Source: a virus (lineage: Duplodnaviria; Caudoviricetes). Taken from it: 64,000 nt of DNA. Every line of letters starts with the position of its first letter. Position 1 is the stretch's first letter. The notes beneath the pieces are model-generated. The model ran no database searches. It saw only the letters and a list, made by a program, of their open reading frames with translations, and was not told where the DNA came from. This document shows, piece after piece, positions 1 through 64,000 of this stretch. Where the stretch lies: IMG/VR virus record IMGVR_UViG_3300028410_000746. The stretch is one strand, 5' to 3'. Position numbers and translations under genes: made by a program.

Positions 1-524
1 TGGGCAGAGTAGCCCAAGGTCAGGAGCTTGAGGTAGGCCATGTAGCAGGGGTTGAACAGGACCTTGATGTCGAAGTGGTTGAGCCCTGACCCCTTACACT
101 TCTGCTCCAGCGTGGAGATGTAGGGACACGTGATCTCCGTGCTGTCCCAGTTGTATCCTTCCACGAAGGCGGAAGCGGCGGCATCCTCCGCCCACTGTCG
201 AACCTTGGTGAGGGTGTCCAGGGGGCGATCACGAACTCGTCGGTGCTTGATCGCCTCCTCAAACACCAGATCGTATTCACGCTGGAGGTAGTCCTGAAGA
301 CGCAACCCCTTCGAGGCGGAGGTACGACGTGGGCGAGCCCCAGCACCAAGAGCTGCTTCACGTGCAAGCGTGAGGGTCTCCTCCTTGGTTCGGTAGCTCG
401 GATCTTCGGCCGTGATCAGGCCCGCCTGGATGGCGGTCGTAATCGCGACGCGGTAATGCGCGGTCTCTGGCTTTGTATCGTAGAACTCGACAGCTTCCAG
501 GACGTCTTGTGCGGTGGGCTTCAT
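1..524 (-). CDS. Hypothetical protein, runs off the window start (MKPTAQDVLEAVEFYD...LKLLTLGYSA>)
   Basis: Translated by hand, not in the ORF track. ATG at 524 after GGAG; open for 174 codons to the window edge. Confidence 0.7.
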   Translation of the reverse strand, partial: MKPTAQDVLEAVEFYDTKPETAHYRVAITTAIQAGLITAEDPSYRTKEETLTLAREAALGAGARPRRTSASKGLRLQDYLQREYDLVFEEAIKHRRVRDRPLDTLTKVRQWAEDAAASAFVEGYNWDSTEITCPYISTLEQKCKGSGLNHFDIKVLFNPCYMAYLKLLTLGYSA

Positions 525-577
525 TTGAAGGCTCCAGGTTGTAGATAGAGTTAAGGATCGCGCTCTTGTTGCTTGCC

Positions 578-952
578 TCAGGATTTACTTCCAATGCGTA
601 GGGCGGTACCCGAGCGCGCGTTGCCACCCACGCTCAAGCATGTGAGAGAGGTACCCGCGCGTACATCACCTGCGATGCCCTCCCCTACAGTCACGCTGCC
701 TCCCGCCTTCACCTCTCCCGTCACACTGCCCCTTTCCACGTGTACGGACCCCACATCGCCAGGGAGGGTCACGCGGAACTCTTCATTGTCCGTGACCACC
801 TCTCCATGCACTTCATCATCGACGAGGATTGTGTACCGTACGACGACCTTCACGCCCTTCCGCTCTTCGCGCGTCCCACCTCCAATAGAAATGTGCGCGC
901 CCGAGATGGTAGAGTTGGAGATGTTCCCCGAGATCGTGATGTTCTTGCTCAT
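578..952 (-). CDS. Hypothetical protein with Gly/Val-rich beta-solenoid (bactofilin-like) repeats
   Basis: AGGAG RBS; repeating GxV/GxI hexapeptide-like pattern; promoter at 988-1017. Confidence 0.65.
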   Translation of the reverse strand: MSKNITISGNISNSTISGAHISIGGGTREERKGVKVVVRYTILVDDEVHGEVVTDNEEFRVTLPGDVGSVHVERGSVTGEVKAGGSVTVGEGIAGDVRAGTSLTCLSVGGNARSGTALRIGSKS

Positions 953-987
953 GTGCCTTTCTCCTGAGTGTGAAACGGGTCAGATAG

Positions 988-1017
988 GATGTACCACAGC
1001 ACATGAGCGATGGTAAA
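988..1017 (-). promoter_or_regulatory. Early-type promoter TTTACC-N18-TACATC with TGTGG extended -10
   Basis: Weaker member of the repeated TTTAC...TGTGG-TA motif family. Confidence 0.45.
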
Positions 1018-1085
1018 GCACGAAAAAGCCCCTCCGTGCGGCAGCTCTTCAGCTACGACATGGAGGGGCTTTGAGGGGTCGATCT

Positions 1086-1445
1086 TCAGACGCTCAGGGA
1101 GGCCTTGCCGTAGTACGAGTTGGACATCGCGGACGCCTTCCAGCCCCACTCGTCACGGCAATACTGCAAGAACTGAGACCGCTCCAGAACCACCTCTTCC
1201 TTGACAGACATGCTGAACATGTCGATCACCTCCTCGTAGTCCTTGACATGGCTCGTAGGGCACTGACCCTCAAGCCTCTTGAGCTTCCGGGGGAAGGACG
1301 TGAGGTCCGAGACATCCATCTCCTCACACGTCTCCTGGAGGTCCTCGCGCCACAGCTTGAGCGCCTCCAGGTAAGTCTTCTCGTGCGTCTCCATGTTAGC
1401 TTCGAGTCGCTCCAGCAACTCCTCCGTCTTGACCGTAACCTGCAT
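1086..1445 (-). CDS. Conserved-looking phage hypothetical protein (MQVTVKTEELLERLEAN...)
   Basis: AGGTGGAG RBS before ATG 1445; helical protein with a SHVKDYEEVIDMFSMS...DEWGW motif. Confidence 0.7.
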   Translation of the reverse strand: MQVTVKTEELLERLEANMETHEKTYLEALKLWREDLQETCEEMDVSDLTSFPRKLKRLEGQCPTSHVKDYEEVIDMFSMSVKEEVVLERSQFLQYCRDEWGWKASAMSNSYYGKASLSV

Positions 1446-1552
1446 CTCTCCACCTCTGTACATGCCCATCTTGATATCCTCGATCGCGAGTGAGCGTCGA
1501 AGGTAACTCAGACATGCCTCGCCGTCAAGTCGGGGGGTATCTTGAAAGAGGC

Positions 1553-1582
1553 TTGACACATCCGGCGTGTTGCGGTTACAGT
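1553..1582 (+). promoter_or_regulatory. Sigma70-type promoter of CRISPR array 1 (TTGACA-N18-TACAGT)
   Basis: Perfect -35; the same architecture lies upstream of array 2. Confidence 0.65.
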
Positions 1583-1592
1583 AATGAAGCCT

Positions 1593-1630
1593 GGAGCGGT
1601 GGAGAGCGGTGGAGAGCGGTGGAGAGCGGT
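1593..1630 (+). repeat. Tandem 10-mer GGAGAGCGGT x3 plus a partial copy
   Basis: Read directly; lies between the array-1 promoter and its leader. Confidence 0.9.
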
Positions 1631-1712
1631 GACCTTGTTTGGCACCGAACCTGAGAAGTCTTTGAAAACCGAATACTTACGTCATTCCGCTCATGTGACT
1701 TCTTGGCACAGA
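1629..1712 (+). promoter_or_regulatory. CRISPR leader 1 (84 bp)
   Basis: AT-richer segment abutting repeat 1; about 90% identical to the reverse complement of 55365-55448. Confidence 0.85.
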
Positions 1713-2312
1713 CCTTTCCCCACGCACGTGGGGATGTTCCCATGTAGCAAGACATGTAGTAGGAGGCGCTGGGCCTTTCCCCACGCACGTGGGGATGTTC
1801 CCTACAGGAGTTCCTTGGGGGCTATCTGAGGGGGCCTTTCCCCACGCACGTGGGGATGTTCCCGTGGGGCGGTCTGGATGAGGCAGGCATCCTCACCTTT
1901 CCCCACGCACGTGGGGATGTTCCGCGTCCGCATCAAGGGCCGCAACCTGGGTGGGCCCTTTCCCCACGCACGTGGGGATGTTCCCTCACCTCGAAGGGTC
2001 CCCGCCCCCTCAAAGTCCCTTTCCCCACGCACGTGGGGATGTTCCCTTCCTCCAGGATCTCAGTGTCTTCGGGAACGTCCTTTCCCCACGCACGTGGGGC
2101 TGTTCCTGTTCCTGTTCCTGTTCCTGTTCCGCCTTGGCTCCCAGGACCATCGCTCGTGACGAGCCCTTCCCCGTACACGCGGGGGTGTTCCCTCTGTGCT
2201 ACCGCAGCGTCGACCTTGGCCCCCTTCCCCGCACACGCGGGGATGTCCCGTCCAAAATCGTCCGTGGTCCCCCGTGAGGCCCTCTTCCCCACGCACGTGG
2301 GGACTTTGTTCC
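1713..2312 (+). CRISPR. CRISPR array 1, type I-E-like: 10 repeats (consensus CCTTTCCCCACGCACGTGGGGATGTTCC, 28 bp) and 9 spacers
   Basis: Repeats start at 1713, 1774, 1835, 1896, 1957, 2018, 2079, 2164, 2222 and 2282. Period is 61 bp with spacers mostly 33 bp; 7-bp hairpin TCCCCAC-GCAC-GTGGGGA; last repeat degenerate. No cas genes in the window. Confidence 0.97.
2101..2130 (+). repeat. (TGTTCC)5 expansion of the 3' end of CRISPR repeat 7
   Basis: Read directly: four extra copies inserted before a normal 33-bp spacer (2131-2163). Confidence 0.95.
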
Positions 2313-2361
2313 TCTCCTTATATGCTGTATCCCTGGAGACCCACCACTTTGGAGCAGGCAC

Positions 2362-2982
2362 ATGGCTTTTGATTTTCTCGGTACCTTTACGCGACCTCAG
2401 CTCGACGCGTTGGATACGTTCGTCCGTGCTCATGCCGTCAACGCGGCTCAGCGGATCACGGCTATCAAAGGGGAGATAGAGCGCCTCGGATGGCTGGAGT
2501 ACGACTTCAATGAGGAGGGACAACGCGTGGGATACCGCGTCGCTCCGGAAGGCAGCACGCTCCACAGGTACGCGATGGCGTTTGCCTATGAAGGGGGAGA
2601 CCTCAACGCCTTGCAGATCCGATCACGAGGAGACTGGATCTACCAGATCAAGGGGGAGTGGGACCTTCGAGAGGACGTGGCCTATGCCGGAGGCGTCCCC
2701 TCGGAGGGTGAGTACCGGGACAGCGGCGGGCTCTACAATGATCAGGAGCCCGGCACAGAGGTGGAGAGGTTCAAGGAGCTGGTGATCCCGAGCCTGAAGC
2801 GCCGGCGCGAAGACTCCGAATACCGCGTCAAGAGGACCGTGGACCGCTCCGACCAGCTCATAGAGGAGTTGATCCTGCTCATCAAGAGGACCACAGGAGC
2901 CGAGACCCTGGACGCGTTGCGCATCAACCTGGACTTCATGCTCGCGTCCGGGGACTATCCCTCGGCCACCAGCGACACCTGA
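2362..2982 (+). CDS. Hypothetical, possibly virion-associated protein
   Basis: 206-aa ORF, GGAG RBS, phage-typical codon usage; directly downstream of array 1. Confidence 0.75.
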   Translation: MAFDFLGTFTRPQLDALDTFVRAHAVNAAQRITAIKGEIERLGWLEYDFNEEGQRVGYRVAPEGSTLHRYAMAFAYEGGDLNALQIRSRGDWIYQIKGEWDLREDVAYAGGVPSEGEYRDSGGLYNDQEPGTEVERFKELVIPSLKRRREDSEYRVKRTVDRSDQLIEELILLIKRTTGAETLDALRINLDFMLASGDYPSATSDT

Positions 2983-2994
2983 CCCCCCGGAGAC

Positions 2995-3255
2995 CTAATC
3001 CAGATGGAGTATGTTTCCGTCTTTGAGGGCCAACAGGTCAAGACCTGCCAGAAGGGCCTCAATGTCTATGTGCTCAGGGAGAGTCAAGACGAACATCTCT
3101 TCAACCTCCTGTAGAAGAGAGTTCTTGGGAAGACGCTTTGTGATTTCGTTCCGCGCTTCGTCCCGCCTTTTGGCGAGCTGGGCCGGAGTCTCCTCTTCAA
3201 GGGGGGGTCGGAGGGCGAAGAGATGTCTGCTCAGTGCGGCCTGCGAGTGTGTCAG
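2995..3255 (-). CDS. Possible hypothetical protein with a non-ATG (CTG) start overlapping the upstream stop
   Basis: Hand-translated open frame ...LSRHLFALRPPLEEETPAQLAKRRDE...NILHLD*; CTGA sits where an ATGA coupling would be. Confidence 0.35.
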   Translation of the reverse strand: MTHSQAALSRHLFALRPPLEEETPAQLAKRRDEARNEITKRLPKNSLLQEVEEMFVLTLPEHIDIEALLAGLDLLALKDGNILHLD

Positions 3256-3575
3256 GGCTGTATCTCTTGATTGTGTTGAGCTACGGCACTGGGCCAGTGT
3301 TTGAGGAGCGCCTGAGCGGCCTCCTCGAAGTCCCCCGTAGTATGTAGCTTTTCATCCCAGGATGCAACCGTCCACAGCTTCGTCTCTCGGTTCTGGGTCA
3401 CCTCAAGCAGGGTCTCCCACTCGCCGCCCAGCTCTTCGTGTTCCCACCAGATGCAGCAGAAGATGGGGTCGTGACAGCGACGCATGGCTTGCACCGACCC
3501 ATGCGTCGCTTCGTACACGTGGCAGTCCTTTGGGAGCAGCTCCTTGAGGCGTGCGACTTGTTCATCCAGGGTCAT
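3252..3575 (-). CDS. Hypothetical protein
   Basis: 107-aa ORF coupled by an ATGA overlap to the upstream gene. Confidence 0.65.
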   Translation of the reverse strand: MTLDEQVARLKELLPKDCHVYEATHGSVQAMRRCHDPIFCCIWWEHEELGGEWETLLEVTQNRETKLWTVASWDEKLHTTGDFEEAAQALLKHWPSAVAQHNQEIQP

Positions 3576-4081
3576 CGTACCACCACCTCGCTGTAGGCCT
3601 TCTTTTCTTTGGGCGCAGGCATGACCGGCACTCCGATTGTGTACTCTTCGGGAGGGTCTTCGGGAGGGTCTTCGGGAGGGTCTTCGCGGCGTGTCGAAGT
3701 CTCAACATGTGGGGGAGAGGGAGGGTTCTCTATTATGGTGAGGGTACGTGTGACCGGCATGAGGCGGTCGTAAGGTCTCGTAAGCGCGAAGAAGGTGAAG
3801 ACCGTGAGAAGTGCCTCCATATCCCCCTGATAAACCAGGAGAATCACCATCAGGACCTCCGCCACGAACAGCGTAGGCTCCTTGAAAGGCGCCAGGAGAG
3901 GCCGCGCTTCCCCCCCTGTCCACCATCCCCACGCATCATACAGGGTGAAACAGACGAGGCTGAGTATGACCAGAGGGGGTCCAGATAGTCGGCGTAGTAG
4001 AAGGCGACCGCATACACAGGGCGCAGTAAGAGCGAACACAGTACGCGGGGGGAAGGGAGGGTATAGGTTTTCACAGGACAC
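3572..4081 (-). CDS. Hypothetical membrane protein with EDPP repeats
   Basis: Two or three hydrophobic segments; in-frame 12-bp tandem repeat at 3645-3686; start uncertain. Confidence 0.55.
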   Translation of the reverse strand: MSCENLYPPFPPRTVFALTAPCVCGRLLLRRLSGPPLVILSLVCFTLYDAWGWWTGGEARPLLAPFKEPTLFVAEVLMVILLVYQGDMEALLTVFTFFALTRPYDRLMPVTRTLTIIENPPSPPHVETSTRREDPPEDPPEDPPEEYTIGVPVMPAPKEKKAYSEVVVR

Positions 4082-4157
4082 CTCGTGTGTGGGTCAGGCC
4101 TTCTTGATACTGCAAACGGCTCGCGCCCGTCAAGTCAGATCTTCGTGTGAAATAGTT

Positions 4158-4220
4158 TTTACGACCCACCCCCCTTGTGGTATATGATGTATGTAAGACA
4201 ACACAGCGCCCCAACGGCGC
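4158..4220 (+). promoter_or_regulatory. Early promoter cassette TTTACG-N17-TATATG with TGTGG, followed by hairpin GCGCC-CCAAC-GGCGC
   Basis: Motif repeated at least 7 times in the window; the hairpin is identical to 16891-16905 (reverse complement). Confidence 0.8.
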
Positions 4221-4241
4221 ACCACGACACAGGAGCTTCTC

Positions 4242-4517
4242 ACGTCTGATCTCAACTACATCGCTCTCGGCCCCAAAAAACAGATCCTCAACAAGGGTCG
4301 CATCACCGACATCAATGAGTTCATGAAGCGCAAATGGCACCGCGAATGTGAGATCGTGGGTGTCGATGAGGACGGCATCATCATGGGCCACGTCCACGTC
4401 AACAGCAAGAGGGCGGGCTTGACCAACCTCACCAAGGTGAAGGGTACGCCCCTCAAGGTCTACCTCGCCCAGAACGGCTACCCGGAGGCGCCCGAGGCGT
4501 TCCTCAAGGGCGACTGA
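4242..4517 (+). CDS. Small hypothetical early protein (ACG at the expected start position; first ATG at 4323)
   Basis: AGGAG at 4231-4235, then an open frame TSDLNYIALGPKK...FLKGD*. Confidence 0.6.
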   Translation, partial: TSDLNYIALGPKKQILNKGRITDINEFMKRKWHRECEIVGVDEDGIIMGHVHVNSKRAGLTNLTKVKGTPLKVYLAQNGYPEAPEAFLKGD

Positions 4518-4532
4518 CCCCACCGGCCCTCC

Positions 4533-4570
4533 ACGTAAGCCTTGACAGCTTCGGCCGTCAAGGCTTACGT
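4533..4570. other. Perfect 14-bp inverted repeat capped by a cUUCGg loop
   Basis: ACGTAAGCCTTGAC / GTCAAGGCTTACGT; intergenic; no U-tract follows. Confidence 0.75.
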
Positions 4571-4601
4571 ACGTGTACACGCTTTGACGACGAGGTATAA
4601 A

Positions 4602-4910
4602 ATGAGCGATGAGAAACAGTTTTTCTGGTGCGGTTGGAACGTACCGTTTGCCGCAGCCGAACACGGAGGGGGGGTCTTCCCTTCCAACATGACGGGTTGG
4701 TGTACGGGCGAGGGAGGAGATTACGAGACCTGGGTAGGGGCGGTATGGGCTACGGACGCGGGGGCGGCCATGCAAACCGTGTATTCGTACTACGGAGAGG
4801 CTGCCAACCTCCTCAGCCCCCGTTGGGATGCAGACCCGAGAGGGACAGTGTTGAAGTTGAGTGACCGCTTCGGTACCACCCCGGAAGAGTTTGAGTGTCT
4901 CAAGGGGTGA
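4602..4910 (+). CDS. Hypothetical protein
   Basis: GAGGT RBS before ATG 4602; 102 aa. Confidence 0.65.
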   Translation: MSDEKQFFWCGWNVPFAAAEHGGGVFPSNMTGWCTGEGGDYETWVGAVWATDAGAAMQTVYSYYGEAANLLSPRWDADPRGTVLKLSDRFGTTPEEFECLKG

Positions 4911-4972
4911 TGGCGGTTATGTCCCTATGCCGAGGGTGCGTAACGCTCTAGCCCCTCACCCTCGGCATTCCC

Positions 4973-6046
4973 ATGACACAAGACCTACGACTCAGGAACA
5001 TCTGTCCACACCGCGTCGCATGTGAGGCGCTGGCATTGGATGAAGACCGTCGCACGCTGCGTACGGTCATTCCACCCAGCTCCACCTCCGTGGAAGTGTG
5101 CGTGAACGGAAAGGCCGTCCCACCTGGAGGCATCCTGACCGCCGTGCAGATCTCAGGCCTCCAGCCGGGACCTTTCACCATCGAAGCCGACGACAACGCT
5201 GAGGTCCTCATCTCGGTCAACGGAGGGGCGACACAGAGCGTGACGCTCCCGACCGGAGTAGCCGTGTCTGCGGCTCTTGTGGCGAGCGCGATCAACGATG
5301 GTGTGGAGGGGATCTCGGTTGAGTCCGAGCGTGGTCGGATCGTGATCACTCAGGACCTCAAGGGGGAGTCGGCTACGGTCCTTCTTGATGGAGGCAACGC
5401 GCACGCGACCCTTGGCTTCCCAGAAACGCGTCTCTATCGTGGCCGCGTGGGCTTTCCAGGATGGCGGCTGGTCCGTGATCCCCTCTCCCCCGTATCCTCG
5501 GATCGTGTGGTGTACTTCGACCGCGCGCTCCCCGCCTCGGACGACAGGTTCGAGCTGAGCTACCTCACGCAGCGCTCGCTGTGTCGTCGCTGTGGAGGCC
5601 TGGGGATCGAGAACGACTTCCGCTACGGCACTCAGGGTGACGTGATCTTGATCCAGAACGAGAGCTTGCTGCTCCAGGAGGTCGAGAAGATCGTGTTCAC
5701 CATCCAGGGCTCCAACGTCTTCCACCAGTGGTACGGCACCAGCCTCATCAACCTGATTGGAACCAAGATCTCGGGGCCCAACGGCGGGCAGTTCCTGGAG
5801 ACACGTCTCGTCTCCGAGATCCAAACAGCCCTTGACAGATACATCAGCATCAAGGCTCGTCAGGCTACCGAGCAGCCGGTCACCACCCGTGAGCAGCTCT
5901 CACGTATCGTGTCGATCGAGGTCATACAGGATCGCGTGGACCCTACCATCTTCCGGGTCAAGGTGGCGCTGGAGAACCGGGCCAACCAGCTCGTACGCTT
6001 CGAGGACACCCTGTTCGTGCTCGACGCACCGCTGCGCATCAACTGA
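4973..6046 (+). CDS. Baseplate wedge protein with C-terminal gp25/GPW-like domain
   Basis: C-terminal NDFRY...LLLQEVEKIVFT..GSNVFHQWYGT.L..LIG pattern typical of gp25-like proteins; precedes a baseplate J-like gene. Confidence 0.75.
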   Translation: MTQDLRLRNICPHRVACEALALDEDRRTLRTVIPPSSTSVEVCVNGKAVPPGGILTAVQISGLQPGPFTIEADDNAEVLISVNGGATQSVTLPTGVAVSAALVASAINDGVEGISVESERGRIVITQDLKGESATVLLDGGNAHATLGFPETRLYRGRVGFPGWRLVRDPLSPVSSDRVVYFDRALPASDDRFELSYLTQRSLCRRCGGLGIENDFRYGTQGDVILIQNESLLLQEVEKIVFTIQGSNVFHQWYGTSLINLIGTKISGPNGGQFLETRLVSEIQTALDRYISIKARQATEQPVTTREQLSRIVSIEVIQDRVDPTIFRVKVALENRANQLVRFEDTLFVLDAPLRIN

Positions 6047-6198
6047 CGCGCTTGAGGAACTCCCCCAAGGGCTCTCCCACGATCCGCTCCCACGCCCGTG
6101 CAGCCTGCGTCATGTCGGCAGTATGGCTTTAGAATGTGCTTATAGACTGCGATCTGTGAAAGCCGACGTACCCGTACACGTTTCAGGAGATCACAGTC

Positions 6199-9100
6199 AT
6201 GGCCTTGACCCCCACCATTGCTCTAGAGGGCGCCTCGACGTTTGCGGAGCGGCTCGCCGTGGTGACCTCGATACGAGACCAGACGATCGTAGGAGAGCTG
6301 GCGGAGGCCGTGGTAGACATTCAGGTTCGGGTCAACGGAGGGGCGTTTCGCTCGGACGCCTCTCTGGTAGCGTTTGATCAGACGGGGTTCACGGTCCCGA
6401 ATCCATCAGCGCTGCCGGAAGGGTTGAGGCTGGCGTTCGGGCCCAACACGATTGAGATCCGCACGGTCGACGTCACGGGAGCGGTTAGCACTCCCGCCAC
6501 CGCTCAGATTGAAGTGACGCGCGCCCAAGACCTTGACCTCCTGGTCTCGGCTCCCACCGGTCTGCGTGTCCGCCGTCGCTCCAGCGCTGTGGAGGTCGTA
6601 TGGGCGGAGAACCTCGAAACGTCCGTGATCGGGTACAACGTCTGGGCCTCGACGGAGGCCGGTGGAGGTTCAGCGGGATACTTCCGACTCAACCCCAACC
6701 TCATCACCACGCCCGCCTTCTCCGAGGATGAGCTGGTGGACGTGGAGTCGGCTACGCTGACCTACACCTCCACGGCCGGCTCGCTTCGGATCGCCTTGAC
6801 CGAGGAGGACTTTGAAGACGTCACCGTGGCGACGGTTGGAAACTTCACCCTGGATACGTCGCTGGCCAGTGACCCCTTGCAGGTGACTACGAACGTCCAG
6901 TCGATCCAGACCATCATCTACCTCAACTTCGTGCACGACCGGGAAGACAGCGCCACGCTCAACAACGAGCAGTTCGTGGCGATCCCCAACGATGAGCCTC
7001 TCTACTACGTGATCACAGCCCTTGCGCTGGACCCCGTGACCAACCAGCAGGTGGAGAGCGTCTACAGCTCCGAGCTGGTAGGCCTCCCGCTCGTGCTGGA
7101 TACCTCGTTGACTGAGGTGCGACCCAGGACGCGTGAGGAGATCATCCGTGACTACCTCACGACCCTGGTGACCGAGAACAATCAGATCAGCGGCATCCCC
7201 GGCTCGGTCACTCGCGACATCCACATCGAGCCCCCGGCATCCGAGGCCGAGCGTCTGCACTTCGTGGCAGACTTCGTACGTCGCTCAAGGTCCTTTGCGA
7301 CCCTGGTAGCCATTGACGATCTTGATGGAGATGGCATCACCGACGTGACCAACTCCTACAAGGTAGCTCTCCAGGCTTCCTTGGGTCTGACCGACCTTGC
7401 GGATGTCCAGACGCTCATTGACGACTCCTTCGACGCGCTCGCGTCAAACGTGCAGGTGACCCGTGGCGGCCAGACGCAGGCCGTTGGACAGGCCGTGTTC
7501 TTCACCCGCAGCGAGCCTACCACAGATCGAGTGGTTGAGGCGGGCACGGTCATTTCGACCCAGGGGACACCTGCCATCACGTTCGAGACGACCGCGCGCG
7601 TGGTGCTGCCCTTTGCGGACCGGGAGAGCTACTTCAACCTCTCGACGAACCGCTGGGAGATCGTCTCACCCATCCGTGCCATCAACGCCGGCCTCGCTGG
7701 GAACGTCACCTCAGGACAGATTGATACGGTGATCGGCTCAGGTACCAGCCTCCAGGTCGTCAACACGGAGGTCACTCGCTTTGGCCGAGACGAGGAGTCG
7801 AACCTGGACCTCGCAGAGCGTGGCATCCTCGCCTTCTCTTCGGTGGACTCGGGTACCGCAGGGGGCTATCTGGCGACCGCGCTCAAGCAGATCGGAGTCT
7901 TCCGGGCCCTGGTGGTCAAGTCTGGCGACGACTCCATGGTTCGCGATTGGGACCCCGTGAGGATGAAGCAGATCGGAGGCAAGGTCGACGTGTGGGTTCA
8001 GGGGAGCGACCTCAACACAGTCACGGAGCCCTTCGCGCTGACGTTTAGCGTCGCGCGTGGCATTCAGTTCGTGCTCGACTCCAACCCCGCCGACCTCACC
8101 TTCATCACCAACGATCCCCGGATCACCCCGACGAGCCCGATCACTGAGGTGCTGGGAAGCACCGCGTCTCAGATCGCACAGGGCTTCGCCTTCCGTAACG
8201 CGACCACGGCGCAAGACTTCAACCTCACCGGCGTGGTCATTCTGGACTACAACCGCGTCCGGCTCGACTCAGGGCTCGCCCAACCCGTCCTGGCAGTCAA
8301 CGACGTGGTGCTCGGGGATGTCCGCTTCCAGTCTGGTGCCTCCTACGAGCCGCGCCGTCAGCCTATCTTCGACGTGGACAGCCTACGCTCGACCACCGAC
8401 AACGTGGCCTTGACCGAGGACAGCAACTTCCGCTTCATTCAGGACGATGACCCTTTGCTCACGGGGCGCTCTCCTCGCGCACAGGACCGCATCCTGATCA
8501 CGCCCGTGGGCGGCGTGCCTTCAGGTGCTCAGGTGCAGGTCAACGACGAGAGGCGAGTCCTGGTAGGCCAGAACCCCGTCGCGTTGGCCAACCTGGGAAC
8601 CAACAGCCTCACGGTACGAGTCTTCGACCTCACACGCACCGTGGAGTACGCCGGGCCGTCTGCGGCCAGCCCCGACTTCTTGCTCGTTGAGGGAGACGAG
8701 AGGACCCCTGTGAGGCTCCAACGCGTAGCCAGTGGGCTCATCGGCAACGGTGAAGAGGTCTCGGTCGACTACCTCCATGACGAGAACTTCGAGCTGGTCT
8801 ATTCGGTCAATGATCTCCCGGCGCGCGTTCAGAGTGCGGTGGACATCCAGTCGCACGTCACCGCTGACGTACTGGTCAAGAGCGCTATCCCTCTTGAGGT
8901 CGACCTCGAAATGACCGTACGTCTCCAGGACTCAGCCTCTCAGGCGGTCGTGGACGCAGCCCTGAAGACCCAGATCTCCCAGCTCCTCAACTCCAAGGGG
9001 ATCGGAGAGGGCATCTACCAGTCCGACGTGGTGCGTGTGGTCGAGAATACGGCTGGCGTGATCTTCGTGGTGGTGCCCTTCGCGCGCATGGCGGCCGCTG

Positions 9101-9597
9101 ACGACGCTCTAATCGTTCGCGAGACCCTGAACACGGCCTCGACCTTCCTGGAGCAGAGAGGGGCAGTGAAGGCGTACCTGCTCACGGACGCGCTGGACTA
9201 CCCGACCACGGACGGCGGGGGACCGGTAGACAGCGCGCGCGGGATCTTCGTGGACACGCAGGCCCGTACCCTCGTGGACACATACGATGAGCTGTTTGTG
9301 AGCGGGACGCGCGCGCTTATCCTCGGCAACCTGGGACGCGCCATTCCAGGGTACTCGGACGACGTGACCTTGACAGCTCAGGGCTTCACGACACCTGAAG
9401 AGCGAGACCAGGAGCGATCACGCTTGACCGCCAACAAGGTCCTCGTGAGCTTGCCCGATGGCAGCGTGCCGGATCTCTTCTCGTGGGCGGCGACGTACGT
9501 AGTATCTGGCGACTCGGGAGCCACGTCTATCGTCCCCAGCCCGATCAGCTACGTTGAGCTTGGCGACCTCTCCATCACCTACACCAAGTCCACGTAA
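6199..9597 (+). CDS. Baseplate J-like (gp6-like) wedge protein with N-terminal Ig/FN3-like domains
   Basis: Motifs PGSVTRDI..EP, A.G.AVF, GT.IST...ITFETT, A.NAG.AGNV, GRDEESN.DL..R and G.VDVWV; 1132 aa. Confidence 0.85.
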   Translation: MALTPTIALEGASTFAERLAVVTSIRDQTIVGELAEAVVDIQVRVNGGAFRSDASLVAFDQTGFTVPNPSALPEGLRLAFGPNTIEIRTVDVTGAVSTPATAQIEVTRAQDLDLLVSAPTGLRVRRRSSAVEVVWAENLETSVIGYNVWASTEAGGGSAGYFRLNPNLITTPAFSEDELVDVESATLTYTSTAGSLRIALTEEDFEDVTVATVGNFTLDTSLASDPLQVTTNVQSIQTIIYLNFVHDREDSATLNNEQFVAIPNDEPLYYVITALALDPVTNQQVESVYSSELVGLPLVLDTSLTEVRPRTREEIIRDYLTTLVTENNQISGIPGSVTRDIHIEPPASEAERLHFVADFVRRSRSFATLVAIDDLDGDGITDVTNSYKVALQASLGLTDLADVQTLIDDSFDALASNVQVTRGGQTQAVGQAVFFTRSEPTTDRVVEAGTVISTQGTPAITFETTARVVLPFADRESYFNLSTNRWEIVSPIRAINAGLAGNVTSGQIDTVIGSGTSLQVVNTEVTRFGRDEESNLDLAERGILAFSSVDSGTAGGYLATALKQIGVFRALVVKSGDDSMVRDWDPVRMKQIGGKVDVWVQGSDLNTVTEPFALTFSVARGIQFVLDSNPADLTFITNDPRITPTSPITEVLGSTASQIAQGFAFRNATTAQDFNLTGVVILDYNRVRLDSGLAQPVLAVNDVVLGDVRFQSGASYEPRRQPIFDVDSLRSTTDNVALTEDSNFRFIQDDDPLLTGRSPRAQDRILITPVGGVPSGAQVQVNDERRVLVGQNPVALANLGTNSLTVRVFDLTRTVEYAGPSAASPDFLLVEGDERTPVRLQRVASGLIGNGEEVSVDYLHDENFELVYSVNDLPARVQSAVDIQSHVTADVLVKSAIPLEVDLEMTVRLQDSASQAVVDAALKTQISQLLNSKGIGEGIYQSDVVRVVENTAGVIFVVVPFARMAAADDALIVRETLNTASTFLEQRGAVKAYLLTDALDYPTTDGGGPVDSARGIFVDTQARTLVDTYDELFVSGTRALILGNLGRAIPGYSDDVTLTAQGFTTPEERDQERSRLTANKVLVSLPDGSVPDLFSWAATYVVSGDSGATSIVPSPISYVELGDLSITYTKST

Positions 9598-9608
9598 GGG
9601 AGGCCTTC

Positions 9609-10892
9609 ATGGCCAACAGCTTCCAGGGAGGCCGTCAGACACCAACCCCTCTCGTCGAGAGTGGTAAGGGATACGACCGCGCGCTCGCCGCCCGTGGGCG
9701 CGCGATCACCAGCGCGCTCATGAACCTCCTCCCTTCAAACTACGAATCGACCGTCATAGGGCCCAACTACACGCTCTTCCTCAAGGCGTTCGGAGTGGAG
9801 CTGGCGAGGGTCACCCTCGTGCTGGAGCGGGTAGCCGAGGGGATGAGCTTTGAGCGGGTCCCTTCGGAGTTCCTTTGGGAGACGCTGGGCTACCTCGTCT
9901 TCCTGAACGGGCAGATCCCCGACCTGGGATTTGACGATGAGAGCTTCCGCGCGTTCCTGCTCGCGGTCGTCAGGATCTACTTCCAGGGCTCGACCCCTGA
10001 GGCCATCGCGGAGGGTATCGCGTTGTTTACAGACGCGACGTTCACGATCCGAGAGCTGTACGAAGAGGCTCAGGACCCCGGTTCCATCTACGACATCTCC
10101 GACCAGTTCGGCTTCCTCGTGGACTTCGAGGTCCAGGGGCAGTTCCCCACCAACCCCTTCGAGCTGGATGCAAACACGAGGCTCCTGCTCGAAATCATCC
10201 GGCCGGCGCACACGCTCTACCGCCTACGCTTCGTCTTTGGTGAGGACGTGGGGGAGATCATCCGGAACATCACCGACGACCTCTCCTGGGAACTACGCGT
10301 CTACCACTACGAGGAGGTTCGCAAATACTGCGAGGGTCTTCTGGGGTTCACCTCTTCCACCGGTGCCGTTGCCTCGCCCAACCTCAACCTGATCACCGAC
10401 CTCAACCACCTCCTGGAGTCCGTCCACGCTGGAGCCCGGCTTACGGTGTTCTCCGGGCCCAACACGGGCATCTACGAGGTCGTCAGTGTGGTAGGTTCTG
10501 CGCTAGACGTCTACCCTCCCTTGCGGGTGCCGCAGACCGACATCGCCTACAAGGTCGAGAGGGATCGTCTGGGGCACAAGAAAGAGATCTCGGTGGTGGG
10601 AGAGGTGGGCCGAACGTCCATAGCCCCCTCCAGGCTCGTGGCTGATGCGGGAGGTCCGTACTCCGTCGCGTCTTCAGGCTCAGTGGTCTTGGCACCTGTG
10701 ATCACAGGCGCAGCCGGGGCGTTGACCTATGCGTGGGACCTGACGGGCGACAACGTGTACGACGACGCCCTCATCGAAACGCCTACCTTCACGGCAGGGG
10801 TCGGCCCAGACTCTCAGGTGGTGTCTCTACGCGTCGTGGACGATCTTGGGAGAGAGACCAAGGCCTTCGCTACCATCACCATCCTCCCCTGA
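9609..10892 (+). CDS. Baseplate/tail protein (gpI/gp7-like) with C-terminal PKD-like domain
   Basis: Follows the baseplate J gene; QGSTPEAI..GI and IIRPAHTLY motifs; LTYAWDL.GD..YDD PKD-like tail. Confidence 0.7.
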   Translation: MANSFQGGRQTPTPLVESGKGYDRALAARGRAITSALMNLLPSNYESTVIGPNYTLFLKAFGVELARVTLVLERVAEGMSFERVPSEFLWETLGYLVFLNGQIPDLGFDDESFRAFLLAVVRIYFQGSTPEAIAEGIALFTDATFTIRELYEEAQDPGSIYDISDQFGFLVDFEVQGQFPTNPFELDANTRLLLEIIRPAHTLYRLRFVFGEDVGEIIRNITDDLSWELRVYHYEEVRKYCEGLLGFTSSTGAVASPNLNLITDLNHLLESVHAGARLTVFSGPNTGIYEVVSVVGSALDVYPPLRVPQTDIAYKVERDRLGHKKEISVVGEVGRTSIAPSRLVADAGGPYSVASSGSVVLAPVITGAAGALTYAWDLTGDNVYDDALIETPTFTAGVGPDSQVVSLRVVDDLGRETKAFATITILP

Positions 10893-11307
10893 TGCTCTTG
10901 AGGGCGTGGTAGGTCATGTGCCATTTCCAGTCTTCAAACCAGAACTCACGCTCCTTCATCTCCCGGTAGTTGGGGTCGGAGCTGTGGGCGGAGACAGGGC
11001 AGAACTCGGAGGTTGGGCAGACAGCGGAGACCGCAGAGCGAACAATTCCGAAGATCTCATGCCAAGCACGGTTTGGGTCGTCCTCACGGGGTAGGTGGGA
11101 GGCCCGCCAGCAGGTAGACACGACGTAGTACGTCTTCTCAGCCGGAGGTAAAACCCCACCGGTGTGCCTAGTTATAAGTCGCAGGTCTCCAGGCGATGCC
11201 TCTCTTCGGAAGTAGGCTCCAATCGCTTCAAGTCTCCGGATCAGATTTTCCTGATCCGCTTTTTCCAGGCCTCGGACCCAGGGGTCAGACTCCCAGAGGT
11301 CGAGCAC
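10876..11307 (-). CDS. Hypothetical protein
   Basis: 143-aa ORF filling the gap, divergent from the kinase gene; GTG start. Confidence 0.5.
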   Translation of the reverse strand: MLDLWESDPWVRGLEKADQENLIRRLEAIGAYFRREASPGDLRLITRHTGGVLPPAEKTYYVVSTCWRASHLPREDDPNRAWHEIFGIVRSAVSAVCPTSEFCPVSAHSSDPNYREMKEREFWFEDWKWHMTYHALKSIRGGW

Positions 11308-11371
11308 AATAATCTTCTTGTAAGAGCGGGTGAGTGTTGACTACCAAGACCCCCCTTCGGAGAATCCCCAC

Positions 11372-12412
11372 ATGTCCCACGTCAAGCTGGCTCAGCGTGT
11401 CGCGTACCTCTACTCCCACCGCCACGCCGCGCAGTTCAAGTATGCGGGGCCTCTCACCGACGTGAGCAAGCTCCGGTACCAAGCGGTGTTCCTGATGGGG
11501 CCTGCGGGGTCGGGCAAGTCGTACCTCGTGGACGGCATGTATATGAAGTACATGCCCGGAGCCCCTCCGGAGGGCGTCAAGAGAGAGAACCTGTCCAAAT
11601 ACTTTGAGCGTGATCTTAGCGAGGCCGAGCGAGGCCTCACCAACGTCACCTTTGACAAGGCCGTGGAGTCGCTCCGTTCTCGGGGATTCGAGATTGAGTT
11701 GGCCCAAGGAGGAGGAAGCGCGCGTATCCCCTTCCGCCTCTACACCTACGACGAGACGGGAGGTGAGGCCCTGATCGACCCTTCGGACTATGGTAACGCC
11801 CTCCCCAAAGACATTTACCAGGAGGTCAAGGAGCTGGAGTCTGTGATCTATCGCGCTCCCAAGCGTGAGCTGCCCTCATACTGGCGTCAGGTGAACCCGG
11901 ACCTCTACAAGGAGGAGCTTATAGGTTACCGAGAGGGTCAGCCGGGCTTTGTCCATGAGATGTCTTCTCAGATGTCGAAGGGCTACTTCGCGGCCGCTCT
12001 TGAGTCCGGAGATCCGATGGTCGTGGACGGTACGGGCACGAACCTGCGCAAGATGACCCGGCAGATCGCGGAGGCGAAGGCCGAGGGATATCAGACCAGC
12101 GTGGTCTACGTCTACGTACCTTTGACCATCTCCCTTCTGCGCAACGCAGCCAGGGCGCGCAAGGTAGACCCCTTCGTCGTCTTGAACCAGTGGAAGGCTG
12201 TACACAAGAACTACCCCAAGCTCCGTGGCTTCGCAGACAAGGCCAAGCTCATCGACAACTCCAACCCTTCCTACGATGCCAAGCTGTACCAGACCAAGGG
12301 GGAGGGTGTAGACCAGTTCATGCGTCAGAAGACCAACATGTCCCTCGCGGAGTTCGTCATGGCCGAGGCGCCACAGGAGCGCTCGGTGCTCAAGAAGTTG
12401 GGCGCTCTCTGA
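11372..12412 (+). CDS. Zeta-toxin-like P-loop kinase
   Basis: Walker A MGPAGSGKS; VVDGTG; VVYVYVPLTISLLRNAARARKV matches the zeta toxin/AAA_33 pattern; GGAG RBS before ATG 11372. Confidence 0.75.
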   Translation: MSHVKLAQRVAYLYSHRHAAQFKYAGPLTDVSKLRYQAVFLMGPAGSGKSYLVDGMYMKYMPGAPPEGVKRENLSKYFERDLSEAERGLTNVTFDKAVESLRSRGFEIELAQGGGSARIPFRLYTYDETGGEALIDPSDYGNALPKDIYQEVKELESVIYRAPKRELPSYWRQVNPDLYKEELIGYREGQPGFVHEMSSQMSKGYFAAALESGDPMVVDGTGTNLRKMTRQIAEAKAEGYQTSVVYVYVPLTISLLRNAARARKVDPFVVLNQWKAVHKNYPKLRGFADKAKLIDNSNPSYDAKLYQTKGEGVDQFMRQKTNMSLAEFVMAEAPQERSVLKKLGAL

Positions 12413-12434
12413 GACCTTGACCCGACTACGCAAG

Positions 12435-12476
12435 AAGAGGCCCTCCTGAATCAAATCAGGAGGGCCTCTTGTTTTT
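12435..12476. terminator. Bidirectional intrinsic terminator
   Basis: 15-bp stem AAGAGGCCCTCCTGA / TCAGGAGGGCCTCTT plus GTTTTT, between convergent genes. Confidence 0.85.
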
Positions 12477-12757
12477 CACGCCCACAGCGGCCGTTTCTTC
12501 TCACACATGAAGTCCACGGACAGCCCCTCTCGGACCCTGACCAGCTCCTCCCGGTCAAACACATCATCGACGAAGACGGCCTCCTTCATCTTCTCTTGCA
12601 GGGCTTTATCAGCGGACACGAAGGCTCTTACGGCCTCCTCCAGCTCTGCCAGAACGTCGACTCCTCTCTTAACCCGGTCACGTCGGGCTTCCACCTCAAC
12701 ATGACCGGCCAGCTCTTCGACCATACAGGCCACGACCAGCTCGAACATTTTTTCCAT
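12476..12757 (-). CDS. Hypothetical protein (MEKMFELVV...)
   Basis: GAGG RBS; downstream of the promoter at 12833-12861. Confidence 0.65.
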   Translation of the reverse strand: MEKMFELVVACMVEELAGHVEVEARRDRVKRGVDVLAELEEAVRAFVSADKALQEKMKEAVFVDDVFDREELVRVREGLSVDFMCEKKRPLWA

Positions 12758-12832
12758 TCGGACACCTCTCCGGCAGTCTCTCTGGCCCCCAGGAGTACCT
12801 GAGAGGGCGGTCAAGAACTCTCCGCCACCACT

Positions 12833-12861
12833 CCTATACCACAAGGAGAGTTTGTCGTAAA
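12833..12861 (-). promoter_or_regulatory. Early promoter TTTACG-N17-TATAGG with TGTGG
   Basis: Member of the repeated motif family. Confidence 0.75.
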
Positions 12862-12868
12862 AACTTAC

Positions 12869-13297
12869 TCAGGTAGACCAAACGACGTCGTACCCCATCA
12901 CGTAGTAGGAGTAGAACCGAAACACCTCCTTTCTCTTCCCCTGTCGGTAGTGGTCCCCGGCCCACGCATCCGCAGATCGGTCCTGTGGAAAACTCGAATG
13001 CTCCAGCAGCTTCGTGCACATCTCAAGCGTCATAAGGTATCCGCGTCCGTTGCTCCAGCCCTTCTCGCAGTCTCTCCAGTAGGTGTGGTCAAACACACCC
13101 TCTTCACCCTTGTCCAGCTCTGCCAGGACCTCCCTCAGGATCTGGATGCACTGTTCATGGTCACAGTCCTCCAACAGCGGGTAGCCCAGCGCCTTGCCCA
13201 TCGAGAGCGCCGAACCTCTATGCACGCTCATACTGCTGATAGGCTCCCTCGCGTCTACAAGGCTGCCCGTCGTCTCAACGTCTACTGATCTCGCCAT
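12869..13297 (-). CDS. Hypothetical protein
   Basis: GAGGAG RBS; 142 aa. Confidence 0.7.
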   Translation of the reverse strand: MARSVDVETTGSLVDAREPISSMSVHRGSALSMGKALGYPLLEDCDHEQCIQILREVLAELDKGEEGVFDHTYWRDCEKGWSNGRGYLMTLEMCTKLLEHSSFPQDRSADAWAGDHYRQGKRKEVFRFYSYYVMGYDVVWST

Positions 13298-13328
13298 GTC
13301 CTCACCTCTTGAAGTGGTTGTTGCCTTC

Positions 13329-13358
13329 CTTATACCACAAGAGAGAGAGGCGAGTAAA
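13329..13358 (-). promoter_or_regulatory. Early promoter TTTACT-N18-TATAAG with TGTGG
   Basis: Member of the repeated motif family. Confidence 0.7.
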
Positions 13359-13363
13359 GAGAC

Positions 13364-13930
13364 TCAGTTCACGATACCGTCGTGCGCGTGATCCATGACC
13401 GAAACGCTCCAGAACATGAGCAGCGTGTGGAAGTCCGGGAAGACGGTGACGAACACCGGCTCGGCCTGAGCGTGGACGCTCTGGAGGATACGCGCGCCTG
13501 ACTTGAAGGGGAGAGGGTCGCTGGGGAGGAGACGAAGCGTGAGCCGGGTGAAGACCTCACGCACTTCAACCTTTTGAAGGGGAACCGTGGTCTCCTCATA
13601 CAGGACGGTCATGTGGTTGTCCTGGTGGCGCAGCATTGGGACGTGTGGGGTCCCGGCATCTTCGCACGGCTTGAGCAGCATGGAGCGCATGTTCATGTCC
13701 GAGACCGCGCTGTTGAGCAGGTTGAGCTTGTTGAGGTACAAGAAGGCCTGCTGGTAACGGTGCACGTGTTGATCAAAGATCTCCATGAAGTCTTCGCTGG
13801 AAGCCTCCTGGAAGTTTGGCAGCGTGTGTAGAGGGATCTCCTGGAGCTTGTCCACCTGCTGCGAGTAGTTCTCTCGCCACCGCTCCAGGGTCTGTCTCAT
13901 CACCGGGTTCTCGTACAGCATCTTCGTCAT
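13364..13930 (-). CDS. Hypothetical protein
   Basis: GGAG RBS; 188 aa. Confidence 0.7.
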   Translation of the reverse strand: MTKMLYENPVMRQTLERWRENYSQQVDKLQEIPLHTLPNFQEASSEDFMEIFDQHVHRYQQAFLYLNKLNLLNSAVSDMNMRSMLLKPCEDAGTPHVPMLRHQDNHMTVLYEETTVPLQKVEVREVFTRLTLRLLPSDPLPFKSGARILQSVHAQAEPVFVTVFPDFHTLLMFWSVSVMDHAHDGIVN

Positions 13931-13984
13931 GGGGGACTCCAGGTCAGGGGGTTACCTGACACAGACCACCAAAACATCACCGTC

Positions 13985-14275
13985 TTACGCCAGCGCTCGC
14001 TTGACAGACGCTCGGACTGCCTTCGCGAACTTCAAGCAGGTCGACTTATCGGGCTGTGTGTACGTCTCGTAAGCCCCGGTCCGGTGAATCCGGATGCTCC
14101 ACATGAGCATGTTTACGTCGTACGACACGTCAATGGCGTTGAACGTCCTTACATGCCAGGACGTCTCGATCCTGCCGTTGGCGGGGTTGGCCATCGGGCC
14201 CGAGATGACCACGAGAGGTCCCTCAGTCATGATGAGGTTCTCGCCTATCGTTGTTGCTTTTCCGTCCATGTTCAT
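13985..14275 (-). CDS. Hypothetical protein
   Basis: GGAG RBS; 96 aa. Confidence 0.6.
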   Translation of the reverse strand: MNMDGKATTIGENLIMTEGPLVVISGPMANPANGRIETSWHVRTFNAIDVSYDVNMLMWSIRIHRTGAYETYTQPDKSTCLKFAKAVRASVKRALA

Positions 14276-14306
14276 ATCTCCGTGTCAGTAAAGGGGTTTA
14301 TTGAAG

Positions 14307-15023
14307 TCATGGCGCCAAGAAGGAGGTCTCGGGTTGGGGCTCTCCCGTCTCCGAAGGCACGCTCACCAATACTCTGGACGGCCATCGCAGCGCTGTCAAA
14401 GCTCCCCCTCGCACGCATGAGGTGTCCAGGCATGCCCAGAACGTGTGAGCCTTGGTCTCATTGAGCCAGTAGTGCCCAAAGGCCACGAACTCGGGCCCTT
14501 CCCACGCCTCCCACCACCGGACGCGCTCGCGCTCAGCATTGACGAGACCGTAGATGCACTCTCGCGTCTCCCCCGGATAGGCGTGGACACACAACAGGCT
14601 GCCCCCATCCACCTCCAGGACGTGCGGGAGGTCCTTGAGCATACAGACGCCAAAGGCTTCCAGCTCTTCGGGAGTATAGCGCTCCCGGAGCTGTGTGATG
14701 GTGCCCTGGAGGCCGTGAGCTATCGTGACCGGGTTGCCCATCATCCAGCGCGCGAGCATGTTGTCGTGGTTGCCCATGACCCACTCGACACGACCCGCCC
14801 TCCAGTTGGTGTATACCAAGTCGAAGACGTCCGCGTTGCTCGGGCCTCGGTCACACAGGTCTCCCAGGAAGACGACCTTGCGACCTTTTGGATGACTGAT
14901 CACGCCCTCTTCCAACACGTACCCCAGCTTCTCCAGGAGCTTGAGCAGCTCCACGTAGCAGCCGTGGACGTCCCCTATGACATCACATTCGACCAGTTCG
15001 TGCCTGTTTACTCGCCTCGTCAT
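14307..15023 (-). CDS. Calcineurin-like metallophosphoesterase (PrpE/ApaH-like)
   Basis: Motifs GDVHGC, FLGDLCDRG, GNHD, VHA, FGHY and LDTSCVRGGALTAL. Confidence 0.9.
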   Translation of the reverse strand: MTRRVNRHELVECDVIGDVHGCYVELLKLLEKLGYVLEEGVISHPKGRKVVFLGDLCDRGPSNADVFDLVYTNWRAGRVEWVMGNHDNMLARWMMGNPVTIAHGLQGTITQLRERYTPEELEAFGVCMLKDLPHVLEVDGGSLLCVHAYPGETRECIYGLVNAERERVRWWEAWEGPEFVAFGHYWLNETKAHTFWACLDTSCVRGGALTALRWPSRVLVSVPSETGEPQPETSFLAP

Positions 15024-15102
15024 TCGTATTGTCCTTATACTCGATGCTCTACGTAAGGTTCGTATACCTCAACTTACGTCAACCTGTCAAGGATTCTTCC
15101 TC

Positions 15103-15495
15103 ATGTCCAACCAACGTAAGATTGCCCAGCGCGTCGCCCGCCTCGCCGGAGCCCCCCAGGTCCGAACCGCATCCATGGATGCCATCATGGATGGCATCAA
15201 GATCGTGCGTCAAGGGCGTGATCGAACCCAGAAGGAGCTGAACAAGCTCTCCGAGAAGGTCCGCCGAGAGATGGAGAAGCTTGGCTTCGAGGTCAAGTCG
15301 GTCGCCATCTTCCCGTATAATTCGGGGAGCGATGGTATCCACATCGAAGGGGAGGTGAAGTTCGACTTCGGGCGTGATCAGGAGTTCATGGAGCGTCACG
15401 TCCTCAAAGACCTCCTCTACGACCACATCGGCTCAATGAGCGTGGACATGAACCGCAGCGGAAGCGGTTACGTCCTCACCCTCGACTCGAAGTGA
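15103..15495 (+). CDS. Hypothetical protein with N-terminal KIAQRVA motif
   Basis: 130-aa ORF from ATG 15103; its N-terminus resembles that of the zeta-like kinase. Confidence 0.7.
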   Translation: MSNQRKIAQRVARLAGAPQVRTASMDAIMDGIKIVRQGRDRTQKELNKLSEKVRREMEKLGFEVKSVAIFPYNSGSDGIHIEGEVKFDFGRDQEFMERHVLKDLLYDHIGSMSVDMNRSGSGYVLTLDSK

Positions 15496-15832
15496 GAGCT
15501 TCTGACACAGGGGGCACGAGGTCGAGCACTCCTTACCGGGCTGATGATGCGTCAACGCAGGCTTGAGTTCTTTGCGTGGGGTGACCCACAGTTCGAGGTC
15601 GATGCTGTTCTCGGACCAGGGCCTCGCATCCAGTATGCGTACCCTCCCGAACGCATACTGCTCCTCCCATAGATCACCCGACAGCCAATGTCCCCACCAT
15701 CCGATAGTTGGCCCCGCAGGTCGTGACCACAGGGCGGCCTATGTCGCGTGCCGTGATGAACACCATCAATGGCAGCGCCACGAAGACGAGGAGACCGGCC
15801 ACCAGCTTTTCTATTCGATCGCTTCCGTTCAT
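15433..15832 (-). pseudogene. Apparently frameshifted small membrane-protein gene
   Basis: AGGAG RBS and ATG 15832 give only 52 aa. Removing one base from the run at 15712-15715 joins it to a start-less frame (PTIGWWGHWLSGDLWEEQYAFGRVRILD...). Confidence 0.35.
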
Positions 15833-15857
15833 ACCACTCTCCTTGAGTGTTGGTGCC

Positions 15858-16214
15858 TCAACCCAGGCTGAATCCCAGCTCTTGGGCCTTGGCGTGTTTT
15901 TCTACGTTGGCAGCGAAGGAGCGCAAGAAGACAACCTCTCCGTTAAGGCGGAGCTGGTACCGATGGTAACCTCCCGCCCCATACAGGACCGCGACCACCT
16001 CATGTTCCATTTCAGGAGGCATCTCATCCTCCTCCCGGAGGAGCGTCTTCCAGGTGCTCGCGACGTCTCGTAACGTCGCTACCTGCATGGTCTCAGGGAT
16101 AGAGTGGTCGTCAAGGGCCTCCTGGAACCCCAAAGACTGGAGAGACCGCCAACGCGGCCCCTCCAGCTCTTCGAGCTTGTCCAGGAGTTTTGGGTCGTCG
16201 ATAAAGACGCTCAT
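15858..16214 (-). CDS. Hypothetical protein (MSVFIDDPKLL...)
   Basis: GGAG RBS before ATG 16214. Confidence 0.7.
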   Translation of the reverse strand: MSVFIDDPKLLDKLEELEGPRWRSLQSLGFQEALDDHSIPETMQVATLRDVASTWKTLLREEDEMPPEMEHEVVAVLYGAGGYHRYQLRLNGEVVFLRSFAANVEKHAKAQELGFSLG

Positions 16215-16254
16215 CAAGGCTCCGTGGGGGCCCCCGTCAAGGGGCCCGGTGAGG

Positions 16255-16869
16255 TCAGCGGGCGGGGACCGTGAAGACCCCCTGAGGTCCGAGGCCCAGC
16301 GTTCCGGGGTAGGCCGCCTGGATGGCCTCCCACGCCGCCCTCTTCTCGGTCTTCGGGACGCTCCAGCGCTTGGAGTCGCCATCGAACTTGCGGCCCTTCA
16401 CCTTGCGAATGGCGTCTACGAATCCCTCATCGTAGGTCGTGTCGAGGAAGAGACGGTCGCCCTCGACCTCGATTCGGACGTCGGCCAGCTTGCTACCGAC
16501 CTTGGTGGCCAGCACCGTGTAGCCCATCTGGGTGAGGGCCTTGAGGCACACGATGGCGTCGTCCTGGTGGGTCTTGGCCTTGCGCCACACGGCGAGCGCA
16601 ATGTTGAGGGCCTTGGCTGCCGACCTGGAGTCGTTGTCCAGGACCGCCTTCATCGTGCGGTCTGCGAGGCCGTCGACCGTGAGGTCCTGGAGGGTCTTGG
16701 ACACCTCCTTCGCGGTGCGGTCGTCGATGTCGTGGGCATCCTCGTACCCGTACTTGCCCCTGCAAATCGGGCCGATGCCGAACTCGATCGAGGTGGGGTC
16801 CGTGAGGGCCCGGCCGCAGCACGAGCAGTGTGTGGGTATGACGTTGTAGATGCGGTAGTCAATGGCCAT
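16255..16869 (-). CDS. DUF6011-like Zn-binding protein with C-terminal HARP-like domain
   Basis: CSCCGRALTDPTSIEFGIGPIC motif; C-terminal YDEGFVDAIRKVKGRKFDGDSKRWSVP resembles HARP. Confidence 0.7.
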   Translation of the reverse strand: MAIDYRIYNVIPTHCSCCGRALTDPTSIEFGIGPICRGKYGYEDAHDIDDRTAKEVSKTLQDLTVDGLADRTMKAVLDNDSRSAAKALNIALAVWRKAKTHQDDAIVCLKALTQMGYTVLATKVGSKLADVRIEVEGDRLFLDTTYDEGFVDAIRKVKGRKFDGDSKRWSVPKTEKRAAWEAIQAAYPGTLGLGPQGVFTVPAR

Positions 16870-16890
16870 GGTATTCTCTCCCGTCGTGTT

Positions 16891-16962
16891 GCGCCGTTGG
16901 GGCGCGGTGTGTCTCGCTTCGTCTTACACACTCTATATACCACAAGGGTGGGGGACCGTAAA
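16891..16962 (-). promoter_or_regulatory. Early promoter cassette TTTACG-N17-TATATA with TGTGG, plus GCGCC-CCAAC-GGCGC hairpin
   Basis: 26-bp core (16921-16946) is identical to 56515-56540; hairpin identical to 4206-4220. Confidence 0.85.
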
Positions 16963-16974
16963 AACAAATGCACA

Positions 16975-17008
16975 AATCCCCCATACGATTGGCGTCGCAT
17001 GGGGGATT
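16975..17008 (-). terminator. Probable intrinsic terminator
   Basis: AATCCCCCAT / ATGGGGGATT stem followed by a T-rich run on the minus strand. Confidence 0.6.
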
Positions 17009-17169
17009 CCGGCTAGCCGGACGTGCGCCGTGTGGATTGCAGGATACTACGGCTCTTCCTGGCAAGATCACCCGACCCCGTGAGGGGAGGAAGGTTTCCG
17101 GCATACTAATACCGAATTCGGTCTCTTGCTGCGGGCGATACTGGCGCCTCCACCCGCTGGGCTGCTATC

Positions 17170-17430
17170 TCAAATCGAATAGGTGTAGCTCTCGCTGTCC
17201 CATGTGGTGTTAAAGCTGACGACCATTGGGGAGTCTCTTTTGGTACATCCCCAGGGGAGGATCTCCCAACCGTTACCCGAGTAGCCTCCATATCCTCGAA
17301 AATCATGGTCTATGATGTACCCCGCTCTCGTTGGGTCCTGGAGGATGGCCCACGCACATCCGGCGCGAAACCACGCACCGGGTGTGAGGGTCTCACCCTT
17401 GCGGGTGGGATGTGTACCTTCGGCACACAT
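17170..17430 (-). CDS. Hypothetical protein (MCAEGTHPTRK...)
   Basis: ATG just after the stop of the upstream gene; weak RBS. Confidence 0.45.
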   Translation of the reverse strand: MCAEGTHPTRKGETLTPGAWFRAGCAWAILQDPTRAGYIIDHDFRGYGGYSGNGWEILPWGCTKRDSPMVVSFNTTWDSESYTYSI

Positions 17431-17435
17431 CCATG

Positions 17436-17639
17436 TCACGAGGTCACCCAAGGCCACGCTCTTGTGTGTGTGTACCCCTCCAGACTCTCTACTACATAGG
17501 CCACCATGTGGTCCCACTCGTCGGTTGGCCGTTTATATTCGGCCAACAGCCAGACCACTCGTGAAATGTTCTCCGGCACGCTACGAGTGTCCTGGAGCGC
17601 CTGTCGTAGCGCGCCCCATACGAGCTTCATGTCTTCCAT
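17436..17639 (-). CDS. Hypothetical protein (MEDMKLVW...)
   Basis: TGATG coupling to the upstream gene. Confidence 0.55.
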   Translation of the reverse strand: MEDMKLVWGALRQALQDTRSVPENISRVVWLLAEYKRPTDEWDHMVAYVVESLEGYTHTRAWPWVTS

Positions 17640-18031
17640 CAGGAAGCCTGCTGTGTGGTCTTGGAGGGGGTGTAGGACTTCTGGAGGACCTTCCACAGCT
17701 CCCGGCCCCTCTCCAGGGTCACGATGGTGGAGCCGCGCACTTGACCTCGCGTGTCGAACTTGCGCATCTGCACCAGCTCACCACGCGCCTCGAACTCGAC
17801 GCGGGGGTACTGCACGTTCACGCCGAGCTTGGCCTTGAACGTGTGGACCGTTCCGCCCTCCGAGTTGAGGTACCCCTCACGTGCGTTCAGCCTCTCCCGC
17901 TGCGCCCTGAGGATTTCCCGGCTCTCGTCGAGGGCCTTGTCCACTTCGGGAACCTTCTCCACCGCGTTCGCAATGGCGGCGCCGATTCCGATCATCATCC
18001 CTACGTCCTTGCTCCAGCTCTTCGTATCCAT
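17639..18031 (-). CDS. Hypothetical early protein (MDTKSWSKDVG...)
   Basis: GGGAG RBS; directly behind the promoter at 18074-18102. Confidence 0.7.
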   Translation of the reverse strand: MDTKSWSKDVGMMIGIGAAIANAVEKVPEVDKALDESREILRAQRERLNAREGYLNSEGGTVHTFKAKLGVNVQYPRVEFEARGELVQMRKFDTRGQVRGSTIVTLERGRELWKVLQKSYTPSKTTQQAS

Positions 18032-18073
18032 CTTATGCTCCCTTGTCGTGGTGTGTCGTTCTATCTTACCTCC

Positions 18074-18102
18074 TATATACCACAAGGACGTGAGGTCGTA
18101 AA
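18074..18102 (-). promoter_or_regulatory. Early promoter TTTACG-N17-TATATA with TGTGG
   Basis: Member of the repeated motif family. Confidence 0.8.
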
Positions 18103-18110
18103 AAGAATCT

Positions 18111-18386
18111 TCAAAGGAGGCGTGCGCGAAGCTCCTCAAGACAGAAGAGACGTCTTTGGGTCACCACTTCGGTCTGCGTAGCGTAGAAGGCCTTCTCCTG
18201 GGGCGGCACCTTGAGTACCAGCCGGGACGCGAACGCGTCGTCTGTGTAGCCTTGGGCGTCGAAGCGGATACCGCTGGAGTTGAACGTACCGTCTTCGCGT
18301 TGAGTGACGACGCGAAAGCATCCTGCGCCGTCGGCGTAGGTGGCTCCGTCTTCGAGCCGGAAGGATTCATCAGGGTAGAACTGCAT
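18111..18386 (-). CDS. Hypothetical protein
   Basis: GGAG RBS; 91 aa. Confidence 0.65.
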   Translation of the reverse strand: MQFYPDESFRLEDGATYADGAGCFRVVTQREDGTFNSSGIRFDAQGYTDDAFASRLVLKVPPQEKAFYATQTEVVTQRRLFCLEELRARLL

Positions 18387-18586
18387 GGGGGTTACTCCGT
18401 AGAGGCTCTTGAGCGGAGAAGGTAAAGCGCTCTCACGGCCTCTTCATGGGTAGGGTAAGAAACAGGGTCTACGGACGATCCAACATATGTGCGAACCTTC
18501 GGCTGCGTGGCAGTTGCAAGGGTAGCATTGAATCCACCCGGACGGGTGGTAGGCCTCGTCCATCGTGACGTCGTAGTGAGGCGCGT

Positions 18587-19091
18587 CTACGCCCCCGTTA
18601 AGGTCCTGGGTCCTCGGTGGGAAACCGGCGAGCTACCAAGGTCCCACATGGCCACGAGCCCTTCCAGAAGGCTTGCGCTTTTACCGGCTGTGTGTTGGAG
18701 GATGCCCTCTGGTTCAATCACAGGTACCACGCGGATAGAATGCACATGCGTGCCCAGGAGATCGGTGAGCTTGTCGTGAGTCTCCTCCACTCGGTTGATG
18801 TCCCTCACCACGCAGTTGAGACGGCCCTCCTGGCCGCTCACAAAGAGGACACCTCGGAACAGTTTGGGATACGTGACGTAGAACATTTCCATATAGCGCA
18901 CGCAAGCGTTACGCGAGTCGAACGCGATGAACGTATGTGCTCGGAGATGCTCGGAGATGCTCGTCAGCGCCGGGATACACAGCCTGGAGGACCTTGTAGG
19001 CTGGGATGTTGCGTTGGGCGGGCGGCTGAAGTATTCCATGCTCCAAGGGCTTGTGGTCCACATATGCGATTTGGTGGAAGATGTTTGACAT
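18587..19091 (-). pseudogene. Hypothetical gene split by a 10-bp tandem duplication
   Basis: ATG 19091 after AGGAG. The duplicated TCGGAGATGC (18941-18960) shifts the frame; removing one copy gives a continuous ...PGADEHLRAHTFIAFDSR... protein. Confidence 0.7.
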
Positions 19092-19122
19092 GTAAACGCT
19101 CCTACTCAAGAAAGGGTGTGGG

Positions 19123-19341
19123 TTACTTGGAGCGGTACGTGATGCGGCCCCTCGTGAGGTCGTACGGAGACAGCTCGACGGTCACCATATCCCCTGGGAG
19201 GATCTTGATGTTGAACTTGCGGATCTTCCCGGACACGTGGCCGATCACCGTATGCCCGTTCTCGATCTCAATGGAGAACTTCGCGTTCCCCAGGGCCTCG
19301 ATCACCTTGCCCTCTACCTCTACTGCCTCTTCTTTGGCCAT
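19123..19341 (-). CDS. infA: Translation initiation factor IF-1
   Basis: 72 aa [22 protein letters not shown]...[26 protein letters not shown], unmistakable IF-1; GAGGAG RBS. Confidence 0.97.
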
Positions 19342-19463
19342 GACGCTACGCTCCTCAGTTGGTCGCCGTGAGGAAGTCTCACGGCGGATTGAGAGGGAAC
19401 TTAGCACAAGAGGTTAGAGGTCGTCAAGAGGTCGGTTAATCTATTGTTCGGGCCTGTGGGTGG

Positions 19464-20177
19464 TCACGGGCAAGGTACCGGGACGTAGTGAAGGTCAGGC
19501 CAAGTCTTTGCGAGGTGAGGCAAGGCCGACGTGGGAAGCCGCTTGATGGCGAGCATATAGTCCCCCACCTCGGAGACGGATTCAGCGCTGTACGTCGAAG
19601 CCCATTTGAGAACGTCCCCCAAGAGTCGTGAGTCGCATTGCAAAAGCACATCACAATGTGTGATCTCTCCCGAGAGCAGGACGTCCGCGTCTGCTACGCC
19701 CTCCCACAGGTGGGTCTCATCACCGACCTCTCCCCACACCAGATCAACCTCCCAGTCCGGCCAGAAGCGGTTGGTCCAGCCGCGTACAGCGCGCACGACC
19801 TCATCGGGGTCGACGGGATCAGGCCACCTCACGAGCGGGTTGCTGAAGGGGTCCTCGACGTGGCTGAATTGGACCCCGCTGTCCAGCTCCTCCTCTCCGA
19901 AGTCCCTGGCGATCTCCTCCTGGGAGCGTACGAACTCGTCGGTGATCAGGCTCATCAGGTAGACCTGCCTGGACCCGTAGCGCGTGGAGACCTCGACCTG
20001 CACGTCGCAGTAGTGGCGCTCCCCCATGCTGGCGTCCTCACTCCACACGAGGACTCGGCTTGGGCCTGGAGACTTCAGCCACCGCTCCATGCCGGTAGCG
20101 AGCACACAGGGCTCATCTCCAGCCCATTTGCGCCACGTGTGCATCGCCCGAAAGGGCACCCTCTTCAATTCACCCAT
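19464..20177 (-). CDS. Hypothetical protein
   Basis: About 237-aa Trp/acidic-rich ORF; start uncertain. Confidence 0.65.
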   Translation of the reverse strand: MGELKRVPFRAMHTWRKWAGDEPCVLATGMERWLKSPGPSRVLVWSEDASMGERHYCDVQVEVSTRYGSRQVYLMSLITDEFVRSQEEIARDFGEEELDSGVQFSHVEDPFSNPLVRWPDPVDPDEVVRAVRGWTNRFWPDWEVDLVWGEVGDETHLWEGVADADVLLSGEITHCDVLLQCDSRLLGDVLKWASTYSAESVSEVGDYMLAIKRLPTSALPHLAKTWPDLHYVPVPCP

Positions 20178-20287
20178 CTCACCCGCCAACGCTCAAGATC
20201 ACAGGAGGTCCGAGCCGCCTACTTATGATGGTGTGAGTATCAATACCGTATTGACCAGAACCCTCTACCCTCCCCCTGGAGCCTACC

Positions 20288-21190
20288 GTGATTTTGCAAG
20301 ATGTGACCGTTGATCCGACCCCTGGAAAGAGCCTGCGCACCCTGGAGGTCGATTCGAGGATGATCCTTCAGCTCTTTGACACGGGAAAGGTCGCCATCCC
20401 CGAGGAGCTTCCGGAGGGCCTGGAGCTTTGGCCCAACCAGCCGGTGGTCTTGCGCAGCGGCCAGACGTCGGCTGTTGGTCTGGTGGATTCAAGAGGTCAA
20501 AACATCATCCGGGTCAACGAAGAGCTGGAGTTCTTCGGCATCCGGGGGCGAAACAAGGAGCAGCAGGGACTGCTTCACCTCCTGCGTAGCCAGGGCGTAC
20601 GCGTCATGGTGATCACGGGCCCGGCCGGAACGGGCAAGAGCCTCCTGGTCAGCGCGTGGGCGCTTCACATGCTCTTGAACGAAAAGAAGTGGAGCAAGCT
20701 CATGCTCTCCAAGCCGTTGGAGATCACCACGGGCACGAGGTACTGGGGGACGGTCCCAGGCGACGCAGACGACAAGTTCGCCCCCTTCCTGCGCTCGTAC
20801 ATGATGACCTTCGAGAGCCTTGTGGGAGAGAAGGGCATGGAGTACATCCACACGGCCCGTGACAAGGGTGCGATTGAGTTCTTCCCCCTGGAGCTTATGC
20901 GTGGCGTGTCCATCCGTAAGGCGCTCGTATGGTACGATGAGGTCCAGAACCTGAACGCCCATGAGATGCAGACGCTGGGATCACGTATCGACGACGTGGG
21001 CGGGACCAACCTCATCATCTCCGGCGACATCAAGCAGCGAGACAAGGACATCGACATCCGACAGACCGGCTTGAGCAAGATGGTCAGCTCCAAGGCCTTC
21101 CTGAAGTCGCCATTGACTGCACACGTCCACCTCTCTCGAATCGAGCGCGGCGCGGTTGCGCAGCTCTTCCACGACGTCTTCGACCGCTGA
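20288..21190 (+). CDS. phoH: PhoH-family ATPase
   Basis: RGRNKEQ, GPAGTGKSLL, ELMRGVSI, YDEVQNL, ISGDIKQRD and IERGAVA motifs; no PIN domain; start uncertain. Confidence 0.92.
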   Translation: MILQDVTVDPTPGKSLRTLEVDSRMILQLFDTGKVAIPEELPEGLELWPNQPVVLRSGQTSAVGLVDSRGQNIIRVNEELEFFGIRGRNKEQQGLLHLLRSQGVRVMVITGPAGTGKSLLVSAWALHMLLNEKKWSKLMLSKPLEITTGTRYWGTVPGDADDKFAPFLRSYMMTFESLVGEKGMEYIHTARDKGAIEFFPLELMRGVSIRKALVWYDEVQNLNAHEMQTLGSRIDDVGGTNLIISGDIKQRDKDIDIRQTGLSKMVSSKAFLKSPLTAHVHLSRIERGAVAQLFHDVFDR

Positions 21191-21206
21191 ATCCTCCCAA
21201 TACGAG

Positions 21207-21250
21207 AGAGGCCCCCGATGAGTCAAATCTCATCGGGGGCCTCTTTGCTT
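21207..21250. terminator. Bidirectional intrinsic terminator
   Basis: 16-bp stem AGAGGCCCCCGATGAG / CTCATCGGGGGCCTCT with loop TCAAAT, between convergent genes. Confidence 0.85.
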
Positions 21251-21261
21251 CGGGTCGAGCG

Positions 21262-22980
21262 TCAGTTGACTTGATTGAGGTCGGTTCCTGCCAGGAGCGA
21301 AGCCATGCGGTCGCGGTTCTCGGCCGGCACGAAGTCGCCTTCCAGCTCCACGATGCGAGCCGAAGACGCGTACTTCGCGCGGACACCCTCACGACGAACC
21401 GGATCGTAGCCGACCCATCCGAGGATGGTGCGGATCTCCTCTTCCATCGTCTGAATGAGCGGCGGCTTGGTCCGCACCACCTCCTCCAGGATCTCGGTCG
21501 TGAGCACCTTCTCCTCGGTCATGTAGGCCTTGCGCATGCCGTCACACACCACCTGCTCAATCTCACGGCCCGTCAGGTTGGACGAGGACGCAGCCAGGAG
21601 GTTCGTATCCACCGCATCCTTCTTGCCCATGCCATCCCTCCAGTATTTGGAGAGCTGGATGTCGAAGCAGATCTTGCGCGCCTCGACGTCCGGGAGCCCG
21701 ACGAAATACTTCTCCTCGAAGCGAGAGACCAGCTCGGGCGGAAGAGACGTGATGCCGTTGGCGGTCGCGATGACGAAGATGTCCTCAGCGTGGTCCTGGA
21801 ACCAGCTCAGGAACGTACCGATGACGCGCGCCGTCGTGCCCGAGTCCGAGAACGACGAGGACTGACTCCCCGCGAGACCCTTCTCAATCTCATCCACGAA
21901 GACCACGGCAGGGGCCACCGCTTCGATGTCCTGAAGCGCGCGCCTCATGTTGGCCTCGGAGTCACCCACGCGCGCCGAGAAGAGCGCCGACGGGTCGAAA
22001 CGTACGAACGAGACGCCCATCTCCTTGGCCAGCGCCTTGGCCATCAGGGACTTGCCGCAGCCGGGGACGCCGATCATCAGGAGGCCACGGGAGTTGGGGA
22101 CTCCCCACGCACGCCCCTCCGGGGTCCACGCCTCGCGCACTTCCATCAGGCGACCCTTGAGCGCGTCCAGACCGGCTACGTCGTCAAACGTGAGCATCGG
22201 GTCGACCAGCTCCAGCAGGTCGGACTTCTCGATGATGGCCCGCCTCTCTTGAACCATGCTGTCGAGGGTGACCTTGTAGTCCGGGGAGGAGATCGTCAGC
22301 CGCGTGACGATCTCACGCACTTGGTGTAGCGTCAGACCCCGACACGCCTTCACGAAGTCTTCGCCCACCTCTTCCTCGGCGTCTCGGCCGGCCGGGAGCG
22401 TGTAGTCCGGCATGTAGGCCTGGAAGTGACTCTCCAGGCTCGTCAGGTAGCTCTTGAGGTGGGGGTCGCTCGGGTTGCCGTAGTCCAACACCGAGACGTA
22501 CGGCTCCAGCTTGGGAGGGAGCTTACCCGTGGGACTCACCAGGATCAGCATGCGCCTCATGCTCGTGTTGCGGCCCGAAGAGCACGCGATGTTGAGGATG
22601 CGCCGCTGCACCTGCGCATCGTTGAGGTACACGTCCGCGTCCAGCATCAGGTAGAAGAGGTCCGCGCCCTTGTTACCCTGGCGCGTCTCATACACCGTCT
22701 GTAGCATTTGCAGCGGGTTGCGCGATGCGGCATCGTCCACCGTGCTCGCGAGCGTGTTCATCTCGTCGAGGTAGCCTCCGGCCGCGCGCGTGCCGAACGA
22801 AGGGTTCCAGACCTGTAGCTCATACGGCGGTGAGACGTCCTTACCCTCCCTCTCACGCGCCGCCTCCGCCGCCTTGAGGAACTTGCCATGAAGCTCCTCA
22901 ACCAGCCTCACCTCATCATTGGTCTTAACCATGAGGACGGGTGTGAGTGAGCGGAGATAATCGAGAAGCGGTGCGGCCAT
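21262..22980 (-). CDS. Ycf46/SpoVK-family AAA+ ATPase
   Basis: Degenerate N-terminal AAA domain; Walker A GVPGCGKS, Walker B VFVDEIEKG, IATAN...LPPELVSRF. Confidence 0.9.
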   Translation of the reverse strand: MAAPLLDYLRSLTPVLMVKTNDEVRLVEELHGKFLKAAEAAREREGKDVSPPYELQVWNPSFGTRAAGGYLDEMNTLASTVDDAASRNPLQMLQTVYETRQGNKGADLFYLMLDADVYLNDAQVQRRILNIACSSGRNTSMRRMLILVSPTGKLPPKLEPYVSVLDYGNPSDPHLKSYLTSLESHFQAYMPDYTLPAGRDAEEEVGEDFVKACRGLTLHQVREIVTRLTISSPDYKVTLDSMVQERRAIIEKSDLLELVDPMLTFDDVAGLDALKGRLMEVREAWTPEGRAWGVPNSRGLLMIGVPGCGKSLMAKALAKEMGVSFVRFDPSALFSARVGDSEANMRRALQDIEAVAPAVVFVDEIEKGLAGSQSSSFSDSGTTARVIGTFLSWFQDHAEDIFVIATANGITSLPPELVSRFEEKYFVGLPDVEARKICFDIQLSKYWRDGMGKKDAVDTNLLAASSSNLTGREIEQVVCDGMRKAYMTEEKVLTTEILEEVVRTKPPLIQTMEEEIRTILGWVGYDPVRREGVRAKYASSARIVELEGDFVPAENRDRMASLLAGTDLNQVN

Positions 22981-23058
22981 GTTCTTACCCTTTGATTGAC
23001 TTCTGTACTGGAAACGAATGGTCAGCGACGATACCGTACTACAGCGGAGCGGTCAACG

Positions 23059-23595
23059 TCAAGTAGTAGACTCAACGGTCTTCCAAGTGTCCATCGGATG
23101 CTGGATGAAGTACACCCGGTTGATGGGGACAGGGGTGTTGATGAGGTCGCCTCGGTCGGGGTCGTGCTCGTAGTCTCCAGCAATCACGCTCTTCTCATCC
23201 TTGGCGAGCGCGACGTCGTTCACCATTCCGCAGCTCGGGCACGTGCACCGGAGCACCTTGTCACCTGCCAGGGAGAAGTTGCTCCAGATCGGGGCCTTAC
23301 CCTCCACCACCTCGCAGGAGGCCGCCGTGAACGTCAGCTCCTTGGGGATGCCCATGTCAATGCCCACCGGGAGGTTGTAGTCCGGGTTGATGAAGTAGAA
23401 GAGCGGCTCCGTACATGAGCTACTACAGCAGCGCTGCACGTAACACGAGTAGGACTCCTGAGAGTACGAAACCGTGCTCTCGTAGTAGGAGAGGGAGGCG
23501 TCCCCCGAATCGAGCCCACGACCCACATACGTGGAGGTCTCCGTATCCTCCGACAACAGGTCATGGTTCTTGAACATCTGGTCAAGTCGTGACAT
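23059..23595 (-). CDS. Cys-rich (putative Zn-binding) hypothetical protein
   Basis: CCSSSC and CTCPSC motifs; promoter TTGACG-N18-TATAGT at about 23643-23672. Confidence 0.7.
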   Translation of the reverse strand: MSRLDQMFKNHDLLSEDTETSTYVGRGLDSGDASLSYYESTVSYSQESYSCYVQRCCSSSCTEPLFYFINPDYNLPVGIDMGIPKELTFTAASCEVVEGKAPIWSNFSLAGDKVLRCTCPSCGMVNDVALAKDEKSVIAGDYEHDPDRGDLINTPVPINRVYFIQHPMDTWKTVESTT

Positions 23596-23713
23596 GGCTT
23601 CCTTCCTTCAATCTCTCTGTTATTCTAGACCCCGGTGAGGGACTATACCCTAGCCGGCAGGGTAGCGTCAACTCTTTTTGCGACCGGGCAGCTTAAAAGA
23701 CCCCTCAAACGAA

Positions 23714-23751
23714 GAGAGGAGGCTCAACCCGTCTCCGGGGGGCCTCCTCTC
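23714..23751 (-). terminator. Probable intrinsic terminator
   Basis: GAGAGGAGGC / GCCTCCTCTC stem just after the stop at 23777. Confidence 0.6.
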
Positions 23752-23776
23752 TCACTCGCTCCTGATTCGGAGACGC

Positions 23777-24202
23777 TCAGCCGTACATGGGCTTGGTGCT
23801 GACATACACGATGTCACCCTGGCTCAGCTTGCCGCCGTAGCCCTCGATGTAGGGGATCTCGTCACCCACGGTGTACGAGTTCTCGATGATGTCGCCGTCC
23901 TCGCTGGCGTTCAGGAGGAACGTGTGGTTGGAGTACGCCTGCTTGAGGGGACCCTCGACGAACGCCTTGGCCGAGGTGCAGTCCTCGTCGAAGGAGCACG
24001 ACTCCGCGTTGGTGTCGATGGTGACGCCCGTGTAGCGGAAGCGCTCCACCTCGGCCCCGTCCATCTTGTAGTCGAGCTGGCCGTTGGTGACCTTGAAGTA
24101 GTGGTCCTTGGTGCGCGTGTAGGCGCACTTAAGCTCCTTGAGCGCAGCCTCGACGGCCTCGGGGTTGTTGTACTTGGTCTGGATCGTGATTTTGCGGGAC
24201 AT
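23777..24202 (-). CDS. DUF1257 (Ycf35)-like protein
   Basis: MSRKITIQTKYNNPEAVEAALKEL and LKQAYS match the DUF1257 pattern; GAGGAG RBS; near a Ycf46 ATPase. Confidence 0.7.
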   Translation of the reverse strand: MSRKITIQTKYNNPEAVEAALKELKCAYTRTKDHYFKVTNGQLDYKMDGAEVERFRYTGVTIDTNAESCSFDEDCTSAKAFVEGPLKQAYSNHTFLLNASEDGDIIENSYTVGDEIPYIEGYGGKLSQGDIVYVSTKPMYG

Positions 24203-24334
24203 GTCCTGCTCCTCTATGGATGGATGGATGCACATGCAGCCCGGCTACATGCTCTTGTTCTGTGACTCGCGGTAGACACACCAAGGAGTCAACTATGGTG
24301 CCAGGAGGTTTGCTTCCCTGGCAAGGCGTAGAAC

Positions 24335-24544
24335 TCAGCTATCCGAGCCCTGGACGAACGCGGTATCGTGCACCGGAGCACAGTCGCCGTCAGGGATGTC
24401 CTCGTCAGACGTGATGGTACCCATGCGATTGGCCGCCACGTAGATCTCTCCGCAAAGGTGCTGGCCTCGTGCGACCACCTGCTGAGTGACCTCTCCGTCC
24501 TTGTGAATGACCGTGATGTACTTCATCCCTTGCTTCGTGCTCAT
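24335..24544 (-). CDS. DUF2997-like small protein
   Basis: ITVIHKDGEVT...GQHLC...RMG.I matches the DUF2997 pattern; context with DUF1257 and Ycf46. Confidence 0.6.
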   Translation of the reverse strand: MSTKQGMKYITVIHKDGEVTQQVVARGQHLCGEIYVAANRMGTITSDEDIPDGDCAPVHDTAFVQGSDS

Positions 24545-24625
24545 AATGTACTCCCGTGATATGTTTTGGCTACAACCCTGCAACCGAGGAAGACCTTACC
24601 GCAACCCAATGCAGAAGGTCAAGAG

Positions 24626-25435
24626 CTATTTGTCGTCAGCCTTCCCCGATTTTCCCAGACGAACGCGGAGCTTTGATCCCCCTCTCTTCGACTTGGAGTC
24701 GTCAGCGGGGTCTGTCACCGCCCACGGGTTCGGTTGAATCACCTGGACGTTACCGGCAGGCTGGGGGGACTTGGCGTGTGTCCCCGGTGCCCCTGGGAGA
24801 ATGATACCGCTCTTTGGAGCTGGGGTGTTGTAGGTCGACGCCGCGCCGAGTCTCTTGGACGCATCCCCTTCTAGTACAGGCGCGCTCGCGGGCGCGGGCT
24901 CGTGTGCGCGCTCGCGGGCGGGTGCAGGCTCACGGGCGGGCTCGTGCGCGGGTGTGGGCTCGTGCGCAGGCTCGTGCGCAGGCTCGGGCGCGTGTGCGGG
25001 CGAGTCTCCCTTGAGCAGCGACACCGCGCGCTCTAGCTTTTCGGGGGACTCAGTACGCGTGTCCAGCATTCCGTGGTGTACCCGACGGTCCGCAGCAGGT
25101 GTGGAGGTGTCGAGTACCGCTGCATCCCCCTCGACCGTGATCGGGGAGAGCGACCAGTCGGACACTTGCGCGACGCTCTGCTTGAAAGACTTGAAATCCT
25201 GAGAGGAGAGCGTCGCGAACAGCGGATCATCAGATGCCAGGAAGGTCGGACTGTTGAGGCCCTCAAGCTGGCGCTTCATCCTCCGTGTCCACGAGAGGCC
25301 GTGGTACGACGACCGGTGACACTCCGGGTTGAGGCATCGGTTGCAAAAGGCCTGCTCGAATTGTTCGATCGTCGCCTGCACGCCCGTGTCCTGAAGACAC
25401 TCGCGTACGAAATCACCCTTGGTGTCACTCGACAT
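24626..25435 (-). CDS. Hypothetical protein with N-terminal CxxC...C motif and PAHE/PARE low-complexity repeats
   Basis: GAGG RBS; FCNRCLNPEC; repeats at about 24880-25000. Confidence 0.7.
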   Translation of the reverse strand: MSSDTKGDFVRECLQDTGVQATIEQFEQAFCNRCLNPECHRSSYHGLSWTRRMKRQLEGLNSPTFLASDDPLFATLSSQDFKSFKQSVAQVSDWSLSPITVEGDAAVLDTSTPAADRRVHHGMLDTRTESPEKLERAVSLLKGDSPAHAPEPAHEPAHEPTPAHEPAREPAPARERAHEPAPASAPVLEGDASKRLGAASTYNTPAPKSGIILPGAPGTHAKSPQPAGNVQVIQPNPWAVTDPADDSKSKRGGSKLRVRLGKSGKADDK

Positions 25436-25477
25436 ACCCACACCTCGCATAGTCCTCTTACCCCTCCTACAAGAGGA

Positions 25478-28400
25478 TTAGGGCGTTCGGATCTCGCCTC
25501 GGAGCCCCAGGAAGTCTGCGAGCAGTCGGACCGCCTCCGTCTCGACACCCCACCCCACGTCCTCCGAGACGAGCACCTCGCCGTCCCAGCTCTCCAGTCT
25601 CAGGGTCTGGTTGGCGATCTCTCGGGTGGCACAGAAGTCCCGGATCTGTCGGAAGACCATGACCGAGTGCATCGAACCTCGCTCGTCCAGGGGGGCCAGC
25701 GGATTGCCGTGGAGTCGGTACGTCAAGATGGGACCCCCAAGGTACTTGCTCGTCTTGTTCTGGTAGCTCATGTATGCGTCTCCAAAGTCGCAGATGTCGT
25801 CCTTAACGAGGACCTCGGCGCCCGTCTCCTCATCTACCGCGAGGAGACCCCTCGGCAGGACCTCCTCTCCTTGCTCGTTGATATACCACATCCCCGGCTC
25901 GAACTCGATGTGGCGCCAGAGGGACTCGGGCACCGGCTCCGGCGCGCGTACGGACGGGTTGTAGGGGTGGAACTCGGACCAGTTATAGCACACGTCAAAA
26001 GTCGGCCCAAGCTCAATATCACAGCGCAAGGGCACCGGCCACTTGAGCGCTCGCCCGAGGTCGGTCATCTTCTCGACGATCACCGGCACCAGCTCGTCGA
26101 GCTTGTCCTTGCGCATCTCGAAGACAAGCTCATCGTGAATGCAGATCATGAGGCGGCAGTCGTCGAGCTTGTCGTTCGCTTTGAGCCAGTCAAAGATCCT
26201 CCACATGCCGTACTTGGTCAGGTCTCCCGTCGCGCTGCCCTGGATGATGCCGTTGACCGCGTTACGCTGCGCCTTGGCCGAGATCCAGGAGTCGTGGTTG
26301 TCAATGTCTGGCAGGCGGATGCGACGCCCGACCGCCGTTTTGACTTGCTTGTTTTGTGCGCACTCCTTGTGAATGTCGCTGATCCAGGCTCGCAACTTCG
26401 GGAGCCCACTGAGCATCTTCTCCTTGATCTCTGCGCCTTCATCACGGGACACGCCCGTCGCGCGCGCCACCGCTGACCCGCCGCCTCCGTAGAGGACCGA
26501 GAAGTTGGCGCCCTTGGAGTTCTGGCGGTACTTCTTGAAGTCAGGCTTGCGCAGGACCTCATCCCCATACACGATCTGGGTCGTGAGCGTGTGCAGGTCA
26601 CCGATCTTGTCGCTGCCGCACTTGGGACACAGCGCCGGGGGAGTCCCCACCGGCGTGCTGTAGCGCTCATCGTTGAACTCGTGCTTACACGTCGAGCAGC
26701 GGAAGAACTCGTTGATCCAACGCGGCTCCCCGGACAGGTTCGCCGCGAGACGAAGCTCGACGCCGCTCTGGTCGATTGCGACGATCACAAACCCAGGGCG
26801 CGCCTTGATGGCGGGACGCACTGAGGAGTCCAGGCTCAACATCTTCGTGTTCGGCTTGGCGATGCCCTCCTCGTTCACGAAGGGCTCATCCTCGTACGTA
26901 CAGGACTCCTGGAAGGGGCAACCCTCACACGACTTGGCGACGCATCGCTCTTCGTTCTTGTACGTATCGAGCACGAAGTGGTTGTCGTAGACGCGCGCCA
27001 GGAAGTCCACCCCTCGGAGCTTGTCAAAGCTCTCGTACCAGACGGCATCCGGATTGCCCGGCCCCTTGGGGCGAGAGATGATGAGCTTGGATGCGAACTT
27101 GCCCCGGTTGTAGCACGCAGGCGCCGACTGCACGTTGATCCCCGAGTACCCGTGATCCCACTTGCCCTTGGACGCGGCGAAACGTCCCGTATCCACTCGG
27201 TGCGGGTTGAAGGAGAAGTGGGTGGATTCATCCTGGAGAACGTGCGACGGGTTGCGCGGCAGCGCGTCATTGCGGTAGCCGTCCGTGTTGGTCTGGAGCG
27301 GCCCAAGGTAGGTCGAGTCAACCTTCTGGAGACCGCGATAGGTCCGAATGAGCTTCAAGAAGGGGAAGGTGTCTCCGACCTTCTCGCACAAGGCCTCGAT
27401 CACATCGTCTGAGGTTTTTACCTGACCGGACTTCTCCGTCCGAACCAGTTCGGCCTTGATGAGCCCCTTGCCGTGGAGGTAGTCCATACCCGCTCCCAGC
27501 GTGGCGGGCTTGCTCACGTCGTTCACCGTCATGGGGAACCCAAAGCCGGAGAACCCCTGGGCGATCTGCTCGCACACCTCCTGAGTGTACTCCTGCACCT
27601 CGTAACGCACTCGGGAGAGGTAGTCCAGATCAATGTGAGGCCGGTTACGTTCCATCCACCGCGTCGCCGCGACGTTACCCCTCTCCAGACTGTAGACCCC
27701 CTTCTGCTCGGCGCGCACGCTCGGAGGCGACCCCTTCTCACAAGGCTCCAGGTCCACGACTCGGAGCTGTTTGGCCCCCTTTACGACCTTGCCGTGCTCA
27801 TCTCGGGGATACTCCAGCCGAGGCACCGCGTAGTGGGTATCAAACAGCACGTAGAGCTTGTAGGTGCAGATGGCGTCCGCGCCCGCGTACCACAGCGTAG
27901 CCATGTCAGACGGGTCCAGCGTGGAGAAGTTGTAGTCCTTCAGGCTCTCGTCGAACAGCTCCGGCAGCTCGATCATCTCCAGGCCGAGGTGGCGGGAGGA
28001 CAGACTCTTGAGGCCATGTCGCTTGCTGGACGAGTCGTGGAGGTAGCTCAGGATCAACGTGTCCTCGAAATCCTCGATGCCTCCCACCTCGTAACCGGCG
28101 CCTTCGAGGATCTCATGGTCAAAGAGCGTGTTGTGGAAGATGCACACGCAGACGTCGAGCAGGCGTTGGATGTGTGGGAAGACGACATCGGGCTCCAGGT
28201 TGTGCGACGCTCCTCCCTGGCGATGCCGCACAGGCACGTACACACCTTCGTGGCCATCGTAGCTCATGCAATACCCGACGATCTGGTCGACCGTCTCTCC
28301 GGAGGGCCTCCGGCGCGTATCGAGGCCCGTCGTCTCAATGTCCAACGCACACAGCTTCGAGGCGCACGCCCGGTCCACGTAGGCCTTGAGGGCTTCCTCC

Positions 28401-28504
28401 GTGTCGAGCAGCGTGAACTCGTGATCGTGCATCCACTCCTTGGGCTTGACCTCGACGACTTCGCGTAGCCCGAAGAACTCGTCCAGGCCCATCTGATCAC
28501 TCAT
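25478..28504 (-). CDS. polA: Family A DNA polymerase with 3'-5' exonuclease domain
   Basis: ExoI LDIETTGLD, ExoII FHNTLFD, ExoIII YAGADA; motif A IDQSGVELR, motif B RQNSKGANFSVLYG, motif C IHDELV. Confidence 0.95.
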   Translation of the reverse strand: MSDQMGLDEFFGLREVVEVKPKEWMHDHEFTLLDTEEALKAYVDRACASKLCALDIETTGLDTRRRPSGETVDQIVGYCMSYDGHEGVYVPVRHRQGGASHNLEPDVVFPHIQRLLDVCVCIFHNTLFDHEILEGAGYEVGGIEDFEDTLILSYLHDSSSKRHGLKSLSSRHLGLEMIELPELFDESLKDYNFSTLDPSDMATLWYAGADAICTYKLYVLFDTHYAVPRLEYPRDEHGKVVKGAKQLRVVDLEPCEKGSPPSVRAEQKGVYSLERGNVAATRWMERNRPHIDLDYLSRVRYEVQEYTQEVCEQIAQGFSGFGFPMTVNDVSKPATLGAGMDYLHGKGLIKAELVRTEKSGQVKTSDDVIEALCEKVGDTFPFLKLIRTYRGLQKVDSTYLGPLQTNTDGYRNDALPRNPSHVLQDESTHFSFNPHRVDTGRFAASKGKWDHGYSGINVQSAPACYNRGKFASKLIISRPKGPGNPDAVWYESFDKLRGVDFLARVYDNHFVLDTYKNEERCVAKSCEGCPFQESCTYEDEPFVNEEGIAKPNTKMLSLDSSVRPAIKARPGFVIVAIDQSGVELRLAANLSGEPRWINEFFRCSTCKHEFNDERYSTPVGTPPALCPKCGSDKIGDLHTLTTQIVYGDEVLRKPDFKKYRQNSKGANFSVLYGGGGSAVARATGVSRDEGAEIKEKMLSGLPKLRAWISDIHKECAQNKQVKTAVGRRIRLPDIDNHDSWISAKAQRNAVNGIIQGSATGDLTKYGMWRIFDWLKANDKLDDCRLMICIHDELVFEMRKDKLDELVPVIVEKMTDLGRALKWPVPLRCDIELGPTFDVCYNWSEFHPYNPSVRAPEPVPESLWRHIEFEPGMWYINEQGEEVLPRGLLAVDEETGAEVLVKDDICDFGDAYMSYQNKTSKYLGGPILTYRLHGNPLAPLDERGSMHSVMVFRQIRDFCATREIANQTLRLESWDGEVLVSEDVGWGVETEAVRLLADFLGLRGEIRTP

Positions 28505-28522
28505 CGCATCTCTCCTTCGTAT

Positions 28523-28990
28523 TTACGTAAGCCAGCGGAACACCCAGATGTCTGAGCGCCACAGCTCCACGATTCGGTTCAAACATACCAACGCATCCTG
28601 AGCGCATTCGACCCCCACGTCGTAGCACGGAGGCTGATTCTTATGGTCCGCCACGCACTTGCGCGAGTCCCACGTTGGACACGTCGCGCGGTGTTGGCAG
28701 GGGTGGTACGCCTTGGGCAGTCGTCTCAAGCAGTTCTGAGGCGCAAGGGCTCCCGCGTCAATCAGGGGCCGCGCGTAGTTCTGTCTCAAGCTGAGGTAGT
28801 CATGATGCCCCAGTTCCGGAATCAGGTCTACCATCTCTTCCAGGCCTCCGGGATCTTTCGCGCTCCGAGCCTCAAGCTCCAGGCGCAACGGCTCCCACTC
28901 AGGCTCCCACGTCCCGTCTTCCATCGTCTGAATGCCGTAGACCTTGATGGAGCCCCATCCCGGATGCGCGGCGGTAAATTGTGTCGGCAT
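28523..28990 (-). CDS. Cys-rich hypothetical protein
   Basis: 155-aa ORF in the replication operon. Confidence 0.7.
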   Translation of the reverse strand: MPTQFTAAHPGWGSIKVYGIQTMEDGTWEPEWEPLRLELEARSAKDPGGLEEMVDLIPELGHHDYLSLRQNYARPLIDAGALAPQNCLRRLPKAYHPCQHRATCPTWDSRKCVADHKNQPPCYDVGVECAQDALVCLNRIVELWRSDIWVFRWLT

Positions 28991-28999
28991 GTCGAGGTC

Positions 29000-29662
29000 C
29001 TACAGGTTGCGCACGACTTCCCAGACGCGCCCTACGAGCATCTTGGCCTTGTCGGGCGGGAGGGTGTCATGTTCAAGCGCGAAACGCGCCGTGTCGAGGG
29101 CATAGTACAGACGATTTGCCCTCTCCATCCCCACAGCCTCGGGCCGGACCTTGACGATGCGCGTCAGAACGCTCTCTACGGTCTCCACAGCCGTCTCAAC
29201 CGACGCCTTGAGGTTGGACCCGCCCTGAAGCCCTTGAGCGCCTCCAGCGGCCTGTGAGCCCCCAAGGGTCGGTGCCTTCTCTCCCTTGGACGGATCAAAG
29301 GAGAAGTCGGCTCTTGGGATGTTCTTGATGTGGAAGGATCGCTCGATGTGTGAGAGCCCCTTTCCAAAAGAGAGGCCTTCTTTGTCCTGGACCCACCTCA
29401 CGCAGTCTCGGGACTTGTGGCAAGCGAAGCAATAGGTGCCCCCAGAGCCGTTGTCGTTGTCCGGATACATGCGCGCCGAGTAGGAGTTGTCCTGTCCGTC
29501 TCCGTGCAGCGGGCACGGGAACTGGAACTCCCGGTCCACCGCTCGAACGTCGATGCCGTAGTGCGCCAGGACGCTGGCCACGGTCAACTGCCGCTTGATG
29601 TTGTCCACCCGGAGTCGCATGTACTCCTTGATGGCCGGATCGACTTCTCGGTTGATGGACAC
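29000..29662 (-). CDS. Primase-type CHC2 zinc-finger protein lacking a TOPRIM domain
   Basis: CPLHGD...YCFAC...D.V.WVQDKEGLSF; no catalytic primase domain in the ORF. Confidence 0.85.
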   Translation of the reverse strand: MSINREVDPAIKEYMRLRVDNIKRQLTVASVLAHYGIDVRAVDREFQFPCPLHGDGQDNSYSARMYPDNDNGSGGTYCFACHKSRDCVRWVQDKEGLSFGKGLSHIERSFHIKNIPRADFSFDPSKGEKAPTLGGSQAAGGAQGLQGGSNLKASVETAVETVESVLTRIVKVRPEAVGMERANRLYYALDTARFALEHDTLPPDKAKMLVGRVWEVVRNL

Positions 29663-29665
29663 CTA

Positions 29666-32608
29666 TCACGCCTCCTCAGACTCGTCGGAAGCGTCCGGCA
29701 CGTCTTCGAGGCTCATGCGAGACGGCCTGGACGTACGGGCGTGGGTGCGACGCTCGGCCTGCGCCTCTTCTCGCTCGCGTTGAGTGGTCTCCACGCGCGC
29801 CGTATCAGCGGCCATGATGTTCTCGATCTCATCGTCGGTGGCCGCGTTGAGCAAGGACGCGTGGTTGCCAAAGTCAACCTCGTTGGCCATGTACCGCGTG
29901 TCCCAGTCAATCAGCGCCGTGAACGGCAGGAAGTGAGGGTTGTCTCGATTCTTCAGACAGCCAAACTTCGTACGCCCGCGCGCGCGCAGCTCCGCGTTGA
30001 GGTAGGTCGTCGTGATCACGTCCGAGGACCTCTCCGCCTCGTTTGCGTCGGCCAGCGCCTGCGTGCGGTACACGCCATCGCTCTTGTCTGCGTCGAGCTT
30101 ACCCTGGCGGTTGATCTGGAGCAGCCCCAGGACGCCCACGCGCTCTCCCTGGTTGAACGTCAGGGCCAGCCTCTTGGCATCCCTCAGGATGGAGTTGAGG
30201 TCGGTGTAGTAGTTGCCCGAGAACTCGGCCGGCTTCAGGAGCGCGAAGTGGTCGATCACGCACATGTGAATGGGCGTCTGTGCGTGTCGCATCTCCATGG
30301 CCTGCTTGAGCTTGGGGATCGTCATGTCCTCGTCCGGGGAGTGCACGTAGACTGACCCGTAGCTGTGGCCCCGGTTCGCTTCGATGTCGTCGATGATGTG
30401 GTCGTAGAATGCGATCTGCTCCGCCGTGATCGGATTGCCCGCCTCGTCCTCGCCATCACGGATCACCCGGTACGTGAGCTTGGGCCACCCCTGACCCTGA
30501 AACTTCGGGTGGTTGGAGTGCATCACGTACATGATGCGCTGGAGGTGCTCGACCGACATCTCCATTGACAGGTAATAGACGTTGTACTGGAGGAGGAAGG
30601 CGGCGCGGTAAATCCAGTTGAGCGCGAACGACGTGTTGTGGGTGATGATGTCGTTGACCACGAAGCTGTGGTGCTCGGGCACGCTCAGATCATAGGTCAT
30701 TTCCACGCCCTTGGGGGTGATGGACTCGATCTGCTCCCAGGCTACCTCACCCCCCAGATGGCGCTCCAACTCCGGCTTGAGTGTCGTAAATAACGCCAAG
30801 GAATCCGCAGTCAAGCCCGCCCTTTTGCGTGCCTGACCGACATAACGCCAGGAACCTGTATCAGTGGCGACTCTATGGTTGTCTTCCAACCCCGCAAGTA
30901 GCTCACTGGGGAACACCCGGTCATCCCCACAAGGCAAACGATTCGCCAGTACCTCGAAACGCTCACGCTTCCCCGGCACGACCACCTGAGCACAGAACTG
31001 CTGCTTACCCGGCCGGGTAATCACTCGCACGGTGTAGAAAAGGTACGGCTCGTCTTTATAGGTAGTCGCAACAGGGCGCACCGTAGACGGAATGCCCAGA
31101 CGCAACAGCAAACCCTGGACTCCCACGGCCAACTTCCGGCTCACCGATGTGTAAGTGATGTCGTTGCGACGGCTATCGGAGGTTCGGTCAGGGCGTTCAT
31201 GATCACCGGTGTGGCAGGACCCGTCAGTAGCCCAGAGAGCGCCCAACAGGAGCGCAATCTGCGTATCGGGGAGACCAAACAGTTCCCCAGGGATGAACTT
31301 TTCATGTGAGCCTACCTGCCACAACCCAAGAGACCGCAAACGCGCCGCAAGAGGCGACACCATCTCCGAATTCCCGAGCCCCAAGCTCCGGCTCACTCGC
31401 AGGAATGGCGCCCGGTCCGAGGTCTCCTCCCGACACCAATTGAGGGTCTCATAAGTGGCAGGACCCTCCTGGTAACCCAGCACCTCCAAACAAGCGATGA
31501 ACACGTCTTGCACTTCTGTACAGGTCGCAGTCAAGCCAAACGTTGACTTGCCCAGAGTCCCATCCCCCAGGAGCAAACCGATTGCCTGCACTTCCGCGTC
31601 GGAGAAGTCCGTGCGGGGCTGAGGCACTTTCATCACAGACGGTACACCTACCCAAGTACCTTCGGACAGCTCTCCAACTTCACGCCACGAGCCGCCACCC
31701 TCCGCAGTCCACAGAGGGTGATTTGCAGTAAGCGTAACGGTACGCCCCGAGGAGGTTCGCACCTCAAAAACCTCGCGCTCCCCATTCTCTACGAGATGCG
31801 AGGCCTGCGCCTGTACCAACAACGGCTCGGCGCCTTCGTGTTTGAGGGCCGTGACTACAGGGAGTGCGTTGTGGTTATAGAGGTCTCGCACGCTCTCCAG
31901 CTTTTTGGTGTCGTGGTTGAAGACTAACGTATCCCCTGCCATGCACTTCAGCTCTCCGGTTGAGGCGGCGTGGGTCCACATCTCACCCGGCTTGAGTCCT
32001 CGGCACACCACGTCAATGTCTTCGAGTCCACACAGACATCCCCAGGTCAGCTTCTCGGCTGCCAGGACTCGGTTCATCTCGTCTCGCGCGAAGTCCGTAT
32101 CCTCCACGATGTCGGCCTTCGTCCTGGAGCCCGAGCTGTGGCTCATGAGGCGGTCGGAATGCTTCATGAGGTAGAGCATCGCGTCCCGGTATCCCTTCAG
32201 GTGCAAGGTCTTGCGTCCCTCCTTCATTGACATCCCGTTGAAGAGGATGTCGTTGGCCGTCTTGAGGGCGATGTGGAGGTCCTGATCACGCTGCCCCTCC
32301 ACGACGTCATGGACAAGGGCCTCGAAGTCCGCGCCGGTGTACGTGGTAAAGGTGGCCTGGACCTCCTTGAGCCTCTCCGAGGTGACCGCCTCACCCTCAC
32401 GCTCGTAGTAGTCGTGCAGACTCTGGGGCTTTGGCAGCTCTCCAAACTGCGTGGCGAACCCCTGGATGAAGTCCCAGATGTCCTGGTCTTCTGCGTCTGG
32501 GAGGCGGAGGTCTGAACCTGAGAGGGCCGCGTAGTTACGCTTGAGGTCGTCCTGTGGGATCTTACCATCCACGTCGAGGACACTGCGAAGGATCTTGGTG
32601 AGGCTCAT
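29666..32608 (-). CDS. dnaB: DnaB-like replicative helicase interrupted by an intein
   Basis: Spliced P-loop ASTGELK/T; YLSMEM, VIDHF, LLQINR and AERSSDVI motifs. Confidence 0.9.
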   Translation of the reverse strand: MSLTKILRSVLDVDGKIPQDDLKRNYAALSGSDLRLPDAEDQDIWDFIQGFATQFGELPKPQSLHDYYEREGEAVTSERLKEVQATFTTYTGADFEALVHDVVEGQRDQDLHIALKTANDILFNGMSMKEGRKTLHLKGYRDAMLYLMKHSDRLMSHSSGSRTKADIVEDTDFARDEMNRVLAAEKLTWGCLCGLEDIDVVCRGLKPGEMWTHAASTGELKCMAGDTLVFNHDTKKLESVRDLYNHNALPVVTALKHEGAEPLLVQAQASHLVENGEREVFEVRTSSGRTVTLTANHPLWTAEGGGSWREVGELSEGTWVGVPSVMKVPQPRTDFSDAEVQAIGLLLGDGTLGKSTFGLTATCTEVQDVFIACLEVLGYQEGPATYETLNWCREETSDRAPFLRVSRSLGLGNSEMVSPLAARLRSLGLWQVGSHEKFIPGELFGLPDTQIALLLGALWATDGSCHTGDHERPDRTSDSRRNDITYTSVSRKLAVGVQGLLLRLGIPSTVRPVATTYKDEPYLFYTVRVITRPGKQQFCAQVVVPGKRERFEVLANRLPCGDDRVFPSELLAGLEDNHRVATDTGSWRYVGQARKRAGLTADSLALFTTLKPELERHLGGEVAWEQIESITPKGVEMTYDLSVPEHHSFVVNDIITHNTSFALNWIYRAAFLLQYNVYYLSMEMSVEHLQRIMYVMHSNHPKFQGQGWPKLTYRVIRDGEDEAGNPITAEQIAFYDHIIDDIEANRGHSYGSVYVHSPDEDMTIPKLKQAMEMRHAQTPIHMCVIDHFALLKPAEFSGNYYTDLNSILRDAKRLALTFNQGERVGVLGLLQINRQGKLDADKSDGVYRTQALADANEAERSSDVITTTYLNAELRARGRTKFGCLKNRDNPHFLPFTALIDWDTRYMANEVDFGNHASLLNAATDDEIENIMAADTARVETTQREREEAQAERRTHARTSRPSRMSLEDVPDASDESEEA
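30635..31945 (-). mobile_element. Class 1 intein (437 aa) with LAGLIDADG homing endonuclease, in the DnaB P-loop
   Basis: Starts CMAGDTLV, ends VVNDIITHN followed by Thr; LAGLIDADG blocks IGLLLGDG and LGALWATDGS; codon usage visibly AT-richer than the flanks. Confidence 0.93.
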
Positions 32609-32648
32609 ACTTGACTCGTATTTAACGTATCGTCGGGAAGGAAAGCGT

Positions 32649-33455
32649 TCAAAGGATGTTCATCGAGAGCTTCTTGCGGCGCGCCTTGGCCGCTGCTCGG
32701 GCTTCCTTTGGCGTCTTGGGCTCGTCACTGGTGCCCTTGACGATCGGCGCCACGCCCTTGTAGAGCGAGCGCGCGGGCTGAGTCGCCTCAATGCTCAAGG
32801 TCTCGAAATTCTCCGTGAGGTAGTCCGAGGCCTCCGGGCTCCACGCGAAGTGCCCCTCCACGTAGGGCTTGTTGTGTGCCGTCACCACCCAGGTGGGAGC
32901 CCCCGCGAACCGGCGAATGCGCAGCGACTCCAGGAGCACCCCCGGCAACGCACGGTTGGAGTAGCTCGTCACTCCCAGGAAGACCACAACCAGCGAGGGG
33001 TCCTCTACCAAGTCCCTCAGGCTTGTGAAGGTCACCTGCGTCGACCCGCTGTCCTTGGAGGTCTCCTTGTCCTTGGAGAGCCACGCGTCGAGCATCTGGG
33101 AGTCGTTGGTCACGCGGTGGAAGAAGTTTGTCCCCTGGCAGATCAACGCGTGTCGCAGATGCGGCAGGAAGTCCCTGCGGTTGGCCTTGATGAAGAGCGA
33201 TTGATCCGTTCGGTCCTCAAAGGGCGAGCTTTTGAGAGGCTTCGCGTTGTAGATCTCATCTCCCAGGGAGTGCCTGTAGAGGTAGCGCAGCGTACACACG
33301 CACGGACGCTTGAAGTCCTTGGTGGTCCCCATTGAGATGTAGCCCGTCCCCGAGCAGACCTTGCAGTCATTCTCAGAGGCCGTCGGCGTCGCGAAATCCT
33401 GAACGCTCTTGCGCTCTTTGCTTGGCTTGTCGCCCTTGGTCGTCTTCGTCGTCAT
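32649..33455 (-). CDS. DnaC/DnaI-like helicase-loader homologue with degenerate ATPase site
   Basis: N-terminal CKVCSGTG...CVC Zn motif; DPSLVVVFLG...LLESLRIRRFAGAPTWVV resembles the IstB/DnaC core; no Walker A; directly upstream of dnaB. Confidence 0.6.
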   Translation of the reverse strand: MTTKTTKGDKPSKERKSVQDFATPTASENDCKVCSGTGYISMGTTKDFKRPCVCTLRYLYRHSLGDEIYNAKPLKSSPFEDRTDQSLFIKANRRDFLPHLRHALICQGTNFFHRVTNDSQMLDAWLSKDKETSKDSGSTQVTFTSLRDLVEDPSLVVVFLGVTSYSNRALPGVLLESLRIRRFAGAPTWVVTAHNKPYVEGHFAWSPEASDYLTENFETLSIEATQPARSLYKGVAPIVKGTSDEPKTPKEARAAAKARRKKLSMNIL

Positions 33456-33486
33456 AGGTTGGGCTCGTTCGTGTCGTATGCGGTGA

Positions 33487-35202
33487 TCAGGTGTCGTCGA
33501 GTGAGGAGACCATGGCGTCATAGAGCGCCTTGGTCTCCGAGGGGCCAAACACGAAGTCGTCTTCAGCCTCCTCATCGTTGCCAAGGAGGCGCGCCCCCAG
33601 CGCTCCCTCGATGTAACCCATCTTCTTGCTCAAGGTGTCGGATACGTGCTTGTCGATCGTCGCTTCGCCAAAGGGGCCCTCCGCGATAAGGTTCACAGCG
33701 TACACGGATTGATGAGGGGAGCCAATCCGAATCATCCGACCCACGAGCTGGAGAAGGTCCCCCGCGCTCCAGGGCAGATCAAAGAACACCATGACCCGTG
33801 CCTGCTGTAGGTTTATACCCTCAGCCCCGGCCATCGTCAAGAAGATAACCCTGGTGTCGTCAGTCTCCGTAAAGGCGCGTCGGGCTGCGTCGCGCTGGTA
33901 GGTGTTCTCTGAGCCGGTGACCCGAACCATCCCTTTCCCATCTTTGCACGCGCGAGGCTCCCAGGCGCGACCCTCCCCAGGCTCAATGCCCAGCTCGTAA
34001 TCACGCGCCACGAGGAGGTCCTGTAGACGGTCCACCATCTTGCGGAAGCGAGTGAAGACGATCACCTTCTCCTCCGCCAGCTCACCGTCGAGAAGCTCCA
34101 ACAGGAGGTCCACCTTCGGGCTCGCCCCTTCGTTGCCGATCAAGTAGAGGTCGTCCACGATCTCCTGACAGTAGATCAGCTTGGTGAGGTGGCTGGTCTC
34201 CACGGCTGCGTCGTCGGCGTCTGGATCGAACAGGCTCGCCTCGGCCACCATCTCGTGACTCTCGTTGACTGCCAGGAGACCCGCCACTGCGTCCTGGTAG
34301 TGTCGCCATTGATCACGACTCATCGAGACCTTGATCTCCTTGGTCGTCAAGACCGGCAGCTCCTTGGCGACCGTGTGCTTGGCTCGGCCAAGGTAGAAGG
34401 GGTCGATGCGCCCGCGAAACAGCTTGATGTGATCTCGCGTGTGTCCCACGATCATGGGCACCTTGCGTCCGCCCCCGATAGGTTGCATGCGAGTCACGCA
34501 GTAATTGCGCATGAACCCCTTCTCGGAGCTGAAGGTACCGGGCCGAACGACCGAGTAGATGCCGAACCCCTCCATGAGGTTGTTCTTGATCAGCGTCGCC
34601 GTGGCTCCGTAGACCCTCCAGGCGTTGTCCGCCAGACGTTTGGTCATGACGTGGGTGTTCGACTTGGGCGACTTCACCGCCGCAACCTCATCGAGCCAAA
34701 GGACGTACTGGCGACCTCCCAGGTGTGCCTTGAGCTTTCGGTAGTCGATTCTCAGCCGGGGGTAGTTCGTGATCAGGACGCTTGGGTTGTCGGGGTCCCA
34801 CGTCGAGAAGAACTCTTCGTAGACCTTCTCTCGCTGCTTGGCCGTACCGTCTACCATGAAGCAGCGAATGCCCGTGGTGAACTTGTCGAACTCCCCAGCC
34901 CACTGTCGAATCGCGCTCGTCGTCGTCACGAAGATCGGCACGAGGTTCGGCTCGCGTCCCCACAGGAGACACTGAGCCGCGATGGTCATGAGGCTCTTGC
35001 CCAAGCCCGTATCATCCCCGACCACGAAGCGCTTGCGCATGAGCAGGTGGAGGACCATCTGCTTCTGGTAGTGGCGCAGCTCGAAGGGCACGACGCTCCC
35101 ATCCTTGAGCGTCAAGGTTTCTCTCAAGAACGGTGTGTGGGGTAGCGTGATCTGCTCACACTCGCGGACGCGCTGGAGCTTCTCATAGGTCGAATCTGCC
35201 AT
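33487..35202 (-). CDS. SNF2-family helicase/translocase
   Basis: GDDTGLGKS, LDEV, ATATLIKNNL, GAEGINLQQA and QLVGRMIRIG motifs. Confidence 0.92.
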   Translation of the reverse strand: MADSTYEKLQRVRECEQITLPHTPFLRETLTLKDGSVVPFELRHYQKQMVLHLLMRKRFVVGDDTGLGKSLMTIAAQCLLWGREPNLVPIFVTTTSAIRQWAGEFDKFTTGIRCFMVDGTAKQREKVYEEFFSTWDPDNPSVLITNYPRLRIDYRKLKAHLGGRQYVLWLDEVAAVKSPKSNTHVMTKRLADNAWRVYGATATLIKNNLMEGFGIYSVVRPGTFSSEKGFMRNYCVTRMQPIGGGRKVPMIVGHTRDHIKLFRGRIDPFYLGRAKHTVAKELPVLTTKEIKVSMSRDQWRHYQDAVAGLLAVNESHEMVAEASLFDPDADDAAVETSHLTKLIYCQEIVDDLYLIGNEGASPKVDLLLELLDGELAEEKVIVFTRFRKMVDRLQDLLVARDYELGIEPGEGRAWEPRACKDGKGMVRVTGSENTYQRDAARRAFTETDDTRVIFLTMAGAEGINLQQARVMVFFDLPWSAGDLLQLVGRMIRIGSPHQSVYAVNLIAEGPFGEATIDKHVSDTLSKKMGYIEGALGARLLGNDEEAEDDFVFGPSETKALYDAMVSSLDDT

Positions 35203-35231
35203 AACTTCAATCTCACGTATCGGAGGAGGCT

Positions 35232-35552
35232 TCAGCCCATTACCAGCTCATAGACGTAGTTCAAGAGCGCGCGGCGAGCCTCTCCTGCCGGGGGGTTCTG
35301 CATTGCATGCAAAATCTCCCCCTCGGTGACTCCGTGAGCCCGTGCCACGTCTCGCAGCTTCTTGTCGCACAGACGCGTGAACGCAGGCTCCATCTCTCGC
35401 GTCAACCACAGGCGGTAGGCCTCAAACGCTTCACGCTTGGGCCCCTCCTGATTCAAAGTACGCCGGCGCTTGATGGCTTCTATGGGACGCTGCTCCGCGC
35501 GCACCTTTCGTACGAGCTGGAGCATGTAGTCGTGATCGGGTGCAGTCGTCAT
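35232..35552 (-). CDS. Hypothetical protein
   Basis: 106-aa basic helical ORF. Confidence 0.65.
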   Translation of the reverse strand: MTTAPDHDYMLQLVRKVRAEQRPIEAIKRRRTLNQEGPKREAFEAYRLWLTREMEPAFTRLCDKKLRDVARAHGVTEGEILHAMQNPPAGEARRALLNYVYELVMG

Positions 35553-35631
35553 GGGGCCAGCTCACGTAGAGAGGGTGGCGGCCTTCGAGCTTGGAAGGCC
35601 GGGATGTGCATCTACAGGAGCCACAACGAGA

Positions 35632-36216
35632 TTACCGGGAGTTGCGCCTCACGTGACGCCACACCTCGATCGCCGACTCCCCGAACATCTCACTGGGGGC
35701 GGGCACCTCCAGTCGAGTCTCATGGAGAATCCCATCCGAAATGTTGGAGCGGGCTTGCACCTGATGAGAGATGAGCCCGCCCACCTCCTCAACCGTGAGC
35801 TGATGCTTGCGCCCATCGTTGTAATAGAACCCCGCCGAGATGAAGTCCTCGACGCACTCATGACTCAAACACTCTCGGATGACGTTGGAGGCGCCGAGGG
35901 TAGGCATCACGACGTCCAGCGCGAAGAGCGAGATGATGCGAACCGGCTTCAGGAGGTGGATGACCTCGTGGACCTTCTTCATATCGGTGAAGTCCAGACA
36001 GACGGCATCTCCCTTGGGGTGTTGGTCCGTCGGCTTGTAGACACTCGGCTCGCTGACGAGGCTCCGCCCGATCTCACACTGGCCGGCTCCCAGATCCAAC
36101 ACGCACCCACATGCAGGAGGTCCGAGTTGGCGAAAGGCTCGCTGATGACGTGGCTGCGACGCCTTCGCCCACGTGGCATAATCGCTCCAGAACTTGTCGC
36201 TCGCATGGGACATCAC
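35632..36216 (-). CDS. Putative class I SAM-dependent methyltransferase
   Basis: VLDLGAG motif I and a LDF motif; substrate unknown. Confidence 0.55.
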   Translation of the reverse strand: MMSHASDKFWSDYATWAKASQPRHQRAFRQLGPPACGCVLDLGAGQCEIGRSLVSEPSVYKPTDQHPKGDAVCLDFTDMKKVHEVIHLLKPVRIISLFALDVVMPTLGASNVIRECLSHECVEDFISAGFYYNDGRKHQLTVEEVGGLISHQVQARSNISDGILHETRLEVPAPSEMFGESAIEVWRHVRRNSR

Positions 36217-36286
36217 GGACTCCCTTCGTTACCACCTCTGAAGTTCTATCCGTAAAGGGTAGTCCCTCCCGTACGGGGGCGTCAAG

Positions 36287-36943
36287 TCAGTTGAAGGAGA
36301 GGCTGACTCCGAACACGGAGATGAGGTCTCCAGTGCCGTACTCCACTGCCGCACCTCCCAGGAGGCCGAGATTCTTGGTGAGGTCTACCCCCAGGCTCAG
36401 GCCTCCTTGCTTGAGTCCCGAGTGCGCCTGTACGTGAAGCATGCGCCAGTAGAAGGGCTCGAAGGCCAGCACCGGGTCGAACATCTCTCCAAGCTCTCCG
36501 CCGAGGTTGCTTGGGAGCCACACGAAGCCTAGCTTGACGCGAAGGCGAAAGCCCCACTCCGGGGCCACCGGGGGCTTCTGTTTGGTGACCGCCACGTTGT
36601 TGTCCACGCTGAACTTGAGCTTCCAGCGGCACCACCTCAGCTCCCCCTCCAGCTTGTCGTCGGTCAAGACTTGGCCATCTCGCGTGATCACGACCCGCTG
36701 GTCCTTGAACTCCATGTCCAGGTCCCCGGACTGGGCCGAGTCGATCATGCAGTTGTGGTTCTCGGCCACTTCGGACAGCTCGGCCGCCTGCGCGTTCGTC
36801 AGACACTTGTACCCAATAGGACACTCCGCAGGCGGCCGCTCCAGGGTGCGCAGCTCTCGCTCCTGAGCGTATACATCCTCCGCGACCAGGACGGTGTTGA
36901 GAAGGACCAGGAGGGCGGTCAGGAGGACGTACGAGCGTTGCAT
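36287..36943 (-). CDS. Secreted envelope protein with C-terminal amphipathic beta-strands (outer-membrane-protein-like)
   Basis: Signal peptide ending VYA/QE; alternating strands ending ISVFGVSLSFN. Confidence 0.7.
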   Translation of the reverse strand: MQRSYVLLTALLVLLNTVLVAEDVYAQERELRTLERPPAECPIGYKCLTNAQAAELSEVAENHNCMIDSAQSGDLDMEFKDQRVVITRDGQVLTDDKLEGELRWCRWKLKFSVDNNVAVTKQKPPVAPEWGFRLRVKLGFVWLPSNLGGELGEMFDPVLAFEPFYWRMLHVQAHSGLKQGGLSLGVDLTKNLGLLGGAAVEYGTGDLISVFGVSLSFN

Positions 36944-36951
36944 GGGCTACC

Positions 36952-37491
36952 TCACTTGAGCGCGTCCAGAATGTCCTTGGATACGCGTTTGGGACCTTCG
37001 ACCACGGTGATCTCGACCTTGCCGGGCTTGGTCAGGATCACCGTGTCAACGTCCGTGTCTTTGACTCCAGTTGGAAGGCGCAGCTTCTTGGTGGAAGCCT
37101 CCCCTTCTTCGGTCTCGGGGACCGCGACCTCCAGGACGTTACGGTCCCGGAAGGGGTTGCGTCTGCGGTCGACTACGGTAACCTCTCGCTGTACGAATCC
37201 TTCGTCGTCAGGCTCGCCCACTTCGATCGGCTCGCCGTCTTTCTGCCGACCCTCAGGCACACGGTTCACCTGCACCTCAAGGCTGGGCACGTCTTCTGCC
37301 TCGTCCCGGCCAAAGAGCCACCCCAGTACGCCGCCCACGTTGAACGCATCACCCACCCCGAAGAGGAGGAGGACTACCGCCACGACCACGACCACGAGAG
37401 CAATCACGAGTGCCAGAGGGTAGCGCAGCGTATAGTTCCAGACCGTGAGGCCCCACCGCTTGATGCGGCTCCATGCGGTCTCATCACTCAT
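36952..37491 (-). CDS. Membrane-anchored protein (inner-membrane spanin-like position)
   Basis: Long N-terminal hydrophobic segment followed by a soluble domain; ATGA-coupled. Confidence 0.7.
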   Translation of the reverse strand: MSDETAWSRIKRWGLTVWNYTLRYPLALVIALVVVVVAVVLLLFGVGDAFNVGGVLGWLFGRDEAEDVPSLEVQVNRVPEGRQKDGEPIEVGEPDDEGFVQREVTVVDRRRNPFRDRNVLEVAVPETEEGEASTKKLRLPTGVKDTDVDTVILTKPGKVEITVVEGPKRVSKDILDALK

Positions 37492-37954
37492 GGTAGTCGT
37501 CCGTACGGTCGTCCACGAAGGGAGAGTCCACGAAGGTCACCTTGGGCGGCGAAGGACGGAGGACGTCCTCAGCGCGTGCGAGGCTAAAGGGCATCGTGGA
37601 GGCTGAGTCCGCCTGTGGAAGCGAGATCTGAGGTACCAGCGCAGCAGTGGGCGCAGCAGTGGGCGCCGCAGCGGGAGCTGCTGGACCAAAGATGGGCGTG
37701 GCCTGTGATCCACGGGCTCCCAGTCGACCTCGCATGATCTCGGCAAGAGGGCCCGAGAGCTTCTTGCCGAAGTTGTAGGCGAAGAGGACGAGCAGGATGT
37801 CGAACATCGTGTTCGGCACCGCCTTGGTGGCGGCCCAGAACCAGATGTGGGCTCCAAACACGACCCAGCACATGAGGCGGCCCATGCTCAACTCGTTATT
37901 CTCAATGAGGACGGCGCCCCACTTGACGGCTTTGATACGGTCCCACATGGTCAA
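37484..37954 (-). CDS. Holin-like two-TM membrane protein
   Basis: M-x-M start; LSMGRLMCWVVFG and DILLVLFAYNFGKK segments; Pro/Ala-rich tail. Confidence 0.6.
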   Translation of the reverse strand: MTMWDRIKAVKWGAVLIENNELSMGRLMCWVVFGAHIWFWAATKAVPNTMFDILLVLFAYNFGKKLSGPLAEIMRGRLGARGSQATPIFGPAAPAAAPTAAPTAALVPQISLPQADSASTMPFSLARAEDVLRPSPPKVTFVDSPFVDDRTDDYHE

Positions 37955-39120
37955 CTCTCCTCAGTATGATAGGGTAAGTGCAGGTGCAAGGTCGTACCCT
38001 CTCCAACGGTGCTCTCCGCGTCGATAGTACCACCTGCACTGCGCACAAAGTGATAAACGAAGTACAACCCCAGACCCGAGCCTGTATCCACGTCTCGCGT
38101 GGTGAAATACGGAGTGAAGACTTGCTTGAGCGTGTTGGCGTCCATGCCACACCCGTTGTCCGTAAAGCTCAGGACGATGCAGTTCGGGTGGTGGGGCTTG
38201 TTACACATGTGCGTAAGGATGCGTATGGACGCCTCCTCTTCCAGGCCCTTGGTGGCACGCATGGCGTTGTCGAACAGGTTGGTCAAGACTTGGGAGAATC
38301 GGGGCCCGGACATCTCAATGAGCTTGTCTTGAGCGAGGTCATTCTCCATCGAGAACACCCCCACATAGCGCTTGGTGGGCTCCACGAAGCTCATTGTCTG
38401 CACGTAGTTGTTGAGCGCATGTCCCAGATCAAGGAAAGCCCCCTGGGGAGCCGTCAGCTCACGCATGGGAGCGGTCATGTCGTTGAGGATCTGTGACATT
38501 CGCAGGAGCGCCGTCCGGGTGCCCTCAAGAGAGGTAGAGAGGTCGACGTCTTCGGACTCCGAGGAGATCTCCAGGAGGTCAAGGTATCCGCGAGCGGTAG
38601 CCAGAGGCGTCTTTAGCTCGTGGTTGAGACCGAAGAGCATGATCTGAAGCCTCTCCGCCCACTTGTGCTCCTCCTCTGCCAGGATCACGGCGTGTGTCGC
38701 CGCTACCTCGATGAATATGATCAGTGTCGCCCCAAACGCATCATGCCGATAGAAGCGTACGAGATGCTCATCGGAGCGTCCCTTGAGGTAGAGACCTTTA
38801 ATGAGCATCGGCTGGCGGAACTCCCCCAGGGCAAAGAGGGTGTCCAGGAGGGTATGGCAATCCTCCCGCACAAAGTCGTACAGGGAGCAGTACCCAAGCT
38901 CGTCCAGGGTGAGACCTACGTACTCCAGGGCCGGGGGGTTGGCGTGGAGGAGGTCTGCGTTGAAGTCGGTCTGGAAAATGACGGAGACGTTCTCATAGTA
39001 GCTGGCGAGACTTGCAACCACCTCCACGCCCTCGGAGAGATGACGATCCTCAGGCGGCCTTCGCCACATGCCTCGCCACTTCTTCCAGAAACGACCGAGC
39101 TGCGAAATGGTCTTTCTCAT
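37951..39120 (-). CDS. Soluble sensor histidine kinase (PAS-HisKA-HATPase)
   Basis: H-box NHELKTPL, N-box NLFDNA, G1 DNGCGM, F-box FTPYFTT, G2 GSGLGL; PAS-like ANPPALEYVG; no TM segment. Alternative start at 39069. Confidence 0.95.
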   Translation of the reverse strand: MRKTISQLGRFWKKWRGMWRRPPEDRHLSEGVEVVASLASYYENVSVIFQTDFNADLLHANPPALEYVGLTLDELGYCSLYDFVREDCHTLLDTLFALGEFRQPMLIKGLYLKGRSDEHLVRFYRHDAFGATLIIFIEVAATHAVILAEEEHKWAERLQIMLFGLNHELKTPLATARGYLDLLEISSESEDVDLSTSLEGTRTALLRMSQILNDMTAPMRELTAPQGAFLDLGHALNNYVQTMSFVEPTKRYVGVFSMENDLAQDKLIEMSGPRFSQVLTNLFDNAMRATKGLEEEASIRILTHMCNKPHHPNCIVLSFTDNGCGMDANTLKQVFTPYFTTRDVDTGSGLGLYFVYHFVRSAGGTIDAESTVGEGTTLHLHLPYHTEES

Positions 39121-39430
39121 AGATCCGCTCTCCCGTGGCCGAGGCGGCCCGATACTCAGGGCTTTGGGGGTGACACCCGGTCAAGAATATGACCGGGCAC
39201 GTATGGCCCTCTTCCCGTAGCCAATGGTAAAACTCCACTCCTCCAGTGCCGTTGATGATCAGATCAATGACCACGCAGTCCGGGTCGTTCCCCGCTTCGG
39301 AGAGGCTCTCCTTGGCCAGTCTGATGGCGTGCGCCTTCTCAGTGCACACCTCCACGTCGTAACGCAGGGAGAGGATGGACTTGAGCATGCTCGCCATCTC
39401 GGTATCGTCTTCGATTACCAGGACCTTCAT
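39050..39430 (-). CDS. Single-domain response regulator (CheY-like receiver)
   Basis: MKVLVIEDD, phospho-acceptor VVIDL, IFLTG and conserved K; no output domain. Confidence 0.93.
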   Translation of the reverse strand: MKVLVIEDDTEMASMLKSILSLRYDVEVCTEKAHAIRLAKESLSEAGNDPDCVVIDLIINGTGGVEFYHWLREEGHTCPVIFLTGCHPQSPEYRAASATGERIYEKDHFAARSFLEEVARHVAKAA

Positions 39431-39434
39431 AAGA

Positions 39435-39875
39435 TCACTTCTCTCTCTGGGGACCCTGCACAGGAAGTGCAGGCTCTTGGTCGTTAGTCTTGCTCTCCAC
39501 CTTCTGAGTCGCAGCGGCCGTCTGGAGGTCCACCGTCTTCATGAAGTAGGTCGTAAGGCTGCCGACCAGGAGCAGGATGATGGGCCATAACCACTTCATG
39601 GTCTTGATGGAGCCGTTGATCTGCTGCAAGGTCGCCGTGTTTGCCATGACGAGCTTGGTGATCTCCTTGCGGTCCTCAATGTCTTGCTCCAGGGTCTGCT
39701 CGACCGACTGGAGCTTGAGCGTCATCTGAGACTGGTTCTCGGAGACCTCCTCAAGACCGGACCCGAACGACTCAAAGCGCTTGAAGATCTGATCGTCACG
39801 TGTCTTACGGACGGACCTCTCCGCCGTAAGGCGCTCTTCGAGACGTGTGAGCCTCTCCCTTCCCTCTTCATTCAT
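39435..39875 (-). CDS. XhlA/holin-like coiled-coil membrane protein
   Basis: RLTRLEE start, coiled coil and one C-terminal TM (KWLWPIILLLVGSLTTYF). Confidence 0.65.
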   Translation of the reverse strand: MNEEGRERLTRLEERLTAERSVRKTRDDQIFKRFESFGSGLEEVSENQSQMTLKLQSVEQTLEQDIEDRKEITKLVMANTATLQQINGSIKTMKWLWPIILLLVGSLTTYFMKTVDLQTAAATQKVESKTNDQEPALPVQGPQREK

Positions 39876-40045
39876 TTGGGGCCCCCTTCGCGTCGCAACA
39901 GGGTGCGAGCTTGGTCGGTTTGGTGTCGGATCTCATCCGTCATACCTTCCTTGACTGCCCTCGTCTTCAAGTATACCAAACGACCTTTGGCCCATTCTAC
40001 TGCGCGAGTACCTCTCAAATCAGTGGCACGGAGCTTCCTTGACAT
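39872..40045 (-). CDS. Small basic protein (57 aa, MSRKLRATDLRG...REGGPK)
   Basis: Not in the ORF track. AAGGAGG RBS; its stop overlaps the next ATG (ATGA). Confidence 0.65.
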   Translation of the reverse strand: MSRKLRATDLRGTRAVEWAKGRLVYLKTRAVKEGMTDEIRHQTDQARTLLRREGGPK

Positions 40046-40075
40046 GGGGCCCTCCTTTACGGTACCCCCAAGATG

Positions 40076-43000
40076 TCAGGGGCAATCCGGGTCGATTCCC
40101 GGCGTCAGAGGATCACGAGTATCCGCGACCTCAATATCATCAGGCCGGGGGAGACGTCGCCCTCCCTGAACCAAGGGTCGACCCTCGATTCGGTACCGGT
40201 CGACGGCGTTGCTGCCCTCTCCCAGACCTGTCGGGTGGGTCTGTAGTACCAAATCCATAAACTCATTAGTGAGGGCCCCGGACGTGTCAAGCTCCTTGCC
40301 CAAACGCAGGCCCGTAGCGATCACGAGCTGAAGCTCGTCACCATAGCTGACCTGCCTCTCACTGGTCGTGACGCTCTGCTTCTGAACACGCACGAGCAGC
40401 GCAACCCCCAGGAGGGCTCCGCCGTGCATTGAGAGGTCCTCAGGGCGAGGCGAAGCGAGGTATCCAAGGTCCTTGGAGACGCGTGGGCCCGAGAGCGTCA
40501 TTGCGCCTCCAGGGTTACGACCACTGGCTACCGTCGCCGTGCCGCCACGGTAGGTGCGGTAGAGCAGGAAGTTCGGGTCGTACCCAGTAAGGGCTGCCGA
40601 GCCCGCCGCCGTACCATCCGAGAGCAGCAACGCTCCGTCAAGCCACGTCTTCGAGAGCGCGCGGTCGTAGCGGTAATCACCCGGCACGTCCAGAGATACG
40701 CCAGGAGTGAAGAAGCGCTCGGCAGATCGCCCGAGACCCTCTCCGAGGAAGTGTGCGTCCGAAGCGAGGATACCCAGGGGCAACCGCTCGGTAGCTCCCA
40801 GCATCTGCGCTCCCACGTAGCGGGCGATGGTCACTCCTCCAGCCGGAGCCGGGTGAGCACGAACCTTGGACGGGATCGGGGCGTCCGCAGCAGACGTGTA
40901 GGGGTAGGCGGCCAGCGAAAGGTAGCCCACGTCCGTGTAGCTTCCCGAGACCACCGGGCCCGAGAGCGCCCCGGTTCCCAGCGTCGTGACGAAGGGGAAA
41001 GAGGCTACGATCTCCACAACCCCAGGGTTCTCCACGCGCGCTTGAGATGGGTCCTCAAAGGGCTGCCCAAGCTGCGTGATCTGCGTGGGGTTCTCCGAGG
41101 TACGCTTGGGCACGTAGTCAAGCAGCTCCACGCTGCCCGTGTCCGTGGTCGAGATGGGCATGGTGCCGTAGATAGCTCCCTGGTAGGGGATACGCGTGGA
41201 GACGACCGAGATCTGGTCTCCCGCCTCGGCAGGTCCCGGTACGAAGAGCTGGTAGCTCCTGTCCGCTGTGCCTGCACCTGCCAAGCGATGCACGCGCGTG
41301 TAGTCCTGCGTCCAGTCGTCGAAGAAGAAGGCCGCGAACTCGAAGACGAGCGGGCTGTCCACCAGCTCTCCTCCCAGGTAGGACATGTCCAGGACGTCCT
41401 CCGGGATCACGAAGGTGTTGTTCTGCGTGATGATGAAGCTGCGGCGCTCTCCGTCCTCGCGCAAGAGGTTGTCACGCCCCACGCCCGAGTCCGTACGGAA
41501 CGGCGCTGCGGCCGTGTCCGAGAAGTTGGAGACGCCGGGGCTGTCCGTGTAGAAGTCCTCCTGCCTGTAGACGGCGAAGAGGCGCGCGATGCCGTAGTTG
41601 GCCGGGATCTCAATACCCCGCACTCCACCCGCATTGTAGTAGCGACACGCGAGCGCGTTGACACCACCAGGGCCTCCGCCCACGCCGGAGAGGTCGGGGT
41701 AGGTCCCGAAGTCTCCCAGGGTCAGGTTGAGCGGATCATAGACCGCCACGACCCGCTGCTGAATGAACGGGGCGTTGACCGACTGCGAGCCGGAGAGGAA
41801 CAGGTGGTTGATGCCGTACGCAGGAGCGGTCGATGTGGCCGTTCCTGCGGCGCGTGAGCGTACGAAGGGCACATCATGGCGTCCCAGTGCCCCTCGAAGC
41901 TCGCGAGGCACCAGAAGCGAATCTGAGCCCGGTGTGAGATTGAACAGGCCGGTCACGTCCGAGTAGCTGCGCGCCGAGGGGACCGGCTGTGGGTCCATGC
42001 GTGCCGAGATGTTACGCATCGGCTGGTAGATCAGCGTCTTCGAGCCGGGATCAACATAGGCCTCTCCCCATACCGTCTCGGGCGTCTCAGGCTCACGAAG
42101 CGAACGCACAGGAGTTTGAGCGTTGCGCAGGTGCGGGTACGACTCGCCGGGGAGCACGTTGGAGCGTCGAATGTTCGCGGTCGGGCTCGCTGCTTGGTTC
42201 GCGAACGTGTTCTCGCGCACGAAGAGTGACGGGGTGGCCGCGTCAAGGTCAACGTAGAGGCTGACCTCCGGAGAACGCGCCAGACCCTGGACCGGATGGT
42301 AGAGCAGGTCATGCGAGAGGTAGAGGGCCGAGTCGGTCGCGGCCGTACGGCCCGACGCCAGCGCGATGAACAGGCTGTCGTCAGTCTCCGAGCACTGCTC
42401 CAGGTAGAGACCCCAGGTACGGTTGGTCGTGCCGCCCGTATCAAAGCCGGGTGCTCCGCCGTCCGGGGTCTGAACCACAAGAGCACCTCCCGCCACGTGC
42501 CCTACGACCCGGAACGCGCCGTGGTTGAGGGGACGCGTCGAGGTAGGGTCAGTGCCGGGAGTGAGCAGCAAGAAGGCCCCCGCCTCCAGGATGGCGTCAA
42601 TGTCTGCGCTAAAGTCCAGGCTCACGTCTACCGTGCCCCCTGCCGGACCTTGAATCGACGTGGCCGAGTTGGCGAACGTGATCGCGGTCGTACCCGAAGA
42701 CGCGACCGAGAGGCCGTCAAGAGGCGTACCCAGGACCACGAAGTCTGGATCAACGTCGCCGCTGCTGGTCGAGTACGCGTCCCGACGATCAGGGTCCGCG
42801 CTATCCGGGTCCGTGTCCCCGTACCATACGCGCACGGGCGCGTGCGTGGTCCCGTCGTACTCGTAGGGATGGACGAATCGGACCTTCTGGTCGTTGACCG
42901 ACGCGAACGTGTTGCGGTACTGGTCCAGTGCGATGGCGACCACATCACGAGGGTTCCAGTTCTCGGCCGCCGCCGAATCCTGACGGAAGATGTCCACCGT

Positions 43001-44500
43001 CGGGTTGAAGGGGAGGTCCGAAGAGTTCTGAGTCGACCCGTTCGATCCCAGGACGACCAAGTTGTCCGGCTGGAGCACGCACGCATCCGAGAACACGCGA
43101 CGGAACCCGTCAGGAGCGTCCCCCTTGATCTGGAAATCAGGAGCGACGGCAGAGCCTCCGAGGTAGTCCACCTGGAAATGGCGCGTCCCCTTCACGCCTG
43201 CTGAGGAGCGCTTCCAGGTCGTCTGCATCTCTCCCTTGAGAACGCGGCCGAGGTTGTGCTTGAGGAGCCCGTCAAAGTCGACCGGGCCCATGCCCACGAC
43301 GTGTCGGAGATCGTGGATGTCGTCGGCCACGACCTGATCGCTGAACAGGCCCAGAGGGTGTCCAGTGACGTGGAGAATCTGTGCTCCGATGGCATGGTTC
43401 GTAGCCACGGTCCCACGGTCACCGCGCGTCGCCAGGGTCAGCGTGTTGCCTACATAAGACGTGTAGGCCATGACCTCGCCATCAACCTTGATCAGACCTC
43501 CGCCCGAGTTGAACGTCGTAGAGGACGCCACGGTGTCCACGCTCAAGGAGAGGTCAGTGGGTCCAACAGCTCCCGTCAGCGTGATCGTGGGGAGCACGCG
43601 CGCCTGAGTACGGTCACTGGCAGAGGGATTACGGTTGACCGCACCCGCCTGTGCCAGGGCTGACCAGTTCGCCGTCGAGCGGCGGAAGACGAAACACAGG
43701 GGGATGGCGTAGACGTAGCCGTCCACGGTGCCAAGGAGCCCGTTGCTTCCATCGCCATCACCCGCGCGCCAGAGGCCTGCATCGCCCAGCGTGTCACACT
43801 GGTTGGTGAACGTGTAGAGAGCGTTGGCCGAAGCCGTGGGCACGTCCAGCGTGCCTTGAGCTTTGATCTGCGCGTTGAAACCGAAGGGGTTGAGCGTCGG
43901 GTTCACGGCAGAGACAACACGCAAGCGGTACTGGATCTGTACGCGCTCCGTGGTCTCAATCCCGATGGCCGGGTCGAGGAAGTCCTGTACGGGGTTGGTG
44001 CCTCCGTACTCGACGTTGCCGTAACGCCAGACCGTATCCACGCCGGGCTTTGAGGCCGTGCCTGAGGGAGCGATCTGCGCCTTCCACACCTCCAGGAATA
44101 CGAAGTTGACGTCTGCGTCGGTGGTCGTGGCCTGAGGAGGCGGGAGCGTGATCGCGTTACGCGTGCCGACGTTCCCTGTCCCGATCACGGGAATCATCCA
44201 GCCGTTGACGTGGGCCCAGATGATGTCTCCGTCGTCCCCGGAGGTCTCCTTGCCCAGCCAGAACAGGTTCGAGGCCTGCGTGGACGTCTCGAAGTCGTCT
44301 GCGGCTCGGATAGGGTCCCCGATGAACCCGGAGGGGATGTTGGCCTTGATGAGCGCGCGGCGAGCCTCTTCGCTGATCTGAGAGAGCAGGTTCAGCTCCG
44401 AATCCAGCGGCGGCCGGTTCTTCTGAAAGACCGGCGAGAGGAAGTTGCGAGCCTGCGCGGTCAACGTGCGGGAGACGCCTTCTCCAAGAAAATCGGTCAT
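40076..44500 (-). CDS. Large tail/baseplate structural protein (DUF4815/DUF6519-like N-terminus)
   Basis: 1474 aa; N-terminal VFQKNRPPLDSELN; paralogous to 51555-54131. Confidence 0.75.
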   Translation of the reverse strand: MTDFLGEGVSRTLTAQARNFLSPVFQKNRPPLDSELNLLSQISEEARRALIKANIPSGFIGDPIRAADDFETSTQASNLFWLGKETSGDDGDIIWAHVNGWMIPVIGTGNVGTRNAITLPPPQATTTDADVNFVFLEVWKAQIAPSGTASKPGVDTVWRYGNVEYGGTNPVQDFLDPAIGIETTERVQIQYRLRVVSAVNPTLNPFGFNAQIKAQGTLDVPTASANALYTFTNQCDTLGDAGLWRAGDGDGSNGLLGTVDGYVYAIPLCFVFRRSTANWSALAQAGAVNRNPSASDRTQARVLPTITLTGAVGPTDLSLSVDTVASSTTFNSGGGLIKVDGEVMAYTSYVGNTLTLATRGDRGTVATNHAIGAQILHVTGHPLGLFSDQVVADDIHDLRHVVGMGPVDFDGLLKHNLGRVLKGEMQTTWKRSSAGVKGTRHFQVDYLGGSAVAPDFQIKGDAPDGFRRVFSDACVLQPDNLVVLGSNGSTQNSSDLPFNPTVDIFRQDSAAAENWNPRDVVAIALDQYRNTFASVNDQKVRFVHPYEYDGTTHAPVRVWYGDTDPDSADPDRRDAYSTSSGDVDPDFVVLGTPLDGLSVASSGTTAITFANSATSIQGPAGGTVDVSLDFSADIDAILEAGAFLLLTPGTDPTSTRPLNHGAFRVVGHVAGGALVVQTPDGGAPGFDTGGTTNRTWGLYLEQCSETDDSLFIALASGRTAATDSALYLSHDLLYHPVQGLARSPEVSLYVDLDAATPSLFVRENTFANQAASPTANIRRSNVLPGESYPHLRNAQTPVRSLREPETPETVWGEAYVDPGSKTLIYQPMRNISARMDPQPVPSARSYSDVTGLFNLTPGSDSLLVPRELRGALGRHDVPFVRSRAAGTATSTAPAYGINHLFLSGSQSVNAPFIQQRVVAVYDPLNLTLGDFGTYPDLSGVGGGPGGVNALACRYYNAGGVRGIEIPANYGIARLFAVYRQEDFYTDSPGVSNFSDTAAAPFRTDSGVGRDNLLREDGERRSFIITQNNTFVIPEDVLDMSYLGGELVDSPLVFEFAAFFFDDWTQDYTRVHRLAGAGTADRSYQLFVPGPAEAGDQISVVSTRIPYQGAIYGTMPISTTDTGSVELLDYVPKRTSENPTQITQLGQPFEDPSQARVENPGVVEIVASFPFVTTLGTGALSGPVVSGSYTDVGYLSLAAYPYTSAADAPIPSKVRAHPAPAGGVTIARYVGAQMLGATERLPLGILASDAHFLGEGLGRSAERFFTPGVSLDVPGDYRYDRALSKTWLDGALLLSDGTAAGSAALTGYDPNFLLYRTYRGGTATVASGRNPGGAMTLSGPRVSKDLGYLASPRPEDLSMHGGALLGVALLVRVQKQSVTTSERQVSYGDELQLVIATGLRLGKELDTSGALTNEFMDLVLQTHPTGLGEGSNAVDRYRIEGRPLVQGGRRLPRPDDIEVADTRDPLTPGIDPDCP

Positions 44501-44543
44501 GATCGGGTGCTCACTCTAGTGTGTAAGGGCCGTCGCCCCTACC

Positions 44544-45170
44544 TCAGTAGAGGAGGGCGAGCGACCCGATGTAATAGCGCTGGCCGGGCGTGCTGTTCTC
44601 AAAGCGTACTCGGAGCTGATTGCCGGACCCCGCGAGTAGCTCAGGGGTCAGGTGTGTCACCTGAGTATACGTCGCGCCATCATCATTGGATACAAAAACA
44701 TCAACAAGGTCTGGCTCGACTCGCTGATAGACCACCTCGGAGGTGCGCGTGCCCGTTCGCGTGAGCGTGTACAGATCCCAGTACACCGCGAAGTCCTCGA
44801 AGAGGCCGTCCGCCGAGACGTCAATCGTATCCGTCTGCAAGCGTCCGTTCTGCGCCCCTACTGGATCATAAGCCGCCAGGAATGCCCTGTAGACACCAAC
44901 ACCTCCCATGATGTCCGGGTCCGTGAGGTCCCAGACGCCGGCCGTATCCAGCTCATCGAAGAAGATGTTGGTGTAGCGAGGCGCGAGCGCCAGCAACGCC
45001 GCGAACTTCTGATCTCTCAGCTCATCGGAGTCAAAAGGGACCACCGACTCGTCGATAGAGAGGTCGTCCGGGACGTCAACCACACGAAAGCCCTGGACAG
45101 ATACGCCCGTGAGGCGGGAGTAGCTGGCCTTGATTTGAGAGGTCGCGCGGTCAAGCAGGTAGAACGGCAT
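44544..45170 (-). CDS. Virion structural protein
   Basis: Beta-rich ORF in the tail operon; VSNDDGATY motif. Confidence 0.65.
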   Translation of the reverse strand: MPFYLLDRATSQIKASYSRLTGVSVQGFRVVDVPDDLSIDESVVPFDSDELRDQKFAALLALAPRYTNIFFDELDTAGVWDLTDPDIMGGVGVYRAFLAAYDPVGAQNGRLQTDTIDVSADGLFEDFAVYWDLYTLTRTGTRTSEVVYQRVEPDLVDVFVSNDDGATYTQVTHLTPELLAGSGNQLRVRFENSTPGQRYYIGSLALLY

Positions 45171-45206
45171 GGCAATCACACCCTGTAGAAAGAGGAGAAG
45201 GAACGA

Positions 45207-48200
45207 TCAGGTGATCCAGTGCACGCTGGTCTCGATGAAGATGTCACCGGTAGAAGCGCCCTCGTTGAACTGAGTACCTCCCGAAGCCGGACGCACGAGC
45301 ACGTTGGCGACCTGGACGTTGTTCGTGAACGCCGCCAGGATCACCGCGTCACTGGTCGGAGAGCTGAAGGGGTACCCCTCCATCTGTCCACCCGTAATGC
45401 TCAGGTTCGCGTTCGTCCCGACCCCGGTGTTGTTGGTCTCCACAGCGGCGGTGCCACCTCCAGCTCCACGGAAGTAGCAGCCGGTGATGTTCACGCCGTC
45501 CATGAGACCGTCAACGTAGATGCCAGCTCCCACCGTATGCACGATCTGACAGCCCGTGATCACTGCCTGAGGCTCGTCTGCGAATCCTCCGTCCGTAGAC
45601 TCACGAATCCGGATGGTCGCCGTGGCTCCCGCTACCGCGTTGGTAAGCTGAGTACCCGTGATGCGTACGAACCCGCCCTCAACGTCCACGACCTCTGCGA
45701 GACCCGTGGCCCCTCGAAGCTGGCAGTTGCTGATCTGGAGCTGCGAACCGTTGGAATCCTGGAACGCGCGGATACGGCCCTCAATCGTGGAGTTGTCCAG
45801 GAACATGCGGCCCGCGTCGAGCGTGATCCGGCAGGACTCGCCCACTCCCGCGATTACGCCTTGAGCGATCTGCTCCTCAGTCAAGCCCGCGACGAACTTG
45901 CAGTCCGAGATGCGAAGCACCGTCCGGCTTGACGTGGAGCCACCCGAGATGCTCAGGTTGTTACCCGTACATCCCTGGAGAGTAAGCTCGCAACGATCTC
46001 CCAGGAGGAACGCATTGAGCGCGCTGCCTGCAAGCTGGTCGTCAATGAACTCACAGTCCGTGAACGACATGATCGCACCGTCGAGCCCGAAATTGCCGTC
46101 CACGATGCTGTTGGAGACGTCGTAGGTGAACTTGCACCCTCGCGCGCGCACACGCAGGGGAGCGATGAGGGTCGAGATGCCCTGCACGATCGAAGATGTT
46201 CCTCCATCAATCGTGCAGTCGCTCATGTCCACGTTCATGTTCACGATGCTCGTACCCGCCGCGCCGTCTCCGACGAGCCGGGAGTTGAAGCTGATGAACA
46301 CGCGCGTGTTGTTCATGGAGAAGCGTCCGTCCGCTCCCGAGAAATCGAACAGGTTGGTCGTGGGCCCCGTATCACTGCCACCCTGGAGCAGCGAGTCACG
46401 GATCACCATGCGGTTGTCACCGCTGACCCCAAACGTTACGAGACTTTGAGAGAACACGGAGACGAAGCGCACACGCTCAAAAACAGCCCTCGTATCCACC
46501 GAGAGGAACGTCGCGACCTGCTCGGGGACACCCAAGCTTTGCGCGAAGACGTCCAGGTCCCTCAAGGTCACATCGTCACTGCCCGCACCGAAGCTGCGGA
46601 AGATGTCAGGTGCCGTAGAGAGCGCCTGCGTGCCGAAGTTGTTCAGGATGAAACGGCCGTTACAGATCTCAACGTTCTGCGCGCCCTCATCGTTTGCGTT
46701 CGGGAGGTCGACGCTGCGACCCAGGACGAAGGGCCCAGTGCCCGCACCCCCCGTGTAGTTGGTGATCGTGAGGTCGTGACCTGCGAGGTCGAGCTTGATG
46801 TTAGAGGGGATGAAGACCTCATCCTCGCTGGCTCCACTAAGCGTGACGTCTTCCAGGAGACGGATCGTGAAGGCACCCAGCGGGTCCGGGTTGTTGTCCA
46901 CATCCTCCGGGTTGAGCAGCCCAACATAGGAGCACGCAGCGCGGAGGGTCTTGAACATCCCCTGAGCACCGACAGTCACTGCCGTGGTGTCGAGCACCGC
47001 AGACGAGAACCTGCGAAGGTCGTGCAGCTCCGAGACCGCAATAGACGCCCCGTCCCAGTCAACCTGAGCCAGGGGGATGCCCACGTTCGAGCCCCCCTCA
47101 AACGTCTCATCGAACGCGCCGTCAGTTGACACGATCGTCTCAACCTCCAAGGTGGTCACGTCAAAGTAGAAGAAGTACGTGCCGGCAGCCTCTCCCGTGA
47201 AGTCCAGGCTTGAGGCAACTCCGGTCGCAAACACGGACCCACCGCTGATCGCGAGGAGGGGATGCTTGACCACCACCTCGGTGACGTCTACCTGCGTCGC
47301 GGAAGCGAGCGAAGAGACTCCACCAGACACGACGAACTTCGGATACGCGAGGTTGCTCACCTGAGACGCGCCACGCAGGCTCGACTCATAAGGCACAGCG
47401 CGACCCGAGAGCGCACCTGAGATGCGCACGTCGGTCACGTCCGTCTCGATACCCTGGCTGGTCGTATCAAAGCTGAGCTGACGCTGGGGTGTGTTGGCGT
47501 AGCCCCACTCCTGTACGACCTGGATGGCGTCCACGACCGCGTTTGACGGGAAGCCAAGCGCCACGTGAGCGTTACCAAGACCAAAGTACAGCTCTCCAGT
47601 CGCCTGGATGCGTACACGATCTCCGGTCGCGTCTGTGATAGCCTCCGAATCGAAACGCTGAGGCGTCAACCCCAACGCGGTCTCGGCAGCGGTGTAGGCT
47701 GCCAGGAGGTCCCCGGCAAGATCTGCGGCCGAGGGCGCAGCTCCCGGTGCGATGGTGAACGAGAAGTCCACGCCGTTGGCCGTGATCTCGATGCCATCGT
47801 TGGTATCCAGGACCACGACGGGCCATATGCCATCGTTGGACGAGAGCGTCTGCTTGAGGCCCTCGCTCATACGCACGTCGTACAGGTTCGTACCGGAGAG
47901 CGTCGGACGAATCACCGTACCAGCCCTACGAAGCTCCGTATCGGCCAGACCCAGGGCCACGTCCGTGCGAACCGCTCGCGCCGACGTACGGTCACGTGAG
48001 AGCGACTCAAGGCGGACTCCCTGACCTCCGGCGAACGTCGAACCTGACTCCACCAGGAGACGCTCCTGTGGGGGCGTGTCATGGTAGATGTCGGCAGCCG
48101 ACGTGGAGGGCAAAGAGGCCTCCAGACCTCGCTCACCGACCTCCAGACGTACCTTTCGGTGACCACGGAACGCGTTGAGGCTCGGGTCGGTAGAGAAACC

Positions 48201-49565
48201 CTCGACCCCCTGAGCGACCTTGGGGAGTGTCTGCCCATCAAGTGCGGCAAAGACCGCGAAGAGACGCGGCGCGCCGTCGGCATCCACGTAGTTGTTGGGG
48301 TTGAGCTGCCCACCCGCTGCCGGGATCGGCGTAGAGAGACGCAACACGCCCTGAGGCCAGTCGACGAAGATCTGGTCGTCTCCCGCGCCGGCAGGGTCGA
48401 TGGTCAGGCCTTCCAGATCCGTAATCGGGTTTGAGAGGTCCGCCAGACCTCCCGCCGTGGCGGGATAAAGCGTGAGCCCGTAGCCCGGCGTGCCGGAGGT
48501 ACCTGAGAAGAGAGCCAGCGACGCAGCAACACCCTGTCCCACCATTTGAGGAGAGATCAGGCTCTTGACGCGGATCGTGTCCAGGATGTCTCCACCCTCG
48601 GCCTCGAACACGGAGTCTCCAAAGAACTCGGCGCGAGGGACAAAGGGGGCGCCTGCAAGCTCTCCCACCGTAAAGGCCTTCTGCACGGCGGAGGGCACTC
48701 CATCCTGTGCGCGCGGAAGCTCCACGCCAAAGAAGGGAGAGAGCACCACGTCCTCGACGTTGGTACCTCCCGGAGTGAAGGCCACGCTCTCCACGTAGTA
48801 GAACGCGCTGTTGTAGACGGCCCAATCACCCGCCGTGAAGGTCTGAGCGTCCGTATGCTCCGCGACCACGTTGAGACGACCCTCGGCCGTGATCGTGGCG
48901 GTTGCAGACGAGCTATCCATGGAGACCGAAGAGATCCTCACGGGCCACGAGTTCGGCTTACGTGCGAGGTACACCCGCGAAGCCGTCTCATCGCGGCCCG
49001 GCCACGGGAGCAGCTCGACGGGCTGAGCGATCACGACCTGCCAGTACACGTCATTGAGCGTACCCAGGACCGAGCTGTAGATGCGGTCGAGCGTGAGGTC
49101 TCCGCCCACGACGTTGGTGATCTCATAGGTGCCGACAACGGCCGACGCACTTGAGATGTTGGCGACGTTGGAGACCACCAGACGCAGGTTGGCCAGACCA
49201 AAGGTACCCGTAAGGTAGGTCATGTCTGCCAGATTCGTATTGAACAGGGACGAGCCGTTGTTGAGCGTACCCTCGGTACCCTCTGCGACCACGCGCGCGC
49301 CAAACACCTGCACCTGCTGGACCAGACGACGGTGACGCCTTGGTGCCGTGGCCGGTGCGGACTGAGCAAAGAGGGCGTAGTCGTCTACATCCCCCAGGAA
49401 GCGCACGTCGGCGCTCGCTCCCAGGAGGTCGCCAAGGTCATGAAGCGCGGGTGCGGGGATAGCTCCCGACATGAGCGGCTCATCACGAACGCTCAATGCG
49501 TCGTCTGTGCTCGTCTTGCCTTCAAGGGCCTTGCGAATGATGTCGTCGTTGAGGCTGCTAGACAT
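45207..49565 (-). CDS. Tailspike/fibre with C-terminal right-handed beta-helix (pectin-lyase-like)
   Basis: 1452 aa; TVGAQGMFKTL cap followed by many I/V-x-x-C-x-F/I repeats. Confidence 0.75.
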   Translation of the reverse strand: MSSSLNDDIIRKALEGKTSTDDALSVRDEPLMSGAIPAPALHDLGDLLGASADVRFLGDVDDYALFAQSAPATAPRRHRRLVQQVQVFGARVVAEGTEGTLNNGSSLFNTNLADMTYLTGTFGLANLRLVVSNVANISSASAVVGTYEITNVVGGDLTLDRIYSSVLGTLNDVYWQVVIAQPVELLPWPGRDETASRVYLARKPNSWPVRISSVSMDSSSATATITAEGRLNVVAEHTDAQTFTAGDWAVYNSAFYYVESVAFTPGGTNVEDVVLSPFFGVELPRAQDGVPSAVQKAFTVGELAGAPFVPRAEFFGDSVFEAEGGDILDTIRVKSLISPQMVGQGVAASLALFSGTSGTPGYGLTLYPATAGGLADLSNPITDLEGLTIDPAGAGDDQIFVDWPQGVLRLSTPIPAAGGQLNPNNYVDADGAPRLFAVFAALDGQTLPKVAQGVEGFSTDPSLNAFRGHRKVRLEVGERGLEASLPSTSAADIYHDTPPQERLLVESGSTFAGGQGVRLESLSRDRTSARAVRTDVALGLADTELRRAGTVIRPTLSGTNLYDVRMSEGLKQTLSSNDGIWPVVVLDTNDGIEITANGVDFSFTIAPGAAPSAADLAGDLLAAYTAAETALGLTPQRFDSEAITDATGDRVRIQATGELYFGLGNAHVALGFPSNAVVDAIQVVQEWGYANTPQRQLSFDTTSQGIETDVTDVRISGALSGRAVPYESSLRGASQVSNLAYPKFVVSGGVSSLASATQVDVTEVVVKHPLLAISGGSVFATGVASSLDFTGEAAGTYFFYFDVTTLEVETIVSTDGAFDETFEGGSNVGIPLAQVDWDGASIAVSELHDLRRFSSAVLDTTAVTVGAQGMFKTLRAACSYVGLLNPEDVDNNPDPLGAFTIRLLEDVTLSGASEDEVFIPSNIKLDLAGHDLTITNYTGGAGTGPFVLGRSVDLPNANDEGAQNVEICNGRFILNNFGTQALSTAPDIFRSFGAGSDDVTLRDLDVFAQSLGVPEQVATFLSVDTRAVFERVRFVSVFSQSLVTFGVSGDNRMVIRDSLLQGGSDTGPTTNLFDFSGADGRFSMNNTRVFISFNSRLVGDGAAGTSIVNMNVDMSDCTIDGGTSSIVQGISTLIAPLRVRARGCKFTYDVSNSIVDGNFGLDGAIMSFTDCEFIDDQLAGSALNAFLLGDRCELTLQGCTGNNLSISGGSTSSRTVLRISDCKFVAGLTEEQIAQGVIAGVGESCRITLDAGRMFLDNSTIEGRIRAFQDSNGSQLQISNCQLRGATGLAEVVDVEGGFVRITGTQLTNAVAGATATIRIRESTDGGFADEPQAVITGCQIVHTVGAGIYVDGLMDGVNITGCYFRGAGGGTAAVETNNTGVGTNANLSITGGQMEGYPFSSPTSDAVILAAFTNNVQVANVLVRPASGGTQFNEGASTGDIFIETSVHWIT

Positions 49566-51542
49566 TTATCCCTCGATCAGTTCAATCTTGTAGAGCGCAA
49601 AGTCGCCACCTGTGGCGGCCGTCGAAGCATCTTCGATTCCAACCGCGAAGAAATACGAGTACAAGCCCGTCGCAGCGTTGAGCAGCGGGTACGAACCCAT
49701 GCGGAGCGTAAAGAGCACCGAATTGGCCGACTCTACCACGTAGTCTACAAGGGCACCACCGAGTTCCACGGACTGACCCACGTTTACGATGTTGGGCCCC
49801 GCGAAGAAAGACATCACCACACCAGAGGGTGAGTACGTCTCACGGCCCACGATCAGCAAGTCCTCACTCAAGTCCGCAGCGCCCGCCGTCGGGTTCCCGA
49901 CCACTCGAAGCTGGAAGTCCCTGGAAGGGGTCAGCATGCCAAAGGCTCGCAGGTAGTTTCGGTTGCCCGAAGCACCTGAATAGTTCGGCTGGGAGTTGCC
50001 ACCTGGAAGGTTAGGGAGGTGGTTAGTCGTGTAATCCGTGTCCGGGTACGCCAGCTCGCCACCCAGGCCCGTGATCCCCGCAGGAACGGGATGGCCCGAG
50101 GAGATGCCTCGAACCTGTAGCTCGGTAGCTCCCAGCGCAGCGGTGGGGTCAAAGGTGGACGAGGTGCCGCGAGGGTCGGGCGCGGAGGCGTTAGCCAGAT
50201 CAGCTCCCGAGTACCTCGTGACCTCATCCGCGAAGTTCTCCACCTGAGACCTACCCGCTGATGGAACATCTCCCGGCACTTGGTAGCCTGCCGCCGTGTG
50301 GACCAGCAACACGTTCGTGTCGGAGTTGGCTTGCGTGTCCTGACGACCAAAGGGGTCCGTCGCCTGGAGAGCTGGAGACCCTGCGAGCACCAGTCCCCCG
50401 GCGTCCGGGTTCAGGAACAGGCCCGCAGAAGCGTCGGAGCCCACCAGGATGGGGTTAGGCGAATAGTCGGTGTACGTCGGAGTCTGGACGGCGCCCTCGG
50501 TGTACTCAAGCGTGAGAGCCTCCTCAAGGAAGGAGTCCGCGTAGACACCCGTGACTTCGGCATCCCAGGCGAAGTCGTCCACCGGCCCATAGTACGTGAC
50601 GCCGCTGAGCACGCGCGGAGTCCCCTCTGCCGTGTCGAGTACGTTGTCCGGGGCCAGCGTGTGCGAGTTGATCACAACCGTGGTAGCCGTGTCCGCGTCA
50701 CGATAGAGCGTCTCGGGGAAGAGCTGGAAGTCCGCGAAGGACTCATAGGGGGCCGCCACCTTGTCCGCGAAGTAATCTGCCGAGGAGCGGTAATGTACCA
50801 GCTCCAACGCGCCGAGATCCCCGGAGGAGAGACCGGTATCTACCGAGATCACCACGCGCGCGATCTGGTATCCCGCATAAGCGACCGCAGCCGCATCATA
50901 CACCGGATCAGGTCCCGCGCCGAGGAAGGCGAAGCTTGCGCGCGTGTATGAGGTGAGCTGTGGGAGCCGGTCTGTCAAGGCGAAGCCAAGAGGGAGGCCG
51001 TCTACTGCCGCCTCGGCTCCGGGAATGAGCAGATCGTTTTGACCGACTACACGAGCCGGGACCGCAGAAGCCTCCGGTTCCCCCTCGGTGAAGACGTTTG
51101 AGAGGTTGATGGCCTGCACCACCACACCATCCAGCTTGACCGCGAGCACGCCTCGATCTGCCGGGTAGAGGATACCCGAGATCTCAAGCGCGTCCACGTT
51201 GATCACGCGGGCAAGGGTCCCTGTGGCGGTACCATCCGGGAAACGCCCAAGGACCGGCTCGGGAGAGTAGGACAGGGTAGACGGGTTGAGCGCGTTCAAG
51301 CTCTCATCAAGGCGATTAGGGCGAGGCTGGGGCGCCAGCTCGTTGATCACGTTGAGGTTGGTCTGGACATCTTGCCCCCCAAGGAGGGGAAGCTCGTCCG
51401 AACGTACGTTCTCCGCCAGGATGTCGGGCTGAAGGGCCGGGTCACCGGTGGCCGTGAAGTTGAGCGACGAAGCCGTGACCGACCCCTGACCGGCACGACC
51501 GGACCCTACGACGATCTGAGTTGGGTCTGTATTACGAGGCAT
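49566..51542 (-). CDS. Tail structural protein
   Basis: 658 aa, Gly/Ala/Thr/Asp-rich, inside the tail operon. Confidence 0.7.
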   Translation of the reverse strand: MPRNTDPTQIVVGSGRAGQGSVTASSLNFTATGDPALQPDILAENVRSDELPLLGGQDVQTNLNVINELAPQPRPNRLDESLNALNPSTLSYSPEPVLGRFPDGTATGTLARVINVDALEISGILYPADRGVLAVKLDGVVVQAINLSNVFTEGEPEASAVPARVVGQNDLLIPGAEAAVDGLPLGFALTDRLPQLTSYTRASFAFLGAGPDPVYDAAAVAYAGYQIARVVISVDTGLSSGDLGALELVHYRSSADYFADKVAAPYESFADFQLFPETLYRDADTATTVVINSHTLAPDNVLDTAEGTPRVLSGVTYYGPVDDFAWDAEVTGVYADSFLEEALTLEYTEGAVQTPTYTDYSPNPILVGSDASAGLFLNPDAGGLVLAGSPALQATDPFGRQDTQANSDTNVLLVHTAAGYQVPGDVPSAGRSQVENFADEVTRYSGADLANASAPDPRGTSSTFDPTAALGATELQVRGISSGHPVPAGITGLGGELAYPDTDYTTNHLPNLPGGNSQPNYSGASGNRNYLRAFGMLTPSRDFQLRVVGNPTAGAADLSEDLLIVGRETYSPSGVVMSFFAGPNIVNVGQSVELGGALVDYVVESANSVLFTLRMGSYPLLNAATGLYSYFFAVGIEDASTAATGGDFALYKIELIEG

Positions 51543-51554
51543 GAGAGGCTCCTA

Positions 51555-54131
51555 TCAGGTCAGGGGGTTGCCCTTGAGGCGGTAGACTGCGGCACAGGTG
51601 GTGTTGCTCGTATCAGCAAAGCCTACGCGGTTCTGAGCGCTCGCCTGCACGTAGTCAGCGACCACCACGAGCACAAGAGAGCCTTGACGTGCGAAGTCCG
51701 TCTCCTGCTCAATACGGCCGATGAAGGCGATGAACATCTTGTGCTCACTGATCGCAGACAGCGACTGGGCGAGGGCTGCCGGGCGATAAGCCGTCAGGTC
51801 CACGCTCGTGTAATGGTCAAGGAACTCGGCGTTCTCGGTGGTGACGTTGATCGGATCTCGGAAGGTGAACGACTCGACCGGGACCAGAGGCACCAGCGTG
51901 TTCAGCTCCACAAAGCCCGTCGTCGCGTCGAAGTCATCAATCGAGATGGGCCCCGGCGCGCTAAGCTCGGCCTCCGAATCATACGGAGCGTCCACGTGCA
52001 CCGGGATCTGAGCCATCGGCGCTTCGTACGGGTAACTCGTCAAAGGAGACCCGGACCCCGTAGTCCCCACGCGCATGCGGGGCGAGATCGCGAGAGGCTT
52101 GACCACCAAGTCGTTGTTGGGCGTGACGTTCTGGAGGAACTCGAACTGAATCGTCTGCACCGAATGCGTCAAGTAGTAGAGCGTGATCGGTGTACCGTTG
52201 GTCGAGAACGCGCGCGCCGGGAAGAACGTGACATCCACCTCCTCATCCGGATTGGGCAGGACGCCACTAATACCTACCTGACGTCCCGCCGTCCTCGACG
52301 CATCCACGACGTAGACCGGACCTCCGCCCGTACCCTGAACCGAGACCACACCATTGGTCGAACCTCCAGCCGCCTCATAGAGGAACTCAGGCAAGATCAC
52401 CGTGGTCGTGTCGCTGGCGAACACCGTGAGGGTCACGGCGGCGTCCGTCGTATAGGTTGCCGAAACCTCTCGATGCGGGCCGTCCTCATAGTCGACCTGG
52501 AGGTAGGGACGAATCGCCGCCTGCCCCGCTGCGTTGTTCGTGAAGACGACCCCAATTGCACCGTTGAAGGCGGTGGGGTCGTGCACCGTAGCCACGAAGT
52601 TCGAGGGCACGCCGTCAACGTGTGCGTTAAGCCCAGCTCCCACGGGGTAGAGGACCTCGAAGGTTACCCAAAGGTCTGCCGTCGATGCCACGGTAGGAGG
52701 CGCCCCCAGGGTCACCTCGACCGTCTGTGTACCCAGGCCCGTGATCTGCTCGAAGACGTAAGGCTGCGTGCCCGTCGTGGGGCCCGCCTCATTGAGGGTG
52801 ACCTCCAGGACATCTATGATCACCGTACCGGCCGGCTGCTCATCCGAGAGAGGCTGACCCAGGGTCGAGTTGGCGGTCAGGTCAAGGGCCACCGTATCTC
52901 CCGCCGTCCAGGTCCCGCCAGGAGGCGCAAAGACGACCACGTGCTGCTGCGCCACGGGTCGGTCCGAATAGATCGTACGGATACCGTCCGGAGAGCCGAA
53001 GGTGTTACCCGAAGACGGGTCCGACGGGATCGCCGTTGAGGGGATGAGGTCGTCAGCCTTGAGAACTTGCGTACCTGCCAGCTCCGAGCCTCCCACGTAG
53101 AAGCCCGTGCTCGCAGTGTTCGTGGCCCACGTACGCAGGTTGTGGTCCATCAAGAGGCCCAGTGAGCGTTCTACCTCGTGCCCAAGGTCAAACCCCGTAA
53201 ACGAGACGCGGTTTCGCATATCCTGGAGGTCACCAAAGACGACCTCATCAGAGTAGCGGCCATCCGGACGGTCTGGGGTCCCCGAGACGATCTGAGAGCC
53301 CCCGTTACCATTGCCCGTGAGGTCGAAGGGCTGCGTGTTGAGGCGGTAGACCAGGGTGATGGGGATCGAGTAAACGTAGCCATCGGTCGTGCCGAGAGCG
53401 TTTGCCGGGTCACCGTCTCCAGCGCGCCACAGTCCCGCATCACCATCTACCCCGGTGTACGCGAAGGCGGACAGGGCGCCCAGAGGACCCTGTGCAAAGA
53501 CGTTAGCGTCCGTGTAACCCAGCTTGTTTGCCGTGGAGGAGAGACGCTGTGAGGTGATCCTGTACTGAATCTGGACCCGACGTGTCGTCTCGGTGTTGAT
53601 CACGGGATCTGTATCAATCAGATCGTCTGTGAGCCACGTCGCAGCCAAGGCCTCAACGTTGCCGTTCGGGTAGACCTGAGTGGCGCTTGGCTTGTTGTCG
53701 GTCGAAGGATTGGGAGCGACCACCGCGCGCCATACCTCAAGATACACGAAGTCTACGGCAATGGTGCCCGCTGAAGCAGGAGGAGCTGCCAGCGTGATCA
53801 CGTTCTCGGAGGCGGTGTCCGTGCCCGTGTACTCCAGGGGGAGGACCCAGCCGTTGACGTGCACCACGGGGCGGTTGATCAGGTGCAGGGTGTTCGACTC
53901 GGTGCGGAAGTCAAAGGACGCGTTCGTGTCAGACTCGAAGTCTCCGGTCAAGAACCCCGAGGGGGTCTGCTGGCGGAGTACTTCGCGAGCCTTGTGCGAC
54001 GCGATGTCCTGGTTGAGAATCAGCTCGCTGTCGAGCACCCCCTTTCCCTTCTGGAAGACCACCACGTCATACCCCGTCCCCTCAGGGTCGAGGAATCGGC
54101 TCACGCCTGTGCCATAATCGTTATCAGCCAT
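51555..54131 (-). CDS. Tail/baseplate structural protein, paralogue of 40076-44500
   Basis: N-terminal VFQKGKGVLDSELIL; shared VYLEVW, ETTRRVQIQYR and GLWRAGDGD...LGT.DGYVY.IP motifs. Confidence 0.75.
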   Translation of the reverse strand: MADNDYGTGVSRFLDPEGTGYDVVVFQKGKGVLDSELILNQDIASHKAREVLRQQTPSGFLTGDFESDTNASFDFRTESNTLHLINRPVVHVNGWVLPLEYTGTDTASENVITLAAPPASAGTIAVDFVYLEVWRAVVAPNPSTDNKPSATQVYPNGNVEALAATWLTDDLIDTDPVINTETTRRVQIQYRITSQRLSSTANKLGYTDANVFAQGPLGALSAFAYTGVDGDAGLWRAGDGDPANALGTTDGYVYSIPITLVYRLNTQPFDLTGNGNGGSQIVSGTPDRPDGRYSDEVVFGDLQDMRNRVSFTGFDLGHEVERSLGLLMDHNLRTWATNTASTGFYVGGSELAGTQVLKADDLIPSTAIPSDPSSGNTFGSPDGIRTIYSDRPVAQQHVVVFAPPGGTWTAGDTVALDLTANSTLGQPLSDEQPAGTVIIDVLEVTLNEAGPTTGTQPYVFEQITGLGTQTVEVTLGAPPTVASTADLWVTFEVLYPVGAGLNAHVDGVPSNFVATVHDPTAFNGAIGVVFTNNAAGQAAIRPYLQVDYEDGPHREVSATYTTDAAVTLTVFASDTTTVILPEFLYEAAGGSTNGVVSVQGTGGGPVYVVDASRTAGRQVGISGVLPNPDEEVDVTFFPARAFSTNGTPITLYYLTHSVQTIQFEFLQNVTPNNDLVVKPLAISPRMRVGTTGSGSPLTSYPYEAPMAQIPVHVDAPYDSEAELSAPGPISIDDFDATTGFVELNTLVPLVPVESFTFRDPINVTTENAEFLDHYTSVDLTAYRPAALAQSLSAISEHKMFIAFIGRIEQETDFARQGSLVLVVVADYVQASAQNRVGFADTSNTTCAAVYRLKGNPLT

Positions 54132-54170
54132 GTGTCGTCACCCGTGTATCAGGACCATCAGAGGAGGGAA

Positions 54171-54821
54171 TCAAAACGTCAGCCGCCACGTCAGCGTGAG
54201 CCGCGCCGTGGCCGGCTTGTTGATCACGGGGAACGTCAGATAGTTGCACAACATATCACTCCCCGTCACGTCGACGGCCGCATCATACGCCCCGTTGGCC
54301 GGAAGGATCGGGTTGGTCACGGAGAGGTCCTCGTTTACGTCACCACCAATCAGCCCCATCTCCACGAGCGTACCGACCGCCTCACTTTGAGCGAACGTCG
54401 CCGTGAAGTCGATCACGTTGGTAGGGTAGAGAACCGGTGATCCGCCCGAATCTACAAAAGTCGTGGACGAGAAGGTCTTGCGTGACAGCTCCGAGTAGAG
54501 GGAGCGCTGCGTGTTCGTCTCGGCGGGAGGGTTCTGGAGATCCCAGCCCACATCTCCCGTGCCAATCGCCAGCGCGTAGATGCCGTGGCGGGGCTCCAGG
54601 GGGTTGACCGCCAACCGCGCCAGAAGAAGGCTCAGGTCGAGCGTGACCACGTTGTGCACCTCGAAGGTCTCCACGCGGCCGTCGTCATGCTCCAGGCGAA
54701 AGAACACATTTCCACGGATACCCTGCTTACGCTTGCCGAGGTATCGGTCCTCATAAAGAGAGCCGAGCGCGGACCGCGCCGAAGCGACCAGGGCACGGAG
54801 CTTGTCTTGGTAGGTGGGCAT
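54171..54821 (-). CDS. Tail-collar/fibre-attachment-like protein
   Basis: NVV...LLARL..AIGTG...EL.RK...EAVG.L.EMGL...INK...LTLTWRLTF pattern; GAGG RBS before ATG 54821. Confidence 0.7.
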   Translation of the reverse strand: MPTYQDKLRALVASARSALGSLYEDRYLGKRKQGIRGNVFFRLEHDDGRVETFEVHNVVTLDLSLLLARLAVNPLEPRHGIYALAIGTGDVGWDLQNPPAETNTQRSLYSELSRKTFSSTTFVDSGGSPVLYPTNVIDFTATFAQSEAVGTLVEMGLIGGDVNEDLSVTNPILPANGAYDAAVDVTGSDMLCNYLTFPVINKPATARLTLTWRLTF

Positions 54822-54839
54822 GGCGACAATGACCTCAAA

Positions 54840-54879
54840 TGTAAGAGACTCGGGGCGGTTACACTCCGAGTCTCTTACA
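54840..54879 (-). terminator. 14-bp perfect hairpin downstream of CRISPR array 2 (possible pre-crRNA terminator)
   Basis: TGTAAGAGACTCGG / CCGAGTCTCTTACA followed by TTT on the minus strand. Confidence 0.55.
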
Positions 54880-54971
54880 AGTGAATTAGAGAAGCCCCTA
54901 CGCCGACGGCTCAAGCACCTCCGCGATACATTCGCAAAGGTCGTCACAGAAGACCGGCCCCCCGTCCTGCG

Positions 54972-55364
54972 GGAACATCCCCACGTGCGTGGGGAAGGGA
55001 CCTGATGCCCGCGCGTCATGATCTCGGCCACGGGGACATCCCCGCGTGTGCGGGGAAGGGTCGTGTGCCCCCTTCGCGAAGGTCTTTCCGACGGGGACAT
55101 CCCCGCGTACACGGGGAGGGGCTAGCGGCCTCACCCGCGCCCGTTGAATGGACGGGAACATCCCCGCGTGTGCGGGGAGGGGCTCTAGGATACTATGATA
55201 CTTCTTTTCAAAGTGGGAACATCCCCGCGTGTGCGGGGAGGGGGTGCCTGCGGCTCCCGCGAGGCTGACGAAGCTGGGGACATCCCCGCGTACACGGGGA
55301 GGGGGACGGCTCGACCGGGACAGCCTCCGGGACCGGGGGACATCCCCGCGTACACGGGGAGGGG
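54972..55364 (-). CRISPR. CRISPR array 2, type I-E-like: 7 repeats (mostly CCCCTCCCCG[CT][AG][CT]ACGCGGGGATGT[TC]CC) and 6 spacers of 32-33 bp
   Basis: Repeats at 54972, 55033, 55094, 55155, 55216, 55277 and 55337; 61-bp period; inverted relative to array 1. Confidence 0.96.
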
Positions 55365-55448
55365 TCTGTGCCAAGAAGTCACATGAGCGGAATCACGTAA
55401 GTATTCGGTTTTCAAAGACTTTCAGAGTCCAGTGCCAAACAAGGTCAC
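55365..55448 (-). promoter_or_regulatory. CRISPR leader 2 (84 bp)
   Basis: Reverse complement is about 90% identical to 1629-1712. Confidence 0.85.
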
Positions 55449-55474
55449 CCTTGGGCGACACTCTCGACGTCCTT

Positions 55475-55504
55475 ATGGTAACCTTGAGGGTGGAGGCGTG
55501 TCAA
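55475..55504 (-). promoter_or_regulatory. Sigma70-type promoter of CRISPR array 2 (TTGACA-N18-TACCAT)
   Basis: Same architecture as 1553-1582; 26 bp from the leader. Confidence 0.65.
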
Positions 55505-55518
55505 GAGAAATCCCAAGC

Positions 55519-55848
55519 TCACAGCTTCCGAAGAATCGTACGTGAGGTCGCGTCCCCCACGATGGTACAAAGATCAAGCCCGACCCTCCTGAACGACCTC
55601 TGGATCTCATCGTCTGTGATGTTTTCAGGGAGCTTCCAGTCCATCTGGTCCCACATCACCTTCGAGATTTGAGCGCCTAGAGGAGTCTCCAGATCCTCTT
55701 CGCTACGGATCAGGGCGAGGTCCCCCATGAGCAACTCCAGACCTTCCTTATCGGTCTGATCTCCTGATGCCGTGTACGCGTCGTAGATGCTGGCGGCGGC
55801 GCAGTAGATGGGGTCCGTATACGTGGCGTTGGCGTAAACGTAGGACAT
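55519..55848 (-). CDS. Hypothetical early protein (MSYVYANAT...)
   Basis: AGGAG RBS behind the promoter at 55887-55915. Confidence 0.7.
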   Translation of the reverse strand: MSYVYANATYTDPIYCAAASIYDAYTASGDQTDKEGLELLMGDLALIRSEEDLETPLGAQISKVMWDQMDWKLPENITDDEIQRSFRRVGLDLCTIVGDATSRTILRKL

Positions 55849-55873
55849 GTCGTATCTCCTGTAGTGTCGGATT

Positions 55874-55915
55874 GTCTTGCACACTCTATATACCACAAGC
55901 ATGGTGGTTCGTAAA
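55874..55915 (-). promoter_or_regulatory. Early promoter cassette TTTACG-N17-TATATA with TGTGG
   Basis: 26-bp core differs by one base from 16921-16946. Confidence 0.85.
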
Positions 55916-56152
55916 AGCCATCACGCGTTGGTAGGTCTTTTGAACCTCCTCCACAAGCCTTCGACAGTAGGCTCTCTCAAGGTCAGCGTCGCTAGCCTCT
56001 GGAGGAAGATCCAAGGTCTCGTCGGACCGCAAGGCGGCGAGGAGGAGCTGGCTCGAAGGATTCTGCCTAATGTAGTGCTGGTAGAAGTCTCCAGGGACGT
56101 CGTGACTCCTCAGAGCTGCCAAGGCCTTCTTGTAGTTTTCAGAATCGGCCAT
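55886..56152 (-). CDS. Hypothetical protein (MADSENYKK...)
   Basis: GGAG RBS; 88 aa; 3' end overlaps the next promoter. Confidence 0.6.
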   Translation of the reverse strand: MADSENYKKALAALRSHDVPGDFYQHYIRQNPSSQLLLAALRSDETLDLPPEASDADLERAYCRRLVEEVQKTYQRVMAFTNHHACGI

Positions 56153-56176
56153 CCTATACTCCCAGTCGCAAGGGGC

Positions 56177-56488
56177 TCAGTTACCGGCACGAGCGATGCG
56201 CCTATGGGCGAACTCCCAGGTGGGGCGGGTCACCCGAGGCATGAGGTCCTTTGCGGCGGCGAAAAACGCCTCGAAGGCCTCTTGCCCGGAACAGTTCAAC
56301 TCTATGTCGTGGTCTTCCCACAGCTCTTCGATGATGCTCTCTCCGAACTCAGATTGGGACAGACCCTCGCCGGGGTCGAGTCGCCAGTCCGAGCACATGG
56401 CGCGGAGCCCAACGTTGGCACTCCGGTCGCTTCCTCGCACGCCGAATGCGTGCTGTATCTTCTGGATCAATTCGGCTTGGTGGTTCAT
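56177..56488 (-). CDS. Hypothetical early protein (MNHQAELIQK...)
   Basis: GAGGAG RBS behind the promoter at 56528-56556. Confidence 0.7.
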   Translation of the reverse strand: MNHQAELIQKIQHAFGVRGSDRSANVGLRAMCSDWRLDPGEGLSQSEFGESIIEELWEDHDIELNCSGQEAFEAFFAAAKDLMPRVTRPTWEFAHRRIARAGN

Positions 56489-56514
56489 GAGGTCTCCTCT
56501 CGGGTCGGTGTGTT

Positions 56515-56556
56515 GTCTTACACACTCTATATACCACAAGAGAGGTGGGAGGTAAA
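56515..56556 (-). promoter_or_regulatory. Early promoter cassette TTTACC-N17-TATATA with TGTGG
   Basis: 26-bp core identical to 16921-16946. Confidence 0.85.
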
Positions 56557-56576
56557 AAGAATCTCCCCCCGGACGT

Positions 56577-56972
56577 TCAGGCCTTGCGCCGCTCCATGGC
56601 CAGAACAGCCTCACGGTCGATGCGCTCGGACTGGCGGGCCTTGAGGTAGGCACGAGCGCGGGTCACCACTGCGAGGGTCGGGTGCTTCTTGCACGCGAAG
56701 AACAGGACCTCCACGATCACCGGGTCTTCGAGTCGCACGGTGTCGCACGCGTCGAGGACCGTCTTGGAGAGCATGAGCGTCACCAGATCCTCATCCAGGA
56801 CCTGAGGATCAAGGACCGCGCGAAGGCACAGCATCACCAGCTCACGGGGGTCTCCCAGGGCGAACTGTATCGTCGCCTCCGAGAAGTTCAAGGCGTCGGG
56901 CTTGACCATGCTCGACATGACGTCATGCAGGCTATCAGGAGAGAGGGATGCTTTGGCTCGGAGTAGTGCCAT
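56577..56972 (-). CDS. Hypothetical alpha-helical protein
   Basis: GAGG RBS; 131 aa. Confidence 0.65.
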   Translation of the reverse strand: MALLRAKASLSPDSLHDVMSSMVKPDALNFSEATIQFALGDPRELVMLCLRAVLDPQVLDEDLVTLMLSKTVLDACDTVRLEDPVIVEVLFFACKKHPTLAVVTRARAYLKARQSERIDREAVLAMERRKA

Positions 56973-57001
56973 GGGTACTTCCTCTTACTTGATTTGGTAG
57001 G

Positions 57002-57403
57002 TCAGGAGTTCTTGACAGCGGCTCGAATCAGCTTGCGCATGCCGACGACGCCCTTGATGCCCTTGCGACCGCGACACGCTGCGAAGAATCGCTCGACATG
57101 TACGGACCGGTCCTTCCCCTGCAAGGACGCACAGGCCTCGATCAAGACCTCATTGGTGAAGAGCCCCATGAGCACGGCCTGATCCGCATCCTCATCGCGC
57201 ATCAAACGCGTCGCCGCCTCCACAAGCTCCAGGGACGTCAGCTCGGGCAACGGTTGAAAGAGGTCAACCGTGCTGGTCAGAGTCTGTAGAGCTGCATGCA
57301 CCAGCGTGGCCGGAGACAGACCCGTCTTCTGCTGGAGCGAGGAGAGGAGTTGCTGCACCTCTGAGGGCAGCGTGAGAGAGACGAGAGGTTCTTTGGCAGA
57401 CAT
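57002..57403 (-). CDS. Possible ribbon-helix-helix (CopG-like) DNA-binding protein
   Basis: VSLTLPSEVQQLLSSLQQKTGLSPATLVHAAL fits the RHH pattern; promoter TTGACG-N18-TATAAG at 57475-57504. Confidence 0.5.
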   Translation of the reverse strand: MSAKEPLVSLTLPSEVQQLLSSLQQKTGLSPATLVHAALQTLTSTVDLFQPLPELTSLELVEAATRLMRDEDADQAVLMGLFTNEVLIEACASLQGKDRSVHVERFFAACRGRKGIKGVVGMRKLIRAAVKNS

Positions 57404-57510
57404 GGGCAACTCACGGCTTGAGGGAGGTTCTCAAAGGGTATCTTGCTCGGGCGGTGACCCTGCAAGTGAGACTCCTTATAGAACGCTTTACTCAAGGCCG
57501 TCAAGTGCTA

Positions 57511-60500
57511 TTAGGGGAAGTTGACAGGAGTGGTAAAGTCGATGTTGGTGTCCACGCTCGTGATGCTGTTGGCCGTGAAGATCACGGAGTCGGGCTCTCC
57601 CACCTGCGCGACGGGAGCATTGAGCGTAGCCTTGAGGTTGTTCAGGAGACTCGATCCGTAGAAGTCCGAGTACACGCTCGCCCCTCCCGTGAGAGCTTCA
57701 TCCGTCACCGCACCCAGCGCATCCTCTTCGACCACCTCACACTCGACGAGGACGGCCGCGCTCAGGCACAGGAGGTTGGCTCCTGGAGTGTTGAGCACGG
57801 TGTCCACGTCATTCAGGTGCAGGATCTGCCCACGATGGCGAAGGTAGTCGTCCTGCTCCGGGATCGTGTAGACGTCCTCGTAGGGGTCCAGGAGGGCGAT
57901 GTCGCACAGGCTGTCACACGCTGCGGAGAGGAGCCCGGTAGTCCCGAGGACAGACTCGGAGCACAGATCAAGCGATGCCAGGAAGGCGTCCGCGTCCCGT
58001 CGAAAGACGACCGTAACGCCATCCTCCGTGATCGCATAATCACCGTTCCCCAGGAGACGGTCCAGCGGGTCGTTGAGCGTGTCGTCAAACTCCTCCGTCG
58101 CTGTGAACGTCGCTTGGTGGGTGAGCGCGAACGGAGGCGTCCCCTCTCCCAGGCGGATCACCGGGCGGTTGTTCTTGAGGTACGCCTTGGTGTACGGCTT
58201 GCGATGAAAGAGAGTGACCTTGAGCGCGGTCTCCAGGTCCGTCAGCGGAGTCGCGAGCGTGATCTCGTTGGTGTCGCGGTCATAGGTGAACGTATAGCTC
58301 GTGAGACCGTCCTGAGAGGTCACTGAGAGGATGCGGTCTGCAAACATGCCGACCTGACCCACCCGCAAGATCTGGGACGTGTAGGGCGTGATCTCGACGA
58401 TCTCCGGGTCCAGGTCCTCGGTCGGCTCGGGGGAGGTGAGCGTGTTGGACTGGTTGAGGTACGCGTGGGGTAGCGTGCGCTGGTCTTCCCGCTGATTCAC
58501 GATCTCGTAGCGTACGTAGTCCCACTGAGCCTCCGTGTAGGCCTGCGGGTCAAGCGTGCCGAACTGGATGTAGCCGAAGTCCGTGTCGACCCCCTCGCGG
58601 TCCGACCTCAGGGGCAAGTCGAGGTAGGGCACTGAGAGTGCCGGCGTTGCCGATCCTCCCAGGTACACGTCCACCGTCGACGTCGTGTGGACGCGGAGAC
58701 GGACCTCCAAGAATGAGCCAAAGAACTCCGCGTCCTCCACGTCGTACTGGCTGGCGTCGAGCAGCGAACCGGACCCGGTGAGCAGGCCTACCTGACGAGG
58801 CTCGTGTGCCGCCTGATGAGCCACGAAGTAGTCGACCTCAAAGGTGCCTTGGCCGTCCAGGACACCAAAGCGTGCCGAGACGTCTGCCGACCCTGAAGCC
58901 GGAGCAACGAGCACGTCAATCAATCCCAGGTACACGCCGTCCACAAAGACCGTGAGGTTATCGCCTGTACGGACCATCTTGACGTTCTGGAGGCCTTCAA
59001 CCTGCCAGTCATAGGTGAGGCCCACAACAGACCCACCGTCCAGTACAAGCGATCCTGCGCCGTCTACGAGTACGAGCTGAGGTGTGCCGTCGTCGTACGG
59101 GGCGAGGTAGATCTCAAACTCACCATCGTCCACGCCGAATCGCAACGGACACAGGCCGTCCACATCGAGCGTGTAGTCCAGAACAGAGAACCTCGTTTGG
59201 CATACCCAGTCGGTGATTGAGCCCTTGCCCACCTCTACCGCAGACGCATCCGCGAGCACGCCGTCATGCGTGATCCGCAAGCGATGGTCTAGGTACGACA
59301 GCTCGTTGGGATCAAACGTCGAGGTGAAGCCCGCGTCCTCCGGGCTCGTCACTCCGCCGTAGCCGTACAGGAACGCGTCTCCGATGATAGGTGCGTTGTA
59401 GCCGTTGAGGTAGCCCCTGGTCGCCAGGGAGATCGGGTTGACCTGCGACCAGAAGCCTTGAGTGAGCTTGGAGAGCGTATCCGCTCCCTGGAACTGCGCT
59501 GGGGTGCCTCCGTCGAAGAGGCTCACAACGGCCTCTCGGGTCGCGTCTGCCAGCGTCACCGTGGCAGCCAAGCCGCTCGCCCACGCGCTCACGCGCACGC
59601 GGAAGCTCACCTCGTACAGGTTGGATTCCTGGATGAACGGCTCAATGCGTACCCAGTTGTAGCCTCCACCCACAAGAGGTTGCCCGGCAGACTGCGACTG
59701 CACCAGTCCTCCTGCCAGCGTCCCCGCCCACCCCTGATTCTGTGAGACATACCAGGGGGGATCGTCCGCCTCCGGAAGCACCGTCATGTCTGTATCAACC
59801 GAGACCCGACGTGCGACCTCTCGCCCTTGAGCAGGCAGGACCGAGTATCGAACGAAGTCCCAGCCCGACTCATTGACCGCGCGGCGCGAGAGCGACCCGA
59901 AGAAGACTGAGTTCTGACGCAGGAGAGAGAAGATCTCCGGTGCCACGGCCGCGTCGACTTCAGCCACGCGAGCCAGGGCCGGTGCGAAGCCGAATCCAAA
60001 GACCTCCAGGTCTCCGGTCGGGCTCTTCGCGGCGCGGTAGGAGGTCAACTGCGTGAAATCCGCTTCCACGAAGAGGTTCACAGGCCCAAGAGAAGGGAAG
60101 GCCACATCAACGGTCACGTCGTACCCGTCGACCCCTTCGTCGTCGACGTCGAGGACCGTATAGATCACGCCCTCGCTCCAGATACGCGAGCCCACGATCA
60201 AGGGAGGCTCTCCCGTGAAGCGTAGGGACGTGTTGACTCCCAGGGGAGCCTCAACCGTTGCGGTCAAGCCGCTCCAGCTCTCCGCCAGGGTCTCATCCCC
60301 GGCTGACGTCAGCACTCCCACCGTACGGAAAGAGCCAGACAGCTCCAGGAAACCGGTCAGGTAGGCCCTCTCGGTGTCTGCCCAGCCCGCTCCGAGCCCC
60401 GTAAAGACTCCATCTGCCGTGTAGCTCAAGACACGCGTGCGCCAGTTGAGCGTTGAGGTCTGCTCAAAGGTCAGGTCGAGGACGCGGCGAAAGAGAGAGG

Positions 60501-61341
60501 CGAGCCCCTGAGAGTTGTCCACTCCTGTAGACACGTCCTCGATGATGTAGAGGCTGTCTGGCGAGGTGAACGCAGGCGCGCCGAGCGTGGGGCCCGTATA
60601 GGTGAAACCCTCCGGGTGGTCGTCACCCTCAAAGAACACGGCCGTGGGGAGCGTGTTTCGCTGGAACGGAGGCAAGGAGCCACGAAAAGACGGCTCGTTG
60701 AGCACGAGAGACGTGGGATCGTTCAGGACAGCGCTGTACTCATAGTCAAACGCCGTCCACTGGTGACCGATCACCTGCGGCTGGGGTGCTTCGTAGGGCG
60801 CCAGGACCGTCTGGAAGGGGAACGGGTGGCCTTGGGCGTTGGAGCCGTACTGGTTGAGCAGGTAGTTCGAGTTGTTGAGCGCTGCGAATGGGATGGTCGG
60901 GTTAGAGACGTAGCTGTAGTCGAGCAGGACCACATCCCCCGGATCAAGCAGGTCATCCAGGACGATGATACCGGCCACCGGGTCTACAGCGAAGACCACG
61001 ACCTCCACGCCATTGACCTGGACAGTCACGTCCTCGATGTCTGCAAGCTCACCGGAGCCGTCCCCCGTCGTCAAGGGGCCAAACTCGGTATAGATCAGCG
61101 TCGTCTCGAACGGCGTGATCGGCCCTCGGGAGATCAAGTACCCCGAGGTCGCCACGCTCATGAGGTCAACGTTCGCCCAGACACCACGTGTAGGCAGAGA
61201 GGACCCCAGGGGCCCCGCGTTGAAGACCTCAACCGGAATCAGGGCCGCGAGCCCGGAGTCGGTCGCGGAGATCTTGGCCGCCGCCCCTTGCGGATTTGGC
61301 CTACGGTGGACCGTAGGGAAACTAAACGTCAAATCACTCAC
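57511..61341 (-). CDS. Large tail/baseplate structural protein with beta-sandwich (lectin-like) domains
   Basis: 1276 aa, beta-rich and acidic; ATGA-coupled to the upstream fibre gene. Confidence 0.7.
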   Translation of the reverse strand: MSDLTFSFPTVHRRPNPQGAAAKISATDSGLAALIPVEVFNAGPLGSSLPTRGVWANVDLMSVATSGYLISRGPITPFETTLIYTEFGPLTTGDGSGELADIEDVTVQVNGVEVVVFAVDPVAGIIVLDDLLDPGDVVLLDYSYVSNPTIPFAALNNSNYLLNQYGSNAQGHPFPFQTVLAPYEAPQPQVIGHQWTAFDYEYSAVLNDPTSLVLNEPSFRGSLPPFQRNTLPTAVFFEGDDHPEGFTYTGPTLGAPAFTSPDSLYIIEDVSTGVDNSQGLASLFRRVLDLTFEQTSTLNWRTRVLSYTADGVFTGLGAGWADTERAYLTGFLELSGSFRTVGVLTSAGDETLAESWSGLTATVEAPLGVNTSLRFTGEPPLIVGSRIWSEGVIYTVLDVDDEGVDGYDVTVDVAFPSLGPVNLFVEADFTQLTSYRAAKSPTGDLEVFGFGFAPALARVAEVDAAVAPEIFSLLRQNSVFFGSLSRRAVNESGWDFVRYSVLPAQGREVARRVSVDTDMTVLPEADDPPWYVSQNQGWAGTLAGGLVQSQSAGQPLVGGGYNWVRIEPFIQESNLYEVSFRVRVSAWASGLAATVTLADATREAVVSLFDGGTPAQFQGADTLSKLTQGFWSQVNPISLATRGYLNGYNAPIIGDAFLYGYGGVTSPEDAGFTSTFDPNELSYLDHRLRITHDGVLADASAVEVGKGSITDWVCQTRFSVLDYTLDVDGLCPLRFGVDDGEFEIYLAPYDDGTPQLVLVDGAGSLVLDGGSVVGLTYDWQVEGLQNVKMVRTGDNLTVFVDGVYLGLIDVLVAPASGSADVSARFGVLDGQGTFEVDYFVAHQAAHEPRQVGLLTGSGSLLDASQYDVEDAEFFGSFLEVRLRVHTTSTVDVYLGGSATPALSVPYLDLPLRSDREGVDTDFGYIQFGTLDPQAYTEAQWDYVRYEIVNQREDQRTLPHAYLNQSNTLTSPEPTEDLDPEIVEITPYTSQILRVGQVGMFADRILSVTSQDGLTSYTFTYDRDTNEITLATPLTDLETALKVTLFHRKPYTKAYLKNNRPVIRLGEGTPPFALTHQATFTATEEFDDTLNDPLDRLLGNGDYAITEDGVTVVFRRDADAFLASLDLCSESVLGTTGLLSAACDSLCDIALLDPYEDVYTIPEQDDYLRHRGQILHLNDVDTVLNTPGANLLCLSAAVLVECEVVEEDALGAVTDEALTGGASVYSDFYGSSLLNNLKATLNAPVAQVGEPDSVIFTANSITSVDTNIDFTTPVNFP

Positions 61342-62426
61342 GGCTCACGTACCATCGTGTAAGAGGTCAACTGGTTGTCGGGATTGTAGACCGCCACGAT
61401 CGTGTAGGTCTCCGAGACGTTGGTATCCGCCAGCACGTCGGCCCTTGAGGGGTACAGTCTCACCGTCGCCCCCGTCAAGTTGTTGCTGCCGTCGTACGTC
61501 TGCCCCGTCAAGCTGAAGTTCTCATGGGTGAGTCCCAGGATGCGCGTCGTCGCCTCCGTGATCGCATCCACCTTCCCATCAAGGGCCGTGACGTCACCCT
61601 GAAGCGTCGTCACGTCCGTAGTCAGCGTCCCAACGTTCGTAGTCAGCGTGCTGACGTCTGTTGAGATCGCGGCTACGTCCGTTGAGAGCGTCCCCAGGTC
61701 CGTACCGGTGTTGGCACTCAAGACCTGCAAGGAGTCTGTGAGCGTATCAAAGCCCGCGCCTTGGATGTCCGTGACCTCCAGCGCGAGAGCATCGACCTTC
61801 CCATCGGTCGTGGCGATGTCCAGAAGAGCCGTGTCGACGTTGCCGTCCACGACTGCGAGATCTGAGGTCAGAGTGTCGACCTTGCCGTCCGTGGTCGCAA
61901 GGTTCGTGAGGACTGTATCGACCTTGCCGTCCGTAGTCGCAATGTCCGTGAGGACCGTAGCGATGTCCGTGAGGACCGTATCGACCTTACCATCGGTAGT
62001 CGCGAGGTCAGTGAGGAGGGTATCAACGTTGGCATCCACGACCGCAAGATCGGTGAGGACCGTATCGACCTTACCATCCGTGGTCGCAACCTGAGCGCTC
62101 ACGTCGTCCAGGACGTTGGCGGCGATGCTCGCGGAGAGGTTGTACTGGTCGAAGGTGCCCAGAGCCAGAGGGTCCTTGAAGGAGATCACCAGGAGGCCGA
62201 GCGTGTCGGTCTCCCCGGCTCCCAGATCCACGGCGTAAATCCCCGGCATGTTGGCCGCGCTCAGCTCCGTGAAGTTGAGACCCGTCAAAGCAAACGCAGC
62301 CGGGACGCCTCCGTCCTTGGATACGTAGGCCTCCACGTCTGTGTCGGTGAGCCCCGTTACAGACGTGCCGCCTGCTGCCAGAATGATCACCACAGTCGCG
62401 GCGGTGGATTGCTTAAGCTGAAGCAT
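61338..62426 (-). CDS. Fibre-like protein with heptad repeats (TDGKVDT)
   Basis: 14-aa and 7-aa repeats; C-terminal domain shared with the upstream gene. Confidence 0.75.
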   Translation of the reverse strand: MLQLKQSTAATVVIILAAGGTSVTGLTDTDVEAYVSKDGGVPAAFALTGLNFTELSAANMPGIYAVDLGAGETDTLGLLVISFKDPLALGTFDQYNLSASIAANVLDDVSAQVATTDGKVDTVLTDLAVVDANVDTLLTDLATTDGKVDTVLTDIATVLTDIATTDGKVDTVLTNLATTDGKVDTLTSDLAVVDGNVDTALLDIATTDGKVDALALEVTDIQGAGFDTLTDSLQVLSANTGTDLGTLSTDVAAISTDVSTLTTNVGTLTTDVTTLQGDVTALDGKVDAITEATTRILGLTHENFSLTGQTYDGSNNLTGATVRLYPSRADVLADTNVSETYTIVAVYNPDNQLTSYTMVREP

Positions 62427-62443
62427 AGAGGCTCCTCAAGAGT

Positions 62444-64000
62444 TCAGGCGCGGCGGATAGAGTAATCATCGAGTCGGTTGGACACGTCATACACAGCCTC
62501 AAGTACGTAGGAGGCGATCGCGTTCGTCTCGTTGGCCACGTCTACAGCGGTGGGATAGGTGCGGATCGTGGCACCGATGAGGTTACCTGAGCCATCATAC
62601 GCGTGGTCCGTGATCCTAATGTTCTCCTGGCTGAGTCCCAGGATGCGAGTAATGAGGATCTGAATCTCCCCAAGGTCCGTCGAGATCGCCCCAACGTCCG
62701 TGGTCAGGGTCCCAACGTCCGTGGTCAGCGTTCCCACATCGGTTGAGATCGTTCCTACCTCCGTGGTCAGCGTCCCCACATCCGTGGAGAGCGTCCCCAC
62801 GTCTGTTGAGATCGCCGTCACATCACCCTGAACGGCGGTGAGGTCCGTCTGAACCGTCCCCACATCCGTGGAGAGCGTCGAGATCGCCGTGGACTGCGTG
62901 TCCGCGCCGTCACTCAGGATCTTGAGCGAGTCTGTCGCCGTGTTGAAGCCCGCACCCTGTATGTCCGTCAAGGCGTCCGTAACGGGGGAAAGATCCACCG
63001 CAGCACCTGACGTGACCCGATAGCGCAGGGTCACGGGATCTATCGCCGCCGAGAGTGCGTCAATGCGCAGGATGTAGACGTCACCATCGGACTGTCCCGT
63101 GGCCCATAGCACTCCGTTGGCGCCATCAATCGAGTCCAGATCCGCGACGGGAGGTCCTGCCGTGATCGCATCCACTACGCCCGAAGACTGCCACGTCGTG
63201 CCGCCATCCTGCGTATACAAGACCACCCCCGCAGCTCCCACGACCCACGCCTGCGTGGTCGACACCGCGATCACCCCGTTGAGGGTAGTCGCCACTCCGG
63301 AGGTTTGAGCGCTGAAGCTCGCGCCTCCGTCCACCGTCTTGAAGATCTGCCCGTTCTGCCCCACGACCCAACCCGTCAAGGTACCAGACACGAAGTCCAC
63401 GTCGGTAAGAATGTCTGTGGTTGGCATGGGGACTGTCGCCCACGACGCACCCGAGTCATCACTGCGAATCGCGAATCCGTCCGTGGTGCCATCGTTACCA
63501 ACTGCCAGGATGGTCCCGGAGAGCTGAGCATCAATGCCCGTGAAGAACTGGCCGAAGGAACCCAAATCCCCTTCATTGTAGAGCACGACCTGGAGGTTCG
63601 CATTCACCGTTCGATCGACGACGACCACGTTACCTCCCGCGACTCCATAGAAGAGCTGCGTAGAGGGCGCGGCCATGTCTCGAATTGACGCGAAGACCGC
63701 AAACGAATCCTCCGTGGCGAGATCAAAGTTAGCTCCTGCGTCGTCTGAGAACGAAATGTAAGGCTGGCCCGAGTCCTCCCCGCCTACCAGGAGGAAGTCC
63801 GTACCAGGGACACCCTGAACACAACGGTCCGTGAAGTTGACCCCCCCAAGGCTTGTCCAGGCCGTACCGCCATTGATAGTCGAGATAACCTCTCCACCTC
63901 CAAAGCCGTTGCCCCTCGCGATGTACGCGACCGTATTGGAGACCGCGTACACGCCATTGCCTGAATCCTCCACGCCCCCAGGATCGGACTGCTGCTCCGC
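62444..64000 (-). CDS. Fibre-like protein with BNR/Ycf48-type beta-propeller and heptad repeats (5'-truncated by the window edge)
   Basis: STINGGTAW, SDDSGASW, TVDGGASF and TQDGGTTW Asp-box repeats; frame stays open to 64000. Confidence 0.8.
   Translation of the reverse strand, partial: AEQQSDPGGVEDSGNGVYAVSNTVAYIARGNGFGGGEVISTINGGTAWTSLGGVNFTDRCVQGVPGTDFLLVGGEDSGQPYISFSDDAGANFDLATEDSFAVFASIRDMAAPSTQLFYGVAGGNVVVVDRTVNANLQVVLYNEGDLGSFGQFFTGIDAQLSGTILAVGNDGTTDGFAIRSDDSGASWATVPMPTTDILTDVDFVSGTLTGWVVGQNGQIFKTVDGGASFSAQTSGVATTLNGVIAVSTTQAWVVGAAGVVLYTQDGGTTWQSSGVVDAITAGPPVADLDSIDGANGVLWATGQSDGDVYILRIDALSAAIDPVTLRYRVTSGAAVDLSPVTDALTDIQGAGFNTATDSLKILSDGADTQSTAISTLSTDVGTVQTDLTAVQGDVTAISTDVGTLSTDVGTLTTEVGTISTDVGTLTTDVGTLTTDVGAISTDLGEIQILITRILGLSQENIRITDHAYDGSGNLIGATIRTYPTAVDVANETNAIASYVLEAVYDVSNRLDDYSIRRA

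Follow-up and report, generated by a model that had tools for sequence, protein, structure and literature searches.

In the type I-E CRISPR-Cas system of Escherichia coli K-12, 29-nt repeats with a 7-bp stem and a tetraloop alternate with 32-nt spacers at a 61-bp period, behind an AT-rich leader and in two separated arrays. Its genes follow the order cas3, cse1, cse2, cas7, cas5, cas6e, cas1, cas2, with Cse1 and Cse2 encoded separately; the last base of the repeat is derived from the PAM. Among phages, ICP1 reportedly carries cas1 and cas2-3 and acquires spacers itself. [quoted passage not shown] 2013). Among the systems of huge phages, Al-Shayeb et al. (2020, Nature 578:425, PMC7162821) single out a type I-C variant, types II and V, and Cas-phi; in a later survey, the subtypes most prevalent in phages are I-C, I-F and II-C (PMC12676247). 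Virus-borne mini-CRISPR arrays are accompanied by no cas genes on the virus and rely on host Cas proteins (Medvedeva et al. 2019, PMC6858448).

Array D, described here, lies on the genome of a huge lake-water phage from an environmental metagenome. The window, i.e. the whole 64,000-nt stretch that was analysed, corresponds to bases 58049-122048 of a 125-kb IMG/VR record classed as a virus; the same DNA is present on a 373-kb contig (373,477 bp; ENA ERZ27315555, k141_181878), and the phage genome is thus at least 373 kb long. On balance, array D is likely to be a satellite array within a single extended type I-E CRISPR-Cas locus carried by the phage, serving the phage's own Cascade and Cas3. 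That it is a type I-E array on a phage genome, as the initial annotation had it, is supported by its hairpin geometry, its 32-nt spacers, the virus record and one neighbouring gene:

6199-9597, plus strand: Baseplate_J protein, 1132 aa (PF04865, E 1.2e-16, above the cut-off)

This gene is 3.9 kb downstream of array D, a context which suggests that contractile-tail virion genes of the phage surround the array. There are also matches to phage-type DNA polymerase and helicase, and PHROG matches to tail and baseplate-hub; most ORFs of the virion region are without a PHROG match. The Pfam models Tail sheath and Terminase_6C have no match in the 125-kb record, i.e. neither terminase nor sheath is found by Pfam, and a tRNA search found none.

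An intact type I-E interference module occupies positions 48658-56614 of the 125-kb record (48.7-56.6 kb). It contains cas3, cas7e, cas6e, cas5e and a cas8e-cas11 fusion, and cas3 starts 1.4 kb before window base 1, 3.1 kb from array D. The array had been called Cas-less, with no cas gene in 64 kb. This is correct for the window but not for the genome, which encodes Cas3, Cas7e, Cas6e, Cas5e and Cas8e-Cas11: a cas operon elsewhere in the same genome, held by the annotation itself to be incompatible with the label, is what was found. Such calls made from a single window need a check of the neighbouring sequence. The extended CRISPR-Cas locus covers genome bases 48083-60358 and is arranged as follows.

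Along the minus strand: array D (divergent, plus strand), three uncharacterised genes, a solitary repeat, array C, two small ORFs, cas3
Continued from cas3, along the minus strand: cas7e, cas6e, cas5e, the cas8e-cas11 fusion, array B
3-1559 of the window, minus strand: the three genes between array D and array C/cas3 (157 aa, 1086-1559; 124 aa, 578-952; 198 aa, 3-524, extending before the window)

Pfam and NCBIfam I-E models match Cse1, Cse2, Cas5e, Cas6e, Cas7e, Cas3 HD and Cas3 C, hence all six I-E families, with the Cse1 match above the Pfam cut-off and below that of NCBIfam. E-values are 7e-59 for Cas7e, 9e-24 for Cas6e and 2e-58 for the Cas3 core. Cas3 has HD, helicase and C-terminal domains; its residues 9-716 align to the solved I-E Cas3 4Q2C (E 2e-52), and it contains the motifs HDIGK (HD motif), GAGKTE (Walker A) and DEVH. 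Cas6e retains a histidine in the block YTAHQFVWDLF, which we take to resemble the catalytic-histidine block of known Cas6e proteins.

Judged by their sequences, the Cas proteins of the phage are highly divergent. The nearest Cas7e among 1.84 billion representative proteins is 39% identical, and the next ones 28-42%. A word-based search with Cas8e-Cas11 returned this protein itself as sole match, and an IMG/VR locus search built on Cas7e found nothing. Only 3 of 50,697 GenBank phage records hold a Cas7e-like sequence, one of the three being a bacterial contig. The only closer relative of the system, L038, has the same unusual cas order. It keeps the 124-aa and 198-aa genes beside cas3, also in the same order (36% identity, E 2e-8, and 39% identity, E 6e-42, respectively), and its cas3 and cas7 are surrounded by several small arrays whose hairpins vary.

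No match to PF01867, TIGR03638 or PF09707, models for cas1/cas2, was found at E<=1 within the 125-kb part of the 373-kb contig. The three genes at 3-1559 match no Pfam family. The 198-aa and 124-aa genes were considered as divergent Cas1/Cas2 and dropped for want of support, the Atlas look-alikes being uninformative (scores <0.9). A chimeric assembly as the source of the phage cas genes was rejected: three assemblies concur at the locus, over 22,208 bp (99.99% identity) and 8,881 bp (100%), and the contig depth on either side of array D is equal (16.7 and 15.9).

With the systems of huge phages, the locus shares its setting in a large metagenome phage, an interference module whose catalytic residues are conserved, compact arrays (7-12 repeats each), and no Cas1, Cas2 or Cas4 in the 125 kb of sequence read. 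It differs in its subtype, I-E, in its five dispersed arrays with two leader classes, in the order cas3-cas7-cas6-cas5-cas8/11 and in the fused Cas8e-Cas11. Like ICP1, a lytic-type phage whose system is used against a competing element, the phage encodes a class 1 effector complex and a Cas3-type nuclease of its own, together with arrays; unlike ICP1, it is of subtype I-E, with no adaptation genes found in 125 kb. Short promoter-driven arrays on a viral genome and a presumed role in interviral conflict recall the Cas-less mini-arrays, but their defining feature is missing, since a full interference module lies so close to array D. The geometry of repeat, spacer and period is that of E. coli K-12, as are the AT-rich leader, the several arrays per cas operon and a last repeat base that varies by spacer, as expected if it is PAM-derived; in contrast, the genes stand in a rearranged order, Cse1 is fused to Cse2, cas1/cas2 are missing from the 125 kb and the Cas proteins have diverged strongly. 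With its own Cascade and Cas3 about 3 kb from the array, the phage thus represents a rarer subtype of a known kind, phage-borne CRISPR-Cas without spacer-acquisition genes. Such systems are weapons in phage-phage and phage-host conflicts and a source of unusual effectors; here a complete interference machine of subtype I-E, common in bacteria and hardly recorded in phages, is found on a phage.

The elements of array D are, in window coordinates:

1553-1582, plus strand: sigma-70-like promoter, with TTGACA (1553-1558), an 18-nt spacer and TACAGT (1577-1582)
1594-1631, plus strand: 10-bp tandem in the transcribed leader, GAGCGGTGGA x3.8 (TRF, 100% matches)
1628-1712, plus strand: conserved leader block, 85 nt (47% G+C, against 61% for the genome)
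1713-1741, 1774-1802, 1835-1863, 1896-1924, 1957-1985, plus strand: repeats 1-5
2018-2046, 2079-2107, 2164-2192, 2222-2250, 2282-2310, plus strand: repeats 6-10
1713-2107, plus strand: canonical part, repeats 1-7 and six unique 32-nt spacers; the repeat is CCTTTCCCCACGCACGTGGGGATGTTCC followed by C, G or T
2100-2130, plus strand: microsatellite at the 3' end of repeat 7 (TRF consensus CTGTTC, 5.2 copies)
2108-2310, plus strand: trailer, with spacer 7 (56 nt), repeat 8, spacer 8 (29 nt), repeat 9, spacer 9 (31 nt) and the terminal repeat 10

The 10 repeats of 29 nt and 9 spacers (1713-2310) lie where they had been located. The uniform 61-bp period reported with them does not extend beyond repeat 7: start-to-start distances are six times 61, then 85, 58 and 60. 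Only repeats 1-7 and spacers 1-6 are canonical. These repeats share the same 28 nt, except for one substitution (A to C) in the handle of repeat 7. They fold into a 7-bp stem and a tetraloop at positions 5-22 (-12.8 kcal/mol, z -3.0). Together, the 29-nt repeat, the 7-bp stem with its 4-nt loop, and spacers 1-6 of 32 nt at a 61-bp period have the geometry of a type I-E array. The 25-nt core of the repeat has 8 matches in the window (<=3 mismatches), against 0 in 100 shuffles. The repeat resembles those of I-E arrays in Thermus, Streptomyces and enterobacterial plasmids; Rfam has no family at gathering score, and RNA runs holding the array sequence were searched for and none was found. The canonical units are predicted to yield 61-nt crRNAs, with an 8-nt AUGUUCCC 5' handle and a 21-nt 3' hairpin handle.

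Array D is presumably transcribed from its own sigma-70-like promoter. The TTGACA-N18-TACAGT promoter of the initial annotation was recovered by a scan with 10/12 matches (1 site found, 0.3 expected in 2 kb), and arrays A, C and E are preceded at the corresponding position by the same CTTGACA...GGTTACxxTAA architecture. A leader is present as well; the 84 bp first given for it describe the conserved block at 1628-1712 only, and the transcribed leader measures about 125 nt from the promoter. Identity of the array D leader is 81/86 to that of E, 71/86 to A and 67/85 to C; it shows no relationship to the leader of array B, which adjoins the cas genes (53/97). The 10-bp tandem is missing from the other three leaders in the alignment. 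Leaders D and E are 94% identical, their first repeats only about 72%, so the leader is conserved more strongly. The best-conserved repeats of array D are those at the promoter and leader end.

At the other end, the microsatellite shifts spacer 7 out of register. Its 6-nt unit, which reads GTTCCT from the start of spacer 7, adds 24 nt to repeat 7 at its 3' end; because of this expansion spacer 7 measures 56 nt (24 nt of slippage and 32 nt) and the whole unit 85 bp. Repeat 10 has lost its 5'-handle sequence and has a T-rich run behind it, which gives it the look of a terminator; a terminator-like site is called at 2286-2303. Spacers 7-9 are probably non-functional remnants. Identical leader-proximal repeats had been noted, and repeats 1-7 alone are identical or nearly so; the trailer, noted as degenerate, does not hold decayed forms of repeat 1: repeat D8 is one base off A9-A11 and repeat D9 one base off C2/C3/E6. 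Since the trailer repeats match variants of other arrays, recombination between arrays fits better than simple decay. Polarized growth through host Cas1-Cas2, as first suggested, appears weakened, with no cas1/cas2 in 125 kb.

If array D serves the phage's own system, its transcript, started at the sigma-70-like promoter, would be cut by the phage Cas6e at the 3' base of each hairpin. The six canonical 61-nt crRNAs would load into the phage's own Cascade, which would then recruit the phage Cas3 and degrade DNA of competing mobile elements (or of the host) during infection. Any new spacers would arrive through Cas1-Cas2 acting in trans or by recombination with the other arrays, and the phage offers a natural case for asking by which of these routes an adaptation-less system keeps its guides current. 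That the array loads host Cascade, as the initial annotation proposed, is not supported; the phage has its own interference gene set.

The phage carries at least five arrays, with 37 unique spacers and 7, 7, 8, 10 and 12 repeats per array. One type of promoter and leader is common to four of them, A, C, D and E (class 1). Array E is the second array of the window:

54971-55364, minus strand: array E, 7 repeats and 6 spacers, 60-61-bp period
55365-55504, minus strand: leader and promoter of array E, with TTGACA (55504-55499), an 18-nt spacer and TACCAT (55480-55475)

Its repeats form a mosaic: two of type 1, two of type 2, one of type 1, one of type 3, then the array-D type. Stem pairs 5-11/16-22 are kept in 45/45 repeat copies of the genome, with a compensatory G-C to A-T change at repeat pair 10/17. 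The system is suited to asking how much repeat variation one Cas6e and Cascade tolerate. The repeat class of array B differs from that of array D, and acceptance of the array-D repeat by the phage Cas6e, Cas5 and Cas7 is putative.

The two distinct classes of leader and repeat raise the question of two effector pools, in which the class-1 arrays A, C, D and E would load a host I-E Cascade and array B alone would serve the phage Cas proteins. Array B has a different leader, its repeat begins with GTGT at the 5' end, against CCTT, and its 5' handle is AUGUCCCG, against AUGUUCCC. The last repeat base is mostly C in class-1 arrays, whereas it is G in 7/7 spacer-preceding repeats of array B, which suggests two adaptation machineries. 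Arrays of a Lentisphaerales MAG, of other bacteria and of low-G+C metagenome sequences have a repeat core identical to that of array D, and host-Cas use by phage arrays with host-like repeats has been proposed (Al-Shayeb 2020, PMC7162821). Nevertheless, the cas operon physically includes class-1 array C, which has a leader like that of D and lies immediately upstream of cas3 in operon orientation, and all repeat variants retain the same hairpin and GGGGAUG flank. In L038, equally heterogeneous repeats surround a single cas set. The search for a host by its repeat, recommended with the initial annotation, did find the identical core in bacterial arrays, but linked no organism to the phage. The Cas7 of candidate hosts is only 29-36% identical to that of the phage, and the class-1 leader has no match in IMG/VR and JGI metagenomes, so that no host array with this leader is found there. 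In the JGI metagenomes the repeat core occurs only in arrays of one unrelated low-G+C organism, none of whose spacers match the phage; a degenerate repeat pattern hits 24 loci from many phyla in GTDB genomes, with no spacer match in either direction. Altogether, two separate effector pools are distinctly unlikely.

A further reading keeps a single pool and gives the two kinds of array different histories. The phage would be a self-contained divergent I-E system without adaptation genes; its class-1 arrays would have been filled by foreign (host) Cas1-Cas2 in trans, acting on the conserved leader, and later shuffled between loci by recombination. We put this forward tentatively, as rather unlikely; if true, the phage collects and re-sorts guides made by another system.

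Against the favoured reading, an array that feeds the phage Cascade, count the search for RNA runs, which found none, the missing Rfam family, the differing leader, repeat 5' end and handle of array B, and the outcome of the protospacer searches. For the spacers tried, the database search advised at the outset returned no protospacer from INPHARED, PLSDB, IMG/VR or 401 genomes. The only matches in INPHARED phages and PLSDB plasmids were repeat-to-repeat or microsatellite ones; those in the 401 genomes, which belong to the same phylum as the Lentisphaerales MAG, were limited to repeats and microsatellites; and the IMG/VR scan with spacers D1, D2, D3, D4, D6 and E3 (N at every sixth position) gave 0 matches each. 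Array D could then be a relic, a recombination product, transcribed or silent, whose guides have no targets or are no longer loaded. The missing protospacers in the sets searched and the missing adaptation genes in 125 kb agree with this, as do the slippage expansions in leader and repeat 7, the mosaic trailer and the identical spacer content of three assemblies. Seven leader-proximal repeats identical over 28 nt but for one base, a near-consensus promoter, a leader better conserved than the repeats and intact cas genes nonetheless speak against a relic. The virome of the lake is sparsely covered by databases, and one contig of the same lake metagenome, a candidate match, has its sole alignment at spacer 4 (window 1925-1956), between flanks unlike CRISPR sequence; a target may therefore co-occur with the phage. 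We consider decay to a relic unlikely.

Array D could also act through its RNA, as a decoy or regulator (an RNA anti-CRISPR or cr-like RNA). Host Cas6e and Cas7 would be sequestered by the repeat RNAs, or these would guide Cascade to partial matches, for repression and not for cleavage. Solitary repeats with leaders at 27752 and 57800 of the genome and a repeat-like hairpin between cas7 and cas6e are compatible with such a role. In addition, one spacer of L038 matches 27 nt of its own cas3, next to a repeat-like CCC flank, and a spacer match to an own cas gene is the pattern described for regulatory mini-arrays (PMC10120712). Array D, however, is no solitary-repeat unit, as it holds six full-length unique 32-nt spacers, and a complete, nuclease-competent Cas3 is encoded alongside; a decoy or regulator is thus highly improbable. 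None of the spacers of any array matches the phage's own 125 kb, where those of array D have no outstanding partial self-match either; the best partial self-matches, with 18/21 and 16/18 identical bases, both belong to spacers of array E.

The array under study (array D) is real, as the initial annotation had proposed, with a promoter and a leader in front of 10 copies of a 29-nt repeat. Repeats 1-7 read CCTTTCCCCACGCACGTGGGGATGTTCC plus a last base that varies in the order C, C, C, G, C, C, T; in repeat 7, moreover, the A just behind the stem is replaced by C. They follow an exact 61-bp period, with six unique 32-nt spacers between them. A 25-nt core of the repeat has eight matches in the window at up to three mismatches, and none in 100 dinucleotide-preserving shuffles at the same tolerance. 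In the predicted fold, positions 5-22 of the repeat form a hairpin of 7 bp with a loop of 4 nt, and another 7 nt come after it. This geometry is that of type I-E repeats, and the array runs on the strand on which I-E repeats end GGGGAU...CC. In PLSDB it matches I-E arrays on plasmids of Thermus, Streptomyces and enterobacteria.

Arrays, leader elements and cas genes (window coordinates where indicated, otherwise genome coordinates of the 125-kb record)
22770-23416, plus strand: array A, 12 repeats
27752-27780, 30.3 kb before the window: solitary repeat with class-2 leader and TTGACA promoter
48083-48538, minus strand: array B, 8 repeats, directly after cas8e-cas11
51706-52356, minus strand: Cas6e, E 9e-24
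52553-53815, minus strand: Cas7e, E 7e-59
just before the window, minus strand: Cas3, E 2e-58
57295-57628, minus strand: array C, 6 repeats, plus a solitary repeat at 57800; directly upstream of cas3
window 3-952, minus strand: two genes without functional assignment (products of 198 aa and 124 aa), located between array C and array D
window 1553-1582, plus strand: array D promoter, TTGACA-18 nt-TACAGT (promoter scan)
window 1594-1631: 10-bp tandem, 3.8 copies, upstream of array D (TRF)
window 1628-1712: 85-nt leader block of array D, 47% G+C against 61% for the genome
window 1713-2310, plus strand: array D, 10 repeats
window 54971-55364, minus strand: array E, 7 repeats

We searched the whole 125-kb record for Cas families and scanned the ORFs of its 46-62 kb section. 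A complete set of I-E interference genes lies in that section, ordered cas3, cas7e, cas6e, cas5e, with one 735-aa ORF last. The initial annotation had called the array Cas-less, a claim it staked on there being no full cas operon elsewhere in the genome; as far as the interference genes are concerned such an operon exists, and its cas3 gene begins 1,435 bp ahead of the window, at a distance of 3.1 kb from repeat 1 of array D. Cas3 (876 aa) has HD, DEAD-helicase and Cas3 C-terminal domains, aligns over residues 9-716 to the solved I-E Cas3 4Q2C (E 2e-52) and retains HDIGK, GAGKTE and DEVH. In Cas6e a His is retained within YTAHQFVWDLF, a block resembling the catalytic-His block of known Cas6e proteins. 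The 735-aa ORF (48658-50865, minus strand; L005:2658-4865) joins Cse1 (Cas8e) at residues 4-500 to Cse2 (Cas11) at residues 579-729, and a word-based search of 5.8 billion proteins with this fusion matched only itself. The short stretch separating cas7e from cas6e contains a repeat-like hairpin (CCTTTCCCCGCTCACGCGGGGG...; 52456-52484, minus strand; L005:6456-6484), possibly a site for Cas6e or an attenuator within the operon.

The system of array D comprises the array itself, a complete interference gene set with its catalytic motifs, and arrays physically linked to the cas genes, including one of the same leader class (array C) inside the operon. We consider it probable that array D is self-transcribed, processed by the phage Cas6e and loaded into the phage Cascade, with Cas3 degrading matching DNA. 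Transcription would start from the array's own promoter, Cas6e would cut at the hairpins of the transcript, six 61-nt crRNAs would load the phage's own Cascade, and Cas3 would then degrade DNA of putative targets, competitors or the host. Use of a host Cascade by the class-1 arrays, as initially proposed for array D, appears quite improbable beside a same-class array lying within the phage's own operon.

The class-1 leader, a TTGACA-18-TACxxT promoter plus an 85-nt block, is common to arrays A, C, D and E; another leader precedes both array B and the solitary repeat at 27752, and their repeat begins GTGT. The leaders of D and E are identical at 81 of 86 positions (94%), against ~72% for their first repeats, which suggests constraint on the leader itself. 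A 292-aa ORF (28015-28893) starts 235 nt downstream of this solitary repeat, whose handle is altered (AAGTTCCT).

Two models of Cas1 and one of I-E Cas2 found nothing at E<=1 in the 125-kb record. In E. coli type I-E systems, the last repeat base derives from the PAM. Here it is mostly C in the class-1 arrays, but G in all seven spacer-preceding repeats of array B, which suggests two adaptation sources with different PAMs. Since it also varies among otherwise identical repeats of array D, the series in that array is, as judged from the repeats, a signature of past, genuine Cas1-Cas2 integration.

The unit following repeat 7 of array D measures 85 bp. The 6-nt unit that ends this repeat (TRF consensus CTGTTC; GTTCCT read from the spacer start) has grown to 5.2 copies at 2100-2130, so spacer 7 consists of 24 nt of slippage and 32 nt; the crRNA predicted from it would have lost register. 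The degenerate trailer described initially is indeed an irregular end, but repeats 8-10 are not a plain decay of repeat 1, since variants among them match other arrays. Repeat 8 is one base from a variant in the distal half of array A, and repeat 9 (2222-2250) one base from the variant dominant in arrays C and E. Repeat 10 has the array-D stem again, with the handle lost and a T-rich run behind, and looks terminator-like. In array E, two repeats of one variant are followed by two of another, the first again and then two more, and the terminal repeat is of the array-D type. Together with the mosaic trailer of D, this order suggests that the arrays exchanged segments by recombination. Repeated copying of the leader-proximal repeat as the origin of array E is ruled out by the alternation.

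No spacer occurs twice among the 37 of the five arrays, and outside the arrays the 125 kb contain no match to any of them. The stem is kept in 45/45 repeat copies of the record, with a compensatory G-C to A-T change at pair 10/17. Taking the irregular end of array D on the one side and the near-identical repeats 1-7, the conserved leader and the catalytic motifs on the other, we find it unlikely that the array is a relic. The locus has two short, perfect tandem expansions within 600 bp of each other, one in the leader (10 bp x3.8) and one at repeat 7 (6 bp x5.2), which points to slippage-prone replication.

We found no protospacers in INPHARED phages, in PLSDB plasmids or in 401 genomes of one candidate host phylum. 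IMG/VR gave none either for the array-D spacers 1-4 and 6 or for the array-E spacer 3. Two organisms, a Lentisphaerales MAG and one of low G+C from JGI metagenomes, have a repeat core identical to that of array D; no other links of either to the phage were found. One lake-metagenome contig aligns to window 1925-1956 only, which is exactly spacer 4 of array D. The match is preceded by 255 nt of unlike sequence (5' flank ...CTGTA) and followed by 51 nt, and the flanks contain no repeat sequence and are absent from the 125-kb record. We estimate that chance alone would give ~1e-4 matches per spacer of this kind (32 nt, >=85% identity) in 281 Mb. The match is a candidate protospacer from the same community. 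A role as decoy or regulatory RNA is very improbable for array D, which has six full-length unique spacers and a complete Cas3 encoded nearby.

The 125,429-bp IMG/VR virus record is linear and 27% complete by the CheckV estimate; the window is its bases 58049-122048. Two other contigs carry the same DNA: one of 373,477 bp from ENA (22,208 bp compared, 99.99% identical), whose last 125 kb correspond to the record, and one from Logan, derived from a lake-water metagenome (8,881 bp, 100% identical). Lake contigs aligned to the region reproduce the array as in the window, with equal depth on its two flanks (16.7 and 15.9). Also present in the lake metagenome, but absent from the 125 kb, are three further spacers with repeats of this phage's type on their flanks and one variant of the class-1 leader; further arrays are therefore likely in the remaining 248 kb of the contig or in relatives. 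That the record belongs to a phage is supported by a Baseplate_J protein 3.9 kb downstream of array D, weak PHROG matches for tail and baseplate-hub, and strong matches to DNA polymerase, helicase and ATPase of phage families. No sheath or terminase turned up in the 125 kb with Pfam models, and most of its proteins are without known family.

Huge phages with CRISPR-Cas lacking Cas1, Cas2 and Cas4 and with compact arrays have been described (PMC7162821), and in a later survey 84% of phage CRISPR systems were without adaptation genes, I-C, I-F and II-C being the prevalent subtypes (PMC12676247); phage ICP1 carries a type I-F system. Array D falls outside the separate kind of Cas-less viral mini-arrays (PMC6858448). 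Phage CRISPR-Cas without adaptation genes being already known, its system adds a I-E example, somewhat unusual in subtype, rearranged and fused genes, number of arrays and two leader classes.

By sequence comparison the phage Cas proteins are very divergent. A search of 1.84 billion representative proteins gave, for Cas7e, a single relative with 39% identity, and the others listed reach 28-42% with E-values of 1e-39 or weaker. Only 3 of 50,697 GenBank phage records contain a Cas7e-like sequence, one of them a Salmonella contig. L038, the 7.9-kb contig that carries the 39% relative and the only closer relative of this system, matches the phage locus in layout: homologues of the 124-aa and 198-aa genes come first, then a mini-array driven by a promoter, small ORFs, cas3 (50% identical) and cas7. 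The homologues of the 198-aa and 124-aa genes (39% and 36% identity) hold the same position beside cas3; no family or look-alike was found for these two genes of window 3-952. From the shared layout, the extended locus is a conserved unit, the genes lying between array C and array D included. L038 carries further arrays and solitary repeats with variable hairpins, and heterogeneous repeats around one cas set are, on this comparison, a trait of the lineage of both. A spacer of its mini-array upstream of cas3 matches its own cas3 at 27/27 nt (L038:2851-2877 and L038:4062-4088), at a site with CCC in front of it, just as the repeat ends in CCC; it looks like a self-directed guide, possibly regulatory.

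Follow-up and report, generated by a model that had tools for sequence, protein, structure and literature searches.

A complete two-component system beside candidate membrane genes in a huge lake phage, and its possible part in a late membrane event

Known systems and the layout of the locus

In Staphylococcus, LytSR controls the holin-like and antiholin-like Cid/Lrg proteins; LytS sits in the membrane as the kinase, and LytR regulates transcription by binding DNA. T4 lysis inhibition involves the holin T and the antiholins RI and RIII, which act by direct periplasmic and cytoplasmic protein binding with no phosphorylation. CheY-type single-domain regulators bind helical peptides (FliM, CheZ) depending on phosphorylation. 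In the PBSX system of Bacillus subtilis, lysis requires XhlA along with the holin XhlB and the endolysin XlyA (PMC5589764). Histidine kinases have also been described in phages: phiCDHM1 carries an AgrC kinase without a regulator (PMC3901668), and pelagiphage histidine kinases lie beside curli genes (PMC9599517).

The window analyzed here (the whole stretch of DNA, 64,000 nt) comes from a lake-water metagenome and belongs to a huge phage. It contains seven densely arranged minus-strand ORFs at 36287–40045, all present at the coordinates first given. From p57 to p218 they are spaced by overlaps of 4, 71, 4, and 8 nt and by gaps of 4 and 8 nt, which bears out the tight seven-gene cluster of the original prediction. 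Upstream, 30 nt before p57, lies a minus-strand gene for a tail/baseplate-like protein of 1474 residues (40076–44500), a neighbor conserved beside the module. Its product weakly matched the tail protein family phrog_1101 (2.5e-6), and Beta_helix (3.9e-6) was a weak match among the upstream genes, the tail/baseplate likeness of which rests on weak matches of this kind.

The resemblance to PBSX lies in a C-terminally anchored coiled-coil protein encoded just after the tail genes and in the succession of an XhlA-type gene and a small protein with two hydrophobic helices. Unlike in PBSX, the two membrane genes are here separated by a kinase and a receiver, the coiled-coil protein scores below the Pfam XhlA cut-off and has an additional N-terminal helix that is conserved, a diderm host is probable, and no adjacent endolysin was found by scanning the window for PG_binding_1, SLT, and Phage_lysozyme. 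As in LytSR, a two-component system would be coupled to holin-like membrane proteins deciding cell death and lysis, whereas the kinase is here soluble and probably PAS-bearing, the regulator has no DNA-binding domain, and both are virus-encoded. The proposed module would share with T4 lysis inhibition a signal-sensing accessory that gates a holin post-translationally, so that timing follows conditions, but there is no sequence relationship and T4 uses no phosphorylation. The phage kinases mentioned above lack a cognate regulator and resemble recent host-derived accessory genes, whereas the present locus has a complete pair.

The kinase and the receiver

By every sequence criterion, kinase and regulator form a cognate pair that is complete and intact. 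The response regulator (RR, 126 aa; 39050–39430, minus strand) has Response_reg as its sole Pfam domain (1.2e-12) and shows the acidic pocket, phospho-Asp, Thr/Ser, and Lys of CheY-like receivers: residues E7, D8, D9, D56, T84, and K106 were invariant in seven orthologues and aligned to MtrA and PhoB. RR also carries a family-specific LTGCHxQSPEY motif, and its nearest solved relatives are OmpR-family receivers (MtrA, 9e-12). Since RR is receiver-only, its output must be post-translational.

The histidine kinase (HK, 389 aa; 37951–39120, minus strand) is a soluble HisKA-HATPase protein with a probable N-terminal PAS domain, and no transmembrane (TM) segment was found in it. It has the DHp domain of HisKA-class kinases (HisKA 1.9e-8, above the cut-off) with the H-box residue His167 in FGLNHELKTPLA and an HExxT phosphatase motif, and a GHKL domain (HATPase_c 1.2e-20) with N281/N285, D321xG323xG325, F335, and G347xG349xG351. 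His167 and these GHKL residues were invariant in 12 homologues, and the kinase further has an invariant CxKxHH..C loop (C306–C314). Thus, the Pfam matches, the H, N, G1, F, and G2 boxes, and the residues invariant across relatives agree with the original claim of a complete two-component system with intact catalytic motifs. When the N-terminal ~130 residues of HK were compared as a profile (A7) with PDB, only PAS domains were matched, with the first half of the fold aligned (BMAL1 6.6e-5, 3ewk 1e-4, VicK, WalK, and KinA); the Pfam PAS model gave no match in the window HK and a faint one in its homologue P0007.

The RR and HK frames overlap by 71 nt, or by 20 nt if the second ATG of HK is used (start at 39069, giving 372 aa), and the two genes are translationally coupled. 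HK has 17 close homologues (38–55% identity), beyond which the matches drop to cellular kinases at E 1e-17, and the family is only 28–31% identical to any cellular kinase. The pair constitutes a phage-specific lineage that is conserved within its clade and tied to phage membrane proteins.

The membrane proteins beside the pair

The gene p146 (39435–39875, minus strand) precedes RR and encodes a coiled-coil, tail-anchored protein with one clear C-terminal TM segment (KD 1.8–2.55 across the family, alignment A1). Its N-terminal helix (residues ~8–30) is conserved and clade-specific. Only 18 members of the p146 family, which is confined to the two-component clade, were found, as against 17 close kinase homologues, and every locus examined has both. 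Scanning of the family against PHROG gave the ‘hemolysin’ family phrog_1193 in six of eight members (best 7e-5) and the holin family phrog_689 in four of eight (8e-5); Pfam XhlA appeared in three of eight, below the cut-off. Among ten remote matches of the p146 profile, P0161 passed Pfam XhlA (36.6 bits, cut-off 34.7), and six others had XhlA or ‘hemolysin’ PHROG signals.

Membership of p146 in the XhlA family (PF10779) was rejected, as the best E-value was 0.015, below the curated cut-off, and the genome HMM scan was negative; p146 was below the Pfam cut-off of DUF7201 too. The layout is that of XhlA, namely a short coiled coil and a single C-terminal TM segment encoded after a tail gene, and the neighboring p156 is no more than a candidate holin. 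Of the original description of p146 as XhlA/holin-like, the architecture and the weak profile signals held up and Pfam membership did not. The weak but consistent two-way profile matches suggest that p146 is XhlA-like in architecture. It should be added that a coiled-coil plus TM composition can yield spurious weak matches.

We regard p146 as a candidate output or partner of RR. Prediction of the RR-p146 complex gave an ipSAE of 0.34 (0.31–0.43 between runs) as compared with 0.00 for the best of three controls; 58 of 80 solved complexes and 2 of 110 mismatches attained the ipSAE mark, and passes at or below 0.60 comprised only seven of the 80 solved complexes along with both mismatches, so that this range is more often wrong than right. 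The predicted interface involves residues 11–29 of p146, which are its invariant motif, and on the RR side includes the invariant T84–H87, S90, E92, K106, D107, and F109. The model thus weakly supports docking of the N-terminal helix of p146 on RR. The same face of RR is also the kinase-docking face, and the prediction may reflect learned HK-RR geometry. If correct, the model would resemble CheY-type regulation in that a receiver-only protein exerts its output by binding a short conserved helix in a phosphorylation-dependent way. It would differ from CheY in that RR stands nearer to the OmpR-family receivers, its partner lies in the membrane, and the predicted contact is on the active-site/alpha1 face and not only on alpha4-beta5-alpha5.

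Downstream of HK, p156 (37484–37954, minus strand) is a small protein with a core of ~80 residues made up of two conserved, moderately hydrophobic helices (KD 1.0–1.7; alignment A5, hydropathy), followed by KK and a basic stretch and by a variable Pro/Ala-rich tail. It matched no family, holin families included, and its Atlas look-alikes are small viral proteins lacking assigned function. By tblastn, a homologue was found in six further loci (L002, L031, L032, L034, L035, and L037) and not in L033 or L036; L050 and L051 have an ORF of matching size (91–98 aa) at the position. The protein had been described as holin-like with two TM segments. The two conserved helices agree with this description, but the hydrophobicity makes the TM assignment plausible rather than secure, and no holin homology was detectable. 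We consider p156 a candidate for the second membrane component of the module.

The last two genes of the cluster encode p179 (36952–37491, minus strand) and p218 (36287–36943, minus strand). The strong N-terminal TM segment of p179 is in accordance with the membrane-anchored protein originally predicted; its periplasmic domain is predicted to be beta-rich, and the model (pLDDT 68) had no fold match. The predicted secreted beta-strand protein, p218, likewise has a signal-peptide-like N-terminus, with no lipobox, and a confident beta sheet, together with four conserved Cys residues (alignment A3). The sheet is C-terminal, amphipathic, and six-stranded (pLDDT >95; whole model 88), has an OMP-like aromatic signal at its end, and matched in VIA a six-strand designed barrel (Z 9.8) and OMP barrels (Z 4.5–5.2); the AFDB matches included ‘outer membrane beta-barrel’ entries. 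The OMP-like character of p218 suggests that the host is diderm. Assignment of the two proteins to the two-component spanins was rejected, as p179 shares the N-terminal anchor of an i-spanin but its periplasmic part is predicted to be beta-rich and not a coiled coil; p218 was not accepted as an o-spanin, which would be a small outer-membrane lipoprotein with a lipobox Cys, since its signal peptide lacks a lipobox and its beta sheet is OMP-like. The pair may nevertheless work like a spanin, and it is possible that p179 and p218 represent a new kind of spanin, the outer-membrane arm of which is a beta-barrel protein instead of a lipoprotein.

Distribution of the module and its possible function

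The kinase of the window was also found on a contig of 373 kb, and the closest relative with a complete genome measures 437 kb. The order of a tail-like gene of ~1,470 codons, (p57), p146, RR, and HK was the same in all 11 kinase-family loci examined (the window, L002, L031–L037, L050, and L051). A homologue of the 1474-aa protein precedes the module in 10 of them, and in the eleventh (L036) the contig starts just upstream with a partial ORF; the homologue also occurs in some 20 relatives that lack the two-component system. In an SNF2 tree, which took in the carriers having an SNF2 gene in the locus, the two-component carriers formed one clade with 100/100 support and a single change. The synteny of the pair in all 11 loci examined, which the original prediction had made a point to be checked, and its confinement to one clade argue for a maintained phage function. 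The catalytic residues are invariant among sequences that are 38–55% identical, over SNF2 distances reaching about 1 substitution/site, and just a single receiver and a single HisKA-type kinase are encoded by the complete 437-kb relative. The pair was acquired once, in one clade of ~400-kb lake phages, and has been kept there.

The seven genes do not form one unit, as had been supposed. p57, p179, and p218 belong to an older cassette that occurs in many huge phages without the two-component system. p57 (39872–40045, minus strand) is a small basic protein (pI 11.2) with a strong AAGGAGG ribosome-binding site; comparison of its family (A9) with the ~100-aa post-tail protein of relatives without the system (A10) gave an hhalign probability of 93% (E 3.3e-7), placing p57 in the ancestral cassette, outside the two-component insert. 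By tblastn, homologues of p179 were found in 18 further loci, six with and 12 without the two-component system (15 of the 18 are in alignment A4), and those of p218 in 13 loci without it. Neither was found in the examined stretch of the rearranged two-component loci L036 and L037, so the link of the module to the pair is loose. By these distributions p179 and p218 are older than the module, and the linked module consists only of p146-RR-HK, usually with p156.

The p146-RR-HK-p156 block sits between the p57-like gene and the p179/p218 pair. Relatives without the system have the same cassette with a 3-TM protein, TMx (family A8), at that slot, preceded by the gene to which p57 is homologous. TMx matched the holin family phrog_1299 in five of eight members (6.6e-5) and nothing else. 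The name ‘holin’ for TMx is a PHROG label only, with E-values of 1e-4 to 1e-5. The complete G002 encodes a single TMx, whereas TMx was absent from the partial genome G000 and from G001, which is complete and belongs to the two-component clade. In the relative L021, the corresponding interval contains a PG_binding_1+GH46 enzyme. The occurrence of TMx at the slot, its absence from G001, and the enzyme of L021 make a reading in terms of lysis more plausible. No endolysin is adjacent to the cluster, however; in the closest complete relative, the only small SLT enzyme, a candidate endolysin, lies about 220 kb off and has no membrane genes beside it.

The reading we favor, with a probability of roughly 0.45, is that the locus encodes a self-contained phage two-component module gating a late membrane event, most probably holin triggering or lysis timing. 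The probable PAS domain would sense a cytoplasmic cue such as energy state, redox state, or a small ligand, and the kinase, with its HExxT phosphatase motif, would set the phosphorylation level of the receiver. RR might then use its active-site, alpha1, and beta4-alpha4 face to bind the conserved cytoplasmic helix at the N-terminus of p146. This binding would restrain or free p146 to oligomerize together with p156 in the inner membrane, and p146 and p156 would be analogous to XhlA/XhlB of PBSX. p179 in the inner membrane and p218 in the outer membrane could then work on the envelope at a later step, perhaps much as spanins do. A more specific and more tentative proposal, which we think somewhat unlikely, is a phosphorylation clock for lysis, in which the PAS kinase and RR, acting on an XhlA-like holin partner, time the breach of the inner membrane and have replaced a conventional holin in this clade of ~400-kb phages. 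If true, this would be the first holin system gated by two-component phosphotransfer.

It is also conceivable, though unlikely, that the module controls the envelope and not lysis, and with p179/p218 remodels or seals the host envelope, for instance in superinfection exclusion, receptor masking, or an envelope-stress response, with p146 and p156 as sensors or effectors instead of holins. Such a role would suit a conserved trans-envelope pair that needs the Sec and Bam machinery of the host and in which neither protein resembles a canonical spanin, p218 not being a lipoprotein and p179 lacking a coiled coil; the window scans, in which no nearby endolysin was found, point the same way. However, p179 (12 loci) and p218 (13 loci) occur without the two-component system, and neither was found in the examined stretch of L036 and L037; the module is therefore not tied to them. 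Moreover, the replaced gene has holin signals and p146 has XhlA-type signals.

Improbable to a further degree is a hijack of host signaling, with the phage kinase or receiver feeding into host two-component or phosphorelay pathways (phosphate sink, cross-phosphorylating kinase, or CheY/DivK-like protein-binding regulator) so as to reprogram motility, the cell cycle, or envelope stress during a long infection, and with p146 only as a membrane tether. RR lacks an output domain and finds its nearest relatives among the OmpR-family receivers, no further two-component component is encoded by the complete relative, and known phage orphan kinases are thought to address host regulators (PMC3901668 and PMC9599517). 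On the other hand, a complete and overlapping pair favors a closed circuit, and the 28–31% identity of the kinase to cellular kinases argues against a recent host copy tuned to host partners. Nor would a hijack account for the displacement of a holin-like gene or for the strict inheritance of the pair together with a membrane protein that is confined to the clade.

There is a slim chance that the module, which always follows the last large tail-like gene, acts as a virion or tail assembly checkpoint reporting assembly state, or is a passenger retained by linkage with no current role, but the membrane anchoring of p146 has no obvious part in tail assembly and the invariance of the catalytic residues over 38–55% identity excludes a decaying passenger.

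Gene setting and the kinase–receiver pair

The window comprises bases 58049–122048 of a 125,429-bp IMG/VR virus record, for which CheckV gives a completeness of 27%. The window's own kinase is recorded also on a 373,477-bp contig, and the closest complete relative, G001, has terminal repeats and a genome of 437,490 bp. The window DNA is present in lake-water metagenomes; the matching runs were all DNA, from such metagenomes, and no RNA run with the window sequence was found. The minus-strand gene order is a set of large structural genes with weak tail, fibre and baseplate matches, the cluster at 36287–40045, and genes for replication (SNF2 helicase, intein-containing DnaB, primase, and PolA). 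The cluster showed no DNA-level similarity to GenBank phages, and scans for sigma-70 promoters and terminators across 35–45.5 kb were no better than shuffles. In the DnaB-like helicase (29666–32608) there is an intein that contains a LAGLIDADG endonuclease; in several relatives (L032, L033, L002, and L023) the intein is located in the SNF2 helicase instead, indicating that inteins move between neighbouring replication genes of this phage group.

The seven predicted ORFs, in the order p57, p146, RR (the receiver-only regulator), HK (the kinase), p156, p179, and p218, were all found at the coordinates given, neighbouring genes overlapping or being separated by no more than 8 nt. The sole exception is RR and HK, which overlap by 71 nt, or by 20 nt if the second ATG is the start; the longer form of HK is favoured, since its N-terminal extension is conserved in homologues.

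RR is a bare receiver (Response_reg, 1.2e-12) in which E7, D8, D9, D56, T84, and K106 are invariant among seven orthologues, as is a family-specific LTGCHxQSPEY segment; among solved structures it is closest to OmpR-family receivers (MtrA, 9e-12). HK contains HisKA (1.9e-8) and HATPase_c (1.2e-20) domains, has no membrane segment, and keeps the H, N, G1, F, and G2 boxes invariant in 12 homologues. It also has an HExxT motif, as is typical of bifunctional kinase/phosphatases. When the first ~130 residues were compared as a profile with the PDB, only PAS matches were obtained (best E 6.6e-5), covering the first half of the fold. The Pfam domains and the invariant catalytic residues thus confirm the original prediction of a complete, motif-intact kinase–regulator pair. 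HK residues 306–314, in the ATP-binding domain between the N and G1 boxes, form an invariant CxKxHH..C loop, and RR has an invariant Cys29 and Cys86-His87; these may form a metal or redox site.

The kinase has 17 close homologues (38–55% identity), after which the next matches are cellular kinases at ~28–31% identity (E 1e-17), and this jump suggests a viral lineage rather than a recent host copy. A tblastn search of GenBank phages gave matches of 24–28% identity, mostly host-like fragments, and a kinase pattern scan of IMG/VR gave no match; the relatives were gathered through the SNF2 gene, not the kinase. We examined 11 loci (the window, L002, L031–L037, L050, and L051). A tail-like gene of 1,410–1,470 aa, usually followed by p57 and then by p146, receiver, and kinase, was present in ten; in the eleventh, L036, the trio is present and the contig starts just upstream, leaving the tail gene outside it. 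The receiver of L034 had been missed by the gene finder. The order p146–receiver–kinase is therefore conserved in all 11 loci. In the SNF2 helicase tree, the nine carriers whose locus includes SNF2 cluster as one group (100/100 support), so one gain of the system suffices. On these comparisons, the two-component system is a maintained phage module. The complete genome of G001 encodes exactly one receiver, and one HisKA kinase beside one unrelated GHKL ORF; the circuit is therefore closed, and no DNA-binding partner for the regulator is encoded by the phage. L036 is rearranged (2345–5176): genes for a 667-aa PKD-repeat protein and for a Gp80-family protein come after the kinase, in place of p156, p179, and p218, which shows that the p146–RR–HK trio moves as a unit.

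Such a complete two-component system, evolved as a viral lineage and not picked up recently from a host, is rare. Orphan phage kinases have been described (PMC3901668, PMC9599517); for jumbo phages, a survey mentions only divergent receivers that are unlinked to kinases (PMC7824862). In the literature searched, we found no description of a complete kinase–regulator pair in huge phages, nor of complete, conserved, phage-lineage two-component systems, an absence that does not prove novelty.

Two layers of the cluster and its holin-like genes

The original prediction treated the cluster as one unit. It does not hold together as such, and splits into a two-component insert (p146–RR–HK–p156) and an envelope cassette that is older (p57, p179, and p218). 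By tblastn in more distant huge-phage contigs (200–450 kb) without kinase or receiver, p179 was found in 12 loci and p218 in 13, and p57 is homologous to a ~100-aa protein encoded after the tail gene in relatives without the system (hhalign 93%, E 3.3e-7). From these observations the ancestral cassette can be ordered as tail gene, p57-like gene, TMx, assorted genes (e.g. for a J-domain protein), p179, p218, and SNF2. TMx is a three-TM protein of 135–165 aa that matches holin only (phrog_1299 in five of eight members, best 6.6e-5). TMx is missing from the two-component loci, the partial genome G000, and the complete genome G001, and has one copy in the complete genome G002, which is without the two-component system. 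In the two-component clade its position is occupied by p146–RR–HK–p156. Neither p146 nor p156 is a diverged TMx copy, the hhalign probabilities being 1.5% and 0.6%, respectively. Among loci without the system, the tail-to-SNF2 cassette contains a 340–440-aa J-domain (DnaJ-like) protein in L009 (6100–7398), L021 (6441–7550), L012 (8604–9635), and others, and in L012 and L014 an S-adenosylmethionine decarboxylase-like gene as well.

The family of p146 has only 18 members, all of the two-component clade. Its N-terminal helix is strongly conserved (consensus ERLTRLEERLIAERSxRKTRDDQ). Next come a coiled coil that varies between members, the conserved motif GSIKTxKWxWP, and a single clear TM segment; the charge distribution suggests that the N-terminus is cytoplasmic. 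Six of eight members matched the 'hemolysin' (XhlA) PHROG (best 7e-5), four a holin PHROG, and three, below the cut-off, Pfam XhlA. An exhaustive profile search gave ~20 remote matches, in the coiled-coil and TM part only; when ten of these were scanned, one was above the Pfam XhlA cut-off and six others had XhlA or hemolysin-PHROG signals. This two-way profile support weakly suggests an XhlA-like nature, and because direct XhlA family scans failed, we file p146 as XhlA-like in architecture and not as a family member. XhlA itself is a membrane protein required for PBSX lysis together with the holin XhlB and the endolysin XlyA (PMC5589764). Assignment of p146 to DUF7201 (Atlas feature score 0.93) was not confirmed by hmmscan or by a genome HMM scan, and mimicry of the kinase DHp helix by its N-terminal helix was rejected (hhalign 0.2%).

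p156 has a conserved core of ~80 residues, in which two helices are moderately hydrophobic, and its tail varies. Homologues were detected by tblastn in six further loci and not in L033 or L036; L050 and L051 have an ORF of matching size (91–98 aa) at its position. Since no family match was found, its 'holin-like' label reflects size and position alone.

Predicted receiver–p146 binding and proposed control of lysis

Binding to p146 is a candidate output of the regulator and was addressed by complex prediction. RR with p146(1–100) gave an ipSAE of 0.34, graded as 'weak support' only; three runs ranged from 0.31 to 0.43, and the best of three controls gave 0.00. Of 80 solved complexes, 58 reached the ipSAE mark, as did 2 of 110 mismatches; a pass at or below 0.60 was seen in only seven of the 80 solved complexes and in both of these mismatches. 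On the p146 side the predicted interface comprises residues 11–29, the invariant clade-specific extension that is missing from the XhlA-type relatives; on the RR side it is the alpha1/active-site/beta4-alpha4/beta5-alpha5 face, including the invariant T84–H87, S90, E92, K106, D107, and F109. Phosphorylation would control receiver–p146 binding, with which this interface is compatible. The active-site face of receivers also docks kinases, and the result may therefore partly reflect learned HK–RR geometry. Regulator and p146 residues 8–30 make a small, tractable receiver–peptide pair for studying how receiver-only regulators reach membrane targets.

We put the probability of phosphorylation-gated control of a holin or of lysis at about 45%. 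Counting against it, all of the holin and XhlA assignments are weak, and, as had been noticed at the outset, no endolysin is adjacent to the module in scans for PG_binding_1, SLT, and Phage_lysozyme. PG_binding_1 and Phage_lysozyme were absent from G000 and G001. SLT was found in G000 only inside a virion-type ORF of 1242–1257 aa (G000:C1:23804–27532, outside the window), probably a virion-associated cell-wall-degrading protein rather than an endolysin, and in G001 in a 235-aa ORF ~220 kb from the module with no membrane genes alongside. The idea of a phosphorelay that acts post-translationally and is linked to lysis or envelope proteins is plausible and better founded than before, but the cluster needs splitting. 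Another envelope function is the next reading, and an unlikely one. Hijacking of host signalling appears less probable still. Roles not foreseen take up the rest.

The timing of lysis is a central question of phage biology, and the known controls are holin-intrinsic clocks and antiholins. If wired to the holin-like proteins, a phage sensor kinase and regulator would add a signal-dependent, reversible control of lysis, which would suit huge phages with their long, costly infection cycles.

In L021 (8480–9406), a locus without the two-component system, a protein with PG_binding_1 and a glycoside hydrolase family 46 (chitosanase-fold) domain lies between p218 and SNF2. Its domains make it a candidate for an unusual endolysin type; no counterpart of the enzyme was found in the genomes G000–G003.

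The p179/p218 envelope pair

The p179/p218 pair (36287–37491 in the window) recurs in L007–L029 between the last tail gene and SNF2, in many phages of 200–450 kb. p179 is anchored in the membrane at its N-terminus, and its periplasmic part is beta-rich; its model (pLDDT 68) had no credible match in AFDB or Atlas searches. In p218, a signal peptide and four conserved Cys are combined with a C-terminal sheet of six strands that closes on an aromatic residue (model pLDDT 88, >95 in the sheet). In structure, the sheet is similar to a designed six-strand barrel (Z 9.8) and to transmembrane OMP barrels, the latter with scores (Z 4.5–5.2) in a range that the tool calls common. Some AFDB neighbours are labelled outer-membrane beta-barrel; a Foldseek search of the PDB had no match below E 0.01, and BFVD gave uncharacterised proteins only. 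The family ends in SLSFN, YFAF, or YFAFW, which seems to resemble the OMP C-terminal signal.

Together, p179 and p218 look like an inner-membrane/outer-membrane pair. They were rejected as spanins, having no lipobox and no periplasmic coiled coil, and may constitute an undescribed trans-envelope device whose outer-membrane arm is a beta-barrel. The pair may act in the final stage of lysis, in exclusion, or in another process. Being older and conserved in many huge phages, the pair is a separate lead to undescribed envelope-spanning phage machinery.

Between p218 and the neighbouring p106 lies a 194-aa ORF (35632–36216, minus strand) with a VLDLGAGQ-type motif, SAM-methyltransferase-like by eye and without a Pfam or PHROG match. 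As tblastn detected no counterpart in any of the related loci, this ORF looks recently inserted.

Follow-up and report, generated by a model that had tools for sequence, protein, structure and literature searches.

A type I-E CRISPR system on a huge lake-water phage contains at least four dispersed copies of one promoter-leader-array cassette

An open question on phage CRISPR systems without Cas1 and Cas2 is by what route their guides are acquired, maintained and varied. According to the excerpted account of Al-Shayeb et al. (2020; PMC7162821), the CRISPR systems of huge phages almost all occur without Cas1, Cas2 and Cas4; their arrays are compact, with a median of six repeats, and some of their spacers target competing phages or host genes. 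Here, we address this question at a CRISPR array that has its own leader and predicted promoter and that lies among the virion genes of a phage. What is this array, how did it come to its place, and which Cas proteins would it serve?

The window, i.e. the whole stretch of 64,000 nt that was analysed, corresponds to positions 58049-122048 of a 125,429-bp IMG/VR virus record (contig coordinates are window coordinates plus 58048), and its sequence is also present on a 373,477-bp ENA contig. The latter is an independent assembly, as one 12-nt tandem-repeat unit at window positions 3645-3686 differs between the two. This unit is the sole difference within window positions 1-12994, and positions 44171-64000 are 100% identical. 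The window encodes a baseplate J-like protein, baseplate and tail proteins, a family A DNA polymerase and a DnaB helicase that is split by an intein; Rfam and tRNA scans of the window returned nothing relevant. Collinear relatives measure 398-437 kb and carry direct terminal repeats, and an 858-aa virion protein is widespread in this clade according to a representative-library search. With a contig of 373,477 bp and thus a genome above 200 kb, the source is a huge lake-water phage. Its closest relative is G001 (IMGVR_UViG_3300021978_000001; 437,490 bp, terminal repeats, 100% completeness), of which 217 kb were compared.

The first-pass annotation had proposed a second CRISPR array at window positions 54972-55504, with the same leader and the same TTGACA-N18-TAC promoter as an array 53 kb away. 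We found that this second array (array E; Table 1) is real: it comprises seven repeats and six spacers and is preceded by a promoter and a leader as at the other array (array D). Its layout is that of a type I-E array (at least three repeats of 28-29 nt, unique spacers of about 32 nt and a regular period), the period being 60-61 nt. The repeats fall into four sequence variants in the order 1,1,2,2,1,3,4, an order that is not expected if each acquisition simply duplicated the first repeat. The predicted promoter of array E starts 140 nt upstream of the first repeat and agrees with the consensus at 10 of 12 positions; it is a consensus match only, and the scan returned exactly one such sigma-70-like site at each of the two loci, ending in TACCAT at E and in TACAGT at D. 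The 84-nt leader match reported at about 90% identity was also reproduced: positions 1629-1712 and the reverse complement of 55365-55448 agree at 80 of 85 positions with two 1-nt gaps, and a repeat search returned inverted arms of 133 nt (1609-1741 and 55336-55468) that are 82% complementary. That the spacers of the two arrays all differ holds for the entire contig, on which no two of the 35 spacers are alike and none recurs elsewhere. Array D itself is composite. Its first part consists of seven uniform repeats and six spacers (1713-2107), followed by a (CTGTTC)5 slippage run (2100-2130) that resembles the end of array A, and by three older-looking repeats with two spacers (2164-2310).

Both arrays are identical and equally spaced in the two assemblies, so neither is a mis-assembled duplicate. 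Mis-assembly as the origin of the pair was rejected on the same grounds, together with the unique spacers, the distinct flanks and the 12-nt indel by which the two assemblies, agreeing on both arrays, differ. Both arrays had further been placed where an early-gene cluster meets a co-oriented, probably virion-related gene. This describes E well, which has small ORFs with an early-type promoter upstream and baseplate/tail-fibre genes downstream, but D only partly, as the upstream ORFs there are divergent and the downstream 206-aa gene is without a known family. The ORFs flanking cassettes D and E gave no family matches in searches that mainly covered large genes and array-flanking genes. The 216-aa gene downstream of E matches phrog_5417, has a sub-threshold match to PF25691 (baseplate wedge 3 tail-fibre network component) and has hundreds of homologues on phage contigs of 300-456 kb, several of which have direct terminal repeats and are rated complete. 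Between this gene and the array, the trailer bears the motif TAATTCACTTGTA, which is conserved ahead of the 216-aa gene in four related loci (L020, L021, L023 and L026) and occurs twice in the window against 0.04 expected occurrences; the fold of the trailer hairpin has a z-score of -4.25.

Table 1 Coordinates and main properties of the arrays, their surroundings and the cas genes
Feature	Window position	Contig position	Strand	Properties
Array A		22770-23416	+	type-1 cassette
Solitary repeat F		27752-27780	+	own promoter-leader, type-2
Array B		48083-48538	-	type-2 leader; beside cas genes
cas8e-cas11e fusion		48658-50865	-	Pfam/PADLOC
cas5e		50907-51653	-	Pfam/PADLOC
cas6e		51682-52641	-	Pfam/PADLOC
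cas7e		52490-53836	-	Pfam/PADLOC
cas3		53984-56614	-	Pfam/PADLOC
Array C		57295-57628	-	type-1 cassette
Solitary repeat C0		57800-57828	-	own promoter-leader
Promoter of array D (predicted)	1553-1582		+	TTGACA-N18-TACAGT; 10/12 consensus matches
Leader of array D (type-1)	1583-1712		+	includes 10-nt tandem repeat GAGCGGTGGA x3.8 at 1594-1631
Array D (composite)	1713-2310	59761-60358	+	
206-aa gene	2362-2982		+	downstream of D, co-oriented
216-aa gene	54171-54821		-	downstream of E, co-oriented; opens conserved baseplate/tail-fibre block
Trailer of array E	54822-54970		-	motif TAATTCACTTGTA at 54876-54888, then strong 14-bp hairpin
Array E	54971-55364	113019-113412	-	7 repeats of 29 nt, 6 unique spacers of 31-32 nt
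Leader of array E (type-1)	55365-55474		-	about 110 nt; array-adjacent 57 nt match D leader at 56/57
Promoter of array E (predicted)	55475-55504		-	TTGACA-N18-TACCAT; only sigma-70-like site in 54000-57000
Five orphan ORFs	55519-57403		-	133, 131, 103, 88 and 109 aa; gene calls on ENA contig
Early-type promoter elements	55864-55916, 56505-56557			TTTACG-N16-CTTGTGGTATAT; two copies in insertion

D and E are part of a larger set. Five arrays are present on the contig, along with two solitary repeats and a total of 35 spacers; the arrays are compact (7-11 repeats), and their cassettes are dispersed across more than 90 kb and not clustered at the cas genes. Arrays A, C, D and E have a type-1 cassette in common, all four copies of which have kept the -35 and -10 boxes and the distance between them. 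The type-1 leader reads ..AAGTCTTTGAAAACYGAATACTTACG..CATGTGACTTCTTGGCACAGAC, and its last approximately 57 nt are 88-98% identical among the four, so that array E combines a predicted promoter with a leader conserved in four cassettes. Array B and solitary repeat F share a different, type-2 leader that ends in ..GGCTTGAACATTTGAAGAGTGT. Thus, at least four copies of one promoter-leader-array cassette are present in this phage-borne type I-E system. The type-1 leader pattern had no match in IMG/VR, and the type-2 leader-repeat junction was found there in G001 only. Four copies of the type-1 leader on this contig compare with none in the fetched half of G001, which suggests that the cassette expanded in this lineage.

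The cas genes lie upstream of array B, 56-65 kb from array E, and were identified with E-values of 1e-18 to 1e-140 (Pfam, PADLOC). They form a type I-E interference set of Cas3, Cas7e, Cas6e, Cas5e and a Cas8e-Cas11e fusion. The set is divergent: the nearest Cas7e homologue is only 33% identical, and a word-index search with the Cas8e-Cas11e fusion returned only the protein itself. No close relatives emerged from IMG/VR searches with single proteins (the Cas8e-Cas11e fusion and the 858-aa virion protein) or from a Cas3 search of JGI metagenomes. Neither cas1 nor cas2 (PF01867, PF09707) was matched on the 125-kb record, out of a genome of about 373 kb. In the complete relative G001, Cas7e is present and Cas1 was not found, and neither Cas7e nor Cas1 turned up in three relatives at a greater distance, of which two are rated complete. 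An interference set without adaptation genes on the searched 125 kb fits the adaptation-less CRISPR-Cas systems of huge phages.

Would the dispersed arrays be processed by this set? When 28 distinct repeat variants of this phage and G001 are aligned over 29 columns, 99% of cells pair in a 7-bp stem, which is closed by a 4-nt loop and followed by an 8-nt handle, as in type I-E repeats. Pair 10-17 covaries, being G-C in 17 variants, A-U in 10 and U-A in one. None of 500 shuffles matched the observed pairing or covariation, and pairing drops to 44-74% when the 3' partner is slid along; three repeat variants fold into an identical minimum-energy hairpin. This conserved shape is the one expected of a Cas6e substrate and argues that all arrays may feed a single processing enzyme. 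The repeats of E and B differ in their first 4 nt and at one or two positions of the 5' handle, so that use of array E by the same Cascade is an assumption.

The repeats also hold a hint on spacer acquisition. Their last base is mostly C, with G in A-R1, D-R4, D-R9 and throughout array B. In type I-E systems, the last repeat base is the base imported together with the protospacer. Benz et al. (bioRxiv 10.1101/2023.06.23.546257) describe co-integration of this base as a hallmark of I-E adaptation, and they have shown experimentally that type IV-A3 plasmid arrays without an adaptation module gain spacers through the host I-E Cas1/2e in trans. A variable last repeat base along with no cas1 found points to the occasional use of a host type I-E Cas1-Cas2 in trans, which would be the most likely source of new spacers in this phage as well.

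We then compared the array sites with those of relatives, using G001 and 80 IMG/VR loci that had been retrieved by aligning the family of the 216-aa gene. The genes of the 125-kb record have the same order and strand as in G001, from position 403 kb of the latter through its end to 94 kb; the single exception is a 1242-aa transglycosylase-domain gene beside array A, which is inverted. The rearranged cas genes are the same in G001, which has more than 12 arrays, all on one strand, with repeats that fit ..TCCCC-N8-GGGGATGGTCC; five of its arrays have a type-2-like promoter-leader in common, and a third leader type is found at four. At the site of array E, no CRISPR repeat was found in G001, in the four closest assemblies (L020, L021, L023 and L026) or in the 80 IMG/VR loci, in all of which the 216-aa gene comes shortly after the 1276-aa virion gene. 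The gap between the 1276-aa virion gene and the 216-aa gene measures 80-190 nt in L021, L023 and L026 and about 490 nt with one small ORF in G001 and L020. Here it spans about 2.7 kb and holds five ORFs together with cassette E. The five orphan ORFs gave no family matches and no homologue in the loci of the relatives or in fetched G001. As judged from these alignments, cassette E and the five orphan ORFs are a 2.6-kb lineage-specific insertion in the baseplate/tail-fibre module, whose boundary lies just upstream of the motif TAATTCACTTGTA.

The other sites have a different history. Array C and the solitary repeat upstream of it have a positional counterpart in G001, where positions 23067-23275 hold an array and position 23464 a solitary repeat, both between cas3 and a 198-aa gene. 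The intergenic site of array D is also occupied by arrays in G001, but these lie on the other strand and have a different type of leader; the G001 homologue of the 206-aa gene adjoins arrays of opposite orientation. The comparison of sites E, C and D suggests a rapid turnover in this lineage, in which arrays are acquired, lost and change orientation. The leader families are, on the loci aligned, lineage-specific, and a different cassette family appears to have expanded in this phage than in G001.

What the arrays target was approached by matching spacers in both directions. All 35 spacers were without a match elsewhere on the contig, in related phage loci totalling about 1.7 Mb, and in the part of G001 that was fetched (half). 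The array E spacers had no match among GenBank phages. Exact scans that left every sixth base free found neither spacers E3 and D1 in IMG/VR nor spacer E1 in JGI metagenomes. Vice versa, the G001 spacers did not match this phage, and no convincing match to it was obtained with 120 cellular loci with similar repeats or with the spacers of an IMG/VR array whose repeat is near-identical. Among the matches listed, a Lentisphaerales MAG has the inner 24 nt of the D repeat, repeats of Verrucomicrobia and Kiritimatiellae MAGs are close to a D variant, and a Roseomonas repeat lies 2 nt from the array B repeat. By the similarity of repeats among these listed matches, a host from the Planctomycetes-Verrucomicrobia-Chlamydiae (PVC) group is only a lead.

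Taken together, we regard it as rather likely that array E guides the phage's own Cascade and Cas3, that its cassette multiplied in this lineage and that spacers are supplied by Cas1-Cas2 of the host. Transcription, processing, targets and spacer source are steps that we infer as follows. Host RNA polymerase probably reads array E from its own sigma-70-type promoter, and its transcript would be cleaved by the phage Cas6e at the repeat hairpins. All six guides of E would then load onto the phage Cascade, composed of the Cas8e-Cas11e fusion, Cas7e, Cas5e and Cas6e, which would recruit the phage Cas3 and lead to the destruction of matching DNA. Competing phages or other mobile elements that share the host are the most likely targets. 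Array E would have arrived with the five small orphan genes between two conserved virion genes, and its new spacers would most likely come through the host type I-E Cas1-Cas2 acting in trans.

The very similar cellular repeats among the matches listed (Lentisphaerales, Verrucomicrobia, Kiritimatiellae and Roseomonas) would also suit a different role, in which the scattered arrays serve the CRISPR system of the host, either by hijacking its I-E Cascade or as repeat decoys that act as RNA anti-CRISPRs. Such host-directed use was proposed for phages with host-like repeats in the excerpted text of Al-Shayeb et al. (PMC7162821), and the two solitary repeats with a promoter-leader of their own are compatible with it. 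We nevertheless consider this role unlikely: the phage possesses a full interference set and hence has no need for the Cascade of a host, and the host lead from cellular repeats is weak among the matches listed. Array E, moreover, is not a solitary repeat, and its six regular, unique spacers of 31-32 nt would be superfluous for a decoy.

If array E works with the phage Cascade, as we prefer, how do its cassette and the other type-1 copies relate to each other? Duplication of a promoter-leader-array cassette followed by independent diversification of each copy had been put forward for D and E. The duplication is borne out by the four type-1 copies, and the spacers have diversified; independence is not, as the copies have mosaic identities. 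In the promoter segment (42 columns), D is closest to A (86%) and E to C (81%), with other pairs at 55-69%. In the proximal leader (57 nt), by contrast, D and E agree at 56 of 57 positions and the other pairs at 88-89%. In the first repeat, E is nearest to A (28/29), with other pairs at 72-86%. Promoter, proximal leader and first repeat thus each have a different nearest neighbour, which means that the cassettes have exchanged segments. Within the D-E pair, the nearly identical proximal leader sits between diverged flanks, which shows that this inverted pair has recombined, at least by gene conversion. As far as aligned segments can tell, the mosaic shows recombination or gene conversion between cassettes, the D-E pair included, and through these processes the copies would stay alike and swap parts.

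It had also been suggested that the inverted identity of D and E could allow recombination to flip the 53 kb between them. Taken further, the pair would be a recombination switch, in which crossover in the leaders flips this interval and swaps the arrays behind the promoters, with both isomers coexisting. The ingredients are in part present: the inverted leaders have 31 exact nt within their 56/57 proximal identity, and the diverged promoter (55%) and first repeat (76%) on either side of this identity show recent recombination. In addition, arrays here point both ways (A and D on the plus, B, C and E on the minus strand) compared to one way in G001, and one gene beside cassette A is inverted relative to that genome. 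However, 31 nt of exact homology is about the lower limit for homologous recombination, and gene conversion without crossover accounts equally well for the mosaic. The mosaic is indirect support for the proposed recombination between the copies and no evidence of a crossover that turned the interval around. Above all, the flip found no support, as each gene of the D-E interval has the order and orientation of its counterpart in G001, and as two independent assemblies show the same arrangement with identical sequence. We therefore judge the switch to be decidedly improbable, even if rare isomers may occur. Such a flip would turn around a block that holds replication and virion genes. In SRR6185438, Logan contigs end within the leader and the repeats. 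Population heterogeneity was rejected as the reason for these breaks, as shared repeat-plus-flank 30-mers suffice; in an assembly at k=31, such 30-mers common to the arrays make breaks expected and uninformative on inversion.

A reading of array E as an inert relic that decays while riding along with the small-ORF insertion is the least likely one and very improbable: the lack of targets in the collections scanned, the four repeat variants in non-monotonic order and the distance of 53-60 kb from the cas genes would agree with decay, yet hairpin and handle are kept in 7 of 7 repeats, promoter boxes and proximal leader are intact and almost the same as their counterparts at D, the spacer lengths are regular, and the terminal repeat of E, unlike those of C and D, is not degraded.

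A functional array E that guides the phage Cascade can be compared with known systems. In genome size above 200 kb, compact arrays and interference genes with no Cas1 or Cas2 found, this phage resembles the huge phages in the excerpted account of Al-Shayeb et al. (PMC7162821), for which the presumed role is likewise targeting of competing phages or host genes. The type I example in that excerpt is a variant of I-C without Cas6, whereas the system described here is a rearranged I-E with fused Cas8e-Cas11e (PMC7162821). It further departs from the systems in the same excerpt by several dispersed, self-contained cassettes, one of them inside a virion module, with lineage-specific leaders (PMC7162821). 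With canonical I-E systems, such as those of E. coli K-12 and Streptomyces avermitilis (PMC4762764), it has in common the 29-nt repeat with 7-bp stem, 4-nt loop and 8-nt 5' handle, the 32-nt spacers, the 61-nt period, an upstream leader that bears a promoter, and a variable last repeat base. In contrast to these systems (PMC4762764), no cas1-cas2 was found, many repeat variants occur in one genome, and at least six loci bear a leader as opposed to one or two.

Type IV-A3 plasmids are a parallel of another kind, as they too are mobile elements without an adaptation module and with differing spacer content, and their I-E-type repeats could be served by the adaptation complex of an I-E host (bioRxiv 10.1101/2023.06.23.546257). 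Their effector is type IV with DinG, unlike the I-E Cascade and Cas3 of this phage, and trans acquisition was shown for them by experiment, while for this phage we infer it. Among phages, ICP1 of Vibrio keeps cas1 and cas2-3, and its two arrays lie next to its cas genes. It is a lytic phage that uses its own type I-F CRISPR-Cas against a competing host element (Seed et al. 2013; PMC9040626), and it is contrasted in the excerpt of Al-Shayeb et al. as the one well-described phage system with acquisition machinery (PMC7162821). Unlike ICP1, the phage studied here has dispersed arrays and no adaptation genes on the searched DNA.

Compact arrays and a lack of adaptation genes are thus already known for phage-borne systems from the excerpted work of Al-Shayeb et al. 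(PMC7162821). Added here are leader families that are lineage-specific by the alignments, an array inserted in a virion module, covariation of the repeat hairpin and mosaic exchange between arrays. The mosaic identities are direct sequence evidence of an exchange of parts among dispersed arrays in one genome. Together with its 437-kb relative, this phage offers a natural comparison, as the same I-E machinery is accompanied by different expanded cassette families. If crRNA expression and targets were shown, the system would become a tractable model of array turnover on viruses, and also a source of compact promoter-leader-array units for a divergent Cascade. Finally, one may speculate that the cassette is a self-propagating module that copies itself into new intergenic sites, virion gene blocks included, and whose direct or inverted copies go on trading leaders, repeats and spacers by gene conversion, with occasional flips of the DNA between inverted copies as a side effect; we consider this a possible but doubtful extension of our reading. 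If true, a CRISPR system without adaptation genes would multiply, reshuffle and re-express its guides by recombination.

The CTGTTC/TGTTCC hexamer runs in arrays D and A both extend from the 3' end of a repeat (..GATGTTCC); the run in D lies mid-array, that in A at the array's end. This arrangement suggests that the first part of array D was formerly a separate array, which ended as array A does. The contig also carries two solitary CRISPR repeats, F and C0, each with its own promoter and leader. The leader of F belongs to the type-2 family and its end is identical to that of the array B leader, while C0 has a degenerate type-1 leader that is positioned immediately upstream of the array C promoter. 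Both could be empty arrays or give rise to repeat-only RNAs. The transglycosylase gene next to F is the sole gene within the 125 kb that is oriented differently from the closest relative, the 437-kb phage G001, where its counterpart occupies positions 428233-431898 on the plus strand.

Features of the window and of the 125-kb contig (L010 and L011 are pieces of the contig)
Feature	Position	Strand	Remark
Motif TAATYCAYTTRTA	window 54876-54888	-	50-60 nt upstream of 216-aa baseplate-like gene
Second near-match to TAATYCAYTTRTA	window 25468-25480	-	ahead of DNA polymerase gene
1242-aa protein with transglycosylase SLT domain	contig 23804-27532 (L010:3804-7532)	-	between cassette A and solitary-repeat cassette F
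Solitary repeat F, own promoter and leader	contig 27580-27780 (L010:7580-7780)	+	no spacer
Solitary repeat C0, own promoter and leader	contig 57800-57950 (L011:17800-17950)	-	no spacer
DnaB-like helicase	window 29666-32608	-	interrupted by intein with LAGLIDADG endonuclease domain
Family A DNA polymerase	window 25478-28504	-	sub-threshold zinc-ribbon match PF09723
12-nt tandem repeat TCTTCGGGAGGG	window 3645-3686		3.5 copies
Hexamer slippage runs CTGTTC/TGTTCC	window 2100-2130; contig 23405-23427		mid-array D; end of array A
Long runs, 21-nt and 42-nt periods	window 61590-62900	-	inside two large virion-associated genes
Repeated element of ~50 nt	window 4146-4212 (+), 12835-12863, 16911-16963, 18051-18103, 55864-55916 and 56505-56557 (-)		core TTTACG-N16-CTTGTGGTATAT

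Two sequence elements may be promoters. The core of the ~50-nt element reads as a -35 box followed by an extended -10 box, has four exact matches (none expected) and is positioned ahead of small ORFs; it is probably an early promoter of the phage. The same element occurs in G001 at the site corresponding to the E insertion (cassette E with five small orphan ORFs). The motif TAATYCAYTTRTA is kept at the same distance from the 216-aa gene in this phage and in four relatives (loci L020, L021, L023 and L026, in each just upstream of position 10001), and is a candidate phage-specific promoter.

The zinc-ribbon match in the polymerase covers residues 601-632, within the polymerase domain; its score of 21.3 bits falls short of the 34.4-bit cut-off. 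In the regions compared, the copy number of TCTTCGGGAGGG is the sole difference between the two assemblies, the 373-kb ENA assembly being one copy shorter than the window. The runs with 21-nt and 42-nt periods were rejected as CRISPR arrays, as they are coding repeats in genes for a 362-aa protein and a 1157-aa protein with BNR/Sortilin-like matches.

In the cas operon of G001 (13165-18121; L233), arrays are interleaved with individual cas genes, at a site following the cas8e-cas11e fusion and at two sites within the region homologous to cas5e-cas6e-cas7e of this phage, each array having a short common leader ending in GTGACAAGATGTCTCAGAGTGT. A more distant member of the same huge-phage clade (L164, IMGVR_UViG_3300037722_000745, 323 kb) bears an unrelated array at 17669-18650, about 7.6 kb downstream of its homologue of the 216-aa gene, with the 36-nt repeat GTTTCAATTACGAGGGAGGCTTTCACCTCCCTCAGG. 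Different CRISPR types have thus entered this huge-phage clade independently.
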